Assembly (NCBI GenBank): GCA_965153355.1
Contig: OZ231126.1
Coordinates: 4,216,001-4,280,000, forward strand
Source of the DNA: Flaccisagitta enflata
Lineage: Eukaryota
Length of the DNA: 64,000 nucleotides
Direction: 5' to 3'
Part shown: positions 1-64,000 of the stretch, one piece after another
Layout: the number at the start of each line of letters is the position of its first letter
Position numbering within the stretch: position 1 is the stretch's first letter
Made by a program: the position numbers and the translations under genes
Notes under the pieces: model-generated
Told to the model about the DNA's origin: nothing
Databases searched by the model: none
The model's input: the letters and a program-made list of their open reading frames with translations, nothing else

Positions 1-253
1 GTGGTGGTGGTGGTGGTGGTAATGGTTTTGGTGGGGGTGGTGGTGGTGGTGGTGGGGGTGGTGGTGGTGGTGATGGTGGTGGTGGTGGTGGTGGTGGTTG
101 CGGCGGCGGCAGTGGTTGTGGCGGTCACTGAGGTAATGGTGGAGTTGGGTGGTTCGAATTCCTGAATAACGAGTTCTTTATATAAGTCACTTAGACCATC
201 GCCATCCCTCGATTCAATTATATTTTTCCTTACCTTTATTCGTCTCTTTTTTT

Positions 254-337
<84 letters not shown>

Positions 338-357
338 TTTTTCTTTTTTTCCTTTTT

Positions 358-424
<67 letters not shown>

Positions 425-502
425 ATCTTTCTTTCTTTCTTTTTTCGCTTGATTCTTCCTATCTTTCTTTCTTTCTTTTATTCTTTCTTTCTTTCTTTCT
501 TT

Positions 503-560
<58 letters not shown>

Positions 561-700
561 CACTTGCTTGCTTGCTTGCTTGCTTGCTTTCTTTCTTTCT
601 TTCTTTCCTTCTTTCTTTCTTTTTCTCTTTGTTTATGTCTTCATTCATTCATTCATTCATTCATTCATTCATTCATTCATTCATTCATTCATTCATTTGT
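1..700. repeat. Simple-repeat cluster (GGT)n, (CTTT)n, (CTTG)n, (ATTC)n
   Basis: Directly visible microsatellites; they explain the low-complexity ORFs here. Confidence 0.95.
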
Positions 701-1239
701 TCACTCTGTCCACTTCTTTAGATGCTAAGATTCGATTACAATGCTATGTTTTTTCCGTTGAGGAGTCCTTATATGGCACTTTTCTATCTTTCTTTGAGCC
801 CTCCGTGATGGAGAACAGAGCGAGCATGTGGGCGTATTCATAGTGAAGACAACAAACATGCTCATTTCTCGTTAATCGCATTAACAGTGTGAACACATTC
901 AAAGTTTTAACTTGAAGCGTAAACACATTCAAATTTCAACTAAACCATGAGGAAGTAGGCAGCATAAGAAAGCAAGCCCTTGAATAGAGCTAGTTAACGA
1001 AATGTAAGGCTGCAGAGTGAATGAGCGGAGCAAGCAGTGTGAGCAATAAAACGCAGTGAGCAATCGAGTGGCCCGTTACGGTTACGGTTAGAAACGCGAT
1101 TGTCCATATGTGGAAACGGGCCCGGAGACAGAGACGCAGAAACAGAATGAGACTGACTGACAAAAAAGTCAAAAATAGAAAAGTGGAAAATTGAATAACG
1201 TCGCCAGGTCAATACCACTAGTTCAGTAGTTGTCGAAAA

Positions 1240-1470
1240 CCTCATCATTGTCTTGTCACCATTGTCATGTTATCATTTTCATGTCACCATTGTCATGTCA
1301 CCATTGTCATGTCACCATTGTCATGTTATCATTGTCGTGTAACCATTGTCATGTTATCATTGTCATGTCGCCATTAGTATGTCATCATTATGATGTCACC
1401 ATTGTCATGTTATCATTTTCATGTCACCATTTTCATGTCACCATTGTCATGTCACCATTGTCATGTTATC
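1240..1470. repeat. 14-bp minisatellite (TGTCATGTCACCAT-like)
   Basis: Degenerate tandem copies visible. Confidence 0.85.
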
Positions 1471-1563
1471 AGTCGAGTTATTGTGTTCCATGATAATGGA
1501 ACACTTAATACCCACATTTGTCTCCATCTTCTTCTCCGTTACCCAGAATTCTCCATGTAAAAA

Positions 1564-2790
1564 ATGTCTGTCACACATCCTAGAATTCTCCAGTGTCCGT
1601 CACACAACCCAGTTTTCTCCGAATGTCCGTCACACCACCCAGTATTCTCCGAATGTCTGTCACACAACCCAGTTTTTTCCGAATGTCCGTCACACAACCC
1701 AGTTTTCTCTGAATGTCCGTCACACAACCCAGTTTTCTCCGAATGTCCGTCACACATCCTAGAATTCTCCAGTGTCCGTCACACAACCCAGTTTTCTCTG
1801 AATGTCCGTCACACCACCCAGTATTCTCCGAATGTCTGTCACACAACCCAGTTTTCTCTGAATGTCCGTCACACATCCTAGAATTCTCCAGTGTCTGTCA
1901 CACAACCCAGTTTTTTTGAATGTCCGTCACACAACCCAGTTTTCTCCGAATGTCCGTCACACAACACAGTTTTCTCCAAATGTCTGTCACACAACCCAGT
2001 TTTCTCCGAATGTCCGTCACACCACCCAGTTTTCTCCAAATGTCTGTCACACAACCCAGTTTTCTCCAAATGTCCGTCACACATCCTAGAATTCTCCAGT
2101 GTCTGTCACACAACTCAGTTTTTTCCGAATGTCCGTCACACAACCCAGTTTTCTCCAAATGTCCGTCACACAACACACTTTTCTCCGAATGTCTGTTACA
2201 CAACCCAGTTTTCTCCAAATGTCCGTCACACAACCCAGTTTTCTACAAATGTCCGTCACACAAACCAGTTTTCTCCAAATGTCTGTCACACCACCCAGTA
2301 TTCTACGAATGTCCGTTACACAACCCAGTTTTCTCCGAATGTCCGTCATACCACTCAGTTTTCTCCAAATGTCCGTCACACAACCCAGTTTTCTCCAAAT
2401 GTCCGTCACACAACACAGTTTTCTCTGAACGTCCGTCACACAACCCAGTTTTCTCCAAATGTCCGTCACAGAACCCAGTTTTTTCCGAATGTCCGTCACA
2501 CCACCCAGTTTTCTACAAATGTCCCTCACACAACCCAGTTTTTTTCTGAATGTCCATCACACAACCCAGTTTTCTCCGAATGTCCGTCACAGAACCCAGT
2601 TTTCTCTGAATGTCCGTCACACAACCCAGTTTTCACCAAATGTCCGTCTCACAACCCAGTTTTTTTTCTAAATGTCCGTCACACAACCCAGTTTTTGCCA
2701 AATGTCCGTCACAAAACCCAGTCTTCTCTGAATGTTTGTCACACAACCCAGTTTTCTCCAAATGTCCATCACACAACCCGGTTTTTCCGG
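1564..2790. repeat. 30-bp minisatellite TGTCCGTCACACAACCCAGTTTTCTCCGAA, ~40 copies
   Basis: Tandem unit visible, with an interspersed variant containing CACATCCTAGAATTCTCCAG. Confidence 0.95.
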
Positions 2791-2812
2791 TTTTTCACTC
2801 TAATGTTCCACT

Positions 2813-2977
2813 GCCACAGGCGGCAGTGGGACCGCCCACAGGCGGCAGTGGGACCACCCACAGGCGGCAGTGGGACCGCCCACAGGCGGCAGTGGGGCCG
2901 CCCACAGGTGGCAGTGGGACCGCCCATAGGCGGCAGTGAGGTCGCCCATGGATGGTAGTTAGGCCGCCCACAGGCGG
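2813..2977. repeat. 22-bp GC-rich minisatellite CGGCAGTGGGACCGCCCACAGG, ~7 copies
   Basis: Tandem unit visible. Confidence 0.9.
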
Positions 2978-3371
2978 CCATTATCTACATCACAGATTTG
3001 TCTAGTTATTATTATTAGATTTGTTTTATGAATTATTGCCTTTCTTTTTCACGCCAAATCAAGTTTTCGTGGAACACAATATGGCGAACGCCACTGGTTT
3101 AGACTCGGAAGAACTTTGTCCGTCTGTCTCCCGCTCGAGTCTGTTAATCATTCTGATTGTCTGTCTGTTCCCGTCTGTATGTCTCTCTGCCTGTTCATAT
3201 GTTTAGTTGTCTGTCGGTCTGTTTCTCATTCTGTGTGTATCCCAGTCTCTCCCTCTCTTTCTCTCTCTCTCCCTCTGTCTGTCTGTCTGTCTGTCTGTCT
3301 TTCTGTCTGTCTGTTATTCTGTCTGTCTCTGTCTCTCTCTCTCTGTCTCTCTGTCTCTCTGTCTCTCTCTG

Positions 3372-3438
<67 letters not shown>

Positions 3439-3674
3439 CAGTCGTATTTACAACATGAATAAATTCCAAAATAACCGTAGGCAATCGAACGAAGGATGTC
3501 AAGTCATATTTTCGAGATTGTTTTTCCATTTCAATGGCAACAGATGGTTAATTGGAATTAAGTATTTCAAGCACCTTGCACGTTTATTGTTCCCTTTTTT
3601 TTCTGTAGTTTTTTTTTATTTTGTTTGCGCCATTAGTGCAATCCTCTTGAATTCACTTGAAAAATCATCTTGAA

Positions 3675-3870
<196 letters not shown>

Positions 3871-4392
3871 AAAAAATTGACAGACTGTAGAATTGCAACT
3901 CAAGAGGAAGAGAGAGAATAGAAACCATAATTGGATTTCTATGGCAGTTGTGTAGAATTTGCAAGTGAACTAAGTGTTATGTTTTACCACGCCTTTGCAT
4001 ATGAGGTCTAGGGATGTGGAAGCATTCAATTTTCTTGTCGACTCCACTGCTTTAGCTGCCGCTTCCGCTTCCGCCTCCGCTTTTATCTTACATCCTACAA
4101 ATGCTAGAAGATATCCCACACACCAAATTGGAGGCCGGCATCCGCTTTTGCATCCCTGATTCATACAATGAGGGCGTGTTTATAGTGAAGACGAAAAATG
4201 CGTTTGTTCCCCTGAAACGCGATAACAGCGTGAACACATATTCAAGAATTTCAACTGTCCCACAAGGGATTGAGCGAAGTGAGTGAGCGAGCCCGTGAAC
4301 GGAGCGAGCGAGCGGAGTGAGCGGTGCGAGCGAACAAACGTAGCGAGCGACCGAGTGGCCCTTTCAAAACAAGATCGTCTTTGACTAGAAAC

Positions 4393-5246
4393 CAGGCCTG
4401 TATATTCTTGAGTTTTCCCCCCCCCCGGGGGGGGGGGGAAAAAAATCAAAGGATCTGGAGATGGGGAAGGAAATCTAAGGGAGGAAAAAGAGAAAACTAG
4501 TCATCCAAGGATCGCACATGGTCAGCGGTACCCAATGCCCTGCTGGGAGTGATCCAGTGAAGAAGTGGAGTGAGAGCAGGGCAGCGGCCCCAAAAGGCCG
4601 ATGTCCTGTAGAACACAGGGGGGAATTTCCATACGTCCTGAGGAGGCACATTTCTGGCAATAGATGACTGATTCAGGCCAAAGAAGGCATATTTGAAGGC
4701 TGGAGGGCAGAATTTAGGCTTTGAGAGTGGATTTGAGGTTTGGAGGGCAAATTTGAGCCACAGAGGGCTGATTTGATGCTTGGAGGCCTAGTTGAAGGTC
4801 TGGAGGGCAGATCTGAGGTCTGTAGGTCAGATTTGAAGCGGGGGGGGGCTGATTTGAGGCCTAGAAGGCTGATTTGAGGCCTGGAGGGCTAAATTTAGGG
4901 CTGGGAGGGCAAATTTGAGGCCTTGATGGCCAACGGGGGGGGACGGACGGACGGACGGACGGACGTATGGAAATTCCCCCCTGTGTTCTACAGGACATCG
5001 GCCCTTTGGGGCCGCTGCCCAAAAAGGAAATTTGGGGAAAATATAACTTTTTACAGTACCAAATCATAAAACTCAATTAGTAGAACATAATTTAACACTA
5101 TTTAAACCTTTACTACATAGTTTTATTGCTATGTGGGGAAGAAAATCATGGATATAAAAATGCGACGCGACGCGTCGCGGGGAAGAAAATCAAAGGCAGG
5201 GGGGGGGGGAAAAAAATCAAAAGCGACTCAAGAATATACACCCCTG
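4393..5246. mobile_element. Non-autonomous hAT-type element
   Basis: Termini CAGGCCTGTATA...TATACACCCCTG, exact 8-bp TSD CTAGAAAC (4385-4392, 5247-5254). Related copies at ~18754-18933 and ~23042-23671. Confidence 0.85.
4495..5025 (+). mobile_element. HINE/DINE-1-like (Helentron-associated) element
   Basis: Subterminal inverted repeat GGGCAGCGGCCCC...GATGTCCTGTAGAACACAGGG, central ~20-bp tandem repeats, (GGAC)n, A-rich insertion site; absent from the 23042 copy of the host element. Confidence 0.65.
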
Positions 5247-5507
5247 CTAGAAACGCCCCCTGATTCCCTTGCTGAGCCTCTAACATGAGATTGACCGTTA
5301 CGTTCGATCAAGTGGCTGAATCGGTCGGTCGCTCCGTCCGTCAGACCGTTCACCAAACCCAGCAGTTTTTTCTTATGCTTCACCGCTCCCAGGCTGCTTC
5401 TGCATCCCTAATTCTTCACCCTTCGCGAAATAGGGCTTTTTCTTGTTCCTTCAAATTCGTAGTCGGCAAATGGCAAAATCTTAATTGAACAAACAGACCG
5501 ATTGATC

Positions 5508-5583
<76 letters not shown>

Positions 5584-5625
5584 TAGACAGATAGACAGAC
5601 AGACAGACAGACAGACCGACAGACC

Positions 5626-5656
<31 letters not shown>

Positions 5657-6329
5657 CGACAACATAACAAATCGTCAATGTCGAATTTGGATAGAGTCCG
5701 AAAAGGTGTCCGACTTGAAACTTAAGCACTAGATTCCATCAAAACAAAGTCTATTGTTCACTCTATTGTCATTTTTTCGAGTTCTCCCCTCAAAACTTTT
5801 CAACTTTCTTCTAGCTTTTCCACTTTTTTAAAACTTCTTCCCAACTTTCATTTATCCTTTACCTGCCTACGCTCCCTCTTCCTCCTTCTCCTCCTCCTTC
5901 TCCTCCTCCTCCTTCTCCTCTCTCACCTTCCATTTATTTATCCACTTATCAATTTTAATGTCCACGTCAACAAATTTATCCTCCCACAGGGAAAAAAGTC
6001 AAAACTTCATGGCCAACGCAACTACATCATAACTTTGTGATAACAACGACATTATAACTACACCAAAACACCCAAAAATCATTACTGACACTCCTTTTGA
6101 ATCATGATCATGATCTAATGCAAATATGCAATTACTGAACTTGCCCATTCAGAAATGTGTTGGTTGCTCTTTTTTATGGAAACAAATCGGACAAACGTCC
6201 AGACAGACTGGGTGAGCTAAGGCAGATGGGAGACATCAAGTCAGACATTCTGAAAGACATTCAGACGGACAATTGGACATAGACTATCCCAATGTCAAAG
6301 CGGATGGAAAGAGCAGTTTAGCCTTAGCA

Positions 6330-6680
6330 CAATGCCTGATACCCAATGCCTGATACCCAATGCCTGATGCCTGATGCCTGATACCCAATGCCTGATGCCC
6401 GATGCCCAATACCCGATGCCCAATGCCCAATGCCCAATGCCCAATGCTCAATGCCCAATGCTCATTGCCCAATGCCTGAAGCCAATGCCCAATGCCCAAT
6501 GCCTGATGCTTGATGCCTGATGCCCGATGCCCAATGCCCAATGCCTAATGTATGCCTGGTGTTCAATGCCTGATGCCTGATGCCAGATACCCCATGCCCG
6601 ATGCCCAATGTACAATGCTCATTGCCCAATGCCCGATGCCCAACGCCCGATATCCGATGCCCGATACCCGATGCCCATCC
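6330..6680. repeat. Degenerate 7-bp satellite (ATGCCCA/ATGCCTG)
   Basis: Visible tandem units. Confidence 0.85.
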
Positions 6681-6980
6681 CTTCAACATCATTATTCCCC
6701 AAAAGTATTGTGTTTGACTTTTACTGGATTCTTCTTTACCTTTCTGTTGCTCTCACCTTCATCCTCCTTTTCCACCACTTCCTCTTCCTCTTCCTCCTCT
6801 TCCTCTTCATCTTCCTCTTTATTCTCTTCATTCAATTCATCCTTCTTCCTCACCTTAACCGTCTCCTCCTCCTCTTCCTCTTCCTCCTCCGCCTCATCAA
6901 TATTTGTATTTGCCTTGTCACTTGAAGCAAAAACCGTTCAAACTTAAAGTATTTTCCGATTTATATTTTATGCCTTTAAT

Positions 6981-7079
<99 letters not shown>

Positions 7080-9732
7080 TGAGAGATGTGAGAGATGTGA
7101 CAGAGAGACAACGAAGCACTTCTACGGCAAATTTGCATCGAAGTTTTGGTAGACATCTGAAAAGTCCAACTTAGATAAGATGAATATTTCGCCCTCTCAA
7201 AAAAAGAGAGATACCTACGAATAATATTTCTCATAAATTTTGATGAGTTCTCTCTCTCTCTCTCTTTCTCTCTCTCTCGCTCTCCACACAGGTTGAAAGA
7301 TTGAAATAGGTGAAACGTTAGAAGCATCAAGAGACAACTTCGCTAAATACGTTTCGTAAGTGGGAACTAAGTTTTGAAGCTCGAAATTATTAATGTGGTT
7401 TGATATCGACTTATCTTTTGCTTTAAATCAAACAGAAAAGCAAGTCCATCGTTGGGTCCAATGTCATCTCCCAAAAATTCATCATCGAAATTTGTCACCG
7501 AGTGTAACATTAAAAGTTATCACAAACAGAAAAATGTCACCATGTCAAATATGTGTTCATTGTCCAATGTGCCCAGGATTTTCATGGTTTTCTCCTTCCT
7601 AATCTATTTTCTTTCATTTTCTTTTTCTATTCTCCTTCTTCTTCCTCCTCTTCTTCTTCTTCTTCTTCTTCTTCTTCTTCTTCTTCTTCTTCTTCTTTTT
7701 CTTCTTCTTCTTCTTCTTCTTCTTCTTCTTCTTCTTCTCTTTTTTCTTTTTCTTCTCCTTCTTTTTCTTGATCTTCTTCCTTCTTTTTCTTGCTCTTTTT
7801 CTTTTTCCTTTTTCTTCTTCTTCTTCTTCTTCTTCTTCTTCTTCTTCTTCTTCTTCTTCTTCTTCTTCTTCTTCTTCTTCTTCTTCTTCTTCTTCTTCTT
7901 CTTCTTCTTCTTCTTCTTCTTCTTCTTCTTCTTCTACTTCTTCTTCTTCTGCTTATTTCTTACTTCATGTTCTTGTTATTGTTCTTCATGTTCTTGTTCT
8001 TCTTGTTTTTCATTTTCTTCTTCTTCTTCTTCTTCTTTTGCTTTTTCATTTACTTTTTAACCTCTTTTTTTATCCTTCTTTTCTTTCCCCATCCCCACGA
8101 TGACTTAAGAGGGCGTAAAATCGAGGGTAAGGTAAAAGAGGAAGAGGAGGAGGAGAAGGAGGAGGAGGAGGAGGAGGAGGATAAGAAGGAGGAAGAATGG
8201 AAAGATGTTGAGGTTGGTAAGGAGTTGTGCAAACAGAAAAAGCCTCAACATAATCATTTGCCAGTACAACGCCGCTGCCTTTCCATCACCTTCAAAAAAA
8301 AGATCCTTGACTGCTGCATTCGCTGCTGCTGTTACTGCTGTTGCTGTTGCTGCTGCTGTTGCCGCCCAAGTGATTGAAAAAAAAGCCACTGACGTGGAGG
8401 TTGACTCTATGTGTGTACTCACCTTGGGTGACAGTAAAGTAAGGCGCGAGATGCGGAACGTGCGATGGGAGACTGATGGAGGGGTGATGGAAGGGTGATG
8501 GAAGGGTGATGTAGCTGGTGGAGGGGAGGAAAGAGAAGGAGAGGAAGAAGAAGATGATGAAGATGAAGATGAAGATGATGAAGAAGAAGAAGGAGGAGCA
8601 AGTTGATCAAAGACAAAGGAACAGTTAGTTGTGGAGAAAGAGAGATGAGGAAAATCGAAATGGGGCAAAACTAGTTGAAGCCTATGATAATGTGTGGGTG
8701 GGCAAGGGCAATGATGAAAAGGCTAATTAAGACATTGAGCGGGCCAGTCAACTTATCAATGCCGGATGCGCGGCATTCTTGGTACCTAAGGTGGGTAGGG
8801 CCAGTACTTCAGTAGGTACAACAGTAATACATTAGTAGAAGGTCAGTTTGGCAATTTGTCAGGAGCGGCAACGCAACAATTACGCTAAATCAATAAACAA
8901 GGTGGACGGACGGATGGATTAACGCATATATATCTCGACGGACCGATGGACAGGCCTAAAATTTGTCATAAGAAAAAAAAAAAAAAAAAAAAAAAAAAAA
9001 ACATAAATACAAAATCAAAAAAACAAAACAAAACAATACAAAACAAAACAAAACAAACTACTTGCTGAACTAGAAAAGCCTGTAGTTCTTTCATTAGTCC
9101 ATCTAGAAATGGACTGACGGACAGACCATGACGCTGTCACGGACGCTTGAAGACTCTCAATTGCGCTACAAAAAGTCATTAATAAACTTTTACGATGTGT
9201 TGCCGTCGTTTTGAGTTGGTGCTGTTGCTGATGCTGTTGCTGCTGTTGCTGTCGTTTTGGGTTGCTGTAGTTGAAGAGCTGCAGCTGAGACGTTTGCAGG
9301 TAAGCTGCCATGGAGGCTATTTTCATGATCGGATTTTTTTTTAATGCAGGAGGAGGGAAGTTGTTTGCATCTTTCTGTCATACCCTGAATTCTATTTCTA
9401 ACTTTTCTTTTTTCTCACTCCCTCTTTTTAGCTGCGTCCTCACATCTCTATATGATAGGCTGTGTCCGTTGGTTGGTTGGATTGTCTGTTGGTCAGTAAA
9501 AAAGTGGTACCAATCCAGCGAAAATGGCATACATGAAATGATTCATTCAACAAATTATTCATTCATTCATAAATGTCATAGATTCATAAAAACATTCATT
9601 CATAAAAAACATTCATTCGCAAAAAACGTTTGTTAAAAGAGGACTCATCCTCAGCCTTCTTGGCCTTGTTTCTTTTTGTATCACTCTTCTTCTTTACCTT
9701 CTTTTTTTCGGCTGCATTACTTTTTTCCTTCT

Positions 9733-9813
<81 letters not shown>

Positions 9814-9817
9814 TTTT

Positions 9818-9897
<80 letters not shown>

Positions 9898-9906
9898 AAT
9901 TTTTTT

Positions 9907-9970
<64 letters not shown>

Positions 9971-10108
9971 ATATTTCGTCTTTATCTTCAGCTTCTTCAT
10001 TTCCTTCACGCAAATTCTTTGTACCTTCAACAGCATCGGTCAACCTCAACATCATTCACAAATTTTTGTTTATTTGATTTCTTCTGAATGCTATTCAATT
10101 TTCCCCAA

Positions 10109-10224
<116 letters not shown>

Positions 10225-10515
10225 ACTCTTTCTTACCAAAATAAAGGCAAACCAAAATGCAAAACAACTTCAGATGCCGATGATGAGGGAAAACCAAATT
10301 AAAACACAAACCAAAAAGAAAAAAAAAAGAAAAAAAGAAAGAAGAGAAAAGAAGAAAAAAAGAGGGAGAAGTCAATATAAGTAACACTTGCTGAGTATAG
10401 TCATCTTTGGAACTACCAGCATTCCTGTATGAGTCTTTTTTCAGACTTGATTTCTTTTCCTTTTCTTTTCCAAGATTGTGGTTGGGAAGTCGGGACTCGA
10501 TTTTTGTGCCCGTTA

Positions 10516-10767
10516 GGGCGTGTTTCTAGTGAGCGCCAAAAACGCGTTTGTTCCCATGAAACGCGATAACAGTGTGAACACATACCCAAGAATTTCAACC
10601 GTCCAACGAGGGAGTGAGCAAAGTGAGTGAGCGAGCCCGTGAACGGAGCGTAGCAAAGCGGAGCGCTGCGGAGCGAGTGAGCGGAGTGAGCGGTGCGAGC
10701 GAACGAACGTAGCGAGCGACCGAGTGGCCCTTTCAAAACGCGATCCTCTTAGACTAGAAACGCCCCC
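10516..10767. mobile_element. PIF/Harbinger-type MITE
   Basis: TIR GGGCGTGTTTCTAGT...ACTAGAAACGCCCCC, TTA TSD (10513-15, 10768-70). Confidence 0.85.
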
Positions 10768-11375
10768 TTAGTCGCGTATCTGCGGGTGCCCATTTGTGGT
10801 GGCAATCAGCCAACAACTTTTTTTCCTTCGCTAAGATTAGGATGCAAAATAGACAGAAGATTTTCAAAAAATTCGCACTTTAATTTTGAAAAAGACATGA
10901 TTAATGTAAAAATGAGGTGCGGCATGAATTCGTGCTTCTATTGATTCGTGCTTCTATAGATTTTTTTCAGATGTGTGTACATGTTTTATTGTATGAACCG
11001 TATCATTGTCATGAAATTATGAAGCACATATACAATCAAACATCATCATGGTTAATAGAAAATCCATTTAGATTCCAAATTTCGTGTTTCCAAGATGGGA
11101 TAATAATGAGTGCTTTGTTACCTTACATGATCACAGGACCTAGAAGATGATTGGGGTGATATTATGGCGTCGCAATCTCGTCGCAATTGATAAGATTGAA
11201 ACTTAGCGCGATCTAGAAAAAGCAATTTGTGTCGCATTGACGCTGAAAGTAGGACTGAGGATCATCAAGGGCAGAAACATCAAACAGTCAGTCACTAAAC
11301 GGGTGAAATTGGAATTTGTGTGAGAGAAAACATTTCATAGTTGGCTTAAGAAAAGTTTGCGTTTAAAGGCACTTA

Positions 11376-11955
11376 ACAGGGTGTGCAAAAAAATCCGCAC
11401 TCGTCATCATTTTTTCTAAAATAACACCTAAAATTTGAGAAATTCTTTCAAGCTAATGTTTAAAATTAAAGATTAAGTTATTTTCATAGTTTAGATAAAG
11501 AATTATTATAGGTATGGTAAATAGAAGAGTACATTTTTAGACTAATAAAGACATAACTAGAATGTTACAAAGATATTTTTCTTGTGAATGAATATCTATA
11601 TCTTGTCTAAATTCAATTGGTGTGTCATTTTTTTTACTGAAATCCCTTCTGCTTGACCTAACCATCTCCCCTCGATGCTTTTCTTCCAAAAATGATATGT
11701 CTAGGGGCCACTGGGGTAGTTATAACTTTCTTTTTTAGTAACAAAAAAAAAGTAACCAAAAGTAAGAAAATCTTACTTTTGGTTTCTTTTTAGATGCATA
11801 TCTTGGCCTTGTAAGGAAATTGTATTAGTTGTTCTTGATTTCTACTTTTAGTATAACCAACTAGGATCCTCTAGTTCAAATTTTAACTCAAAACTCCAAT
11901 GAGAAGTATGGTTTTTAAGCATTACACCGAGTGCGAATTTTTTTGCACACCCTGT
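11376..11955. mobile_element. Tc1/mariner-type MITE
   Basis: TIR ACAGGGTGTGCAAAAAAAT..CGCACTCG, TA on both flanks; counterpart at 57842-58427. Confidence 0.85.
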
Positions 11956-12856
11956 TACTTGGACCTCTATTGCCGGAGCATCAAATGGATAAACCTTCTT
12001 AGCCATACAGGGTCGCTTAGCGAGCAAAAGAAAAAAAAAATCTAAAAGATTTTCATTGATATTTTGAATGACTCGGACTGGATGTTAAACAAATCGATAG
12101 CAGCTTGTCTGACGACTGATACACGCGCGTGGGAGTTGTATCTGTGGGTCACAATTTATGGCAACACCTTTTCTCCGGTTGTTTATATCATCACTATTCC
12201 GAATTATAGATATTTTCAAAGGCGAGGAAGTTTCTGAAATTGGGGGAAGGCAGAAAAGGAAGAGTATTTTCTAAATTATTGTCACCCATTCAAAGCCAAA
12301 CTGTCTAAATTGCCATCAATTCAAGAATCGGGCTTTTGTTTGGGAGAGAACAAAATGGAAACAGAAATGAGATAACATTGACGGGATTGATCTATTAATG
12401 GCCCATGCTTCCTCATGGATTGGCCTTAATATGAAATGAAAGGGGGAATTCTTGAGTATCTCTTAAGCTATAAGCCATGCTTATTTACCAACTTGTCATA
12501 TCGCCTTAAAAAAAACATACAAACACGCTAACATACAAACATTTTCTCTTAGGTTTCTTTTATTAATCACATGACCCACAAAACAATGTTCTGAAACATA
12601 AAGCTTCCACCATTTTGAGCGGTAACTAGGGTAACGACAGTCGCTCTTGCGAAATCCGCCATAACAGAATTTGCAGTTCCAAAGAATTGCATTAACAAAA
12701 CCTACTAACCATTTTTCTGCCACTAACCATTTCTCTACTACTAACCATTTCACTGCCATTTCTCTGCCTCCTTCGCACGCGTGAATTTTAAAAGTTAACA
12801 AGTGTCAAAGCTGTACAAGCAAATTCAACAGAACCTCCCAGTAAGGCTGCCGAAAA

Positions 12857-13055
<199 letters not shown>

Positions 13056-13691
13056 GTTTCAGACGGAATGACAGAGATGGGAGAGAAAGATTGAGTCCAA
13101 TAGAGATACAAGAATGAAGGCAGTAAAAAGACAGAACAAGAGATAGTGTTTGATAGTACAGTGGAAAGAAGATAACAAAAGGGAAATAAATAGAAAAAGA
13201 AGATAGAAAACAATAAGATAGAGAAATAGAGGATATAGACAGAGAAATAGACAAGGAGTGGTGGTGAAAAAAAAGAGACAGACAGAGAAATAGACCGATA
13301 GAAGATTCAAAGAGAGTCGGAGAAACAGAAAAAGAAAAGATAGACAGAAAAATTGAAAGACAGAAGATAGAAAAAAGAGTGTTGGACATCCGAGAGAATT
13401 AGAAAAGATAGATAGAGAAAAAGACAAAAGATAGAAAAAGAGTGTTGGACATTCGAGACTGGGTAAATATGATGACTTAATTCTCGGTGAAGAGAAGAAA
13501 TTTTCTCTCACGACTGGAAGAATTGAATTACGATGACTTTTCAGACTCCAAAGTGAACATTCCACCTGGACCTGTCGCATCATCGGCGTCGTCGTCGTCG
13601 TCGTCGTCGCCATCGTAAGTGGCGTCGTCGTCGTCGTCTTCGTCGTTACCTTTTTCATCATCGTCGTCTTCATCATTACCGTCGTCATAAC

Positions 13692-14960
<1,269 letters not shown>

Positions 14961-15678
14961 ATCAACATCTCCATTCCTGTGACTAGTCTTTTTGATCCTT
15001 TCAGAGGCTCTTACCAGTAAGACATTTCACCATCATCGTCGTCGTCGTCTTCGTCGTCGTCGTTGTCGTCATCGTCGTCGTCGTCGTCGTCATCGTCATC
15101 ATCGTCATCATCTTTCCAGTAAGACCTTTCACCTGTGCTCCAGACAAAAAGGATTCGTGATATACAAATAAGTTTGATGATGATTTTATGTTCTCAACCA
15201 TTCTGTCTCCCTCAACAGATCTTTTGATCATCTTTTTTATCAATTTTTTTTCTTTTTTCTTTTTTTTCGTTCCTTCTTTATCTTTAGTCGCGTGTACGCG
15301 AATCTGCACCCCGCTTTGTCGATCGGTCGGTCGGTCGGTCGGTCGGTCGGTCGGTCGGTCGGTCGGTCGGTCGGTCGGTCGGTCGGTCGGTCGGTCTGTT
15401 CACCACACTTTTACTTTTTTCATCAATTTTATTTCTTTAAAGAGTGTGCTAAGTCATTCTAAGTCATTCCAAGTCAATCTGTAAGTCTCGTTGGTTGACC
15501 TTGTTTTTCCATACTCTCTTCTTTCTTTTTTTTTTCATTCGCTCTGTCCTTTATTTGTCTCTTTTTTTCCCTTTTTGCTGATTGTTCTTCACCTTGAGAG
15601 TATCTTTTGTCTAAGACGTTTCGTCTGAAACGCATCTTATTTAGGAGGTGGCATGTTTTGTAAGCAAAGTAATACATA

Positions 15679-17852
15679 TTAACTTATCCTTTGGTAATTT
15701 GTTTTGCATAAATTGGATAATGACTATGATAAGTTTTAGAGTTTGGGGTTGACTCAGAGTAACTTGATGGATTTGTCTCAATTAGTGGGAAGGATCTTGA
15801 TTTAAGGTTATGGGTGTTATGAGCATTTTACAATGGGAAGATCAGATGGCTGTGAGGAGCATGGGGCGTTCAGCACACTCATCTGGTACTCTTTCTTGTC
15901 ACTTGCACATCTCACAAATAGCTGACAATTATAGATTTTTCTTGCTGTTGATTTGTATCTGTTGAGCCGCTTTGTGGTAAGGTTTGAAGTGGATTTTGAT
16001 AATTCTAAGGATAGCTGTGAGGGGTCCGGATGAAACACCAGTTAGAGCTCCCAAGGCTCTTGTCCTTATTCTAGATTTTTTGTTATAAAGTAATGTTGTC
16101 CAACTCCATATAGTTTAGTACCTTGGTAAAGAATGTCCGGCGGTCCCATTTGGTTGACTCTCGATTCTTACCTCTAAGGGTATGGTTTCTTCACAACATT
16201 GCCTTTGGTAACTACATTATCTTTTGATAATTAACTTATCCTTTGGTAATTTGTTTTGCATAAATTGGATAATGCCTTTGATAAGTTTTAGAGTTTGGGG
16301 TTGACTCAGAGTAACTTGATGGATTTGTCTCAATTAGTGGGAAGGATCTTGATTTAAGGTTATGGGTGTTATGAGCATTTTACAATGGGAAGATCAGATG
16401 GCTGTGAGGAGCATGGGGCGTTCAGCACACTCATCTGGTACTCTTTCTTGTCACTTGCACATCTCACAAATAGCTGACAATTATAGATTTTTCTTGCTGT
16501 TGATTTGTATCTGTTGAGCCGCTTTGTGGTAAGGTTTGAAGTGGATTTTGATAATTCTAAGGATAGCTGTGAGGGGTCCGGATGAAACACCAGTTAGAGC
16601 TCCCAAGGCTCTTGTCCTTATTCTAGATTTTTTGTTATAAAGTAATGTTGTCCAACTCCATATAGTTTAGTACCTTGGTAAAGAATGTCCGGCGGTCCCA
16701 TTTGGTTGACTCTCGATTCTTACCTCTAAGGGTATGGTTTCTTCACAACATTGCCTTTGGTAACTACATTATCTTTTGATAATTCACTTATCCTTTGGTA
16801 ATTTGTTTTGCTTAAATTGGATAATGACTATGATAAGTTTTAGAGTTTGGGGTTGACTCAGAGTAACTTGATGGATTTGTCTCAATTAGTGGGAAGGATC
16901 TTGATTTAAGGTTATGGGTGTTATGAGCATTTTACAATGGGAAGATCAGATGGCTGTGAGGAGCATGGGGTGTTCAGCACACTTATCTGGTACTCTTTCT
17001 TGTCACTTGCACATCTCACAAATAGCTGACAATTATAGATTTTTCTTGCTGTTGATTTGTATCTGTTGAGCCGCTTTGTGGTAAGGTTTGAAGTGGATTT
17101 TGATAATTCTAAGGATAGCTGTGAGGGGTCCGGATGAAACACCAGTTAGAGCTCCCAAGGCTCTTGTCCTTATTCTAGATTTTTGGTTATAAAGTAATGT
17201 TGTCCAACTCCATATAGTTTAGTACCTTGGTAAAGAATGTCCGGCGGTCCCATTTGGTTGACTCTCGATTCTTACCTCTAAGGGTATGGTTTCTTCACAA
17301 CATTGCCTTTGGTAACTACATTATCTTTTGATAATTAACTTATCCTTTGGTAATTTGTTTTGCATAAATTGGATAATGACTATGATAAGTTTTAGAGTTT
17401 GGGGTTGACTCAGAGTAACTTGATGGATTTGTCTCAATTAGTGGGAAGGATCTTGATTTAAGGTTATGGGTGTTATGAGCATTTTACAATGGGAAGATCA
17501 GATGGCTGTGAGGAGCATGGGGCGTTCAGCACACTCATCTGGTACTCTTTCTTGTCACTTGCACATCTCACAAATAGCTGACAATTATAGATTTTTCTTG
17601 CTGTTGATTTGTATCTGTTGAGCCGCTTTGTGGTAAGGTTTGAAGTGGATTTTGATAATTCTAAGCAGCGGCGTAGGACAAGGGACATCAGGGACATCAA
17701 TTGATGTCCCTGCTGTCGGGACACCAAAGTTGTCGGGACACCAAAGAAGATAAAAAGAAAGAGAAAGGAAGAAAAAAAAAGAAAAAAAGAAAAAGAAAAA
17801 AAAAAGAAAAAAAGGAAAAGAAAAAAAAAGAAAAAGAAGGTAGAGAAGAAAA

Positions 17853-17946
<94 letters not shown>

Positions 17947-18503
17947 GGACAAACAGCGAAAGTAAAAAAGTAAAAAAGAAATAGATGAAACAAAAGATGA
18001 AGACGTAAAGAAAAGAAAATAGTAAAACCGACAGAAAGACAAAAAGACTGATATATGGACTCATAAAACCTATGAGAGATTAGAAATTGAAAGTGACAGG
18101 TTATGAAATATTGCTCTCTTCGTCTTGAATTCCTGATCACCTTCTCTCATCCACCTTCAAAACGCACAAGCTGTGGCTGAGAAAGAAAATAACTATTTTC
18201 TCATATACTAGGCATGATTAGGCCCCATCCCACTTAACTAAAATCTCAAAGAAAACAAGAGTATGGTAGGCATTACAATTTTTCAAAATTTTCAAGCAAA
18301 AACTACATATTATTGTCTGTTGGGACACCAGATTTGTCGGACACAAGTTTGGTGGCTGAAGTCCCAAGAAATCCAGCTCCCCTACGCCGCTGATTCTAAG
18401 GATAGCTGTGAGGGGTCTGGATGAAACACCAATTAGAGCTCCCAAGGCTCTTGTCCTTATTCTAGATTTTTGGTTATAAAGTAATGTTGTCCAACTCCAT
18501 ATA
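15679..18503. repeat. 552-bp tandem array, ~3.8 near-identical copies, last copy split by a hAT element
   Basis: Unit starts at 15679, 16231, 16783, 17335; the same 73-aa ORF recurs every 552 bp. Confidence 0.95.
17666..18392. mobile_element. Non-autonomous hAT-type element
   Basis: Perfect 12-bp TIR CAGCGGCGTAGG/CCTACGCCGCTG, 8-bp TSD ATTCTAAG (17658-65, 18393-400); the empty site is seen in the other array units. Confidence 0.9.
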
Positions 18504-18609
18504 TGTATTTTATTGAAAGGAGGGCGAAAAAAAAGAAAATACTCGAAAACTGATAAGCCACATCTATTAAAAATGATCAACGATGATGTTTGCTATGCTT
18601 TCATCAGCC

Positions 18610-18707
<98 letters not shown>

Positions 18708-19195
18708 TCTTTAATCTGTCGACTTATGCTCACCAATACGCCTCACATCCTCCCAGGCCTGTATATAACTGATTAGTAAAACACAATTTACCACTATTTC
18801 AACCTTTACTACAGTCTTCGCTGTTTTTTTGCCTTATAGAGAAGAAAACCATAGATTTTAAAACGCAATGCAACGCATCGCGAGGAAGAAAATCAAAGGC
18901 AGGAGAGGGGGGGCTTAATAACATACACCCCTGCATCTTTTGTGTGTGCGTGTATCTTTTTTTCTGTCCATTTGTCTTTCTTTCAGTTTTTCTTGTACAG
19001 TGCTTCTCTCTTTGCCCTCCCTTGGGGGGACTTAATAACATACACCCCTGCATCTTTTGTGTGTGCGTGTATCTTTTTTTCTGTCCATTTGTCTTTCTTT
19101 CAGTTTTTCTTGTACAGTGCTTCTCTCTTTGCCCTCCCTTGTCTCTCTTTCTCTCTTTCTCTTTCTCTCTCTTTTTTTCTTTCTTTCTTTTTCTC

Positions 19196-19271
<76 letters not shown>

Positions 19272-19419
19272 TCGCTCTTATTTTCTTTCTCTCTCTCTTT
19301 CTTCTTCTCATTGTATCATACTCTTTTCTGTCTACTTTACTATCTATCACTGCTTCTCTGTTTGTCTGTCTGTCTGAAAGTCTTCTGGTGTTTCTCTTTG
19401 TTTCTCTGTCTGTCTGTTA

Positions 19420-19488
<69 letters not shown>

Positions 19489-19909
19489 TCTCATTCCATC
19501 AGACTGGAAAGAGGGCGACGAGGCTCACATCAACTTGAAACACCTTTTTTGAGCTTCGCAGGTGAATTGACTTTGCCTCAGCTTCTTTTTGTCTCTCTCT
19601 TTATCTCTTTTCCTATTATTTCCTTTGTCTCTCTCTTTGTCTCTTTTCCTTTTATTTTCTTTGTCTCTCTCTTTGTCTCATTTCCCTTTATTTTCTTTGT
19701 CTCTCTCTTTGCCTTATCTCCTTTTATTTCTTTTGTCTCTCTCTGTGCCTCTGCGTTATTCTCTCAAAAGGGCTCAGACTTAGGATGAGAAGAACAAATA
19801 AGAACCAAATAGCTGAGTTTGGCATTCCATCCAGTACTCAGGGAGTGTTTCTTTTATTGACAACAATCACGTCTATTCCCAGTAATCGCATTTTCAGCGT
19901 GAACACATA

Positions 19910-20076
19910 CAGTTGAGCCCCGCTCTAACAGATTTCAAGGGACCAATAAATTCTATTTGTTTTAGGCAGAATTCTGTTAATAACAACATAAAAAAAAAAT
20001 TGAACGGACTATGAGTTCGCGTCAGTTTCACATGGAATTCCATTGCTGGCGGGTCCGTTAGAGCAGGGTTCAACTG
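19910..20076. mobile_element. Small Tc1/mariner (pogo-like) MITE
   Basis: TA|CAGTTGA.CCC...GGGTTCAACTG|TA; counterpart at ~51363-51532. Confidence 0.75.
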
Positions 20077-20236
20077 TATCTACTTGTTTCAACCTACTAA
20101 CTTTGGAGTAGGCAAACCAGCAAAGCAAAGAGCTACGTAGTGAGTGAATGGAATGAGCAGTGTGAGCGAACGAACTCAGCGAGCGATTAATCAAGTGACC
20201 CGTTTCAAAAATGCAATTGTACGGTGTATAAATAAG

Positions 20237-20338
20237 CAGCCCTGAACTTAGTGATTTTTTTGAGCGGGCCAGTCGGGCACGCTCCCATCAAATTTAGCGG
20301 GCCCGACTAAAAAACAGCGGGCCCGACAAAATTACTGT

Positions 20339-20430
<92 letters not shown>

Positions 20431-20474
20431 GGTAAAACAGAAGGGAAGATGAAGTATTGAAAAGAGAGAAAAAA

Positions 20475-20547
<73 letters not shown>

Positions 20548-21086
20548 AAACAAAGACAAAAAGACAGAAAGAAAGAAAGAAAGAAAGAAAAAAGAAAGAC
20601 ACAAAGACACAAAGAAAGGAAAAAACAGAAAGGAAAGGAAAGGAAGTAAGAAAAGAAAGACAGAAAGTAAGAAAAATAAAATAAAACAGAAAGGAAGGCA
20701 GAAGGAAAGAAAGAAAGGAAAAGGAAAGAAAGAAGGAAAGAAAGAAGGAAAGAAAGAAGGAATGAAAAAAAAACCAGTTGGTCAAAGTTTAAATGTATTC
20801 TGTGAAACGCTACCTGAGGGGCCTGATTTGAAGCCCAAGAGGTCTGATAGGGGGGGGGATAAACAAACAAACTGAGTGACAAATAAGTATGGAAATCCTC
20901 CTGTGTTCAACAGGAGTCCGTCCCTGGGTTGCTGACAAAAAAATTGATGTTTCTAGTAAAGAAAGAAAGAAAAAAAGAAAAGAGAAAAAGGAGGAAAGAA
21001 TGAGAGAAACAAACAAATAAAGAAAGAAAAAAAAAGGATAGAAGAGAAAAGGAAAAGAAAGAGAGAAAGAAAGAAAGTAAGAAAGA

Positions 21087-21136
<50 letters not shown>

Positions 21137-21162
21137 TCAAGCAAGCAAGCAAGCAAGCAAGC

Positions 21163-21210
<48 letters not shown>

Positions 21211-21389
21211 AAAAAAAAGAGAAAGAAATACAAACGATACAAAAAAATCAATGTACCACTTCAGCATTAATGAAAAAATGACAAGCCAAATATGAGCGGG
21301 CCCGTCGGGCCCGCATATAGAAAAACTTGCGGGCCCGACAGCAAAGATGCGGGCCTCGGGCCCGCGGGCCCGCTCTGAAATCAGGACTG
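20237..21389. mobile_element. Non-autonomous hAT-type element with GCGGGCCC subterminal repeats
   Basis: Termini CAGCCCTGA...TCAGGACTG, 8-bp TSD TAAATAAG (20229-36, 21390-97); empty site in the right arm at ~51205. Confidence 0.9.
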
Positions 21390-23817
21390 TAAATAAGCCC
21401 CTTGAGATTTAGAGTTGGGATGAGAAGAATAAATAAGAACCGAGTTTGACATTCCATCCAGTACTCAATCATGGCAAGTTTCTACTCAATGAAATTCTTT
21501 TCATCACGAGGTTAAGTCGCTTGCTGAGTGACTGTATTAGCGGATGTGTTATTATATATCTATCTTGCCTGGATGAAAATGCATTGATCTGAAACTGATC
21601 TCTCTTCCCAACTCTCATACATAAACCCGCTATAACGAATCCAAAAGTAACTAAAGTCATCCCATAACAAATCTTGGTCCCTTCATGATAATTTTTTTCT
21701 GGCAATAGCGGAAATCCACCTATAACTAAAAAGATTTGTGAGACCGTTGACATCCGTTATTGCGGGGTTCAACTGTACATACAATGCTAAAGGGTGTCGT
21801 AATTCATGTGCATGTTTTATCGCTGCGTGGCCGGCCTCACTCACGTAGCATATTGAGCAGGATGTATCTCATCTACAAGAATTCATGAACATTCTGATAA
21901 AGTGCCGAAATCTTAAATAAAACAAACCTGCACTAAATGATACTGGCTTACTCGGTTGAATTAGAGAAATCGCTTAATCGGGAAAAAAGTCGAAGTCAGT
22001 CTTCGACTTTTTGACATATTTGAGAGAAACAGGGTTTTCATTTTCTTATTAAGAAGTTGAGGGTCTCAATCGACCAATTGCACCCTTGGACGAAATTGAT
22101 AGGGTAAGTAAATTTGATAATTCTCTTTCATTTGGCACCAAGCAAAAGTCTCTGGGACCAATATTCTTTTTGTTATGAATTTTGAAAGATTTATTGACGA
22201 AAAATTTAAATTGAATTTTTTTTTTATTTTTCATGATTTCATGTAGGATCAATAAAGGAGTGTGTCTAAGTTTGATTGAGCATGTAAATACAAGAAAACA
22301 TGCTCATGAGTTATGAGCATAGCTGCTCATGTGTGAGGGTGATTTTGAGCATTTTAGCTCATTTAGCTCATTTAGCTCAGTTATTTTTCTGATTCCAAAT
22401 ACGATAAATGGGCAAATATATTGATGGATGTTTAAGCAAGCAAATACAAGGAAGCATGTCAGTGAGCAGAGCTGCTCATCTGTGAGGGAGTTTTTAAGTA
22501 TTCTAGCTCATTTACCTCATTTAGCTTGCTCTTTTTTCAATTTCAAAACAGATAAATAAATGTTTTGATTTAAGCATGCAAATACAAAAAAGCATGTCAG
22601 TAAGCATAGCTGGTTGTCTGGTTGAGTGATTTTGAATATATTAGCTCATCTAGCTCATTCGGCTCGGGCCTAATTTTCTCTGATTTTCAGTGCAACCAAT
22701 ACACACAATTGCTCTTAATTTGATCTAACAAATAAAAAAAATTGCAGTGACTGAAGACAAAAGCTTGGTGAAAAGTGAACAACGCTTACGACTTTTTTCC
22801 TCACGGCGACAGTCGCCATTACTGGTATTGTTTCAATAGAAATGATAAAGGCCAATTGGCACAGCTCAAAGCAAGATAACTTCAATTTTTAGTTTCTTTT
22901 ATTTTTTAATCAAAGTTATCTTTTCAGTTGAAACATTTTCATTTAGTTTAAAAGGCAGCCCCGGCAGTAATGCATAATTCAAGTCTTATGGTGAGAAATT
23001 GTTGCTGCTCAGAATGTTTAAAAATCTAGTACCCAAGTTAACAGGCCTGTATATAATTGAGGGTCTGGAGATGGGGAAGAAAATCAAAGGGGGAAAAAAG
23101 AGAAAAAAAAAAGAAATTTGGGGAAAATATTACTTTTTACAGTACCAGATGATAAAACCTAATTAGTAAATCACAATTTAACACTATTTAAATCCTAACA
23201 ACATTGTTTTGTAGCTCTATAGGAAAGAAAATCATAGATATAAAAACGCGACGCGACGCGTCGCGGGGAAGAAAATCAAAGGCAGGGATGGATGTAGGGG
23301 AGCTCTGAAGTTCGCCACGTCCACTTTGCATTTCAAGACCGAGTGAGGTTCAAGTCCGACTTATGTAAAAACTGAAAACTATAAAAAGAAATGTAATTTC
23401 CTTACTTTTGGCATCATTCTTGAATGAAAATCCTCCTTTTAAAGGCTTTTTTGTAATAATTCAAACAAACTCAGTTCAATTCTTCTCTTTTTAGGATATT
23501 TTTCTAAGAAATTTTTAATTTTTCAACCTTGAATCCCTTCTAATTCAAGACCGACTTGCTTTTCAAGCCCGACTTTTACCACGTCCATGGACGTGGTGGA
23601 CGTGGCGTCCCCTACATCCATGGGCAGGGGGGGGGGGGAAATCAAAAGCAACTCAATTTTATACACCCCTGCCCAAGTACCAAATTTTCCATGCCTCCTG
23701 AAATATTAATTACTGAGCATAACCGCCCTTTCTATTTACTGTTTGGCAATTTCAAATCTGAACAAACTAGTTTCCAATCAATTCATTGATACAAGATCTT
23801 ATTTCTAATATCGTAAT

Positions 23818-26800
23818 TCATCTACAAATTATAGCTTTTTTGACATTGCCGCAAAAACTACGAAAAGCGAATCTGAAATTGTTGGAAGCGATGAGATAAA
23901 TGCCGAGATTTATACTCGACGTCATCACACCAATCAGATAACTTCCGTAACGCCACCGCGACTGAGTCGCTTCCAAACGATCGCGACAATCCAAAGCGAA
24001 AACGAAATCTAACAAAACGATTATATGGGAACAACTAAACGCCAAAGCGACTAATGCTACCAACTTCTTAAAGTCATCTTCGGTTTTCGCTTTGGATCGA
24101 CTATTTTCGGCGTAACGCGATTTATCTTTAGATCGACTATTTTCGGCGTAACGTGAACGGAAGTGGAGTTTGATGAGTACGAAAAGGGACAATATTAACT
24201 CGATTATCATAAACGCGATCGAATTAACGATTCCAAACCAAGAAGAAACGATAAATCGGGGAAGGTCTAAAAGAGGCGGGATGAGAGAATTGACTAAAGC
24301 TAATACAAAAGTGTAGACGATTGTAATCAATGACGTGATGACGGTTAATTCTACCAAAATTCTCTTTTGAGTTTTGGTTTGACTTTCCATGGCAGAGGTG
24401 ACGTTTTTCAGGGCCCAAGCACGAACGAAGGAGATGTAGAGTATCATGGAACTATTGATTCCCTTGCAAAGAAGACAACTCCAGAACACGACTTGAAAAC
24501 CGTGGAAGCAAAATCGTTGCGCATGACTGTTGAAAAAAAAAGGGAGGGGGGGGGTGGTAGATGATGATCATTAATTGTATTAAGGATCAGGGTACTCTTG
24601 ACGTCCGCGCAAAGAAGACAACTCCAAAATACAACTTGAAAACCGTAGAAGCAAAATTGTTGCGCTTGACTATTGAGAAAAACGGGGGGTGGGGTACCCA
24701 GATGATGTTCCTTAATTTGCCCAAGGGCTACATACCCTGTATTGGCTCTCCATTCAATATTGTTTGGTTCTGAGTAGAAAAATCAGGATTGAAGGGCAGG
24801 GGCATTTTCACAGTTTTCAACGTTAGCATCACGGATGGACCAACAGACGGACGGATAGACAAAGCCTCACTTACAGACTGCAGTAGCAACTCCGCAACTT
24901 AGCCATGACAAGCAAACGTGGTACAGGGTCATCCACCTGAGTTGTCGGATTCTGTTAAGCTTTTCCTCTCTGATGCCAAGAGACATGGATTTGAAATTGA
25001 TCAAGTCTTAAAGAGTATAGATTAACATTTTTTGTATAAAAATTTCAGCCATTTCACCTTGATCTGGGGGCTGAGAAAAACCCGAGATGAATCTCAATAG
25101 TTTAAATTACATGAAAAGCATACTTCTAGCTGCCCCAGTGAGATGAAATTTTACATGAAGAAAGCTGATGGTTTTGCAGAGTTTCAGTTAAAATTTCATC
25201 TCACTGGGTTAACTAGAAGTATGCTTTTCATGTAAATTAAGCTATTCAAACATGCTAGATTCATCTCGGGTTTTTCTCAGCCCCCAGATCAAGGTGCATT
25301 TTGGTCAAGTAGTTTGTCTTTAACATGGATTTGAACATAAAGCTTTTATTTCTGGACTGAGCAGATTTTCCAGGAATTGTGCAAGTTACCAACCCAATTA
25401 GTTTTTGAATTTTTTTAGTAATCAATCCAAAACAGGCTTGAATCAGAAACGATATTAAAGTATTTCAATATATTTGTCAGTTTATCTTTCATTTGAGATT
25501 AATTTTCTCTCTATGTCAAGAATAGTAAAAAAAAATGAAAATGAATGCAAGCAGGATTCAGAATATCTGATAGACAATCTGTAAAATGGTAAAATACTTG
25601 TGTCACTTCAAACTTATGTAAAAGACAAACTACTTGACCAAAATGGCTGAAATTTTTATACAAAAAATATCAAGCTATACTCTTTAAGACATGATCAATT
25701 TCAAATCCATGTCTCTTGGCATCAGAGAGAAAAAGCTTAACAGAATCCGACAACTCAGGTGGATGACCCTGTAGATTGAAGAACTGAACAACGGACGGAC
25801 TTGCCAAAAAATGGTGGATGAAGTCGCGTACACGGGACTAATATTAGAAAATCAGGGTATCTATTAATAGGGAGTACAGTTACACCCCACTTGAACGGAC
25901 CCAAGAGTAACGGTAAGCCTGTAATAACGGATTTAGCTTATTGGTCCCTTCAAATTATCTTTTTTAACATTTCCTTTGTTAGCAAAAACAGAAATCATTT
26001 TCCAACAAACAACCATCATCTTGTATTACCACCTGGCCCGAGCGTGAAACCGGAAGTTCGTTCCGGTTGCGGAAAAAGGGCAGGGTCGCTCCAAAACGAT
26101 AATGGGCTGCTTGGCCGTGACGGTAACGGTATTCAGAAGAAGAAGAGGAAGAAGAAAAGAAAAAGAAAAGAAAAAAGAAGAAAAGAAAAAAAAAGAGAAG
26201 AAAAAAAAAAAGAAAAAAACGGCGAAAAGAAAAAAAAGAAGAAAAGAAAAAGAGAGAAAAAGAGTTGTAACCACAGATGAGTAAATACAGATACTTATGA
26301 TTATTGAAGACCTGTAATGTTGTCCTACTCATACCGTACCGTCCCCGACACGATATTTCAATAAATTGCATCGCTACGCCAGGTGGCTGAAAATGGCGGT
26401 GTTGCAACGTCCACGGAATAGAGGTTTACCGCAATGTCACGCTCGGCCCAGATTACCACCCTTACCTCGTGCAAGGCAGACACAAGTCAATGCCGTTAAA
26501 CGAATCATCTTATATTACCACCCTTACCTCGTGCAAGGCAGACACAAGTCGCAATTCCAACTGAAGACTGTGATCGTGAAAGTCCCAACATTAACGAGAA
26601 TATCCGAGAAAGCCAATGATGTTAAATGAATTATCTTGTATTACCACCCTTACCTCGTGCAAGGCAGACACAAGTCGCAATTCTAACTGAAGACTGTGAT
26701 CGTGAAAGACCCAACATTAACGAGAATATCCGAGAAAGCCAAAGCAGTTAAATGAATCTGCGCCTGAGTCCGACGTTGATTGAGTCTCATAGACTCCTTC

Positions 26801-26997
26801 ATGACGAAGATGACGAGGATGTTGCCCAAGATGCCCGTCAGCGAGATGGAGGAGCAAACCGGGTCGCCTAAGTGCCCGGCGTGAGTTTGGTCGATCTGAC
26901 AGTTTTCGTCACATGGCTGTTCCAAAGTGTCATTCAATGTGGAGGTGTTGATGTTTGAAATGTAATCGTGAAATACATTGGGAAGTGTAGTAGTCAT
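23818..26997 (-). CDS. Divergent rhodopsin-like (class A) 7TM GPCR 'GPCR1'; exons 26997-26654 and 24526-23818; in-frame TAG at 26685-26683 (possible pseudogene)
   Basis: TM1 GILGNILV, TM2 LTALAFSD, TM3 end ISFVR, TM7 SSINLGIY..SNNFR. The GT-AG phase-2 intron 26653-24527 joins in frame. The protein aligns with GPCR2. Confidence 0.8.
24924..25771. mobile_element. Tc1/mariner-type element with long (~150 bp) TIRs, in the GPCR1 intron
   Basis: TA|CAGGGTCATCCACCTGAGTTGTCGG...CCGACAACTCAGGTGGATGACCCTG|TA. Confidence 0.9.
25055..25296. mobile_element. Transib-like MITE with RSS-like termini, nested in the TIR of the previous element
   Basis: CAC...GTG termini, 5-bp TSD CATTT (25050-54, 25297-301), ~40-bp perfect TIR; the uninterrupted site is seen in the host's other TIR. 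Confidence 0.85.
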
Positions 26998-28155
26998 TTC
27001 GGATAGAAATGTACACTTTATAAGATCTAATTTGAGAAGGAATATGCTTAAATGGAGGCAATAGAATTACACAATCAGTGTAGAAATCAATAAGACAATA
27101 TCGGTGTGTCAAGCTTCTGGGAATATATTCCCTACAAATTTCATTCAGGATTTTTGGTCGAGACGAGACATGATGATAATCTCGAGTTTATATGCGGGTA
27201 GCGAAAAGATCAAAACCCTTTCAACTTCTGGAGATCAGTTCAAAAAAAAAAAAAAAAAAAGATTCGTGTCTAGTTTGATAAAAAATAAAGGAAGAGTATC
27301 TGCTTGAAAAAAAGTTGATTCTACTTGGTGTACATAACAATCATACTGGGAAATTGAGGGTTATGTCAAATGTGAGACATGCACACGAAAAAAATCGTTA
27401 ATATACAGAAATACAGGAAGAAATGCAAAAACACTGGAAAAGTGGATCTAAGAAGACAAGAAAGAGGTAGACAATGAGAAGACTATAATAACAGAGGTCA
27501 CCACTCCCTTTGAGGGCACAGCCTTGATATACCATCTTGGCCATAAATATAAGCACAGCTTTTAAGTGTCATAACTCGCTTAATTTTTAACGCACATGAT
27601 TTTTTTTTCTCAAAATTTGCATCTTCAAAAAATCTATCAAATGAGACCAAGCTGGTTCCTGTATCTTTATTCGTTAAGAAATGAGAGCCAAATGAATAAA
27701 ACATTTACTTTTTGCAAGCGTGGTTGGGCAAAACTTTCTTAGTTTATGGAGAATGGTGCACTGGCACATTGCGCCAAATATACTGTAAGATCGACGACTT
27801 AAGCTTGTCTAGCGTTATCCCACATCAATTTGCATCCAATTGAGATTAAAAACCTGCGGAAACAGGGGAAAACAACATGCAAAGCAGGGCTGAAATGAAT
27901 TGCATAAATGGTTTGAAACAACATCACTCTAGAGTACCTCCAGTCTCTCTACAAGTCAATGGCAGGCTATGGTGGATACCCAACATGATCATACTAAATA
28001 TTAGATGCAGTTTGATATCTTTGCTTCTCATCTCTAGTCAATAAATCAACTTATCCACCTATTGTGCTTATATTTATGGCCAAGATGGTAGGTGAGTAAC
28101 ATAGATTGCTACTCATGCCAATGCTTAGATGTAAGGGTCTTTTCAGTATCAACAA

Positions 28156-30115
28156 TTATTTTCTCACGGTAAAAACCTTCTTCCAATATCTGATGAGAGT
28201 GACTCTAAAATTTTTCGATGTTGCGACATAAATCAGCAAATTGACGCTGGAATTTAAAATTCCCGTAAAATAGGTCCAAAACCGGAAACAGCTTTCTGTT
28301 GCTGTCAATCGATCGTCGACAATCAACGCGTTAACGAGGTCAATCACTACAAATACGTGACTACAGCAAAACAACAAACCCACAAACGCCACCAATTTCT
28401 TGAAATCATCGTCGGTTCTTGTTCTGGAACAACGATGTTGGAGGATGAGAAGCTGACGACTGCGCAGCTTCACCAAAACAAAGATGGCCGATGCCATCAC
28501 AATCAGGATTATCAAAATGGAACTGAAGATTCCGAATCTCGCGGAAGAAGTGAACCTAGCAGAAAGGATATTAAAAGTTCATGAGGTACCAAACTTTTCA
28601 GTACATTATGTAAAGGCCCATCTGACTGAAATCTTTAGACTGGAAATATCACGAAAATTCATGATGTATTGGCATATCAAAAACCAGCCTTAGTTGAAAC
28701 ATACAGCTTTTTTTAGCCTAATCATGCTTCAGTTTTTACCCTGCTAAAATGTATCTATATAGAACATAAGATTTCAACTTATACAGACGAATTTTTATTT
28801 GAATGTTTATCGCATCTTTATCTAAGTGCAATTTACTAAAGGGGCCCATAAATCTTGACCTTAATAAGCGAGTCACTGCTAAAACAGGCTTTTATAACCA
28901 AGGGTATTTCAACACTTCCTCATACTTCAAAGTCTACACGACAATCTACTGTATATTACGCCCCTCGAAGCGCCTTCAAAGTTAACCCACAACCTCCCCC
29001 ATTTAATCAATATGGAGATTTGTTGAAAAAATTATCATCTCAAAATGGGAACCATTGTTTGGAGCTTAATTCAATTTCTGTGATGATCAATGGTAGGAAA
29101 AAATCTAAGTCAAACCTTATTTCAGAAACACACATAATCAATTAATCATTGTACTTCCAGGAGTACATTTGCATGCACCTGTGTGCCTATTTGGCGCATA
29201 ATGATAGTAAATTGGTCAAAAAATTTGTAGGTTGGGATCATAGGATAAGTGACACCCTTCCTATAACTTCCTGAAATGCTTCAAACTTTTCCTAACGAAG
29301 GCTCCCATAGCCACAACGGTCTGAAATTTTGCCTGAAACATTTTTTTTCATCAAATCTCCGCGATGGTTACATGGGTGAGGTCGTTGGTTTACTTTGGGG
29401 GCGCTTTGAGGGACGTACGTAAAATTTGTTGAACAGCGCCCGTATATTCCCCGCTGAAAGTCCTGTACCTCGGGATCTCGAACAAAAACGGAATGAGCAA
29501 GTTTGCGGCCGCCAAACCCACTCCATAGACGGTGGTCACCAACAAGGAACAAACGACGAGTTCCACGATGACTCTTTGTTGGGTCTTTTTCTGACTATCC
29601 ATGGCATTTGAAATGGTTCTGAAAGACGCCGCTCGTTCTTAGGGTGTGTTTCCAGTGAAGACCAAAAACGCGTTTGTTCCCATTGAACGTGTTTTCAGCG
29701 TGAACACATATCCAAGAAATTCAACTGTCTCAGGAGGGAGTGAGCGAAGTGAGTGAGCAAGCCCATGAATGGAGCAAGCGAGCGAAGCGAGCGTAGCAAA
29801 GTGGAGCGCTGCAAAGCGAGTGAGCGGAGGGAGCGGTGCGAGCGACCGAGTGGCCCGTTCAAAACGCGATTGCCTGTGACTAGAAACGCCACCTTAAAGA
29901 CGCCGCTCGAACGCAGGAAATGTAAACCGTGATGGAACGATTCACGCCGAGCAGGAAGAGACTCGTCCAAAAGGTCGCTTCAAATCCGAGTTGACAAATT
30001 TCGGTTTTGATTGAGGAAGATTCTCCGCAAAAGTCACAATTCCAACTGAAGATGGCGAGAGTCGTGCAGCCAACGTCGATGATCATGTCCGCGAAGGCCA
30101 ATGCGGTCAGATGGA
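28156..30115 (-). CDS. Divergent class A-like 7TM GPCR 'GPCR2', TM2-TM7; exons ~30115-29893, 29618-29469, 28555-28156; TM1 exon not found
   Basis: The spliced product QIHLTALAFADMII...ISCVRAASLR|TISNAMDSQKK...EIPR|FTSSARFG...NSSVNLLIYVATSKNFR aligns to GPCR1 without gaps across both junctions. The upstream exon boundary is approximate. Confidence 0.8.
29642..29893. mobile_element. PIF/Harbinger-type MITE forming most of a GPCR2 intron
   Basis: GGGTGTGTTTCCAGTG...CTAGAAACGCCACC with TTA TSD (29639-41, 29894-96). Confidence 0.85.
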
Positions 30116-30462
30116 TCTGAGCGCGAGGGCACGGTTGGAAGGAGGTATGGATGGACCATGGGTAGATTGTGCCATGGATGTAGGAAGAGATGGATACATG
30201 GAGCATGGGTAGTTTGGGTATGTGTGGAAGGAGGGATGGAGGGGGGCGTGGGTAGATTTTACCATGGGTGGGTGGAGGGATGGATGGAGTATGGGTAGAT
30301 TGTGCCATAGGTGAAAGGAGAAATGATCGGATTGAGCATGGGAAGATCAGACACAGTTAAATTGGCATAGGATGGGTGAGCATTGAAGATTGGGTAAGAA
30401 TGGAAAGAGGCATGAGTTGATATAGTTTGGATGAATTGACAGTGTATGTGGCGAATAAGGCC

Positions 30463-31004
30463 TTTTTGGGCAGCGGCCCAAAGGGCCGATGTCCTGTAGA
30501 ACACGGGGGAATTTCGGGACGTGCGTCCGTCCATCCGTCCATCCGTCCATCCGTCCATCCTTCCGTCCCTCCTTCTGTCCCCCCCCTGTTGACCCTCAAG
30601 GCCTCAAATTAGCCCTCCCAGGACTCAATTTAGCCCTCCAGGCCTAAAATCAGCCCTCTTGGCTCAAATCAGCCCCCCTCCCATGCTTTAAATCTGCCTC
30701 CCAGACCTCAAATCTGCCCTCCAGACCTTCAATCAGCCCTCCAAGCTTAAAGCCAGCCCGCCAAACCTCAAATCTGCTCTCCAAGCCTTAATTATGCCCT
30801 CCAACCCTCAGATATGCCTTCAGTGGCATAAATCAGCCATCTAGAGCCCCCTCAGGACGGACGGACGTCTCGAAATTCCCCCCTGTGTTTAACAGGACAT
30901 CGGCTCTACGGGGCCGCTGCCCTGCTCTCACTCCACTTCTTCACTGGATCACTCAGCAGGGCATCGGGTACCGCTGACCATGTGCAATCCTTGGATGACT
31001 AGTT
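30463..31004 (-). mobile_element. HINE/DINE-1-like element (family of 4495-5025)
   Basis: Same subterminal inverted repeats and central tandem repeats, in reverse orientation. Confidence 0.7.
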
Positions 31005-31340
31005 AAAAGTATTTGTGGGTAAGGTATAGATGCATTGGCCAGAGAAGGACAGGCTATGGAGCTCACCGGAACACCTTATCTATAAATGAAACTGACTGTA
31101 AAGTGATCCTTTAAATGAGTTATACCTACCAGTAAAGGTGACTCTCGCCGACCAGAAAAAATCGTAAGATAGTCATGTTTTTTCAGTTCCTTCTCTCTCC
31201 TCGTTATATTCACGCGCCTGTGTGTGTGTGTGTATGTGTGTTTGTGTGTTTGTGTTCGTGTGTGTGTGCGTGTGTGTGTGCGTGTGTGTGTGTGTGTGTG
31301 AGTCTGTCTGTCTGTATGTCTGGCTGTCTGTCTGTCTTTC

Positions 31341-31388
<48 letters not shown>

Positions 31389-31390
<2 letters not shown>

Positions 31391-33376
31391 GCAATGAAAA
31401 TGTGGGAGATCAAGCTGGTATTGAATCACGACAACGGCTCACTTGAGGTCCCAAACATAAGAATTAAACGTGGTATCTTCCAAGGTGATACTTTATCCCC
31501 CCTCCTCTTTATACTTGCTCTAAACCCTCTCAGCTTCCTGTTAAATGAAGGTGGGTGTGGATACAAGATAGACGGAATATGTTTTAACCACGTTTTATAC
31601 ATGGATGATATCAAGACGTTTTCCAGCAATACCAAGGACGGAGTTAAACTGATCAAAATAATGTTTGACTTCTCTAAAGATATTGGCATGTCGTTTGGAA
31701 TCGAAAAATGCAAAGTCCTTAACGTGGTAAGAGGGAAATATGCAAAGCTAGGAGGTGTACAGCTCCCAAACGGGGATTTTATTGAAGAAATGGACGAGGG
31801 GGATGTATACAAATACCTTGGGGTTGTTGAATCGACAATGATCAAGCATGCAGAAATGAAACAGAAAATCCTTACAACATTCAAAAAGCGAGTAAAAAGT
31901 ATTCTCAAATCAGAACTAAACTCTAGAAATATTATGATAGCTATCGGGGAGTATGCTGTACCGGTTATGTCGTACACATATGGAATAATTAACTGGACGG
32001 AGGAAGAAATAAAGAATGCAGACCTACTAGTAAGAAAAAACTTAAATATGTATAAAATGTTTGAGCTTAAAAGCGACATAGACCGACTATACATCCCTCG
32101 ATCGATGGGCGGAAGAGGTTTACAATCAATATGGGATGGCTTCAAATGTGCCAATGTCAGAATAGCACACTACATGACTGGAAGTGTTGACCATCACATG
32201 AAGGTATGTGCCAATTTTGACAGGCAGTGCCTTTTCTCTATCATAAAACGTGCTGAAAAATTCTCCACCTTACACAATCCACCCACTCCCGAAAACATTG
32301 AGAGTAGACCATTGCTCAGACAGGCCAAGATTGTAGCACAGAGGTTGCGAGAAACAATCTACAAAGACAGATATGAACTGTTCCTTGCAAAACCCCAGCA
32401 TGGTGCCCTTATGCGAATAATGAAAGAAAACGACACTGATATAAAAACAAGTTGCTCATGGATGGACAAATGTCACCTCTCGCCCCAATCTGAAGCATAT
32501 ATATGTGGCATGCAGGAAATGGCCATTTTTACCAGATGGCATGAACACCATATCATTAGAAATAGAGACTCCGACTTATGTAGAATATGCAAAAAAGAAC
32601 CCGAAACAACCTTCCACATACTTTCCGGCTGTGATGTTCTAGCAAAAAAAGAATACTTTGATAGACACAATAGTGTTGCTAAATACATTCACTACCAAAT
32701 ATGTAAAAGATATGGAATCCAAACTGAGCCAAAATGGCACTTACACAGACCAGCAGAGGTGTACATAGATGGGAAAGTTGAACTCCTGTGGGACATCCCC
32801 ATCACCACTGCAAGGATGATTGGTGCAAATAGGCCAGATATTGTCGTAAGAGACAAAAGTAACAAGGTAACATACATAATCGATATCAGCTGCCCCTGTG
32901 ACACAAATGTACATAGCAAGGAGGTGGAAAAAATCTCCAAATATTGTAGTCTGCGAGTCGAACTAGCGAAGATGTGGAATACTGAATGTGTTGTTATACC
33001 TGTAATTGTGGGTGGATGCGGTACTGTTTCAAAAGAATTTACAAATTACCTTGGGATGATCCCGGCTGAATTGCAACCTGAAATGTGCCTGAAGATTGCC
33101 TTACTAGGGAGCGAAAAAACCATGCGCTCTTCTTTATCGAGAAAATGATAGCAATCTCCCTGTATGGACTGGTGTTGCCATTACGGCCCAATTCGTTTGT
33201 TCAAAGTTGGCCTTTGTTGGATTACATATGTAGTGGACTACTTGAATCAAAACCTCATCATCAACCAAAACAAAACAAACGAAGAAATTCTGAATTGCCT
33301 TTAGGATTAGGTCAGTCCTCGGCTATCAGTCTTATGTTTCCAAGACAGTTCGATCTTATGCAAGTACATGTATAAA
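31389..33376 (+). mobile_element. 5'-truncated RLE-type non-LTR retrotransposon (R4/Dong-like) in a (TC)n tract
   Basis: (TC)n on both flanks; open RT-RLE ORF followed by ~230 bp of 3' UTR ending TATAAA. Confidence 0.9.
31394..33148 (+). CDS. Partial retrotransposon ORF: RT, CCHC zinc knuckle, restriction-like endonuclease
   Basis: GIFQGDTLSP, LYMDD, YKYLG, YIPRSMGGRGL, CRIC..ETTFHILSGC, RHN, RPDIV..IDISCP..EK..KY; no internal stops. N-terminal RT domains are missing. Confidence 0.92.
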   Translation: MKMWEIKLVLNHDNGSLEVPNIRIKRGIFQGDTLSPLLFILALNPLSFLLNEGGCGYKIDGICFNHVLYMDDIKTFSSNTKDGVKLIKIMFDFSKDIGMSFGIEKCKVLNVVRGKYAKLGGVQLPNGDFIEEMDEGDVYKYLGVVESTMIKHAEMKQKILTTFKKRVKSILKSELNSRNIMIAIGEYAVPVMSYTYGIINWTEEEIKNADLLVRKNLNMYKMFELKSDIDRLYIPRSMGGRGLQSIWDGFKCANVRIAHYMTGSVDHHMKVCANFDRQCLFSIIKRAEKFSTLHNPPTPENIESRPLLRQAKIVAQRLRETIYKDRYELFLAKPQHGALMRIMKENDTDIKTSCSWMDKCHLSPQSEAYICGMQEMAIFTRWHEHHIIRNRDSDLCRICKKEPETTFHILSGCDVLAKKEYFDRHNSVAKYIHYQICKRYGIQTEPKWHLHRPAEVYIDGKVELLWDIPITTARMIGANRPDIVVRDKSNKVTYIIDISCPCDTNVHSKEVEKISKYCSLRVELAKMWNTECVVIPVIVGGCGTVSKEFTNYLGMIPAELQPEMCLKIALLGSEKTMRSSLSRK

Positions 33377-33391
33377 TCTCTCTCTCTCTGT

Positions 33392-33422
<31 letters not shown>

Positions 33423-33432
33423 ACATATACAA

Positions 33433-33529
<97 letters not shown>

Positions 33530-33556
33530 TTTCCCATTTAGTTACTTTTCTTCCAG

Positions 33557-35203
33557 GACCCTCCCCGCGAAACCGCGATTGAAGATACTTCGGCGACTCG
33601 GGCTTTGATCCTTTTGGGTATTTTGCTGCCTTCCAACGCCGAATTGGCCGAAACCGTCGCCGACGATCATTTCCTTTCGGCGCTTCTCGATTACCTTAGA
33701 TACGGTCCACCCAATCAGGTGCGTTGAGCGATGATTTTGATTTTATTTATGTGTACGTGTTTTCGTTGCGGACGGGTGGGTAGGGGCGTCCAACCTCCAT
33801 CCACACCTCTATCCCCACACTCCCACTTACAAACATACACAACAAGTCATCCAAGGATTGCACATGGTCAAGGATCGCACATGGTCAGCGGTACTCGATG
33901 CCCTGTTTGGAGTGATCAGCTGAAGAAGTGGAATGAGAGCAGGGCAGCGGCCCCAAAGGGCCGATGTCCTGGACACAGGGGTGAATTTCCTTACGCCCTG
34001 AGAAAGCATACTTCAGGCCTTTGGAGCATTTTTCCATGATATTCAATCAGAGTTATATAATTTTTACAATTTCTTGTTAATTTTCCATATTATTCCATGA
34101 GAATTTCAGTTTTTTGTCCATTTTCCATGTAATCCAATTGCAATTTTGCAATTTTTTCATTTTTTGTTAATTTTCCATGTTATTGGATGGGATATATGCA
34201 TTTCTCTACTTTTTGTAATCTTTCCATGTTATTCAATGGGAAGTTTGTATTTTGTCATTTACCCATGTTATTCAATGGGAATTTTTCATTTTGTTCTTAG
34301 TTTTCATCATTATTCAATGGGAAGTTTGGCATTTTGTCATTTTCCATGTTATTCAATTTGAGAATTTGAGAATCGAGCCTGGGGATGTAATGGCCAGACG
34401 GATTGACGACGACGGACGGACGTAAGGTAATTCACCCTCAAATTTACAGGACATTTGGCCTGGGGCCGCTGCCCAAATAGTATCCAAAACGCTTGTTCAT
34501 TACCATTGAACCAATGGACCGACGGACCAATGGACCGACGGACGGACGGACAAAGCCTCTTATAGAGTTGCGTGTCCGCAACTAAAAATAATGGCACTCC
34601 TCAGGTCAAGTCCGGTTCGAAAGTGGTTGCTGCGGTATTGAAGCAGTCTTCGCGCTCGAGGACGGCGTTGGTCGACAGCAAGAAAGGACTGTCAACGTTA
34701 GTTTTGCTGCTTAAAGACGCCGACGAGATGATCGTCGGAAACGCCGCTTTAGGGCTCAGCCTTTGCTCTGAGGTAAACGACGACATCATCTTGTGTGGGC
34801 CAAAACGAGAGATATAGGCTTTTAGCAAACATATCTGATGAGGAACTTTTTAAGAATGACTACTGTACTTCAGGCATGTTTACCAAATCGGCCAAGTCAA
34901 AGATATGATATTATTTGTTATTCAATGAATAAAAACAAATCATGATTATTCAAAACTTATTTTCTCTCGTTTACCTCATTTCCTCGATCCAAGGTTCCCA
35001 AAGTCGTCGAGAAGTTAACAAAGACGCAGATCATCAAACATCTGCTGACGTTGGCGCGCGACGCCAACAAACCGGAAGTGAGAGAGAACTGCGCCATTCT
35101 TCTGGCGAAATTGGCGCAAAAAGACTCGAGACATTTGGAAAGACTCAGAGAATTACATGGAATCGAAATTTTACATTCTTGCATGAAGTTTATCAAACAT
35201 TGA
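33557..35203 (+). CDS. TTC12: TTC12-like protein, C-terminal ARM region; exons 33557-33718, 34605-34772, 34994-35203; upstream exons not found
   Basis: DEMIVGNAALGLSLCSE|VPKVVEKLTKT..LLTLA..NCAILLAKL..RLRELHGIEILHSCMKFI* matches the TTC12 C-terminus as I recall it; phase-0 GT-AG joins. Confidence 0.8.
33841..34476 (+). mobile_element. HINE/DINE-1-like element in a TTC12 intron
   Basis: Same 5' motif CATGGTCAGCGGTAC and subterminal inverted repeats; internal TTTTCCATGTTATTC repeats. Confidence 0.65.
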
Positions 35204-35633
35204 TCTGGATTATTTATCGCGAACATAATTTATCATGTGTAGTTGTTCATAATTCTATCACACAAGAAAACAATTTTTTTTATGCAATCGTAGCACTATC
35301 TATTTGCTAACCATGATATACCCCAAATGTGTAATAATCGTTTGCAGTCAATACTTCCGTCCAATAAGGGTGCTAATTCGCCCGAACCAGTAAGTGTGAC
35401 TACTTCCAAGAAAAAATGCTCTTTCTCATACGACTTTTCATGAGTGAAGAACCATGACGAAATTCAAGCCAGCGGTCAATCGCTCAAAACCCAATCAATG
35501 ATTTATCGACTTAAACTTAACGGCGACTAAATCTTTATCGCAGCAAGCCGAAGAGAACTGATCGATGTTTTGGCCGGGCCAATACAAAACAGAACTTGAT
35601 AAATTTCGGTTGACATAAAAATCGCACAAGGAA

Positions 35634-41326
<5,693 letters not shown>

Positions 41327-42825
41327 GTTGGAAGAAGCGAGGGTGGTAAATCAGAGCGTGCGTGACTGTGATTGGAGCGCAAGGACCAAACTTGATTTTC
41401 ATCAATAACAGACAACAGAAAAAGAAAAAGTACCCAGGGGTGCAACGTTGCGTCTACCATTCTGCTGAGTGCTGATACATCATACAATGTTGCATCATCA
41501 ATTCAGCGTTTTCATCGCTTGCATTTTACAAATTAGGCAGATGGAAGGACAGATTGACGGACCGACGGACAGAAGCCTCTCCTCTCATAGAAGAATGCAA
41601 GAGGGAGAGAAAACAAATCAAAACCAAAATAACAACGGCGTAAACGAGGTCTTTACGATTGCGGTGCCAGTGCCTGATTTAGCATTGCTTGAATTGAGCA
41701 GATTGCAGCGAATGTCATTTTTCATGTGAAGCAAATCTTAAAGACGAGGTTATCTCCTAGACGCTTATTCACGAGTAAGATATATTCAATGGCTCTAAAA
41801 TTCTACCTCTACTCTTCAATTCTCCCTGCAATCAAAAGCAACTGTTATCAGTAAAGCCTTAATGGTGCCTGAAGTATTCATTTTGAGAGATTCGGACTGG
41901 TTCCGTCTGAAAGCACATAACCTACCATTTGTTCATGCAAAATTTCAAAGCACTGGCTTTAGCGTTTTAGCTTCCAACTTTTAAATGAATATGTTTTCTT
42001 GAATTTCTGCCCAAATGCTTTTGAAGCAATACATCACTTTATCCTGAAGAAATTTGAATGAGAAGTTTCAGCTGACCAGTGGATTTTTTGACTAGAAAAA
42101 TAGGTAGTGAGGAAAATGAAACAACTAAGATCACACATTGAAAAGCAACACTGCTTGAGTGATTTAACTGAAGAGGTGAGTGATAGGCAAGTGTCTGGTA
42201 CTGAGGAACCCCAGATTACAGGGTGAATTTCTTTTCATCCTGAGACAGTATAATTCAGGCCTTAAAGGTAATTTCTTCTTATGATATTCATTAGAGCTAG
42301 TATTTTCTACAATTTATTGTCAATTTTCTATGTTATTCAATGGGAATTTCATTTTTTTTGTCAATTTTCCATGTTATCCAATTGCTATTTTGCTTTTTTT
42401 TTTTTTTTTTTTTGTTAATTTTCCATGTTATTCGATGGAAAATGTGCATTTTTCTATTGTTTGTAAATTTTCCATGTTATTCAAACGACATCTGTTGTCA
42501 TTTCATGTATTCAATGGGATGTTTGCATTTTGTCTATTTCATGTTATTCAATGGTAATTTGAGAAACTGAGAAGGTTCAGGGGGACGCACGTGACGCATT
42601 TGCCAGACGACGAGTCGTATGGAAATTTCCCTCTGGGTTCTACAGGACATCGGCCCTTTTCAAATGCTGCCCAAAAAGGACGAAAAAAAAAAAAAGATCA
42701 GTAGGATTTGAAGGGCTTGAAGGGCTTCTTTTGATGTAGAAACTCATTGTTTTTAGGAAATTAAAGCTAAGATGCAGAAAACTGGTAGTGTTATACAATA
42801 TTTAAACGATTACAGAGGAAGGAGA

Positions 42826-43192
42826 AATATAAGATGTGAACCCCCCTAAAACTATAGCACCCTTCATCACGGAACAAACAACAGTGATAAATAATGAATT
42901 GGATATTGCTAATTAAAGTTTGTTACTGTGCAAGTGGCGCCACCAGAGCGATTTTGGTACTCTTTCCAGTCTCAATTATAACAGCAAATCTTGATTTGCA
43001 ATTTAATAATAGTTAATTTTAGTGCTTTATTAAGCTATATCCTGACTTAAAAAGCAAAATTAAAAAATTGCTCTGGTGACGCCACTTGCATTGATATAAA
43101 CATTCTACCTTTACTTTTAAAGTGTCTTTAATTTAATTGGTTAGAGCTGTAGGTGGGGGTGCTACAGCCTTTAGTGTGTTCACATCTTATAT
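42826..43192. mobile_element. Degenerate MITE (foldback)
   Basis: AATATAAGATGTGAAC...GTTCACATCTTATATT plus an inner inverted pair TGCAAGTGGCG/CGCCACTTGCA. Confidence 0.6.
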
Positions 43193-44950
43193 TAACCTTT
43201 CTGCACTCAAAAACTTTTTTTTTCTAATAATTATAGCAAAAAATTATATCAATCGCGGACGAAATTATATGACATAACAATTATGTAAAAGTCATTGTAT
43301 ATCGAAATTATATTTCATCCCACCCATTTTGCCGGTAATCCGTGGAATATTTTAATTATATCATATTGAAGGTAGACGAAATAATTCTGGATTCATTAAT
43401 ATATTTTTTATATCACTTTTACTTCGAGATTTTTCATAAAGTGCCATAACACTAAGTCTCACCAAAAATCAAAGTGTTTTGGCAATATAATAAGTATATG
43501 GTCCGAAAGAGTTGCGCAAAATGCTCATTTTTTCCCGCGTTAGAGTCATCTGAAGTATTATAATTAGATTGTGGAAAAACTTTAGTAAAAATGCAAGCCA
43601 TTTTTTACGACAGAGTTTTCTAAACTATAACGATTATAACGTACAGCCACTTTAACAAAATAGACAGTCATGTAATTGTTCTTTTTTCGTACAAAAAACA
43701 CAACGCCGAAATATTACATCTATCGACCATTTCATTTTTCCGAGAACACCCAGAAGGTTGCTCTTTTGTTCAATGACGGAAATTCCTCTCGCCGCAGATT
43801 AGGCAACAGCGGCAGCGCAGCACGCCCAGCGTAATGCTGCGGACCGCAGCAAAAAATCGACGATTGCGTAAAAATTTTTACAATTATTTGTTCGCGCCTG
43901 TTGGGGATGCTGCCCGTTTTTTGTAGTGGACTAATTCTTTTTTTCCCCCCTTTTCCAGATTCGTAAACGTTTTTCGAGCGGCAGCGCAGCACGCCCAGCG
44001 TACTGCAGCAAAAATTCGACGATTGTGTAAAATTTGTTCACGCCTGGTGGGGATGCTGCGCACCCTTCACCAAGCTATCTTTGGACGGACTCGGCTTTCG
44101 TGCCCCAAAATCGTTGGAGAAGCGCAAACGCGAAGATGCTGGACGGTCGACGCCGAGAATGACGGAGGAGAATGAATTTATATGACTGAACGGGAAATGA
44201 ATGAAGGACGAGGAGAATGAATGAAGGGGGTGATGAATGAATGGCGGAGGAGATGAATAACTCATGAATGACTCATCCTATATGAAGGGCCTTACGAGCT
44301 GACTGATGAATGGCCTAGTGAATGGCCTCGTGAATAGCTTCGTGAATGGCCTCGTGAATAGCTTCGTGAATGGCCTCGTGAACGGACTTATGAATGGTCT
44401 TTTGAATGACCTCGCCGGAGATGAATATTGGAGGAGCTCATGAATTATCATCTAGATATCATTGTTATTTGTCATTTTCGTGCTCATTTTCATATCCATT
44501 TTCATGCTCATTTTCATGCCCATTTTTGTACTCATTTTTTCGCTCATTTTGATAAGGTTTTGAGGGAGTATCAGCATTTTTGTCTTGTTGGCTTTCTTTA
44601 CATCTGTTACTGATTTACCCCTACTTATCAAGTGCCGAATCGCGCGCGCGTAACATCCATATCGTGACTGTTTTGCGGCTTGCTAGAGACCCGGATTTCT
44701 CGCATTTTACACCGATATTCGAACGACGAACGGCCCGGCTGGACAGCCTATAGAGATCCGCGTTTATCATCAAACGGCGCGGCCGGCGAGCGGACATTTT
44801 CACACCTCCGCCGCCGCCGCCACCGGAGAAGCTTCCGTACGAATTCCGAAGGCGAGCGGAGCATCATACTGTGTTCCAAAAAACACTGTTGTCAAGCAAC
44901 AATGGCCCCAAAATATCGAGTGTAAAGGAACCTCTGACTTGGCCTCATTG

Positions 44951-45942
44951 CACTTTGTTCTGAGAGTGACTCAAAATTGGACAAAATTTATCTGATGGAT
45001 TTATTATGTTATAATACTGTAAATTTATATATTATTTCTAAAAAATATTATTTATTTCCTTTTTAGTCATTTTTGTCATTTTTTTGTCATTTTTTGTCAT
45101 TTTGTCATTTTTGTCATTTTTGTCATTTTACATTTTATTATTTTTTTTATTATTTTTTTTATTCATTATTTTATTATTTTATTAATTTTTATTAATTTTT
45201 GTCAATTTTATTAATTTCACATTATTAATTCATTATTTTTGTAATTTTATTACTTTTGTCATTTTTTATTATTTTATTACTTATTATCATTATTTTGTCA
45301 ATTTCATTAATTTTGTCAATTTCACAATTTTATCAATTTTCATTAATTTGTCAATTTGGCTATTTTTTTCCATTTTTTGTCATTTTTGTCATTTCTTGTC
45401 ATTTTTTGTCATTTTTGTCATTTTTGTCATTTTTCTTCACATTTTCGCTTATTTTCTGGCCATTTTATTATTTTTTATTATTCATTATTTTATCATTTTG
45501 TTGTTTTTGTCATTTTTTGTCATTTATTTTCATTTTTTGGCTATTTTTTACATTATTATTTTATTGTCTTAATACTATTATTTTGTCATTTTTTATCATT
45601 TTTGGTCATTTTTTGATGCATTTTTTTAATTAATATTTTTGCCTTTGTGTTTTTTTGTGATTTTTTGTGATTTGGGTCATTTTAGTAACTTTGGTCATCT
45701 AAGTCATTTTGGTCATTTTAGTTAATTTAATCATTTTAATCATTTTAGTCATTTTAATCATATCAGGTATCTTAGTCATTTTGGTTATTCTTGTGATTTT
45801 CTATTAAAAAAAAATAACAAAAAAGGCAAAAAATAAAAAAAATATTATTTTTTATATATAATATGTAATTTTACAACATTAAAACATAATAAATCTATCA
45901 GATGATTTTTGTCCAATTTTGAGTCGCTCTCAGAACATAGTG
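44951..45942. mobile_element. Non-autonomous Transib-like element
   Basis: CACTTTG...CATAGTG termini, ~90-bp imperfect TIR, 5-bp TSD CATTG (44946-50, 45943-47), TTTTGTCA-rich interior. Confidence 0.8.
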
Positions 45943-46019
45943 CATTGTGAGAAGCCGCCAGAGGCAAACACTATCGGCGACAACAACATATAACTTCGGT
46001 TGTACAACACCCACGATCG

Positions 46020-46490
46020 TCAAATCCGGCAAAAAGGTGAAGCACAACTGTGGGTACATGAACCACTTCGATCTGCGACGCCACGAGCCTCCAGTCCGTC
46101 ATCAAACGCATCCGCATCCCGTCCTCGACGAACCGCCGCCGCCCACAGCAACAATAACGTCTTTAGCTTCGCACCATGCACTTCAGATCGCCGTAAATGT
46201 AAAGGTGGAGGACACTTAGGGGTACATGAACCAACTCGATTCACGGCCCTCCGAACCTCCAGCTGCCCGCCAACCGCATCCCAACTGCGCCTCCGACAAA
46301 CCGCCGCCGCCCACAGCAACAACAACGTCTAGCTCCGGCACCACGACACTCAGGATCGGCAAATGCGGGGAAAAGGCGGAGGACACTTAGGGGTACATGA
46401 ACTAACTCGATTAACGGCGCCTCGAACTTCCAGTCTCCCGCCAACCGCATCCTAATCGCGTCCTCGACGAACCGCCGCCGCCACATTCAA
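46020..46490. repeat. ~170-180-bp degenerate tandem repeat, ~2.5-3 copies
   Basis: GGAGGACACTTAGGGGTACATGAAC and AACCGCCGCCGCC recur. Confidence 0.7.
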
Positions 46491-48839
46491 ACGACTCTAC
46501 AGCGCGGAGTTCGAGTCCAATCGTCAACCAAATCGCTACAGACGTACATCAGGTCGACCACTACGTGCTCCAACCACGACTGCAACGATTACTCTCGTCC
46601 AACAGCTCGTGGAAGCCCTCAAACATCGCTGTCGACGAGCCTCCGCATCCACCGACTTTGACTGCGGCTCAACAACTCATTTCTTCGCCAATCGAGCTGG
46701 GAATCGAGGTAAAGCAGCAGCAAGGTCCCCTCTACCGACAGACCAAGCAGCAACAACACCCTCGACCCCCAAGCACCTCGTCGAGTCGCTCAATCCGCAT
46801 CCTCTTCGCCGAACTTAAGTCAACTTCGGTCGGCCACAAATCCTAAACTACTTGGCCCACATCGATGAAAGTTCACACAGAGCTACCGGTAAAAAAATTT
46901 TTACCGACTAAAAGACAAAAAGAAGTACTAGTCACTTTCTCCAACCTTCTGACATCGCGTGGAGACGACGACAGCGCCAACGAGGACGCCCTCGAGCCGT
47001 CAACAACAATACTTTCGTCCACTCTTTCCAATCGAAAATTCGCCTCCGGAGCTCCGTAGGCCCCCCCACGGGCCTTTCATTCTCGCATCGAATTCGTCGA
47101 GCTGAGACCTCCGGACGGTGGGACGTGGTAGAAGAGGTACAGAGGCAACTTTGTACCAAAAATCAGCACCCCGCTTCAAACGGTTCGGGCGCAGCACCTC
47201 GTCAAAAACGCATCCGCTTCGCCTTCGCCATTCTTCGCCTTTGGACCGCTGATGGCCCTCGACGAGATCGCGAATTTGACCCCAGAAACAATGAATGAAT
47301 CGTGAACGGACGGTTGGATATCGTAGAGGAGGTCCTCAGGCATCTCCACACCAAAATCTGTCAAGATATCTTCACGCATTCGGCCGCAGTCGCTCGTCGA
47401 AATCGCATCCGTTTCGCCTTCAAACTTCAACATCAATTTCGCTTATCTTCGTCCATTTCTAAGAAGAGGAGTCCTGTAGCTTGGCTGGCCTCGGGAGCTG
47501 CTTCAGGCGAAGCTGGAATCCAACTGCCTGTGGGATTTGGCGTTAAGGAGGATTCCGGTGCCAGCAAACGCACCCACTCCATTGGGTGAGCCGGTTACAG
47601 AGTGAAATAACAATATATTTAACACTCATTTACCTCCTTGACCAACTCGACAGACATTCAAACATATTTGTCTCTTACTCATGCTGTTTTCCGTCCCGTC
47701 TTACTTCCGCATGTGATCGAGTCGAGCCGCCAATACACGGGACCACGAGCATCTCCAGTGGATCCACGACGTCCCACGAGCCTCTCCAGCCTCTCCACGA
47801 GCCGCTTCAGCGTCCACAACTCGCCCACTTCGCGAAGGAAAAGAAGAAATCCACTCTTTTTCAACCTTCGAACAGCGCCCATTCGAACTTCGTTGTCGAC
47901 GAGCTGTTGCGGCTCAACCTGCGAACCGATCGTCACGAGATTTGAACCCCAACTACTACAGCACCTCTACTAGCGTCATTCCAAAGCTCATCGAATTGCA
48001 ACTACGGGAAGGTGGAAAATTCCCTCGGCTGAAAAATCCTCGTTTTTGACTTCGAAAACCGCCCATATTTTCAATTTGATCGAGAACTCGAAGGAGTCGT
48101 CCCACGATCGCCAAATTTGAACTGAAGACACTCCAAGGGTCCGTCTACCACCCCTGAAAATTTCGTGACTCTACGCCAACCGGAAGTGCCCTTTCGGATC
48201 GCTCGAAAATCGCTATTCGCGTCGTCAATTTCGGACGTCCACCACGCCTAAACAACCGACTATAGAGACACCAGATTCGTCTCGTGGACACCTTTACCGA
48301 ACCCTCGACGTCCTCATCAACTCTCTGCATCACCTCGTCCACGCTGCTGAAGCATCATCCTCGACGACGAGCTGCTGCTGCTTCCGGACGCTGCTGCTTC
48401 ATCAACAAGAAGGCCACGAACTCGAGACGCCAACAACAAACTCAAACAACACTTCCTCGACGTCATGAGACCCTTCTTACTTCACGCCATCGTCAACACC
48501 CTCGACGAGACTCTGCAGCCTCCTGTCAACGCAGCCGCATCTCACAACCACATGGTTCGGTACTTTTTAGGCTACAAGCCTATAGCTGTTGCTCTCTCGT
48601 TTTATTATTGATTGAATATAAGGCTAAGGCCTTGATTTGACTTTGTGTTTTATTCTGAGTGGGCTACTAGCCCCTGTGCATCATAAGTACCCCCAGGGGT
48701 ACCCATGGACTTGAGGCCCCTGCCTCTGACCCTGTCTATGGAAGTTAATCGAGGGTAAAAGACTTGTGTGTTTTATAACATTGTGTTTTAATAACATTGG
48801 ACTTTGGAGTCATACCAATGCTTTTATACCTCGCTACAA

Positions 48840-49280
48840 ATTGGTAAAAATTTCAGCCCCATCGGAGATCGTCTTCTTACTCGTTAAAAAACGTGGGGGC
48901 GTTTTGAAAAACGAAAATCCAACTCTTTCGCCAAACGCACAACTTCTGGCCGCTTATAAATCCTGAACCATCGTTAATTTCGACGAAATTTTGCAACGAG
49001 TCGTCTGGCATATCCAACGATCCAAACAGCCCATCGAGATCGTCTTCTTCACTTCGTTAAAACGGGCGCTTCTGAACCAAATCCAACTTTTCGCCGAACG
49101 ACGTCAATCTCTGGCCGTTTATGCAAATCCTGAACCATGGCCGATTTCGACGAAATTTTGCACAGAGCTGCCCCTGGGCAGGGACATCATACGGTAAAAA
49201 TTTCAGCCCCATCGGATATCGTCTTCTTCTTACTCGTTAAAAAACGTGGGGGCGTTTTGAAAACCGAAAATCCAACTTCT
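48840..49280. repeat. Degenerate direct repeats (AAAATTTCAGCCCCATCGGA..ATCGTCTTCTT), transposon-subterminal-like
   Basis: The motif recurs at ~48848, ~49028 and ~49198. Confidence 0.6.
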
Positions 49281-49810
49281 TTATTTCTGCATCTGCCCTG
49301 AAATCCGTTAGAGTGAGGTTCAACTGTATGTCATTCTGCCATTATTATTTTATTTTTTGTCCTCGACAAACAGTTTTTGTCTGAGACTATGAGGTAGACC
49401 TGATCGTGTAGTCTGTTTGTTTGTTAATGAAAACCTTCTCATAACTTTTGATCCAGACTTCAGAATTTTATGAAACTTTTTGCTGGTGTTGTTATAGGTC
49501 AATAGGAGCTTTCAAATTATCTCTTAAAAAAATTCATAAACTTTTACTACCTTCTTTATTTGGTTATTTTGTAGCAATATGTTATCAGGACTTAGGCGAT
49601 TTACATAGGTAGAGGGTAGTAAAACTATGTGAATTTTTTTGATTTGGTATACAAGTAAGCGATAGTAATTGAACAGCCCCTGCAAAATTCAAATTAAATC
49701 TGAAGCCTAGTTTATGAGATAATAGCTTATTTATGTAGTAATATGTTACTAGGACTTAGGCAGTTTACATAGGCAAAGTGTAGTATAATTGTTAGATCCT
49801 ACATGCGATA

Positions 49811-50323
49811 CAAACCAAAACTCAAAAGAGGATTTTGGTAGAATTAACCGTCATCACGTCATTGATTACAATCGTCTACACTTTTGTATTAGCTTTAGTC
49901 AATTCTCTCATCCCGCCTCTTTTAGACCTTCCTCGTTTTATCGTTTCTTCTTGGTTTGGAATCGTCAATTCAATCGCGTTTATGATAATCGAGCTGATAT
50001 TGTCTCTGTTCGTACTCATCAAACTCCACTTCCGTTCGCGTTACGCCGAAAATAGTCGATCTAAAGATAAATCGCGTTACGCCGAAAGTAATCGATCTAA
50101 AGCGAAAACTGAAGATGATTTTAAGAAGTTGGTGGCTTTAGTTGCTTTGGCGTTTAGTTGTTCCCATATAATCGTTTTATTAGATTTCATTTTCGCTTTG
50201 GATTGTCGCGATCGTCTGGAAGCGACTCAGTCGCGATGGCGTTACGGAAGTTATCTGATTGGCGTGATTACGTCGAGTGTCAATCTCGGCATTTATCTCA
50301 TCGCTTCCAACAATTTCAGATAG
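49811..50323 (+). pseudogene. Truncated copy of GPCR1 (TM4-TM7 only, C-tail lost)
   Basis: Near-identical protein to the 23818-24381 segment; lacks the 5' half and stops at NNFR*. Confidence 0.75.
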
Positions 50324-52077
50324 TGATAATGATTTGATTGGAAACTATTTTGTTCAGATTAGAAATTGCCAAACAGTAAATAGGAGGGGCGGTTATGCTC
50401 AGAAATTCATGTTTCAGACGGCAGATTTTTAAACATTCTGAGCAGCATCAATTTCTCACCATAAGACTTGAATTATGCTTTACTGCCTTTTAAACTGAAT
50501 GAAAATGTTTCAACTGAAAAGATAACTTTGATTTAAGAGAAACTAAAAATTGAAGTTATCTTGCTTTGAGCTGTGCTAATTGGCCTTTATCATTTCTATT
50601 TAAACAATATTAAGCGATTTCTCTAATTCAACCGAGTAAGCCAGTATCATTTGGTGCAGGTTTGTTTTATCTAAGATTTCGGCACTTTATCAAAATGTTC
50701 ATGAATTATTGTAGATGAGATACATCATGCTCAATATGCTACGTGAGTGAGGCCGGCCACGCAGCGATAAAACATGCACATGAATTACGACACCCTTTAG
50801 CATTGTATGTACAGTTGAACCCCGCAATAACGGATGTCAACGGACTCACAAATCTTTTTAGTTATAGGTGGATTTCTGCTATTGCCAGAAAAAGATTATC
50901 ATGAAGGGACCAAGATTTGTTATGGGATGACTTTAGTTACTCCTGGATTCGTTATAGCGGGTTTATGTATGAGAGTTGGGAAGAGAGATCAGTTTCAGAT
51001 CAATGCATTTTCAACCAGCTAAGGCAAGATAGATATATAGTAACACATCCGCTAATACAGTCACTCAGCAAGCGACTTAACCTTATGATGAAAAGAATTT
51101 CATTGAGTAGAAACTTGCCTTGATTGAGTACTGGATGGAATGTCAAACTTGGTTCTTTGATTCTTATTTATTCTTCTCATCCGAACTCTAAATCTCAAGG
51201 GGCTTATTTATACTCCGTACAATTGCGTTTTTGAAACGGGTCACTTGATTAATCACTCGCTGAGTTCGTTCGCTCACACTGCTCATTCCATTCACTGGCT
51301 ACGTAGCTCTTTGCTTTGCTGGTTTGCCTACTCCAAAGTTAGTAGGTTAAAACAAGAAGATACAGTTGAACCCCGCTCTAACGGACCCGCCAGCAATGGA
51401 ATTCCATGTAAAACTGACGCGAACTCATAGTCCGTTCAATTGGTTTTTTTTTAAGTTGTTGTTAACAAAATTCTGCCTAAAACAAATAGAATTTATGGGT
51501 CCCTTGAAATCTGTCAGAGCGGGGTTCAACTGTATGTGTTCGCGCTGAAAACGCGATTAGTGGGAATAGACGTGATTGTTGTCAATAAAAGAAACACTCC
51601 CTGAGTACTGGATGGAATGCCAAACTCAATTATTTGGTTCTTATTTGTTCTTCTCATCCTAAGTCTGAGCCCTTCGGAGAGAATAATGCGGAGGCACAAA
51701 GAGAGACAAAGAAAATAAAAGGAGATGAGACAAAGAAAGAAACATAGGAAATAAAAGGAGATGAGACGAAGAGAGAGACAAAGGAAATAAAAGGAAATAA
51801 AAAGAAATGAGACGAAGAGAGAGACAAAGAAAATAAAAGGAAATGAGACAAAGAGAGAGACAAAGAAAATAAAAGGAAAAGAGACAAAGAGAGAGACAAA
51901 GAAAATAAAAGGAAATAAAAAGAAATGAGACAAAGAGAGAGACAAAGGAAATAATAGGAAAAGAGATAAAGAGAGAGACAAAAAGAAGCTGAGGCAAAGT
52001 CAATTCACCTGCGAAGCTCAAAAAAGGTATTTCAAGTTGATGTGAGCCTCGTCGCCTTCTTTCCAGTCTGATGGAAT

Positions 52078-52391
<314 letters not shown>

Positions 52392-52837
52392 GAGAGACAG
52401 ACAGAGAGAGAGACACAGACAGAGAGAGAGAAAGAAAAAGAAGAGAAAAAGCGAAGAGCGACGGACTGTAGAAGGAAGACTGAAAGAAAGACAAATGGAC
52501 AGACAAACAGATACACACACAAAAGAAGTGAGAGGGGAGGATGTCAGGCGAATTGGTGAGCATAAGTCGACAGAGTAAAGATATCTCTCTCTTTCTCTCT
52601 CTCTCTCTCTCTAGGCTGATGAAAGCATAGCAAACATCATCGTTGATCATTTTTAATAGATGTGGCTTATCAGTTTTCGAGTATTTTTTTTTCTCCTTCC
52701 CTTCCATGAAATATTGATATGTATTACTTTGCTTACAAATCATGCCACCTCCTAAATAAAATGCTCTTCAAACGAAAGGTTTTAGAAAAAGATACTCTCT
52801 AGATGAAGAACAATCAGCAAATAGTCGCAAAAGCGTT

Positions 52838-53640
52838 ACATGGTCAGCGGTACCCGATGCCCCTATGTTAGTTTATTTTGCTATGAGATGATGAGTGGGG
52901 CAGCGGCCCCGGAGGGGCCGATGACCTATGATTCCACGCTGGACAATTTCAGGGTCTTTAATACCTGATTTTGGGTCTAAATAGCCTGATTTGAGGTCTT
53001 AGTTGCCTGATTTAAGGTCTGATATGCCTGATTTGAGGTCTGAGGGGTTTGAGAAGCTTGTATTGGGTCTAATTCAGGGTTGGAGACCTGTTTGTGGGCT
53101 GGGAAGGGCTGATATGGGTCTGATAGGCCTAGTTTGAGGTTTAGAAGATCTAATTTTTGGTTTGAAAGGCCAGATTTGGATCTGAGAACTGAATTAGGTA
53201 CTGAAATGCCTGAATTAGGGTCTGAGAGGCCTGATTTGAGGTCTGGATGGCCTGATCAGAGGCCCAAAAGGCCTGATAAGGGGTCTGTCAAGGCCTGATT
53301 TTAGATCTGAAAGGCCTGATTGGGGTTCTTAGAGGCCTGGTTAGGATTCTGGAGGCCTAATTTGAGGTCTGGAAAGCCTGATTTGGGGTCTGACAGGCCT
53401 GATTGAGGCTCTGAGAGGCCTAAATTGAGGTCTGGAAGGCCTGATTTTGGATCTGATAGGCCTGATTGAGGTCCTGAGAGGCCTAAATTGGGGTCTGGAA
53501 GGCCTGATTTGGGATCTGATAGGCCTGATAGGGGTCTGAAAGGCCTATTTTGAGGCCCAGGTTGCTATTTTCTAGGCTCAGGGGGGGGGGACAGACGGAC
53601 GGAAACCGGAAAATTTGCCCTATGTGGAATCATAGGTCAA
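52838..53640 (+). mobile_element. HINE-like element with expanded ~20-bp central repeats, right arm only
   Basis: CATGGTCAGCGGTACCCGATGCCC start, GGGCAGCGGCCCC, GGCCTGATTTGAGGTCT repeats, (GGAC)n; absent from the left arm. Confidence 0.65.
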
Positions 53641-54929
53641 CACCTATAAGTGCGAGACTTACAGATTGACTTAGAATGACTTAGAATGACTTAGAATGAC
53701 CTTGTATACTCTTTAAAGAAATAAAATTGATGAAAAGTAAAAAGTGACTGACCGACCGACCTGACTGACCGACTGACTGACCCGACTGACTGACTGACCG
53801 ACTGACCGACCGACCGACCGACTGACCAGACCGACTGACTGACCGACCGACTGACGATGACCGACCGACCGACCGACCGACTGACCGACCGACCGACCGA
53901 CCGACCGACCGACCGACCGACCGACCGACCGACCGACCGACCGACCGACCGACCGACCGACCGACCGACCGACCGACCGACCGACCGACCGACCGACCAA
54001 GCGGGGTGCAGATTCGCGTACGAAAAAAAAGAAAAAAGTGAAAATTGATCAAAAGATCTGTTGAGGGAGACAGAATGGCTGAGAACATAAAATCATCATC
54101 AAACTTATTTGTATATCACGAATCCTTTTTGTCTGGAGCACAGGTGAAAGGTCTTACTGGAAAGATGATGAAGATGATGACGATGATGACGACGACGACG
54201 ACGATGACGACCACGAAGACGACGACGACGACGACGATGACGACAACAATGATGATGGTGAAAGGTCTTCCTGGTAGGAACCTCAGAAAAAAAAAAAAGA
54301 CTAGTCATAGGACCAAATGGATACCGGAGTGAAGATTTTAATAAGGATGATGATGAGGAGGAGGAGGAGGATGATTATGATGATAATGAATTGAAGATGA
54401 TGATGAGGATGAAGATGATGATGATGATGATGATGATGAGGATGATGATGATGACAATGACGATGACGATGACGATGATGATGATGATGATGGTGATCAT
54501 GATAACGGTACTAATAATAACATGACATTCTTCTCATCATGATCCTAATCATTCCATAATTGTTAGTGTATAAAGCCTCTAATTGAATATAAGCTTCAAG
54601 ATGTCATGCTAATTTTCTCGTCCCAAAATTGTCCGCTTCAAATTGAATCGAGATTACAAAACTGTCATCAATTTTAAAAGAGGGTCGCATAAAGATTAAA
54701 AAAAACTTTTTGAGATGAGGAAAGGCGCAACCCACTCGATAACGATGATGACGACGATGACGATGATGACCACGATAATGACGATGACGACGATGACGAC
54801 GATGACAACAATGACGACGATGACGACAACACGCTCAATATACACCCCAGTGATTCCCTGGGCTACAACAACAGCAACAACAACACCAGCAATGATGATG
54901 ATGAGGATGAGGATGACGACGACGACGAC

Positions 54930-55004
<75 letters not shown>

Positions 55005-55038
55005 AATGATAATGATGAAATGATGATAATGACGATGA

Positions 55039-55072
<34 letters not shown>

Positions 55073-55153
55073 AGTGATGACGATGATGATGATGACGATG
55101 ATGATGATGATGATGATGATGATGATCAGATGATGATGATGATGATGATGATA

Positions 55154-55333
<180 letters not shown>

Positions 55334-55403
55334 GTGATGATAGTATTGATGCTACTTCTGCTGCTGATGATGATTTAGATAATGATGATGATATTGATGA
55401 TAT

Positions 55404-55471
<68 letters not shown>

Positions 55472-55541
55472 GTGATGATAGTATTGATGCTACTTCTGCT
55501 GCTGATGATGATTTAGATAATGATGATGATATTGATGATAT

Positions 55542-55623
<82 letters not shown>

Positions 55624-55625
55624 CA

Positions 55626-55701
<76 letters not shown>

Positions 55702-55771
55702 GTGATGATAGTATTGATGCTACTTCTGCTGCTGATGATGATTTAGATAATGATGATGATATTGATGATAT

Positions 55772-55811
<40 letters not shown>

Positions 55812-55825
55812 ATGATAATAATGTC

Positions 55826-55879
<54 letters not shown>

Positions 55880-55908
55880 AATGATAATGATGAAATGATG
55901 ATAATGAA

Positions 55909-55942
<34 letters not shown>

Positions 55943-55989
55943 GTGACGATGATGATGATGATGATGATGATGATGACGATGACGATGAC

Positions 55990-56028
<39 letters not shown>

Positions 56029-56056
56029 AATGATGAAGATGATGATTAGATGATTG

Positions 56057-56123
<67 letters not shown>

Positions 56124-56706
56124 AATGGTTATGACGACGGTAATGATGAAGACGACGATGATGAAAAAGTTAACGACAAAGACGACGACGACGACGCCAC
56201 TTACGACGACGACGACGACAACGACGACGCCGATGATGCGACAGGTCCAGGTGGAATGTTCAGTTTGGAGTCTGAAAAGTCATCGTAATTCAATTCTTCC
56301 AGTCGTGAGAGAAAATTTCTTCTCTTCACCGAGAATTAAGTCATCATATTTACCCAGTCTCGGATGTCCAACACTCTTTTTCTATCTTCTGTCTTTCAAT
56401 TTTTCTGTTTATCTTTTCTTTTTTCTGTTTCTCCGACTCTCTTTGAATCTTCTATCGGTGTACTGTATTTGTCTGTCTGTCTCTTTTTTTTCACCACCAC
56501 TCATTGGAAATGTCTATTTCTCTTTCTATATCCTTTATTTCTCTATCTTATTTTTTCTATCTTCTTTTTCTATTTCCCTTTTGTTATCTTCTTTCCACTG
56601 TACTATCAAACACCATCTCTTGTTATGTCTTTTTACTGCCTTTATTCTTGTATCTCTATTGGACTCAATCTTTCTCTGTATCTCTGTCTATCTGTCTGAA
56701 ACACTC

Positions 56707-56799
<93 letters not shown>

Positions 56800-57841
56800 G
56801 TCTCTCTCTCTCTCTCTCTGTCCTTTTCGGCAGCCTTACTGGGAGGTTCTGTTGAATTTGCTTGTACAGCTTTGACACTTGTTAACTTTTAAAACTCACG
56901 CGTGCGTAGTTGGCAGGAAAATGGTTAGTGGCAGAGAAATGACAGAGAAATGGCAAAGAAATGGCAGAGAAATGGCAGAGAAATAGTTAGTGGCAGAAAA
57001 ATGGTCAGTGGTAGAGAAATGGCAGAGAAATGGCAAAGAAATGGCAGATAAATGGCTAGTGGCAGGAAAATAGTTAGTAGGTTTCGTTACCACAATTTTT
57101 AGTATTGTAAACTCTGTTAAGGCGGATTTCGCAAGAGCGACTGTCGTTACCCCAGTTTCCGCTCAACAATGGTGGAAGCTTTATGTTTCAGAACATTGAT
57201 TTGTGGGTCATGTGATTGATAAAAGAAACCTAAGAGAAAATATTTGTATGTTGGCATGTTTGTATGTATTTTTCAAGGCGATAAGGCTAGTTGGTAAATT
57301 GGCATGGCTTATAGCTTAAGAGATACTCAAGAATTCCCCCTTTCATTTCATATTAAGGCCAATCCATGAGGAAGCATGGGCCATTAATAGATCAATTCCA
57401 TCAATGTTATCACATTTCTGTTTCCATTTAGTTCTCTCCCACACAAAAGCCCGATTCTTGAATTGATGGCAATTTAGACAGTTTGGCTTTGAATGGGTGA
57501 CATTAATTTAGAAAATACTCTTCCTTTTCTGCCTTCCCCCAGTTCCAGAAACTTCCTCGCCTTTGAAAACGTCTATTATTGGAAATCGTGATGATATAAA
57601 CAACCGGAGAAAAGGTGTTGCCATAAGTTGTGGCCCACAGATACAACTCCTACGCGTGTATCAGTCGTTAGACAAGCGGCTATCGATTTGTTTAACATCC
57701 AGTCCGAGTCATTCAAAATATCAATGAAAATCTCTGAGATTTTTTTTGTTCTTTTTTTTTTTTTTTTCTTTGCTTGCTTAGCGACCCCGTAAGGCTAAGA
57801 AAATTTATCCATTTGTTGCTCCGGCAATAAAGCTCCAAGTA

Positions 57842-58427
57842 ACAGGGTGTGCAAAAAAATTCGCACTCGGTGTAATGCTTAAAAACCATACTTCTCATTG
57901 GAGTTTTGAGTTAAAATTTGAACTAGAGGATCCTAGTTGGTTATACTAAAAGTAGAAATCAAGAACAACTAATACAATTTCCTTACAAGGCCAAGATATG
58001 CATCTAAAAAGAAACCAAAAGTAAGATTTTCTTACTTTTGGTTACTTTTTTTTTTTTGGTTACTAAAAAAAGAAAGCTATAACTACCCCAGTGGCCCCTA
58101 GACATATCATTTTTGGAAGAAAAGCATCGAGGGGAGATGGTTAGGTCAAGCAGGAGGGATTTCAGTAAAAAAAAATGACACATCAATTGAATTTAGGCAA
58201 GATATAGATATTCATTCACAAGAAAAATATCTTTGTAACATTCTAGTTATGTCCTTATAAGTCTAAAAATGTACTCTGCTATTTACCATACCTATAATAA
58301 TTCTCTATCTAAACTATAAAAATAACTTAATCTTTAATTTTAAATATTAGCTTGAAAGAATTTCTCAAATTTTAGGTGTTTTTTTAGAACAAATCATGAC
58401 GAGTGCGGTTTTTTTTGCACACCCTGT
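57842..58427. mobile_element. Tc1/mariner-type MITE (counterpart of 11376-11955)
   Basis: Same TIRs and TA flanks. Confidence 0.85.
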
Positions 58428-58589
58428 TACGTGCCTTTAAACGCAAAATTTTCTAAAGCCAACTATGAAATGCTTTTTTTTGGACAAATTTCAATTTCAC
58501 CCGTTAAGTGACTGACTGTTTGATGTTTCTGCCCTTGATAATCCTCAGTCCTACTTTCAGCGTCAATGCGACACAAATTGCTTTTTCTA

Positions 58590-59197
58590 ACCTTGGGGAA
58601 AGAAAAAATGGCGGATTTAAAAAAAACTTTAAAACCTTCCCTTTGAACCATAACGTAAGAAAAATGGATTAAAATTGGTGATGCCAGTAAAGCCCTTCGA
58701 AAGATCTTTCATTTGAGTCGTGTCTGGCATTCCTGGCTTTATTTGTTTAGAAATGGCATAAGTTTGAAGAAAAATATCACCGATTGGAAAAAAAGGCAAA
58801 TATCGTCTTTTTTTCTATTAGTAATTTTTGTTTCAATGTCTTTCTTAATAATGCAATTCAGAATTGTCACAGCTACTTGATATCCATGACCAAATTAAAG
58901 AGCTTCGAATTTTCTTCAAAATGGCGCCAAGAACGATTTTTTTACTCAATGCGTTTAGTTTCTATGTTACAACAAACAAAAAACATGCAGATCCTGTAGT
59001 GAATTCTCAAATTTCTGACAACCTGTCTTCATCCCAATGCCACTTCTAAACGGCTAAAGTTAGGACAACCAGCAACGTCTCATTTGAAAGATCTTTCGCA
59101 GAGCTTCAAAATGGTCACCGATTTTTTACTGTTTTTCTCAATTTAAGGTAGATAGAATTAGTTTTCCAAAATCCGCCATTTTTTATTTCCCCAAGGT
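58590..59197. mobile_element. TA-TSD MITE, right arm only
   Basis: TIR ACCTTGGGGAAA.AAAAAATGGCGGATTT; empty site TC-TA-GA at 11214-11215. Confidence 0.85.
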
Positions 59198-59397
59198 TAG
59201 ATCGCGCTAAGTTTCAATCTTATCAATTGCGACGAGATTGCGACGCCATGATATTACCCCAATCATCTTTTAGGTCCTGTGATCATGTGATGTAACAAAG
59301 CACTCGTTATTATCCCATCTTGGAAACACGAAATTTGAAATCTAAATGGATTTTCTATTAACCATGATGATGTTTGATTGTATATGTGCTTCACAAT

Positions 59398-60126
<729 letters not shown>

Positions 60127-60384
60127 TTCACAATATCATGACAATGATACGGTTCATACACTAAAACATGTACACAGATCTGAAAAAAAAAGCCAGAAAA
60201 GGCGCAATCTATAGAAGCACGAATTCATGCCGCACCTCATTTTTACATTAATCATGTCTTTTTCAAAATTAAAGTGCGAATTCTTGTTAAATTTTCTGTC
60301 TATTTTGCATCCTAATCTGAGCGAAGGAAAAAAAGTTGTTGGCTGATTGCCACCACAAATGGGCACCCGCAGATACGCGACTAA

Positions 60385-60639
60385 GGGGGCGTTTCTAGTC
60401 ACAGACAATCGCGTTTTAAAAGGGCCACTCGGTCGCTCGCTACGTTCGTTCGCTCGCACCGCTCACTACGCTCACTCGCTCCGCAGCGCTCCGCTTCGCT
60501 CGCTCGCTCCGTTCACGGGCTCGCTCACTCACTTCGCTCACTCCCTCGTGGGACGGTTGAAATTCTTGGGTATGTGTTCACACTGTTATCGCGTTTCATG
60601 GGAACAAACGCGTCTTTGGCGCTCACTAGAAACACGCCC
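60385..60639. mobile_element. PIF/Harbinger-type MITE (counterpart of 10516)
   Basis: TAA TSD and the same TIRs. Confidence 0.85.
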
Positions 60640-60931
60640 TAACGGGCACAAAAATCGAGTCCCGATTTCCCAACCACAATCTTGGAATAGAAAAGGAAAA
60701 GAAATCGAGTCTGAAAAGACTCATACAGGAATGCTGGTAGTTCCAAAGATGACTATACTCAGCAAGTGTTACTTATATTGACTTCTCCCTCTTTTTTTTC
60801 TTTTTGTTTTCTATTTCTTCTTTTTCTTTTTTTTCTTTTTCTGGTTTGTGTTTTAATTTGGTTTTCCCTCATCATCGGCATCTGAAGTTGTTTTGCATTT
60901 TGGTTTGCCTTTATTTTGGTAAGAAAGAGTT

Positions 60932-61101
<170 letters not shown>

Positions 61102-61237
61102 GGGAAAATTGAATAGCATTCAGAAGAAATCAAATAAACAAAAATTTGTGAATGATGTTGAGGTTTACCGATGCTGTTGAAGGTACAAAGAATTTGCGTG
61201 AAAGAAATGAAGAGGCTGAAGATAAAGACGAAATATC

Positions 61238-61376
<139 letters not shown>

Positions 61377-61386
61377 AAAAGAAGAA

Positions 61387-61462
<76 letters not shown>

Positions 61463-61477
61463 AAAAGAAGAAAGAAA

Positions 61478-61547
<70 letters not shown>

Positions 61548-61589
61548 AAAAGAAGAAAGAAAGAAAGAAAGAAAGAAAAAAAGAAAAAA

Positions 61590-61621
<32 letters not shown>

Positions 61622-61623
61622 AA

Positions 61624-61718
<95 letters not shown>

Positions 61719-63586
61719 AAAAGAAGAAAAAAAGTAATGCAGCCGAAAAAAAGAAGGTAAAGAAGAAGAGTGATACAAAAAGAAACAAGGCCAAGAAGGC
61801 TGAGGATGAGTCCTCTTTTAACAAATGTTTTTTGCGAATGAATGTTTTTTATGAATGAATGTTTTTATGAATCTATGACATTTATGAATGAATGAATGAT
61901 TTGTTGAATGAATCATTTCATGTATGCCAGTTTCACTGGATTGGTACCACTTTTTTACTGACCAACAGACAATCCAACCAACCAACGGACACAGGCTATT
62001 ATAGAGATGTGAGGATGCAGCTAAAAAAGAGGGAGTGAGAAAAAAGAAAAGTTAGAAATAGAATTCAGGGTATGACAGAAAGATGCAAACAACTTCCCTC
62101 CTCCTGCATTAAAAAAAAATCCGATCAAGAAAATAGCTTCCATGGCAGCTTACCTGCAAACGTCTCAGCAGCAGCTCTTCAACTGCAGCAACCCAAAACG
62201 ACAGCAACAGCAGCAACAGCAGCAACAGCATCAGCAACAGCACCTACTCAAAACGACGGCAACACATCGTAAAAGTTTATTAATGACTTATTGTAGCGCG
62301 GGTGAGAGTCTTCAAGCGTCCGTGACAGCTTCATGGTCTGTCCGTCAGTCCATTTCTAGATGGACTAATGAAAGAACTACAGGCTTTTCTAGTTCAGCAA
62401 GTAGTTTGTTTTGTTTTGTTTTGTTTTTTTGTTGTTTTTTTTTTAATTTTGTATTCATGTTTTCTTTTTTGTTTTTTTGTTTTTTTTGTTTTTTTGTGTT
62501 TTTTTTCTTATGACAACTTTCAGGCCTGTCCATCGGTCCGTCGACATATACATGCGTTAATCCATCCGTCCGTCCACCTTGTTTATTGATTAAGCGTAAT
62601 TTTTGCGTTGCCGCTCCTGACAAATTGCCAAACTAACCTTCTACTAATGTATTACTGTTGTACCTACTGAAGTACTGGCCCTACCCACCGCACGGTACCA
62701 AGAATGCCGCGCATCCGGCATTGATAAGTTGACTGGCCAGCTCAATGCCTTAATTAGCCTTTTCATCATTGCCCTTGCCCACCCACACATTATCATAGGC
62801 TTCAACTAGTTTTGCCCCATTTCGAATTTCCTCATCTCTCTTTCTCCACAACTGTTCCTTTGTCTTTGATCAACTTGCTCCTTCTTCATCTTCATCTTCT
62901 TCATCTTCATCTTCATCTTCTTCTTCTTCCTCTCCTTCTCTTTCCTCCCCACCACCAGCTACATCACCCTTCCATCATCCTTCCATCACCCCTCCATCAG
63001 TCTCCCATCACACGGTCCGCATCTCGCGCCTTACTTAACTGTCACCCAAGGAGGTGAGTACACACATAGAGTCAACCTCCACGTCAGTGGCTTTTTTTTT
63101 CAATCACTTGGGCGGCAACAGCAGCAGCAACAGCAACAGCAGTAACAGCAGTAGCAGCGAATGCAGCTGTCAAGGATCTTTTTTTTGAAGGTGATGGAAA
63201 GGCAGCGGCGTTGTACTGGCAAATGATTACGTTGAGGCTTTTTCTGTTTGCACAACTCCTTACCAACCTCAACATCTTTCCATTCTTCCTCCTCCTTATC
63301 CTCCTCCTCCTCCTCCTCGTCCTTCTCCTCCTCCTCTTCCTCTTTCACCTTACCCTCGATTTTACGCCCTCTTAAATCATCGTGGGGATGGGCAAAGAAA
63401 AAAAAAGGATAAAAAAGGAGGTTAAAAAGTAAATGAAAAAGCAAAAGAAGAAGAACAAGAAGAAGAAAATGAAAAACAAGAAGAACAAGAACATGAAGAA
63501 CAATAACAAGAACATGAAGTAAGAAATAAGCAGAAGAAGAAGAAGAAGAAGAAGAAGAAGAAGAAGAAGAAGAAGAAGAAGAAGAA

Positions 63587-63630
<44 letters not shown>

Positions 63631-64000
63631 GGAAGAATAAGGAGAATAGAAAAAGAAAATGAAGGAAAATAGCTAACGAAGGAGAAAACCATAAAAATCC
63701 TGGCCACGTTGGACAATGAACACATATTTGACATGGTGACATTTTACTGTTTGTGATAACTTTTAATGTTACACTCGGTGACAAATTTCGATGATGAATT
63801 TTTGGGAGATGACATTGGACCCAACGATGGACTTGCTTTTCTGTTTGATTTAAAGCAAAAGATAAGTCGATATCAAACCACATTAATAATTTCGAGCTTC
63901 AAAACTTAGTTCCCACTTACGAAACGTATTTAGCCTTCTTTCTCTTGTTACTAAACTAAATAACCTTTTATGTTCAACGTTTCACCAATTTCAATCGTTC

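Follow-up and report, generated by a model that had tools for sequence, protein, structure and literature searches.

Why two adjacent, related receptor genes should be interrupted at entirely different places is the question raised by GPCR1 and GPCR2 of Flaccisagitta enflata, which lie on the minus strand where a sequence-only reading had placed them, within a window of 64,000 nt (the whole stretch of DNA analysed here). Both are orphan rhodopsin-type GPCR genes, with 46% protein identity and no interruption position in common; in family-profile coordinates, GPCR1 is interrupted at 93.5 and GPCR2 at 132 and 179, and excising the segments yields an ungapped alignment of the paralogues at all three sites. 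The sequence-only reading explained this by independent, recent, transposon-associated intron gains in an ancestrally intron-poor family, an interpretation that is partly supported. The lack of a common position stands, and with it the independence of the introns, since the positions differ between the genes, and transposon-like DNA is present in all three delimited introns. That content is not above expectation for the window, where MITEs, microsatellites, and tandem repeats are dense throughout. Among the features that had escaped the sequence-only reading are an in-frame TAG in GPCR1, the absence of a TM1 exon for GPCR2, the repeat-family membership of the 274-nt GPCR2 interruption, and a third GPCR fragment. 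Three different kinds of interruption are present, only one of which is itself a small transposon, and we give a probability of about one half to an explanation in which three unrelated histories are superimposed, with the pair reflecting mostly ordinary gene-family decay and turnover.

The features of GPCR1 are as follows, with a slash marking each splice junction.

26654..26997, minus strand: exon 1 (N-terminus, TM1, and TM2), ATG at 26997, ending ACGAG/GTAAGG
24527..26653, minus strand: intron, 2,127 nt, phase 2, donor GAG/GTAAGG, acceptor tttttttttcaacag/T
23818..24526, minus strand: exon 2 (TM3-TM7), starting caacag/T, stop at 23820-23818
26452..26758, minus strand: 126-nt unit repeated in tandem (final 89 nt of exon 1 with the initial 37 nt of the intron)
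24440..24694, minus strand: tandem duplication of the acceptor junction (intron end and exon 2 start), 143-nt spacing
26033..26451, unstranded: hAT-like non-autonomous element nested in the intron
24924..25771, unstranded: Tc1/mariner-like MITE in the intron, TA duplications at 24922-24923 and 25772-25773

The single intron read after TM2 (CT/SH) was recovered, with the codon after ...PCT split (CT/S/HAQ) in phase 2, and it carries strong GTAAG and poly-Y/CAG signals. Exon 1 gives a weak Pfam 7tm_1 match (E 0.0063) and contains an in-frame TAG at 26685-26683 (codon 105), a codon that reads TGG in the second copy of the 126-nt array, and exon 2, which is under purifying selection, carries a 36-nt tandem duplication, in frame, within the third intracellular loop (~24095-24166). 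The array comprises two full copies and one internally deleted copy, with a 37-nt core across the donor identical in all three, and the acceptor-junction copies (24440-24551 and 24583-24694, with a second protein-search match at 24671-24582) are 79-81% identical. The hAT-like element has 15-nt terminal inverted repeats (14/15 matching), an 8-bp target duplication, ATTACCAC, at 26025-26032 and 26452-26459, and an internal purine microsatellite (26135-26263), and the Tc1/mariner-like MITE has 133-nt arms that are 96% complementary, with a hairpin MITE nested within it at 25055-25296. Both elements are secondary arrivals, since they lie inside the intron with target duplications of their own, and the intron itself predates the acceptor-junction duplication, the copies of which are now 19-21% diverged.

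The position of this intron recurs in the wider family, with 8 of 100 distant family proteins breaking within 5 profile positions of 93.5, in the same loop, through breaks (P0078, P0040, P0035, P0079, P0036, P0087) or in-frame insertions (P0005, P0053), where profile coordinates are uncertain by several residues. Breaks, which were scored as a loss of homology with a non-homologous extension, come from uncurated open reading frames and could be frameshifts, contig ends, or insertions instead of introns; in the wider bracket of profile positions 77-106 they occur in 17 of the 100 proteins. These same-loop breaks point to a position that is old and shared, not private. Together with the nested elements and the diverged junction duplicates, they contradict a recent transposon-made gain of the GPCR1 intron, which we infer to be old. 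At the two GPCR2 positions (132 and 179), none of the 100 proteins examined shows a break with a non-homologous extension, the nearest family breaks lying ~6-11 profile positions from 132 and ~12-14 residues upstream of 179. Further breaks occur at profile positions 138-143 (P0057, P0027, and P0032) and ~165-170 (P0078, P0079, and P0084). Certain other members are broken at more than one place. An ancestrally intron-poor family is plausible, with 32 of the 99 representatives listed (query counted) matching end to end in one stretch, although these may be transcripts.

A third copy bears on how long the intron-bearing gene was maintained.

49811..50320, plus strand: GPCR3, a partial copy of GPCR1 (codon ~164 onward), 94.9% nucleotide identity to 24381-23871

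In an inverted segmental duplication of roughly 17 kb, the arms of which differ by 4-18%, GPCR3 closes the right arm on its inner side, and this inner end cuts into a coding exon. The 3' half of GPCR1 and GPCR3 differ by 21 synonymous and 5 non-synonymous changes (pN/pS 0.07), indicating that the intron-bearing gene was long under selection.

GPCR2 is organised differently.

29893..30116, minus strand: exon A (TM2-TM3, ending ...SLR), with cgcgctcag directly before it
29619..29892, minus strand: 274-nt interruption, a Tourist-like MITE followed by GAA and a 17-nt exon-end copy finishing in CAG
29619..29637, minus strand: downstream side of the MITE, where a second TAA and GAA complete the first 19-nt unit and the second unit follows
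29469..29618, minus strand: exon B (second intracellular loop and TM4, ending ...IPR)
28556..29468, minus strand: 913-nt intron, phase 2, donor GAG/GTACAG, acceptor cctttctgctag/G
28957..29417, unstranded: inverted pair of foldback or MITE-like type within the 913-nt intron
28156..28555, minus strand: exon C (TM5-TM7 and stop; coding 28555-28159, stop 28158-28156), Pfam 7tm_1 match, E 0.00095

The introns predicted at SLR/ and IPR/F were found at 29892-29619 (274 nt) and 29468-28556 (913 nt), the latter with exactly the length and the AG/GT at both ends that had been proposed. A further intron had been thought probable before TM2; it could not be delimited, with tblastn, profile searches, and a motif scan finding no TM1 or N-terminal exon for GPCR2 in the window, including the 34 kb upstream. 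The sequence directly upstream of GPCR2 holds a foldback transposon, microsatellites, and a LINE truncated at its 5' end. The inverted pair proposed for the 913-nt intron was confirmed, with 75-nt arms (28957-29031 and 29343-29417) that are 80% complementary around a 311-nt loop, and distances of 51 nt and 401 nt separate it from the splice sites. The suggestion that the initial GTACAGG combines a TA with a mariner end is unsupported, there being no matching inverted end at the 3' side of the intron, and apart from its own inverted pair no stretch of the intron recurs in the window. Here a transposon is nested, and the intron ends are not transposon termini.

The 274-nt interruption, by comparison, is a derived transposon insertion. 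It consists of one Tourist-like MITE from end to end, with inverted ends and TAA on both sides, flanked by a 17-nt direct repeat, and its removal gives an ungapped alignment with GPCR1, P0002, and P0003. The MITE sits in the TAA of a 19-nt tandem duplication of the GPCR2 exon, so that the order is the first unit with the MITE in its TAA, the second unit, and then CCATT; in the second unit the TAA is changed to TCA, and this unit supplies the putative tctttcag acceptor, its last two bases lying in exon B. The donor GT owes its T to a private G-to-T substitution in the third base of the MITE terminal repeat (AAG/GT), one of 11 private substitutions in 150 comparable columns, and the T is absent from the 5' ends of the other four MITE copies. 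With 29639-29896 as query, blastn recovered three full-length copies and one partial copy elsewhere in the window, whereas seven nhmmer hits over the window reduce to five independent insertions after merging of arm duplicates. Alignment places inverted ends and TAA on both sides of the 60381/10511 copy also, and a clean TAA duplication is seen in only two of four independent full-length insertions. Transposon-associated gain, as originally proposed, thus holds for this interruption, with its complete Tourist-like MITE and TAA duplication, and not for the other two delimited introns, and "recent" holds in a relative sense only, the MITE copy having 7.3% private substitutions and 85% identity to its nearest relatives.

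These observations are consistent with the following course of events. The intron in extracellular loop 1 of GPCR1 would be a conventional, old spliceosomal intron of the GPCR family, which probably received the hAT-like MITE and the Tc1/mariner-like MITE with its nested hairpin element later, with both splice junctions also becoming tandemly duplicated. GPCR2 would be without the GPCR1-type intron and would have two lineage-specific interruptions instead. In the first, a Tourist-like (PIF/Harbinger-type) MITE may have inserted at the TAA of the 19-nt exon duplication to give the 274-nt interruption, with the private G-to-T providing an AAG/GT donor and the second 19-nt unit a tctttCAG/ acceptor, creating an introner-like, transposon-made intron. 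Splicing from the MITE-end GT to the second-unit CAG would remove the element and one unit, restoring the frame exactly, and we infer that the 274-nt piece was spliced while GPCR2 was active. The second would be a canonical GT-AG intron at an AG/GT site, into which the foldback probably inserted later. The most economical order places the frameshifting 19-nt duplication before the MITE, so that GPCR2 would already have been broken at the time of insertion.

That order is also the starting point of the strongest competing explanation, which we consider possible if rather doubtful, namely that GPCR2 is a dead gene: the 19-nt duplication shifted its frame, the MITE and the 913-nt segment then landed in a pseudogene, the 5' end was lost to transposons, and the GT...AG borders of the 274-nt segment are coincidental, with nothing spliced. 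Only with the MITE taken out is the duplication unit continuous, so that it most simply predates the insertion, and the missing TM1 exon, with the LINE and foldback directly upstream, fits such decay, as does damage to the neighbours (the TAG in GPCR1 and the truncated GPCR3). Both GPCR2 donors, GTGGCG and GTACAG, appear weak by eye, neither having a +5 G, and the database search found no longer protein containing exon C, the sole match being P0047, an almost identical open reading frame from a different source that begins with the first Met of exon C, as expected of genomic sequence read without splicing. The 257 codons of GPCR2 that are open, with no stop or frameshift, are a weak sign of function, since at low divergence such a frame is not improbable: in a substitution-only simulation, 771 nt remained stop-free with a probability of 0.16 at 7.3% divergence and 0.46 at 3%. 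Against a dead gene, the MITE copy has two indels relative to its relatives where these 257 codons show no stop or frameshift, and the four residues of 113 at which P0047 differs from exon C all lie in the third intracellular loop or C-terminal tail, with none in TM5-7 (helices placed by the present authors). Furthermore, two separate interruptions have GT and AG exactly at the points that restore frame and alignment, a pyrimidine run precedes the AG in both, the donor GT needs one specific private substitution, and the location of the MITE inside the 19-nt unit suggests linked rather than random events.

An artefact of assembly or sequencing, in which the TAG, junction duplications, missing exons, and inverted "duplication" would be mis-joins or haplotype mixing, is improbable. 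In its favour, tandem and inverted repeats crowd the region, the inverted duplication has its inner end within a coding exon, and each of three neighbouring copies has a different single defect despite strong purifying selection on GPCR1 and GPCR3; the locus today is decaying or imperfectly assembled, with a TAG in GPCR1, no first exon in GPCR2, and a truncated GPCR3. However, the 4-18% arm difference is too high for ordinary haplotypes, the MITE forms with its target duplication and the 19-nt unit a coherent structure that mis-assembly would not create, and P0001, which is 99% identical to GPCR1 exon 2 and comes from another source, likewise begins at a Met inside that exon, consistent with the same interrupted structure. 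Reciprocal loss, by which all intron positions would be ancestral and transposons merely colonised existing introns, the 274-nt one included, is very unlikely: the GPCR1 position is common to many distant members, so GPCR2 may have lost an intron there, and the breaks at 138-143 and ~165-170 show that the family is not uniformly intronless, but the 274-nt segment is no relic of such loss, consisting of a whole Tourist-like MITE, its TAA target-site duplication, and an exon copy, without residual older intron sequence, the MITE is 85% identical to relatives when the paralogues are 46% identical in protein, and neither GPCR2 position recurs among the 100 proteins examined.

The preferred reading, of three superimposed histories, has counterparts in several known systems. 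Introners are described as MITE-like DNA transposons that become introns on insertion in Micromonas, dinoflagellates, tunicates, and others (PMC11282704, PMC9860276, PMC12130899), the element contributing one splice site and the target region the other (PMC11282704), and in just two animal groups among the genomes surveyed (PMC9860276). Like these, the element in GPCR2 is short and non-autonomous, has inverted ends and a 3-nt target duplication, and accounts for a whole exon interruption, with one predicted splice site in the element end, the other in duplicated target-side sequence, and a frame that removal restores. In contrast to introners, just one of the five independent MITE insertions in the window interrupts a coding exon that was recognised as such, the donor stems from a private substitution and not from the family consensus, and the acceptor comes from the 19-nt exon duplication rather than the 3-nt duplication. 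The 3-bp duplication, usually TAA, is the signature of PIF/Harbinger and Tourist elements, and the GPCR2 element resembles Tourist MITEs such as mPing in its ~260-nt length, lack of an ORF, terminal inverted repeats, TAA duplication, presence in several copies, and location within or close to genes (PMC2836001, PMC2213677). It differs in that no autonomous partner (transposase and ORF1) is seen in the window and duplications are unclear in two of the four independent full-length copies. The terminal motif presumably resembles plant PIF ends.

Intron insertions in normally intronless GPCR genes are reported for the melanocortin receptors of ray-finned fishes (PMC3151243). The present genes are likewise rhodopsin-class, with many uninterrupted members and lineage-specific interruptions at unshared positions; the fish cases reportedly rest on phylogeny across annotated genomes, in contrast to the single window considered here, and one intron in GPCR2 has a directly identifiable transposon source. 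Introns can also reportedly be created when an exon segment containing AGGT is duplicated in tandem in the genome (PMC3265369, PMC4974935). As in that model, an exon duplicate supplies a putative GPCR2 splice site, and the two intron borders, 5' and 3', occupy corresponding places in the two units, although the GPCR2 unit of only 19 nt could not alone form an intron and the transposon provides the body. The tandem-duplication model is reportedly due originally to Rogers.

Ordinary introns serve as neutral landing pads for transposons. The elements in the GPCR1 intron and the 913-nt GPCR2 intron behave accordingly, being nested, with their own duplications, or away from the splice sites, and a landing pad is the ordinary reading for these two of the three introns.

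The window is eukaryotic in character, with a G+C content of ~40% and an abundance of microsatellites, MITEs (short non-autonomous transposons with inverted ends), and tandem repeats, and its minus strand carries two paralogous seven-helix receptor genes, GPCR1 and GPCR2, between 23818 and 30116.

GPCR1, minus strand: ATG at 26997; exon 1 to 26654; exon 2 from 24526; stop 23820-23818; 350 codons.
GPCR2, minus strand: exon A 30116-29893; exon B 29618-29469; exon C 28555-28159; stop 28158-28156; 257 codons.

The sequence-only reading of this pair drew three introns, none of them at a shared position, and proposed independent, recent, transposon-associated gains. The junctions stand as drawn (GPCR1, 26653-24527, 2,127 nt; GPCR2, 29892-29619, 274 nt, and 29468-28556, 913 nt), with all three introns in phase 2 and their removal giving an ungapped alignment between the paralogues and with the related database proteins P0002 (a full-length paralogue) and P0003. 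The positions are indeed unshared, lying at family-profile coordinates 93.5 in GPCR1, and 132 and 179 in GPCR2. Should the 274-nt segment prove unspliced, the pair would teach that neither transposons inside introns nor unshared positions between old paralogues, taken alone, indicate transposon-driven intron gain. The observation is partly confirmed and its interpretation partly supported: a transposon origin holds for the 274-nt segment, a demonstrable insertion, fails for the GPCR1 intron, which belongs to an old family position, and is not established for the 913-nt intron.

GPCR1 and GPCR2 share 46% identity over 191 columns, with pairwise identities of 38–46% among GPCR1, GPCR2, P0002, and P0003 being star-like and yielding no usable tree. 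The gathering score of Pfam PF00001 (7tm_1; 30.5 bits) is reached neither by the exon pieces (16.4 and 19.2 bits) nor by P0002 (27.9 bits over profile positions 2-260), and the family is therefore divergent. An atlas search with P0002, in place of the window proteins, gave 0.97 for its first hit by features; family or clan was 7tm_1 for each of the ten best named hits, and in structure the TM-scores against 7tm_1 clusters ran from 0.68 to 0.74. This language-model and structure look-up places the family among rhodopsin-type receptors. The family is moderate-sized and orphan, with an exhaustive search from P0002 retrieving 99 representative proteins at E<=0.001 and 61 at E<=1e-10. Database matches to the two genes are confined to ORFs beginning inside their last exons, and a search with GPCR1 exon 1 at near lengths gave no match.

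The 274-nt interruption of GPCR2 is demonstrably an insertion of a Tourist-like MITE of the PIF/Harbinger superfamily. Within the window, blastn relates 29639-29896 to 60382-60642 (81%), 10513-10770 (76%), and 4171-4392 (75%), with a further partial relative at 19834-19909, and a profile built from four copies gives seven nhmmer hits in the 64-kb window, representing five independent insertions since two pairs of hits are each a single insertion copied by a segmental duplication. One same-family copy present in both duplication arms (51199-51327 and 51532-51604; 20112-20217 and 19838-19910) is split by ~200 nt unmatched to the family profile. The copies have inverted ends of ~15 nt, are 225–297 nt long, and lack coding capacity. 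Two of the four independent full-length insertions, the GPCR2 copy and the one at 60381/10511, have TAA at either side; the flanks of the copies at 4168 and 827 are ambiguous. PIF/Harbinger elements and Tourist-like MITEs are described as marked by a 3-bp duplication, mostly TAA (PMC2836001; PMC2213677), and the segment combines this TAA/TTA-type duplication with inverted repeats, small size, absence of coding sequence, and multiple copies. No autonomous partner, comprising a DDE transposase and a second ORF, was noticed among window ORFs of at least 130 aa. Of 150 comparable columns, 11 (7.3%) hold substitutions private to the GPCR2 copy, which shares 85% identity with three of its relatives and 68% with the fourth and, judged on sequence divergence, is far younger than the split between the receptor paralogues. 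It is the only one of the five independent copies to lie in a recognised coding exon.

The flanks of the GPCR2 copy run in the order 13-nt exon piece, TAA, MITE, TAA, GAA, the same 13-nt piece, TCA, GAA, and remaining exon; this is a 19-nt tandem exon duplication whose first unit took up the MITE at its TAA. The interval 29892-29619 is made up of the MITE followed by TAA, GAA, and, last, a 17-nt copy of the sequence that ends the exon. As in introners, where the element makes up the whole intron, the GT lies in the terminal repeat and the CAG at the end of the 17-nt copy. The donor AAG/GT is built on MITE bases 2 and 3, with its T private to this copy (G or C in the other four), and the acceptor tctttCAG closes the second 19-nt unit, in which TAA became TCA. 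Intron gain by tandem exon duplication itself does not describe this structure, the duplicated unit being 19 nt and the intron body being the MITE. That the MITE sits within the 19-nt unit, in a window holding five insertions, suggests that insertion and duplication are linked events. Such a link could be mechanistic, by our inference through repair or template switching at an inverted-repeat element, or could instead reflect an extended target preference of the element, as raised in PMC2836001.

Whether this segment was spliced as an intron stands, on the sequence features available, at roughly even odds. Splicing from AAG/GT to tctttCAG would delete the MITE and one 19-nt unit, with the predicted product ...ASLR-TISN... 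collinear with ...ALKNVTS... of GPCR1. The fuller reading, to which we assign a probability of about one in four, is that of a newborn intron: a Tourist-like MITE would have entered a coding exon, a point change in its terminal inverted repeat would have created the GT, and the 19-nt duplicate would have supplied a pyrimidine-rich CAG. On this reading MITE and flank duplication would owe their co-occurrence either to a single linked repair event at the inverted-repeat element or to selection favouring splicing, and the abundant family, at seven hits per 64 kb, could serve as an introner family elsewhere in the genome. 

If the segment is not spliced, the receptor cluster would simply be decaying routinely under its load of transposons and duplications. 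Only when the MITE is taken out does the 19-nt unit become contiguous, such that the simplest order of events is a frameshifting duplication followed by the MITE, and also against splicing stand the missing first exon of GPCR2, its weak donors (GTGGCG and GTACAG), and the failure of a database search with exon C to find any longer protein containing it. In favour of splicing, both GPCR2 interruptions present a GT and a pyrimidine-preceded AG exactly at the points that restore the frame, and the 274-nt donor hinges on one specific private change. Furthermore, P0047, a 113-residue ORF from another source, equals exon C from its first Met apart from four residues, which, as we placed the helices, fall in the third intracellular loop and the tail and leave TM5-7 unchanged. 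The 257 open codons of GPCR2 also speak for splicing, but constitute weak evidence (in a substitution-only simulation, a probability of 0.16 when divergence is 7.3% and of 0.46 when it is 3%), and the open frame was dropped as proof of constraint. Were the segment spliced, it would preserve a stepwise record of an insertion becoming an intron, from target TAA through mutated terminal repeat to duplicated flank, and the MITE family would merit a genome-wide survey.

An exon encoding the N-terminus and TM1 of GPCR2 was found in the window neither by tblastn with GPCR1, nor with a TM1-TM2 profile, a four-sequence family profile, or a scan for motifs and hydrophobicity, an absence that the sequence-only reading overlooked. 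Nucleotide alignment upstream of the exon A acceptor runs into a low-complexity 43-nt repeat, and the sequence directly upstream of GPCR2 comprises this 43-nt minisatellite, a foldback repeat (inverted arms at 30468-30532 and 30855-30922, with 20-nt tandem repeats in its interior), microsatellites, and a LINE whose reverse-transcriptase match spans only positions 112-203 of the 205 in the RVT_1 profile.

30461-31004, 4495-5027, and 33869-33989: foldback-type repeat family, copies 76–86% identical.
31219-31388: (GA)n and (CA)n microsatellites preceding the LINE.
31391-33145, plus strand: 5'-truncated non-LTR retrotransposon (LINE), 585-codon open frame, Pfam RVT_1 E 3.7e-12.

Beyond these, an exon-like open frame at 37606-37860 (plus strand) with a P-loop GTPase motif (Pfam Roc, E 1.6e-05, 25.6 bits, just below the cut-off) probably belongs to an unrelated neighbouring gene. 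Local tandem duplication is frequent throughout the receptor region, and downstream of GPCR1 a 138-nt tandem repeat occupies 22314-22659 (2.4 copies, 76% matches).

The receptor locus shows decay or assembly trouble. An inverted segmental duplication, with a left arm at ~7342-24381 and a right arm at ~63934-49811, comprises 17 collinear blocks totalling 11.5 kb at 82–96% identity, and its inner end lies inside a GPCR1 coding exon at 24381 (~codon 164). The end of the right arm is therefore a third receptor sequence, GPCR3, overlooked in the sequence-only reading.

GPCR3, plus strand: 49811-50320, receptor fragment matching 24381-23871 (minus strand), without TM1-TM3.

Over 511 nt, GPCR1 and GPCR3 differ by 21 synonymous and 5 non-synonymous changes (pS 0.177, pN 0.013), the ratio of 0.07 indicating strong purifying selection on both for the greater part of the period after duplication. 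Such selection would not be seen had the fragment arrived dead, and is unexpected for a copy lacking TM1-TM3; the possible accounts are a recent truncation of GPCR3, an assembly error at this place, or upstream exons that have gone unrecognised. The GPCR3 frame continues five codons beyond the homology boundary to ttgttag at ~49796, a possible candidate acceptor, and the database relatives P0057, P0027, and P0032 break at profile positions 138-143, compared with 141 for the GPCR3 boundary. The third intracellular loop of GPCR1 contains a 36-nt tandem duplication that keeps the frame (~24095-24166; 12 residues, SRYAENSRSK-type) and is found in GPCR3 and in the family protein P0001 too.

The intron of GPCR1 has strong signals, with the donor GAG/GTAAGG and a long T-run before CAG, and holds several transposon-like elements.

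26033-26451: hAT-like element, with the 8-bp duplication ATTACCAC at 26025-26032 and 26452-26459 and 15-nt ends matching at 14/15.
24924-25771: Tc1/mariner-like MITE, flanked by TA duplications, with arms of 133 nt that are 96% complementary.
25055-25296: hairpin MITE, nested in the Tc1/mariner-like MITE.

The 8-bp duplication and short inverted repeats of the first are those of non-autonomous hAT-type elements, and the TA duplication and inverted repeats of the second are those of Tc1/mariner (Stowaway-like) elements. Both splice junctions of GPCR1 are also tandemly duplicated, a feature missing from the sequence-only reading. The donor side carries 2.2 copies of a 126-nt unit and a third copy with a deletion, 91–94% identical, with a 37-nt core spanning the donor identical in all three and the hAT-like element interrupting the third; on the acceptor side the spacing is 143 nt and the identity 79–81%. 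The acceptor duplicate retains the pyrimidine run, AG, and exon-like frame, and the intron is thus older than that duplication. Likewise missed was an in-frame TAG: where exon 1 ends in triplicate, the first copy has this stop at 26685-26683 and the second reads TGG (26559-26557). A nonsense mutation of recent date, a polymorphism, or an error in sequencing could each account for it.

Breaks in homology were scored across 100 family proteins, with at least nine non-homologous residues required beyond each break; these are uncurated ORFs, and break positions are good to a few residues only. The start points of ORFs were dropped as evidence of introns, since all listed fragments begin with M and their starts follow Met positions. 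Breaks at profile positions 77-106 occur in 17/100 proteins, eight of them within five positions of 93.5.

Breaks at profile positions 77-106 among family proteins
Starts: P0066, P0078, P0040, P0035, P0079, P0084, P0063, P0077.
Ends: P0100, P0099, P0083, P0081, P0036, P0087, P0092.
In-frame insertions: P0005 (26 residues), P0053 (50 residues).

In P0040, P0078, and P0079 the residues before the break resemble a translated pyrimidine tract ending in Q, as in the GPCR1 frame, while GPCR2, P0002, P0027, P0029, P0030, P0032, and P0033 show no break in loop 1. Because the breaks recur in a library built so that no two of its proteins exceed 50% identity, the loop-1 intron is widespread and old, and the GPCR1 intron is, as far as ORF breaks can indicate, an old family intron.

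The 913-nt intron of GPCR2 holds the inverted pair previously described (28957-29031 / 29343-29417, 75 nt, 80% complementary), with 51 nt separating this foldback from the 5' site and 401 nt lying between it and the 3' site. The suggested mariner-like end does not survive, with the 3' end of the intron lacking an inverted partner. A 22-nt, 73% inverted match near the intron ends was also considered as transposon termini and judged to be chance: it has no target duplication, would leave a non-coding remainder, and contains the self-complementary GGTACC. Relaxed blastn found no other copy of the intron in the window, returning only its own inverted pair. The borders, GAG/GTACAG ... cctttctgctag/G, place AGGT at both ends and fit insertion at, or evolution of, a proto-splice site. 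None of the 100 family proteins breaks at this position, and within the reach of these proteins the intron appears to be confined to the GPCR2 lineage. Breaks 12–14 residues upstream occur in P0078, P0079, and P0084, which resemble an internal exon with non-homologous flanks, starting in loop 1 and ending in mid-TM4; this suggests that some family members may have at least two introns, the second in TM4.

In animals, few recently made spliceosomal introns can be traced to a source. Introners are described as MITE-like elements that generate a 3-nt duplication and carry one splice site of their own, the other coming from the duplicated target (PMC11282704), and are reported from 5.2% of the genomes surveyed, animals being represented by two groups only (PMC9860276), with many transposon superfamilies having given rise to them (PMC12130899). 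Single transposon-derived introns are reported from many eukaryotes (PMC11282704), introns inserted into otherwise intronless receptor genes are known from fish melanocortin receptors (PMC3151243), and introns made by duplication are on record (PMC3265369, PMC4974935). The 274-nt case is at most a single further instance of transposon-made introns, an established class, with a twist of its own in that its donor comes from a mutated terminal repeat and its acceptor from a 19-nt flank duplicate.

What the first reader, a model, noticed from the sequence alone, without database searches (positions are those of the whole stretch)
25050..25301. Transib-like MITE with near-canonical 12-RSS at both ends
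Both termini read CACCTTG-ATCTGGGGGCTG (12 nt)-AGAAAAACC. The V(D)J consensus is CACAGTG-12-ACAAAAACC, so the heptamer matches 5/7, the nonamer 8/9 and the spacer is exact. There is a perfect 5-bp TSD (CATTT), and the host's opposite TIR shows the empty site. CAC ends with 5-bp TSDs are established hallmarks of Transib/RAG-like transposons. Inference: a recently active RAG1-like transposase in this genome recognises symmetric 12/12 RSS-like ends.
Basis: partly seen in the sequence, partly recalled or inferred. Interest (0 to 1): 0.72.

Follow-up and report, generated by a model that had tools for sequence, protein, structure and literature searches.

The report
Transib-type MITE with RSS-like ends
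A 242-base non-coding mobile element with the end sequences and 5-base target duplication typical of Transib (RAG1-related) transposons sits inside another transposon; it is a real but fairly ordinary member of a known class.

Summary
A 242-bp element lies at 25055-25296. Its termini are identical (CACCTTG-12-AGAAAAACC, perfect for 40 nt). It is flanked by a CATTT duplication, and the opposite arm of the host element holds the uninterrupted site. Contigs of four public runs show many host copies lacking exactly these 247 bases. They also show many relatives of the element that begin or end exactly at 25055 and 25296. A blind scan of the window for CAC...GTG inverted ends with a 5-bp duplication found only this element and a second one at 44951-45942. 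That one has TSD CATTG and ends of the form CACTATG-23-ACAAAAATC, the textbook Transib type. CAC ends, 5-bp duplications and CAWTG-like targets fit Transib as described in print. The nonamer is no better conserved than the "spacer", either within the family or between the two elements. No transposase gene could be found. The copy differs by about 2% from its family majority. Verdict: new member of a known kind, modest interest.

The parts
25055..25296 (.). E1: 242-bp non-coding palindromic element (MITE), the subject of the finding
   Evidence: Boundaries from the TIR, the TSD and the empty site. Contigs of other copies start matching at 25055 and stop at 25296 (table 8, records 1, 2, 3, 9, 20, 24). 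No ORF of 80 aa or more overlaps it.
25055..25094 (+). Left terminal inverted repeat, 40 nt perfect; reads heptamer CACCTTG, 12 nt ATCTGGGGGCTG, nonamer-like AGAAAAACC, then CGAGATGAATCT
   Evidence: (pair I3); the fold pairs the first 40 nt without a break
25257..25296 (-). Right terminal inverted repeat, the exact reverse complement of the left one
25050..25054 (.). Left copy of the 5-bp target site duplication CATTT
   Evidence: joint 25049->25297 with 5 letters fitting both sides
25297..25301 (.). Right copy of the 5-bp target site duplication CATTT
24922..25773 (.). Host element: a larger foldback or inverted-repeat repeat with ends TA|CAGGGTCATCCACCTGAG, into whose left arm E1 is inserted
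   Evidence: I1: 133-nt arms, 96%; I4: 39-nt arms, 90%; loose ends at 24922 with low-agreement flanks (102, 83, 52 and 12 contigs in X1, X2, X3 and X5)
25641..25656 (-). Empty (uninterrupted) target site in the opposite arm of the host: cagcCATTTtggtca
44951..45942 (.). E2: second Transib-type non-autonomous element, 992 bp. TSD CATTG (44946-44950 and 45943-45947). Ends are CACTTTG-23-ACAAAATTT and CACTATG-23-ACAAAAATC. The interior is AT-rich with short tandem units.
   Evidence: (I1: 145-nt arms, 84%)

Best explanation
E1 (25055-25296) is a non-autonomous miniature element (MITE) of the Transib superfamily of cut-and-paste DNA transposons. It lies in a marine eukaryote; an arthropod is suggested, but only as a lead.

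Shown: it inserted into the left arm of an older foldback element and duplicated 5 bp (CATTT). It belongs to a family with very many copies that share the same two boundaries.

Inferred from what is established for Transib and RAG: a RAG1-core-like DDE transposase, encoded elsewhere in the genome, binds the identical ends. It nicks at the 5' CAC, excises the element through hairpins on the flanking DNA, and integrates it with a 5-bp stagger.

The sequence determinants are most likely the heptamer plus the adjacent block of about 9 nt, and an A-tract centred on positions 23-26. These are the positions shared with the second element, E2. This is not an RSS-style arrangement of a conserved nonamer and a free spacer. 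The near-canonical 12-RSS appearance is the known family resemblance between Transib ends and RSSs.
For: The 5-bp TSD is proven by a paralogous empty site. It is also shown by 10, 3, 7 and 2 contigs (X1, X2, X3, X5) that join 25049 to 25297 across exactly 247 bases with 5 ambiguous letters.

The tips are CAC...GTG and the TIR is perfect for 40 nt. The family is multi-copy: 3966, 4208, 1157 and 390 contig records were laid on 24920-25430, host element included. Pieces begin at 25055 or end at 25296, and the flank beyond 25296 has low agreement (0.53).

A blind scan of the window for CAC/GTG inverted ends with an exact TSD returned exactly 2 elements at TSD length 5 and none at lengths 4, 6, 7 or 8. 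All 20 shuffles gave 0.

The second element, E2, has the textbook Transib end CACTATG-23-ACAAAAATC.

Kapitonov and Jurka 2005 (PMC1131882, passages read) state four relevant points. Transib is the only superfamily with 5-bp TSDs. Its TIR consensus is CACAATG-23-AAAAAAATC, with heptamer positions 1-3 and nonamer positions 5-6 invariant. Some families target CASTG or CAWTG. hAT ends always have G at position 3. E1 and E2 meet the invariant positions, and their TSDs are CATTT and CATTG. A 2026 preprint (10.64898/2026.08.26.747230, passages read) reports a CARTG TSD for another Transib.
Against: No transposase was seen. Of the 263 stop-to-stop ORFs of 80 aa or more in the window, 0 hit a DNA transposase or RAG1 family and 1 hit RVT_1.

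No genome is held. Two metagenome scans found 0 copies.

TSDs of other copies of the family could not be read, so the 5-bp rule rests on one E1 copy and one E2 copy.

The TSDs are AT-rich, whereas Transib and RAG targets are described as mostly GC-rich.

The heptamer CACCTTG matches the Transib consensus CACAATG in only 5 of 7 positions.

The 2026 preprint shows that TSD length and end sequences vary within Transib, so these hallmarks are supportive and not decisive.
Confidence: 0.78

Rival explanations
1. E1 is mobilised by a RAGL transposon (a RAG1-like plus RAG2-like gene pair, ProtoRAG type, family A or B) and not by a plain Transib. Its A-rich nonamer would be read by a nonamer-binding domain with a GRPR/K motif.
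For: RAGL transposons also have CAC heptamer ends and 5-bp TSDs (PMC7204232, passages). [quoted passage not shown] That arrangement resembles the heptamer, conserved 9 nt and A-tract pattern shared by E1 and E2.
Against: RAGL-B ends have an A-rich block at residues 8-10; E1 has ATC there and E2 has TTC. RAGL-A ends are asymmetric in length; both E1 and E2 are symmetric. If the host is an arthropod, which is only a lead from the relatives of the window's reverse transcriptase ORF, then Martin et al. 2020 found no RAG-like sequences in Arthropoda, while Transib is common there. No RAG1L or RAG2L ORF is in the window.
Confidence: 0.1
2. E1 belongs to another cut-and-paste superfamily that can give short TSDs (a 5-bp-TSD hAT subgroup, or a CACTA/Chapaev-type element). 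Its likeness to an RSS would then be chance.
For: RSS-like strings at 3 or fewer mismatches occur by chance about 0.8 times per 64 kb. That hAT subgroups with 5-bp TSDs and CAC-ended CACTA-type elements exist is recalled, not tested here.
Against: The third terminal base is C, whereas hAT ends always have G there (legend of Fig. S7 of PMC1131882). The TSD is exactly 5 bp by the empty site, not 8 and not 2-4. Two unrelated-looking elements in one window both combine CAC tips, a 5-bp TSD and an A-rich nonamer at 12 or 23 nt. Given CAC, the chance that the other 13 consensus positions match with 3 or fewer mismatches is of the order of 1e-4 to 1e-3 per end (my calculation, not a tool result).
Confidence: 0.07
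3. It is not a transposon insertion. It would be a local palindromic duplication or an assembly artefact inside the host repeat.
For: The element is almost a perfect hairpin, a form that replication or assembly errors can create.
Against: Contigs from four runs of two studies carry relatives of the element with the same boundaries, apart from the host sequence. They also carry host copies without it. The 5-bp duplication and the clean empty site are the signature of transposition.
Confidence: 0.02

Closest known systems
Non-autonomous Transib elements (for example the TransibN1-N3_AG families of Anopheles gambiae; Kapitonov and Jurka 2005, PMC1131882)
   Same: Short, non-coding, CAC...GTG ends, 5-bp TSD, RSS-like ends with a heptamer and an A-rich nonamer, and CAWTG/CASTG-like targets.
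   Different: The described families have 23/23-like or 12/23-like ends. E1 has 12-nt spacing at both ends. Its heptamer is CACCTTG, and its TSD is AT-rich.
V(D)J 12-RSS (CACAGTG-12-ACAAAAACC)
   Same: CAC at 1-3, TG at 6-7, an exact 12-nt spacing, a nonamer match of 8/9 with AA at positions 5-6.
   Different: It flanks a transposon interior and not an antigen-receptor gene segment. Both ends are of the 12 type, so a 12/23-restricted enzyme would not pair them. The 'spacer' is as conserved as the nonamer.
RAGL-A transposon ends of Ptychodera flava (Martin et al. 2023, PMC10629977)
   Same: [quoted passage not shown]
   Different: Those ends differ in length by 10 bp between the 5' and 3' sides and begin the second block with adenines. 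E1 is symmetric, and its second block is ATCTGGGGG.
E2, the second element of this window (44951-45942)
   Same: CAC ends, 5-bp TSD beginning CATT, 12 of the first 16 nt identical (CACYTTGWTCTGRGRG), and an A4 tract at positions 23-26.
   Different: E2 has 12 more nucleotides between the heptamer block and a shared GATGRAT motif, which gives it a 23-spaced nonamer. It is 992 bp and not palindromic throughout. Similarity beyond the heptamer is only borderline: 17, 38, 159 and 376 of 1000 shuffles reach the observed score for the four pairs of ends.

Membership tests
Transib superfamily (DNA transposon) | 5-bp target site duplication | tested here: met
   CATTT on both sides, a single CATTT in the paralogous empty site, and a 247-base skip with 5 ambiguous letters in 22 contigs of 4 runs. 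Shown for one E1 copy and one E2 copy only.
Transib superfamily (DNA transposon) | Termini 5'-CAC...GTG-3' with a CACNNTG-type heptamer | tested here: met
   CACCTTG at both ends. The match is 5/7 to the Transib consensus CACAATG quoted.
Transib superfamily (DNA transposon) | Second conserved A-rich block (nonamer-like, AA at its positions 5-6) at 12 or 23 +/- 1 nt from the heptamer | tested here: met
   AGAAAAACC lies at exactly 12 nt. E2 has ACAAAAATC at 23 nt.
Transib superfamily (DNA transposon) | An autonomous relative with the same ends that encodes a RAG1-core-like DDE transposase | not testable with these tools
   No genome is held. There were 0 hits in two metagenome scans. None of the 263 ORFs of the window is a transposase.
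Transib superfamily (DNA transposon) | Target preference (GC-rich, or CASTG/CAWTG/CARTG in some families) | tested here: inconclusive
   The TSD CATTG of E2 fits CAWTG. The TSD CATTT of E1 fits 4 of 5. Both are AT-rich, and n = 2.
MITE (structural class) | Short, non-coding, with TIRs and a TSD, and in many copies | tested here: met
   242 bp, no ORF of 80 aa or more, 40-nt perfect TIR, and thousands of contig records with 60 or more distinct contigs at single positions in X1 and X2. An exact copy number cannot be derived from contigs.
RAGL (RAG1L-RAG2L, ProtoRAG-type) transposons | A-rich block (TR2) at TIR residues 8-10 | tested here: not met
   E1 has ATC and E2 has TTC at positions 8-10. 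The criterion is from PMC7204232.
RAGL (RAG1L-RAG2L, ProtoRAG-type) transposons | A convergent RAG1-like/RAG2-like gene pair between the TIRs of autonomous copies | not testable with these tools
   No genome is held. Nothing of the kind is in the window.
Functional V(D)J recombination signal (12-RSS) | Borders an antigen-receptor V, D or J segment and pairs with a 23-RSS | tested here: not met
   Both flanks are arms of another transposon. Both ends are of the 12 type. No immunoglobulin-type domain appeared among the 263 ORFs scanned.
hAT superfamily | Third terminal nucleotide G; TSD usually 8 bp | tested here: not met
   The third base is C. The TSD is 5 bp. The criterion is from the legend of Fig. 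S7 of PMC1131882.

The most novel reading that the evidence does not exclude
E1 and E2 would be sister families of one Transib lineage whose ends differ by a single A-tract-bearing unit of about 12 nt, roughly one helical turn. One genome would then amplify both a symmetric 12/12 and a symmetric 23/23 substrate. If one transposase with a nonamer-binding domain serves both, this is a natural system in which the 12- and 23-type signal ends arise by unit duplication before any 12/23 rule exists. It would bear directly on how asymmetric RSS pairs originated.
Probability: 0.1. Interest if true: 0.6.

Novelty: new member of a known kind. Interest (0 to 1): 0.3.

Why it matters
RSS-like ends on Transib elements have been in print since 2005, so the element adds a family and not a principle. 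It has some value in three respects. It is a clean, nested insertion with a proven empty site. It is an abundant family in a marine animal genome for which no transposase is yet linked. It shows a 12/12 end type next to a 23/23 end type in one genome. If the transposase were found to carry a nonamer-binding domain, the pair could be used to test how spacer length is read by a transposase that predates RAG.

Tried and rejected

2. Copies in public collections: two exact-pattern scans of metagenome contigs found 0 loci. One scan of viral contigs gave a single 22-nt match, L001. It lies inside what reads as coding DNA of a viral contig, is not preceded by CACCTT and has no inverted partner, so it was rejected as chance.

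3. A transposase in the window: Pfam scans of all 263 stop-to-stop ORFs of 80 aa or more gave only RVT_1 (31142-33148) and low-complexity hits. E-value limits were 0.01, 0.001 and 0.0001. Rfam gave 0 matches.

4. More ends of the E1/E2 type in the window: the 16-nt consensus at up to 3 mismatches gave 7 matches against 6.2 expected, and only the 4 known ends are real.

5. E1-E2 homology beyond the heptamer: the shuffle test is borderline for two pairs of ends and not significant for the other two. It is kept as suggestive only.

6. An empty paralogue of the E2 site: none is in the window. The right flank of E2 is itself locally repeated at 46201-46481.

7. Host taxon: the Atlas places relatives of the reverse transcriptase ORF mostly in Arthropoda. 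This is a lead only. A paper search for Transib in marine crustaceans was badly framed and returned nothing relevant.

8. Copy number from depth: the laid stretch lies wholly inside repeats, so it gives no single-copy baseline.

Full report
**1. The observation**

The string CACCTTGATCTGGGGGCTGAGAAAAACC occurs at 25055-25082 on the + strand and at 25269-25296 on the - strand with no mismatch. These are the only 2 matches in the window at up to 3 mismatches, and none of 100 shuffles gave a match.

- The inverted ends are perfect for 40 nt.
- The whole 242-bp element is a near-complete palindrome: about 80% self-complementary by BLAST, and a single hairpin of -100.7 kcal/mol as DNA, z = -23.7 against 200 shuffles.
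- CATTT flanks it on both sides (25050-25054 and 25297-25301).

**2. The insertion is real**

The element sits in the left arm of a larger inverted-repeat element, 24922-25773.

- Left arm: 24922-25054 plus 25297-25335.
- Right arm: 25607-25773 (pairs I1 at 96% and I4 at 90%).
- Read in reverse complement, the right arm gives ...aaaatttcagcCATTTtggtcaagtagtttg.... This is the same sequence as the left arm, without the 242 bases and with one CATTT.

Contigs of four public runs were laid on 24920-25430. Two runs are labelled with one coded organism and two are marine metagenomes; together they come from two studies.

- A joint 25049->25297 skips 247 bases with 5 letters fitting either side. It is seen in 10, 3, 7 and 2 contigs of X1, X2, X3 and X5. 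These are host copies, or alleles, without the insertion.
- Relatives of the element occur apart from this host context. Contig pieces begin to match exactly at 25055 (records 1, 2, 3, 9, 20) or stop exactly at 25296 (records 9, 24).
- The letters beyond 25296 agree poorly between contigs (0.53).

In all, 3966, 4208, 1157 and 390 contig records were laid, host element included. Single variable positions inside the element are covered by 60 or more distinct contigs in X1 and X2. The family therefore has many copies. A copy number cannot be derived, because the laid stretch holds no single-copy baseline.

**3. What kind of element**

I scanned the whole window, without reference to the finding, for pairs of CAC.../...GTG ends. 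The criteria were at least 12 of 14 complementary positions, 50-8000 bp apart, and exact direct repeats of a set length on both flanks.

| TSD length | Pairs found | Comment |
|---|---|---|
| 5 | 2 | E1 and E2 |
| 4, 6, 7, 8 | 0 | |
| 3 | 3 | low-complexity |
| 2 | 81 | mostly (CA)n tracts |

All 20 shuffles gave 0 at length 5.

The two pairs at length 5 are E1, the finding, and a second element, E2.

- E2 spans 44951-45942 (992 bp) with TSD CATTG.
- Its arms are 145 nt at 84% complementarity.
- Its ends read CACTTTG-23-ACAAAATTT and CACTATG-23-ACAAAAATC.
- The second end matches the 23-RSS consensus with 3 mismatches. It matches the Transib consensus CACAATG-23-AAAAAAATC with 6/7 and 8/9.

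Kapitonov and Jurka 2005 (PMC1131882; passages read) state the following.

- Transib is the only superfamily with 5-bp TSDs.
- Heptamer positions 1-3 and nonamer positions 5-6 are invariant in Transib ends.
- Most families are RSS23-like at both ends, and a few are RSS12-like at the 5' end and RSS23-like at the 3' end.
- Some families target CASTG or CAWTG.
- hAT ends always have G at the third position.

E1 and E2 meet each of these points, apart from the end types: CAC tips, AA at nonamer positions 5-6, and TSDs CATTT and CATTG. A 2026 preprint (passages) reports a CARTG TSD for another Transib. It also warns that TSD length and end sequence vary within the superfamily.

I therefore assign E1 to Transib as a non-autonomous member, on structural hallmarks only.

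**4. What could not be shown**

- No transposase was found. No genome is held for the window.
- Two exact-pattern scans of JGI metagenome contigs returned nothing. A viral-contig scan returned one chance match in coding DNA.
- Of the 263 stop-to-stop ORFs of 80 aa or more in the window, none hits a DNA transposase or RAG1 family in Pfam. One hits RVT_1, at 31142-33148.

The distinction between a plain Transib and a RAG1L-RAG2L (RAGL) transposon as the mobiliser therefore rests on weak indicators.

- RAGL-B ends carry an A-rich block at residues 8-10 (PMC7204232, passages). E1 has ATC there and E2 has TTC.
- RAGL-A ends are asymmetric in length (PMC10629977, passages). E1 and E2 are symmetric.
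- Relatives of the window's reverse transcriptase are mostly arthropod (a lead only). RAG-like genes were not found in arthropods by Martin et al. 2020.

**5. Is the nonamer read as a nonamer?**

Within the family, one search lists every position at which at least 10% of the laid depth differs from the window.

- No such position lies between 25025 and 25100, nor between 25254 and 25326.
- Ten such positions lie in the interior, 25101-25253.
- So the whole terminal 46 nt on each side is uniformly conserved: heptamer, 'spacer', nonamer and 18 further bases.

Variant ends appeared among the loose ends.

- One, seen in 1 contig of X5, has one change in each of the three parts: CACCTAG / ATCTAGGGGCTG / AAAAAAACC.
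- Another, seen in 2 contigs of X3, keeps the heptamer and spacer but has AATATATTG in place of the A-tract.

Between E1 and E2 the agreement, by part, is:

| Part of the end | Positions | Agreement |
|---|---|---|
| Heptamer | 1-7 | 6/7 |
| Next 9 positions | 8-16 | 6/9 |
| Last 3 'spacer' positions | 17-19 | 0-1 of 3 |
| Nonamer | 20-28 | 4/9 (only the A4 core, positions 23-26) |

The pattern is a heptamer, an adjacent conserved block and an A-tract. This is closer to the 'heptamer-TR2-spacer-nonamer' layout described for invertebrate RAG-like ends than to a free spacer.

Caveats:
- The family is young, so the within-family test has little power.
- Contigs lose power near repeat boundaries.
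- The E1-E2 similarity beyond the heptamer is only borderline. For the four pairs of ends, 17, 38, 159 and 376 of 1000 shuffles reach the observed score.

**6. Is the RSS likeness more than chance?**

A 12-RSS-like string with 3 or fewer mismatches is expected about 0.8 times per window, and 6 of 100 shuffles reach the 3 observed. The figure for 23-RSS-like strings is about 0.9. The bare match is therefore unremarkable.

What is not expected by chance is the placement. Three of the four tips of the only two elements with CAC ends and a 5-bp TSD are such matches, at the canonical spacings. This is the known resemblance between Transib ends and RSSs, not a new link to V(D)J recombination.

**7. 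Age**

- The TIRs (40/40) and the TSD (5/5) are intact.
- This copy differs from the depth-weighted majority of its family at 25101, 25130, 25166, 25182 and 25247, where nearly all of the depth reads the other letter.
- At 25141 and 25253 about half of the depth reads the other letter in three of the four runs.
- That is 5 to 7 of 242 positions, or 2-3%.

The insertion is young relative to its host, whose arms are 96% alike. It is not evidence of current activity. The contigs that lack the insertion cannot be assigned to this locus rather than to other host copies, so no insertion polymorphism is claimed.

**8. A lead**

In X1, X2 and X5, 44, 52 and 11 contigs match from 25183 rightward but carry a different, mutually similar sequence to the left (table 7). 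These are relatives that share the terminal arm of about 114 nt and have another interior. They may be longer family members, and they are the place to look for the parent element.

E1 and E2 differ by 12 nt between the heptamer block and a shared GATGRAT motif. E2's extra segment looks like a second copy of a CAAAATT unit. This gives a simple route from a 12-spaced to a 23-spaced A-tract, but on present evidence it is only suggestive.

**9. Verdict**

The Transib-type MITE reading is supported at about 0.8. The claims of recent activity and of RSS-style 12/12 recognition are not shown. This is a new member of a known kind. Symmetric 12-spaced ends are not among the end types named in the passages I read; I did not search systematically for them, so I make no claim that they are not in print.

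Noticed in passing
window 24922-25773: The host of the MITE is itself a high-copy foldback element of about 600 bp without the insertion. Its ends are TA|CAGGGTCATCCACCTGAG, and TA stands on both sides, as in Tc1/mariner-type (Stowaway-like) MITEs. Contig matches stop at 24922 with diverse flanks. Summed depth over its arm is the highest in the laid stretch.
   Followed up: partly
window 44951-45942: Second Transib-type element (E2) with TSD CATTG and 23-spaced nonamer-like ends. Its interior is made of AT-rich short tandem units (TTTTGTCATTTT and variants).
   Followed up: partly
window 31142-33148 (+): A 668-aa open frame with a reverse transcriptase domain (RVT_1, E = 3e-12). It is a retroelement fragment, and its nearest Atlas clusters are mostly arthropod.
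   Followed up: partly
window 4614-4985: A perfect 24-nt inverted repeat, CACAGGGGGGAATTTCCATACGTC, 372 bp apart. Its complementarity continues into the flanks (TAGAA / TTCTA), so it is part of a longer foldback element with ends further out.
   Followed up: no
window 24500-24551 and 24643-24694: Two direct copies of a 52-nt unit (83% alike) ending in A/G runs, 143 nt apart, just upstream of the host element.
   Followed up: no
window 33420-33530, 36367-36451, 38010-38026: Long (CA)n/(TG)n microsatellite tracts. They produce most of the spurious CAC/GTG inverted pairs in the scans.
   Followed up: no
window 61130-61864 and 52018-52767: Stretches open in four to six reading frames at once, with no Pfam hit. 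They are low-complexity or repeat sequence rather than genes.
   Followed up: no
window 45943-46481: The right flank of E2 is locally repeated: 46201-46310 and 46316-46481 are 70-75% alike to 45977-46142.
   Followed up: no

Follow-up and report, generated by a model that had tools for sequence, protein, structure and literature searches.

The locus described here raises the question of whether an exon that has been split by a transposon can still be expressed as one exon, with the inserted DNA removed from the mRNA as an intron. On the minus strand of the 64-kb window (the whole stretch of DNA that was analysed), the reading frame of a GPCR-like gene is interrupted by a MITE together with a short duplication of the exon itself. 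The locus would be either an established transposon-derived intron in a recently 5′-truncated gene or an unspliced lesion. On the sequence as it stands, the chance is about even that an ordinary U2-type splice, joining 29893^29618, takes the segment out of the RNA or did so until recently. The positions of the features are listed in Table 1.

Table 1. Positions of the focal gene, its interruption and the corresponding site of the paralogue in the window.
Feature	Position	Strand	Remarks
Exon A of focal GPCR-like gene	30116-29893	-	74 codons + AG; opens after CAG at 30117; family HMM 76-150
Proposed GT-AG intron, 274 nt	29892-29619	-	sole restoring pair among 140 tested
MITE, 252 bp	29893-29642	-	BLAST and alignment with other copies in the window
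Left TAA target-site duplication	29896-29894	-	within codon run TTA AG
Right TAA target-site duplication	29641-29639	-	with preceding C and following G gives CTAAG
19-bp unit copy 1, first 12 nt	29908-29897	-	then TAA; resumes past the MITE as GAAC 29638-29635
19-bp unit copy 2, intact, GAGCGGCGTCTTTCAGAAC	29634-29616	-	source of proposed acceptor TCTTTCAG
Exon B	29618-29469	-	A + 49 codons + AG; family HMM 146-204
Second intron of focal gene	29468-28556	-	GAG/GTACAG ... CTGCTAG/G; missing from paralogue
Exon C including stop 28158-28156	28555-28156	-	family HMM 202-325; 7tm_1 match below cut-off
Homologous site in paralogue, RAWALKNVTSAMESQ	24423-24379	-	inside one uninterrupted ORF

Exon A finishes in ...CGA GCG GCG TCT TTA AG at 29893, and the bases GTGGCGTTTCTAG... 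of the MITE start right after it, with the GT at 29892-29891. The proposed intron takes in all of the MITE except its first base, then the right TAA and GAAC, and lastly 16 nt from the start of 19-bp copy 2. The acceptor TTTCAG ends at 29619, and past copy 2 the frame continues as A ACC ATT TCA AAT GCC ATG GAT AGT CAG. The preliminary description had given this exon end, GT donor and TTTCAG acceptor with their coordinates, all of which were reproduced on the minus strand. It had also placed the MITE at a TAA within the first copy of the 19-bp duplication, and this is borne out by the TAA on both sides of the element and by the splitting of copy 1. An inverted-repeat element (29417-28957) is contained in the second intron.

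The two copies of the 19-bp unit are identical at 18 of 19 bases. Copy 1 occupies 29908-29894 and 29638-29635, having GAGCGGCGTCTT and TAA on the left of the MITE and GAAC on its right, and a repeat search returned a direct-repeat spacing of 274 nt for the unit. In the 1.3 kb around the site a 17-mer repeat allowing up to one mismatch is seen once, and 100 shuffles yielded none. The anatomy of the interruption is confirmed, and it is far beyond chance. Retroposition as the source of the 17-19-bp repeat was rejected, because an A-tail is missing and only a tandem 19-bp unit accounts for the GAAC that follows the right TAA.

The MITE begins with GGTGGCGTTTCTAGT... and closes with a ...CCAGTGAAG-type end finishing in CCC. 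Its terminal inverted repeats are imperfect, the end GGTGGCGTTTCTAGT agreeing only in part with GGGTGTGTTTCCAGT, the reverse complement of the other end, and it carries no long ORF of its own. Being short and non-coding, with terminal inverted repeats and a TAA duplication, the element has features of a MITE of the PIF/Harbinger (Tourist-like) kind, a group that we take to be marked by a TAA/TTA 3-bp target duplication. A BLAST search of the window found full-length relatives at 60382-60642 (+), 10770-10513 (-) and 4392-4171 (-), and related 3′ fragments at 19834-19909 and 51533-51608. None of the three other full-length copies in the window lies within a recognisable gene.

The copies at 60382 and 10770 read TAA-GGGGGCG...CGCCC-TAA, which confirms the limits of the element and the TAA duplication. 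Their flanks are identical, and both lie inside a large inverted segmental duplication (7342-24381 versus 63934-49811, mostly 90-95% identical); as twins of this duplication they provide one independent comparator. The two 3′ fragments are likewise twins of the segmental duplication. A family of this kind would be expected to have many dispersed copies and a related autonomous element with a transposase; the sample in this 64-kb window amounts to three full copies that are independent, besides one family of related fragments. The statement that other copies end in GGGGGCG therefore holds for 60382 and 10770, to be counted as a single independent comparator, and does not extend to the copy at 4392, which is degenerate at its 5′ end.

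Two single-base differences bear directly on the proposed splice sites. At position 3 of the MITE (29891) the focal copy has T where the comparator has G, so that the comparator end is GGG, not GGT, and it is the T that creates the donor GT. The opposite terminus ends in CCC in all six aligned sequences. G is thus supported as the ancestral base at position 3 by the one independent comparator and by symmetry with the CCC terminus. The sole difference between the 19-bp copies lies at 29621, position -3 of the acceptor, with A in copy 1 and C in copy 2. The Leu codon TTA of copy 1 fits the family column, in which each of the 12 aligned relatives has L, I or V, and this points to C in copy 2 as the derived state. 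The donor GT and the C at -3 are most simply read as derived changes.

Removal of the segment was compared with the other ways of splicing the region by combining 14 GT dinucleotides (29990-29700) with 10 AG dinucleotides (29760-29560). Of these 140 pairs, 22 are in frame and stop-free, and zero length change is given by 29892/29619 only. With this pair the joined reading is gap-free against 12 relatives at the proposed junction and also at the second intron, and the three focal exon pieces joined amount to 765-768 nt, or 257 codons, with no stop. The claim that taking out 274 nt restores a gap-free reading is thereby sustained, by one pair among the 140. The spliced sequence, TCTTTAAG followed directly by AACC, is exactly a single uninterrupted 19-bp unit, in which the last base of exon A, G, is the first base of the MITE and replaces the G after TAA in the target. 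The unspliced reading terminates at ...RAASLRWRF-stop.

The proposed sites are of uneven quality. The donor AAG/GTGGCG fits the usual consensus, as commonly quoted, only from -2 to +3, and GTGGCG would be a weak donor. At the other end TCTTTC stands directly before the acceptor AG, and two further AGs lie upstream of it (29639-29638 and 29633-29632); used with the donor at 29892, neither gives an in-frame stop-free reading (introns ending at 29638 and 29632). The branch-site consensus is yUnAy, and CTAAG (29642-29638), 20 nt before the acceptor, is a possible branch site. If CTAAG is the branch point, both upstream AGs are probably too close to it to compete. The intron RNA is not unusually structured in folding (z = 0.62). 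A hairpin bringing the splice sites together was considered and rejected, as there is no special fold and the inverted repeats are unpaired in the intron RNA.

The host is probably a lineage-specific GPCR gene from a divergent rhodopsin-like receptor family. The Pfam 7tm_1 model matches exon C with 19.2 bits (E 0.00091) and exon 1 of the paralogue with 16.1 bits, both below the 30.5-bit cut-off. An exhaustive HMMER search with the large exon of the paralogue found 51 relatives at E <= 0.001, whose full-length members are about 300-360 aa, and the Atlas neighbours of one of these relatives (P0004) are 7tm_1 clusters. Exon C holds the conserved motifs DDDF..KLVA and NSSVNLLIY. A profile of 21 full-length relatives was scanned against every ORF of 20 aa or more in the six frames of the window, and the focal gene spans positions 76-325 of this HMM only. 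For positions 1-75, the N-terminus and TM1, no piece belonging to the focal gene was detected in the window, which takes in 34 kb upstream of it, the only match being exon 1 of the paralogue. When 20 N-termini of the family were compared with the window, 14 matched exon 1 of the paralogue (E < 0.01), and the best match elsewhere had E = 0.07. Family homology runs about 21 nt further upstream of 30116, to about 30137 (QPCPRAQ versus QRRTQAQ), and then ends; it stops at a 133-bp tandem repeat (30130-30345), which is followed by transposons. The focal gene, for which a complete seven-helix coding region with a start codon is not present in the window, therefore appears 5′-truncated and may be a relic.

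Farther upstream of the focal gene, a 545-bp inverted-repeat element occupies 30461-31004 and a LINE-like reverse-transcriptase ORF lies at 31142-33148, on the strand opposite to the focal gene. The next recognisable gene upstream is represented by a dynein-2 light intermediate chain exon at 37606-37836 (+). Rfam and tRNA scans of the 64-kb window gave no match.

The paralogue consists of a first exon at 27015-26686 and a second at about 24522-23818, and is uninterrupted at both positions where the focal gene has introns. It had been described as intronless at the site of the MITE, and indeed RAWALKNVTSAMESQ lies there within an uninterrupted ORF. Where exon A of the focal gene runs on unbroken, the paralogue in turn carries an intron; with introns mutually absent in this way, intron positions are fluid in the receptor family. 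An in-frame TAG (26685-26683) closes the first exon of the paralogue, and it lies in the first unit of a tandem repeat of 123 bp. A third receptor copy (49811-50321) is a 3′ fragment only, the segmental-duplication twin of the 3′ part of the paralogue. Judged from these lesions, both copies neighbouring the focal gene are damaged and the cluster is in decay.

This surrounding makes an unspliced lesion a serious competitor, to which we give somewhat less than an even chance. The duplication and the MITE would simply have broken the exon of a dead or dying gene, with GT and CAG arising as chance substitutions. The missing 5′ exon, the damage to both neighbouring receptor copies, the weak donor and the two AGs in competition with the acceptor all favour such a lesion, as does the fact that the 19-bp duplication by itself destroys the frame. 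Protein database searches for a junction-spanning product, made with exon A and with exon C against longer proteins and with exon A plus read-through against proteins of near length, gave no match, which points the same way. The database proteins that do match the locus are ORF-style fragments only, P0001 (99% to the paralogue) and P0012 (96% to exon C); the latter has 113 aa, starts at an internal Met of exon C and looks like an ORF call on unspliced DNA. Of the intron gain that had been proposed, the derived interruption and the sole restoring GT-AG pair hold, and a junction-spanning protein was not found in these searches, nor an exon for the N-terminus and TM1 in the window. Against a lesion stands the need for two chance substitutions: a change from G to T at MITE position 3 has a probability of about 0.03, and the chance that the one difference between the repeat copies falls at -3 and is a C is about 1/57. 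The focal reading, moreover, agrees with the family in 40 of the 43 columns whose conservation reaches 80% or more (relatives match 65-95% in leave-one-out comparison), and no stop is present in its 257 codons.

How much weight the intact exons can bear depends on the age of the insertion. The focal MITE shares 87.4%, 85.1% and 83.8% identity with the three other copies, and the three independent copies are roughly equidistant from one another (84-88%), a pattern suggestive of an early burst whose members then decayed where they lay, which speaks against a lesion. The element is also old relative to the segmental duplication, whose halves are 94% identical. Of 206 unambiguous columns, 20 show private differences of the focal copy, which has 2 indels besides; at least 3 of the 20 (the GCTGAAAAC block) are common to the related fragment family, so that they are differences of subfamily and the age of the MITE in place is below 9.7%. 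When neutral change was simulated on the joined exons, no stop arose with a probability of 0.28 at d=0.05 and 0.10 at d=0.097; once indels were added, ten times rarer than substitutions, the joint chance of survival dropped to 6e-3 at 5% divergence and 6e-5 at 9.7%. If the MITE has aged in place, the gene stayed under selection after the insertion, and for this the MITE would have to be taken out of the mRNA. Since part of the MITE divergence lies at the subfamily level, the argument from decay is weaker than these numbers suggest: a recent lesion could leave the ORFs intact, with a joint survival of 0.13-0.36 at d=0.01-0.02.

It is improbable that the segment is spliced at some other junction. 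Two pairs come into consideration, 29887 GGC/GTTTCT with 29638 TAAG/, and 29901 GGC/GTCTTT with the same CAG as the proposed acceptor. Both are in frame and stop-free, and TAAG is the first AG past the pyrimidine-rich end of the MITE. Their donors, however, have no exonic AG and carry T at +3; the pair 29887/29638 adds 8 codons (RAAS repeated) and 29901/CAG removes 3, at a place where the 12 relatives are gap-free.

A landing of the MITE in a pre-existing intron at the same position is hardly credible and was rejected on the anatomy: intron positions do vary between the paralogue and the focal gene, yet the MITE adjoins the exon on the left, only TAA, GAAC and the copy of the exon end lie on its right with no other intron sequence present, and the paralogue is uninterrupted at the homologous site. 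Because the interruption consists only of MITE, TAA and duplicated exon, it is derived, having arisen inside a continuous exon with no older intron.

Should the segment be an intron, its origin could be followed base by base. A Tourist-like MITE, with its TAA duplication, and the 19-bp exon duplication would have split one exon into two pieces 274 nt apart. A G-to-T change would have made the donor GT from positions 2-3 of the MITE end, the first base of the MITE, G, standing in as the last exon base. The acceptor TCTTTCAG would be the tail of the second 19-bp copy, its AAG sharpened to CAG, and the right TAA with its neighbours (CTAAG, 20 nt upstream) could serve as the branch site. Splicing at 29893^29618 would then yield exactly the pre-insertion mRNA. 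That an ordinary MITE became a working animal intron by this composite route, with a donor from substitution, an acceptor from duplication and a branch site from the target duplication, is a tentative proposal that we consider rather less likely than the splicing of the segment as such.

The order of these events has consequences for the gene. The 19-bp duplication alone is a frameshift; if it came first, the allele would therefore have stayed null for as long as the MITE, the GT or a usable acceptor was missing. With the MITE inserted first, the duplicate has to be a copy of some uninterrupted template, since copy 2 is contiguous across the MITE site. The other allele, a sister chromatid after precise loss of the MITE and a spliced transcript are candidate templates, and break repair extending both ends, which are then joined, is a possible route. 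Both orders would need two or more steps. A simpler beginning is also conceivable. TAA with the first G of the MITE makes TAAG on both sides of the element, so the MITE, its 3-bp duplication and one G-to-T change alone could already have sufficed for an exact intron ending in CCCTAAG (29638), in the manner of introners that draw a splice site from the target duplication (PMC11282704, PMC9860276). In the present sequence the AG at 29638 leads to a frameshift, because 19 extra bases follow it, and only the distal CAG works.

The locus had been presented as an intron caught being born. This wording does not survive, as the MITE differs by 13-16% from the other copies and the host gene may be a truncated relic. 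Read as an intron, the segment would be an established lineage-specific intron and not a newborn one, and this copy of the gene may since have lost its 5′ exon.

Few cases of animal intron gain are available in which the states before and after are both legible. Here the ancestral focal exon can be reconstructed from the duplication itself. If the segment is an intron formed in this manner, it would offer one metazoan intron gain resolved in full, with each step still legible in the DNA, and introner-like recruitment of splice sites would need no specialised element. If it is unspliced, what remains is a commonplace transposon lesion in a cluster of decaying receptor genes.

As an intron, the locus would be a variant of transposon-derived intron gain, with likenesses to several known systems. 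In maize, Ds and dSpm insertions are spliced out of exons through cryptic sites near their ends, usually with alteration of the mRNA, and new introns in Daphnia, which go back to repair-associated insertions, are flanked by short direct repeats. The focal locus shares with these cases an apparently ordinary, non-specialised element and short direct repeats at the junctions. It departs from the maize cases in that its restoration would be exact.

A second comparison is with introns gained when a piece of exon is duplicated in tandem, as reported for a potato RdRp gene (PMC4974935). As in the tandem-duplication model of Rogers, a duplicated piece of exon would give the focal acceptor, the spacing of the repeats equals the length of the intron, and restoration would be exact. 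In that model, however, the unit contains AGGT and both sites come from the duplication, whereas the focal unit, ...TTTAAG/AAC, is without GT and only 19 bp long, and the donor and most of the intron body would come from the transposon.

A third parallel is with the introners that recruit one splice site from the target duplication, as described in PMC11282704 and PMC9860276. Introners of Micromonas, Aureococcus, Symbiodinium and others are MITE-like, with one splice site in the element and the other from the target duplication. Members of an introner family sit as introns in many unrelated genes and bring or recruit splice sites as they insert; the three other copies of the focal MITE in the window lie outside recognisable genes, the comparator copy is without GT and no sign of a specialised family is seen in this one stretch. 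The focal acceptor, moreover, would be supplied by the 19-bp duplication, which extends past the target duplication, and the case is a single one, in an animal gene. Like introners, the focal element is short, has terminal inverted repeats and a 3-bp duplication and was inserted in an exon; one splice site would lie in the end of the element, and the predicted spliced mRNA is unchanged in length.

The second intron of the focal receptor gene, a rhodopsin-like GPCR-like gene on the minus strand, has no counterpart in the neighbouring receptor paralogue. Both of its borders read AG|GT (GAG|GTACAG and TAG|GTTCAC), and the intron contains an inverted-repeat element with arms of 75 bp at 80% identity and TA on either side. 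This intron, which lies between exons B and C and is separate from the candidate MITE-derived intron, may be a second insertion-type intron.

In the paralogue, the 3′ end of the first exon and its donor lie in a tandem repeat of about three copies with the donor reading CACGAG|GTAAGG. The first repeat copy carries an in-frame TAG (26685–26683), and TGG stands at that place in the second copy. The acceptor and start of the second exon are tandemly duplicated as well, the two exon starts sharing 69% protein identity across 39 residues. Since the first-exon donor and the second-exon acceptor are both duplicated, both splice borders of the paralogue intron fall within local duplications.

Transposon-like sequences are found upstream of the focal receptor gene. 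One is an element of ~545 bp with inverted ends and an internal 20-bp tandem array, of which a second copy and two fragments were also identified in the window. Another is a LINE-like insertion, an open frame of 668 aa that contains a reverse-transcriptase domain (RVT_1, E 3.1e-12). It runs in the opposite orientation to the receptor gene and lies immediately upstream of the end of receptor homology.

Apart from the receptor genes, the sole conserved gene piece recognised across the window is an exon from a homologue of cytoplasmic dynein 2 light intermediate chain 1 (E 4e-19 to PDB 6rlb_E). Two tandem arrays are also present, and in the one of shorter period a single frame is open over 358 aa.

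On a larger scale, the central 25 kb of the window is flanked on both sides by the arms of a large inverted segmental duplication, each ~17 kb long and mostly 90–95% identical. The inner edge of the duplication, at 24381/49811, cuts the last exon of the paralogue, and the third receptor copy is therefore 5′-truncated.

Positions of the features within the window
Feature	Position	Strand	Period	Identity
Second focal intron	28556–29468	−
Inverted-repeat element in second focal intron	29417–28957
Repeat at paralogue first-exon end	26440–26760	−	~123 bp
Duplicated paralogue second-exon start	24582–24695 vs 24450–24567	−
~545-bp element	30461–31004
Inverted ends of ~545-bp element	30468–30532 vs 30855–30922
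Second copy of ~545-bp element	4495–5027			76%
Fragments of ~545-bp element	33869–33989; 42624–42679
Reverse-transcriptase frame	31142–33148	+
Dynein 2 light intermediate chain 1 exon	37606–37836	+
Tandem array	15678–17665		552 bp	~99%
Tandem array, short period	1562–2789		~30 bp	84–88%
Inverted segmental duplication	7342–24381 vs 63934–49811
Third receptor copy	49811–50321
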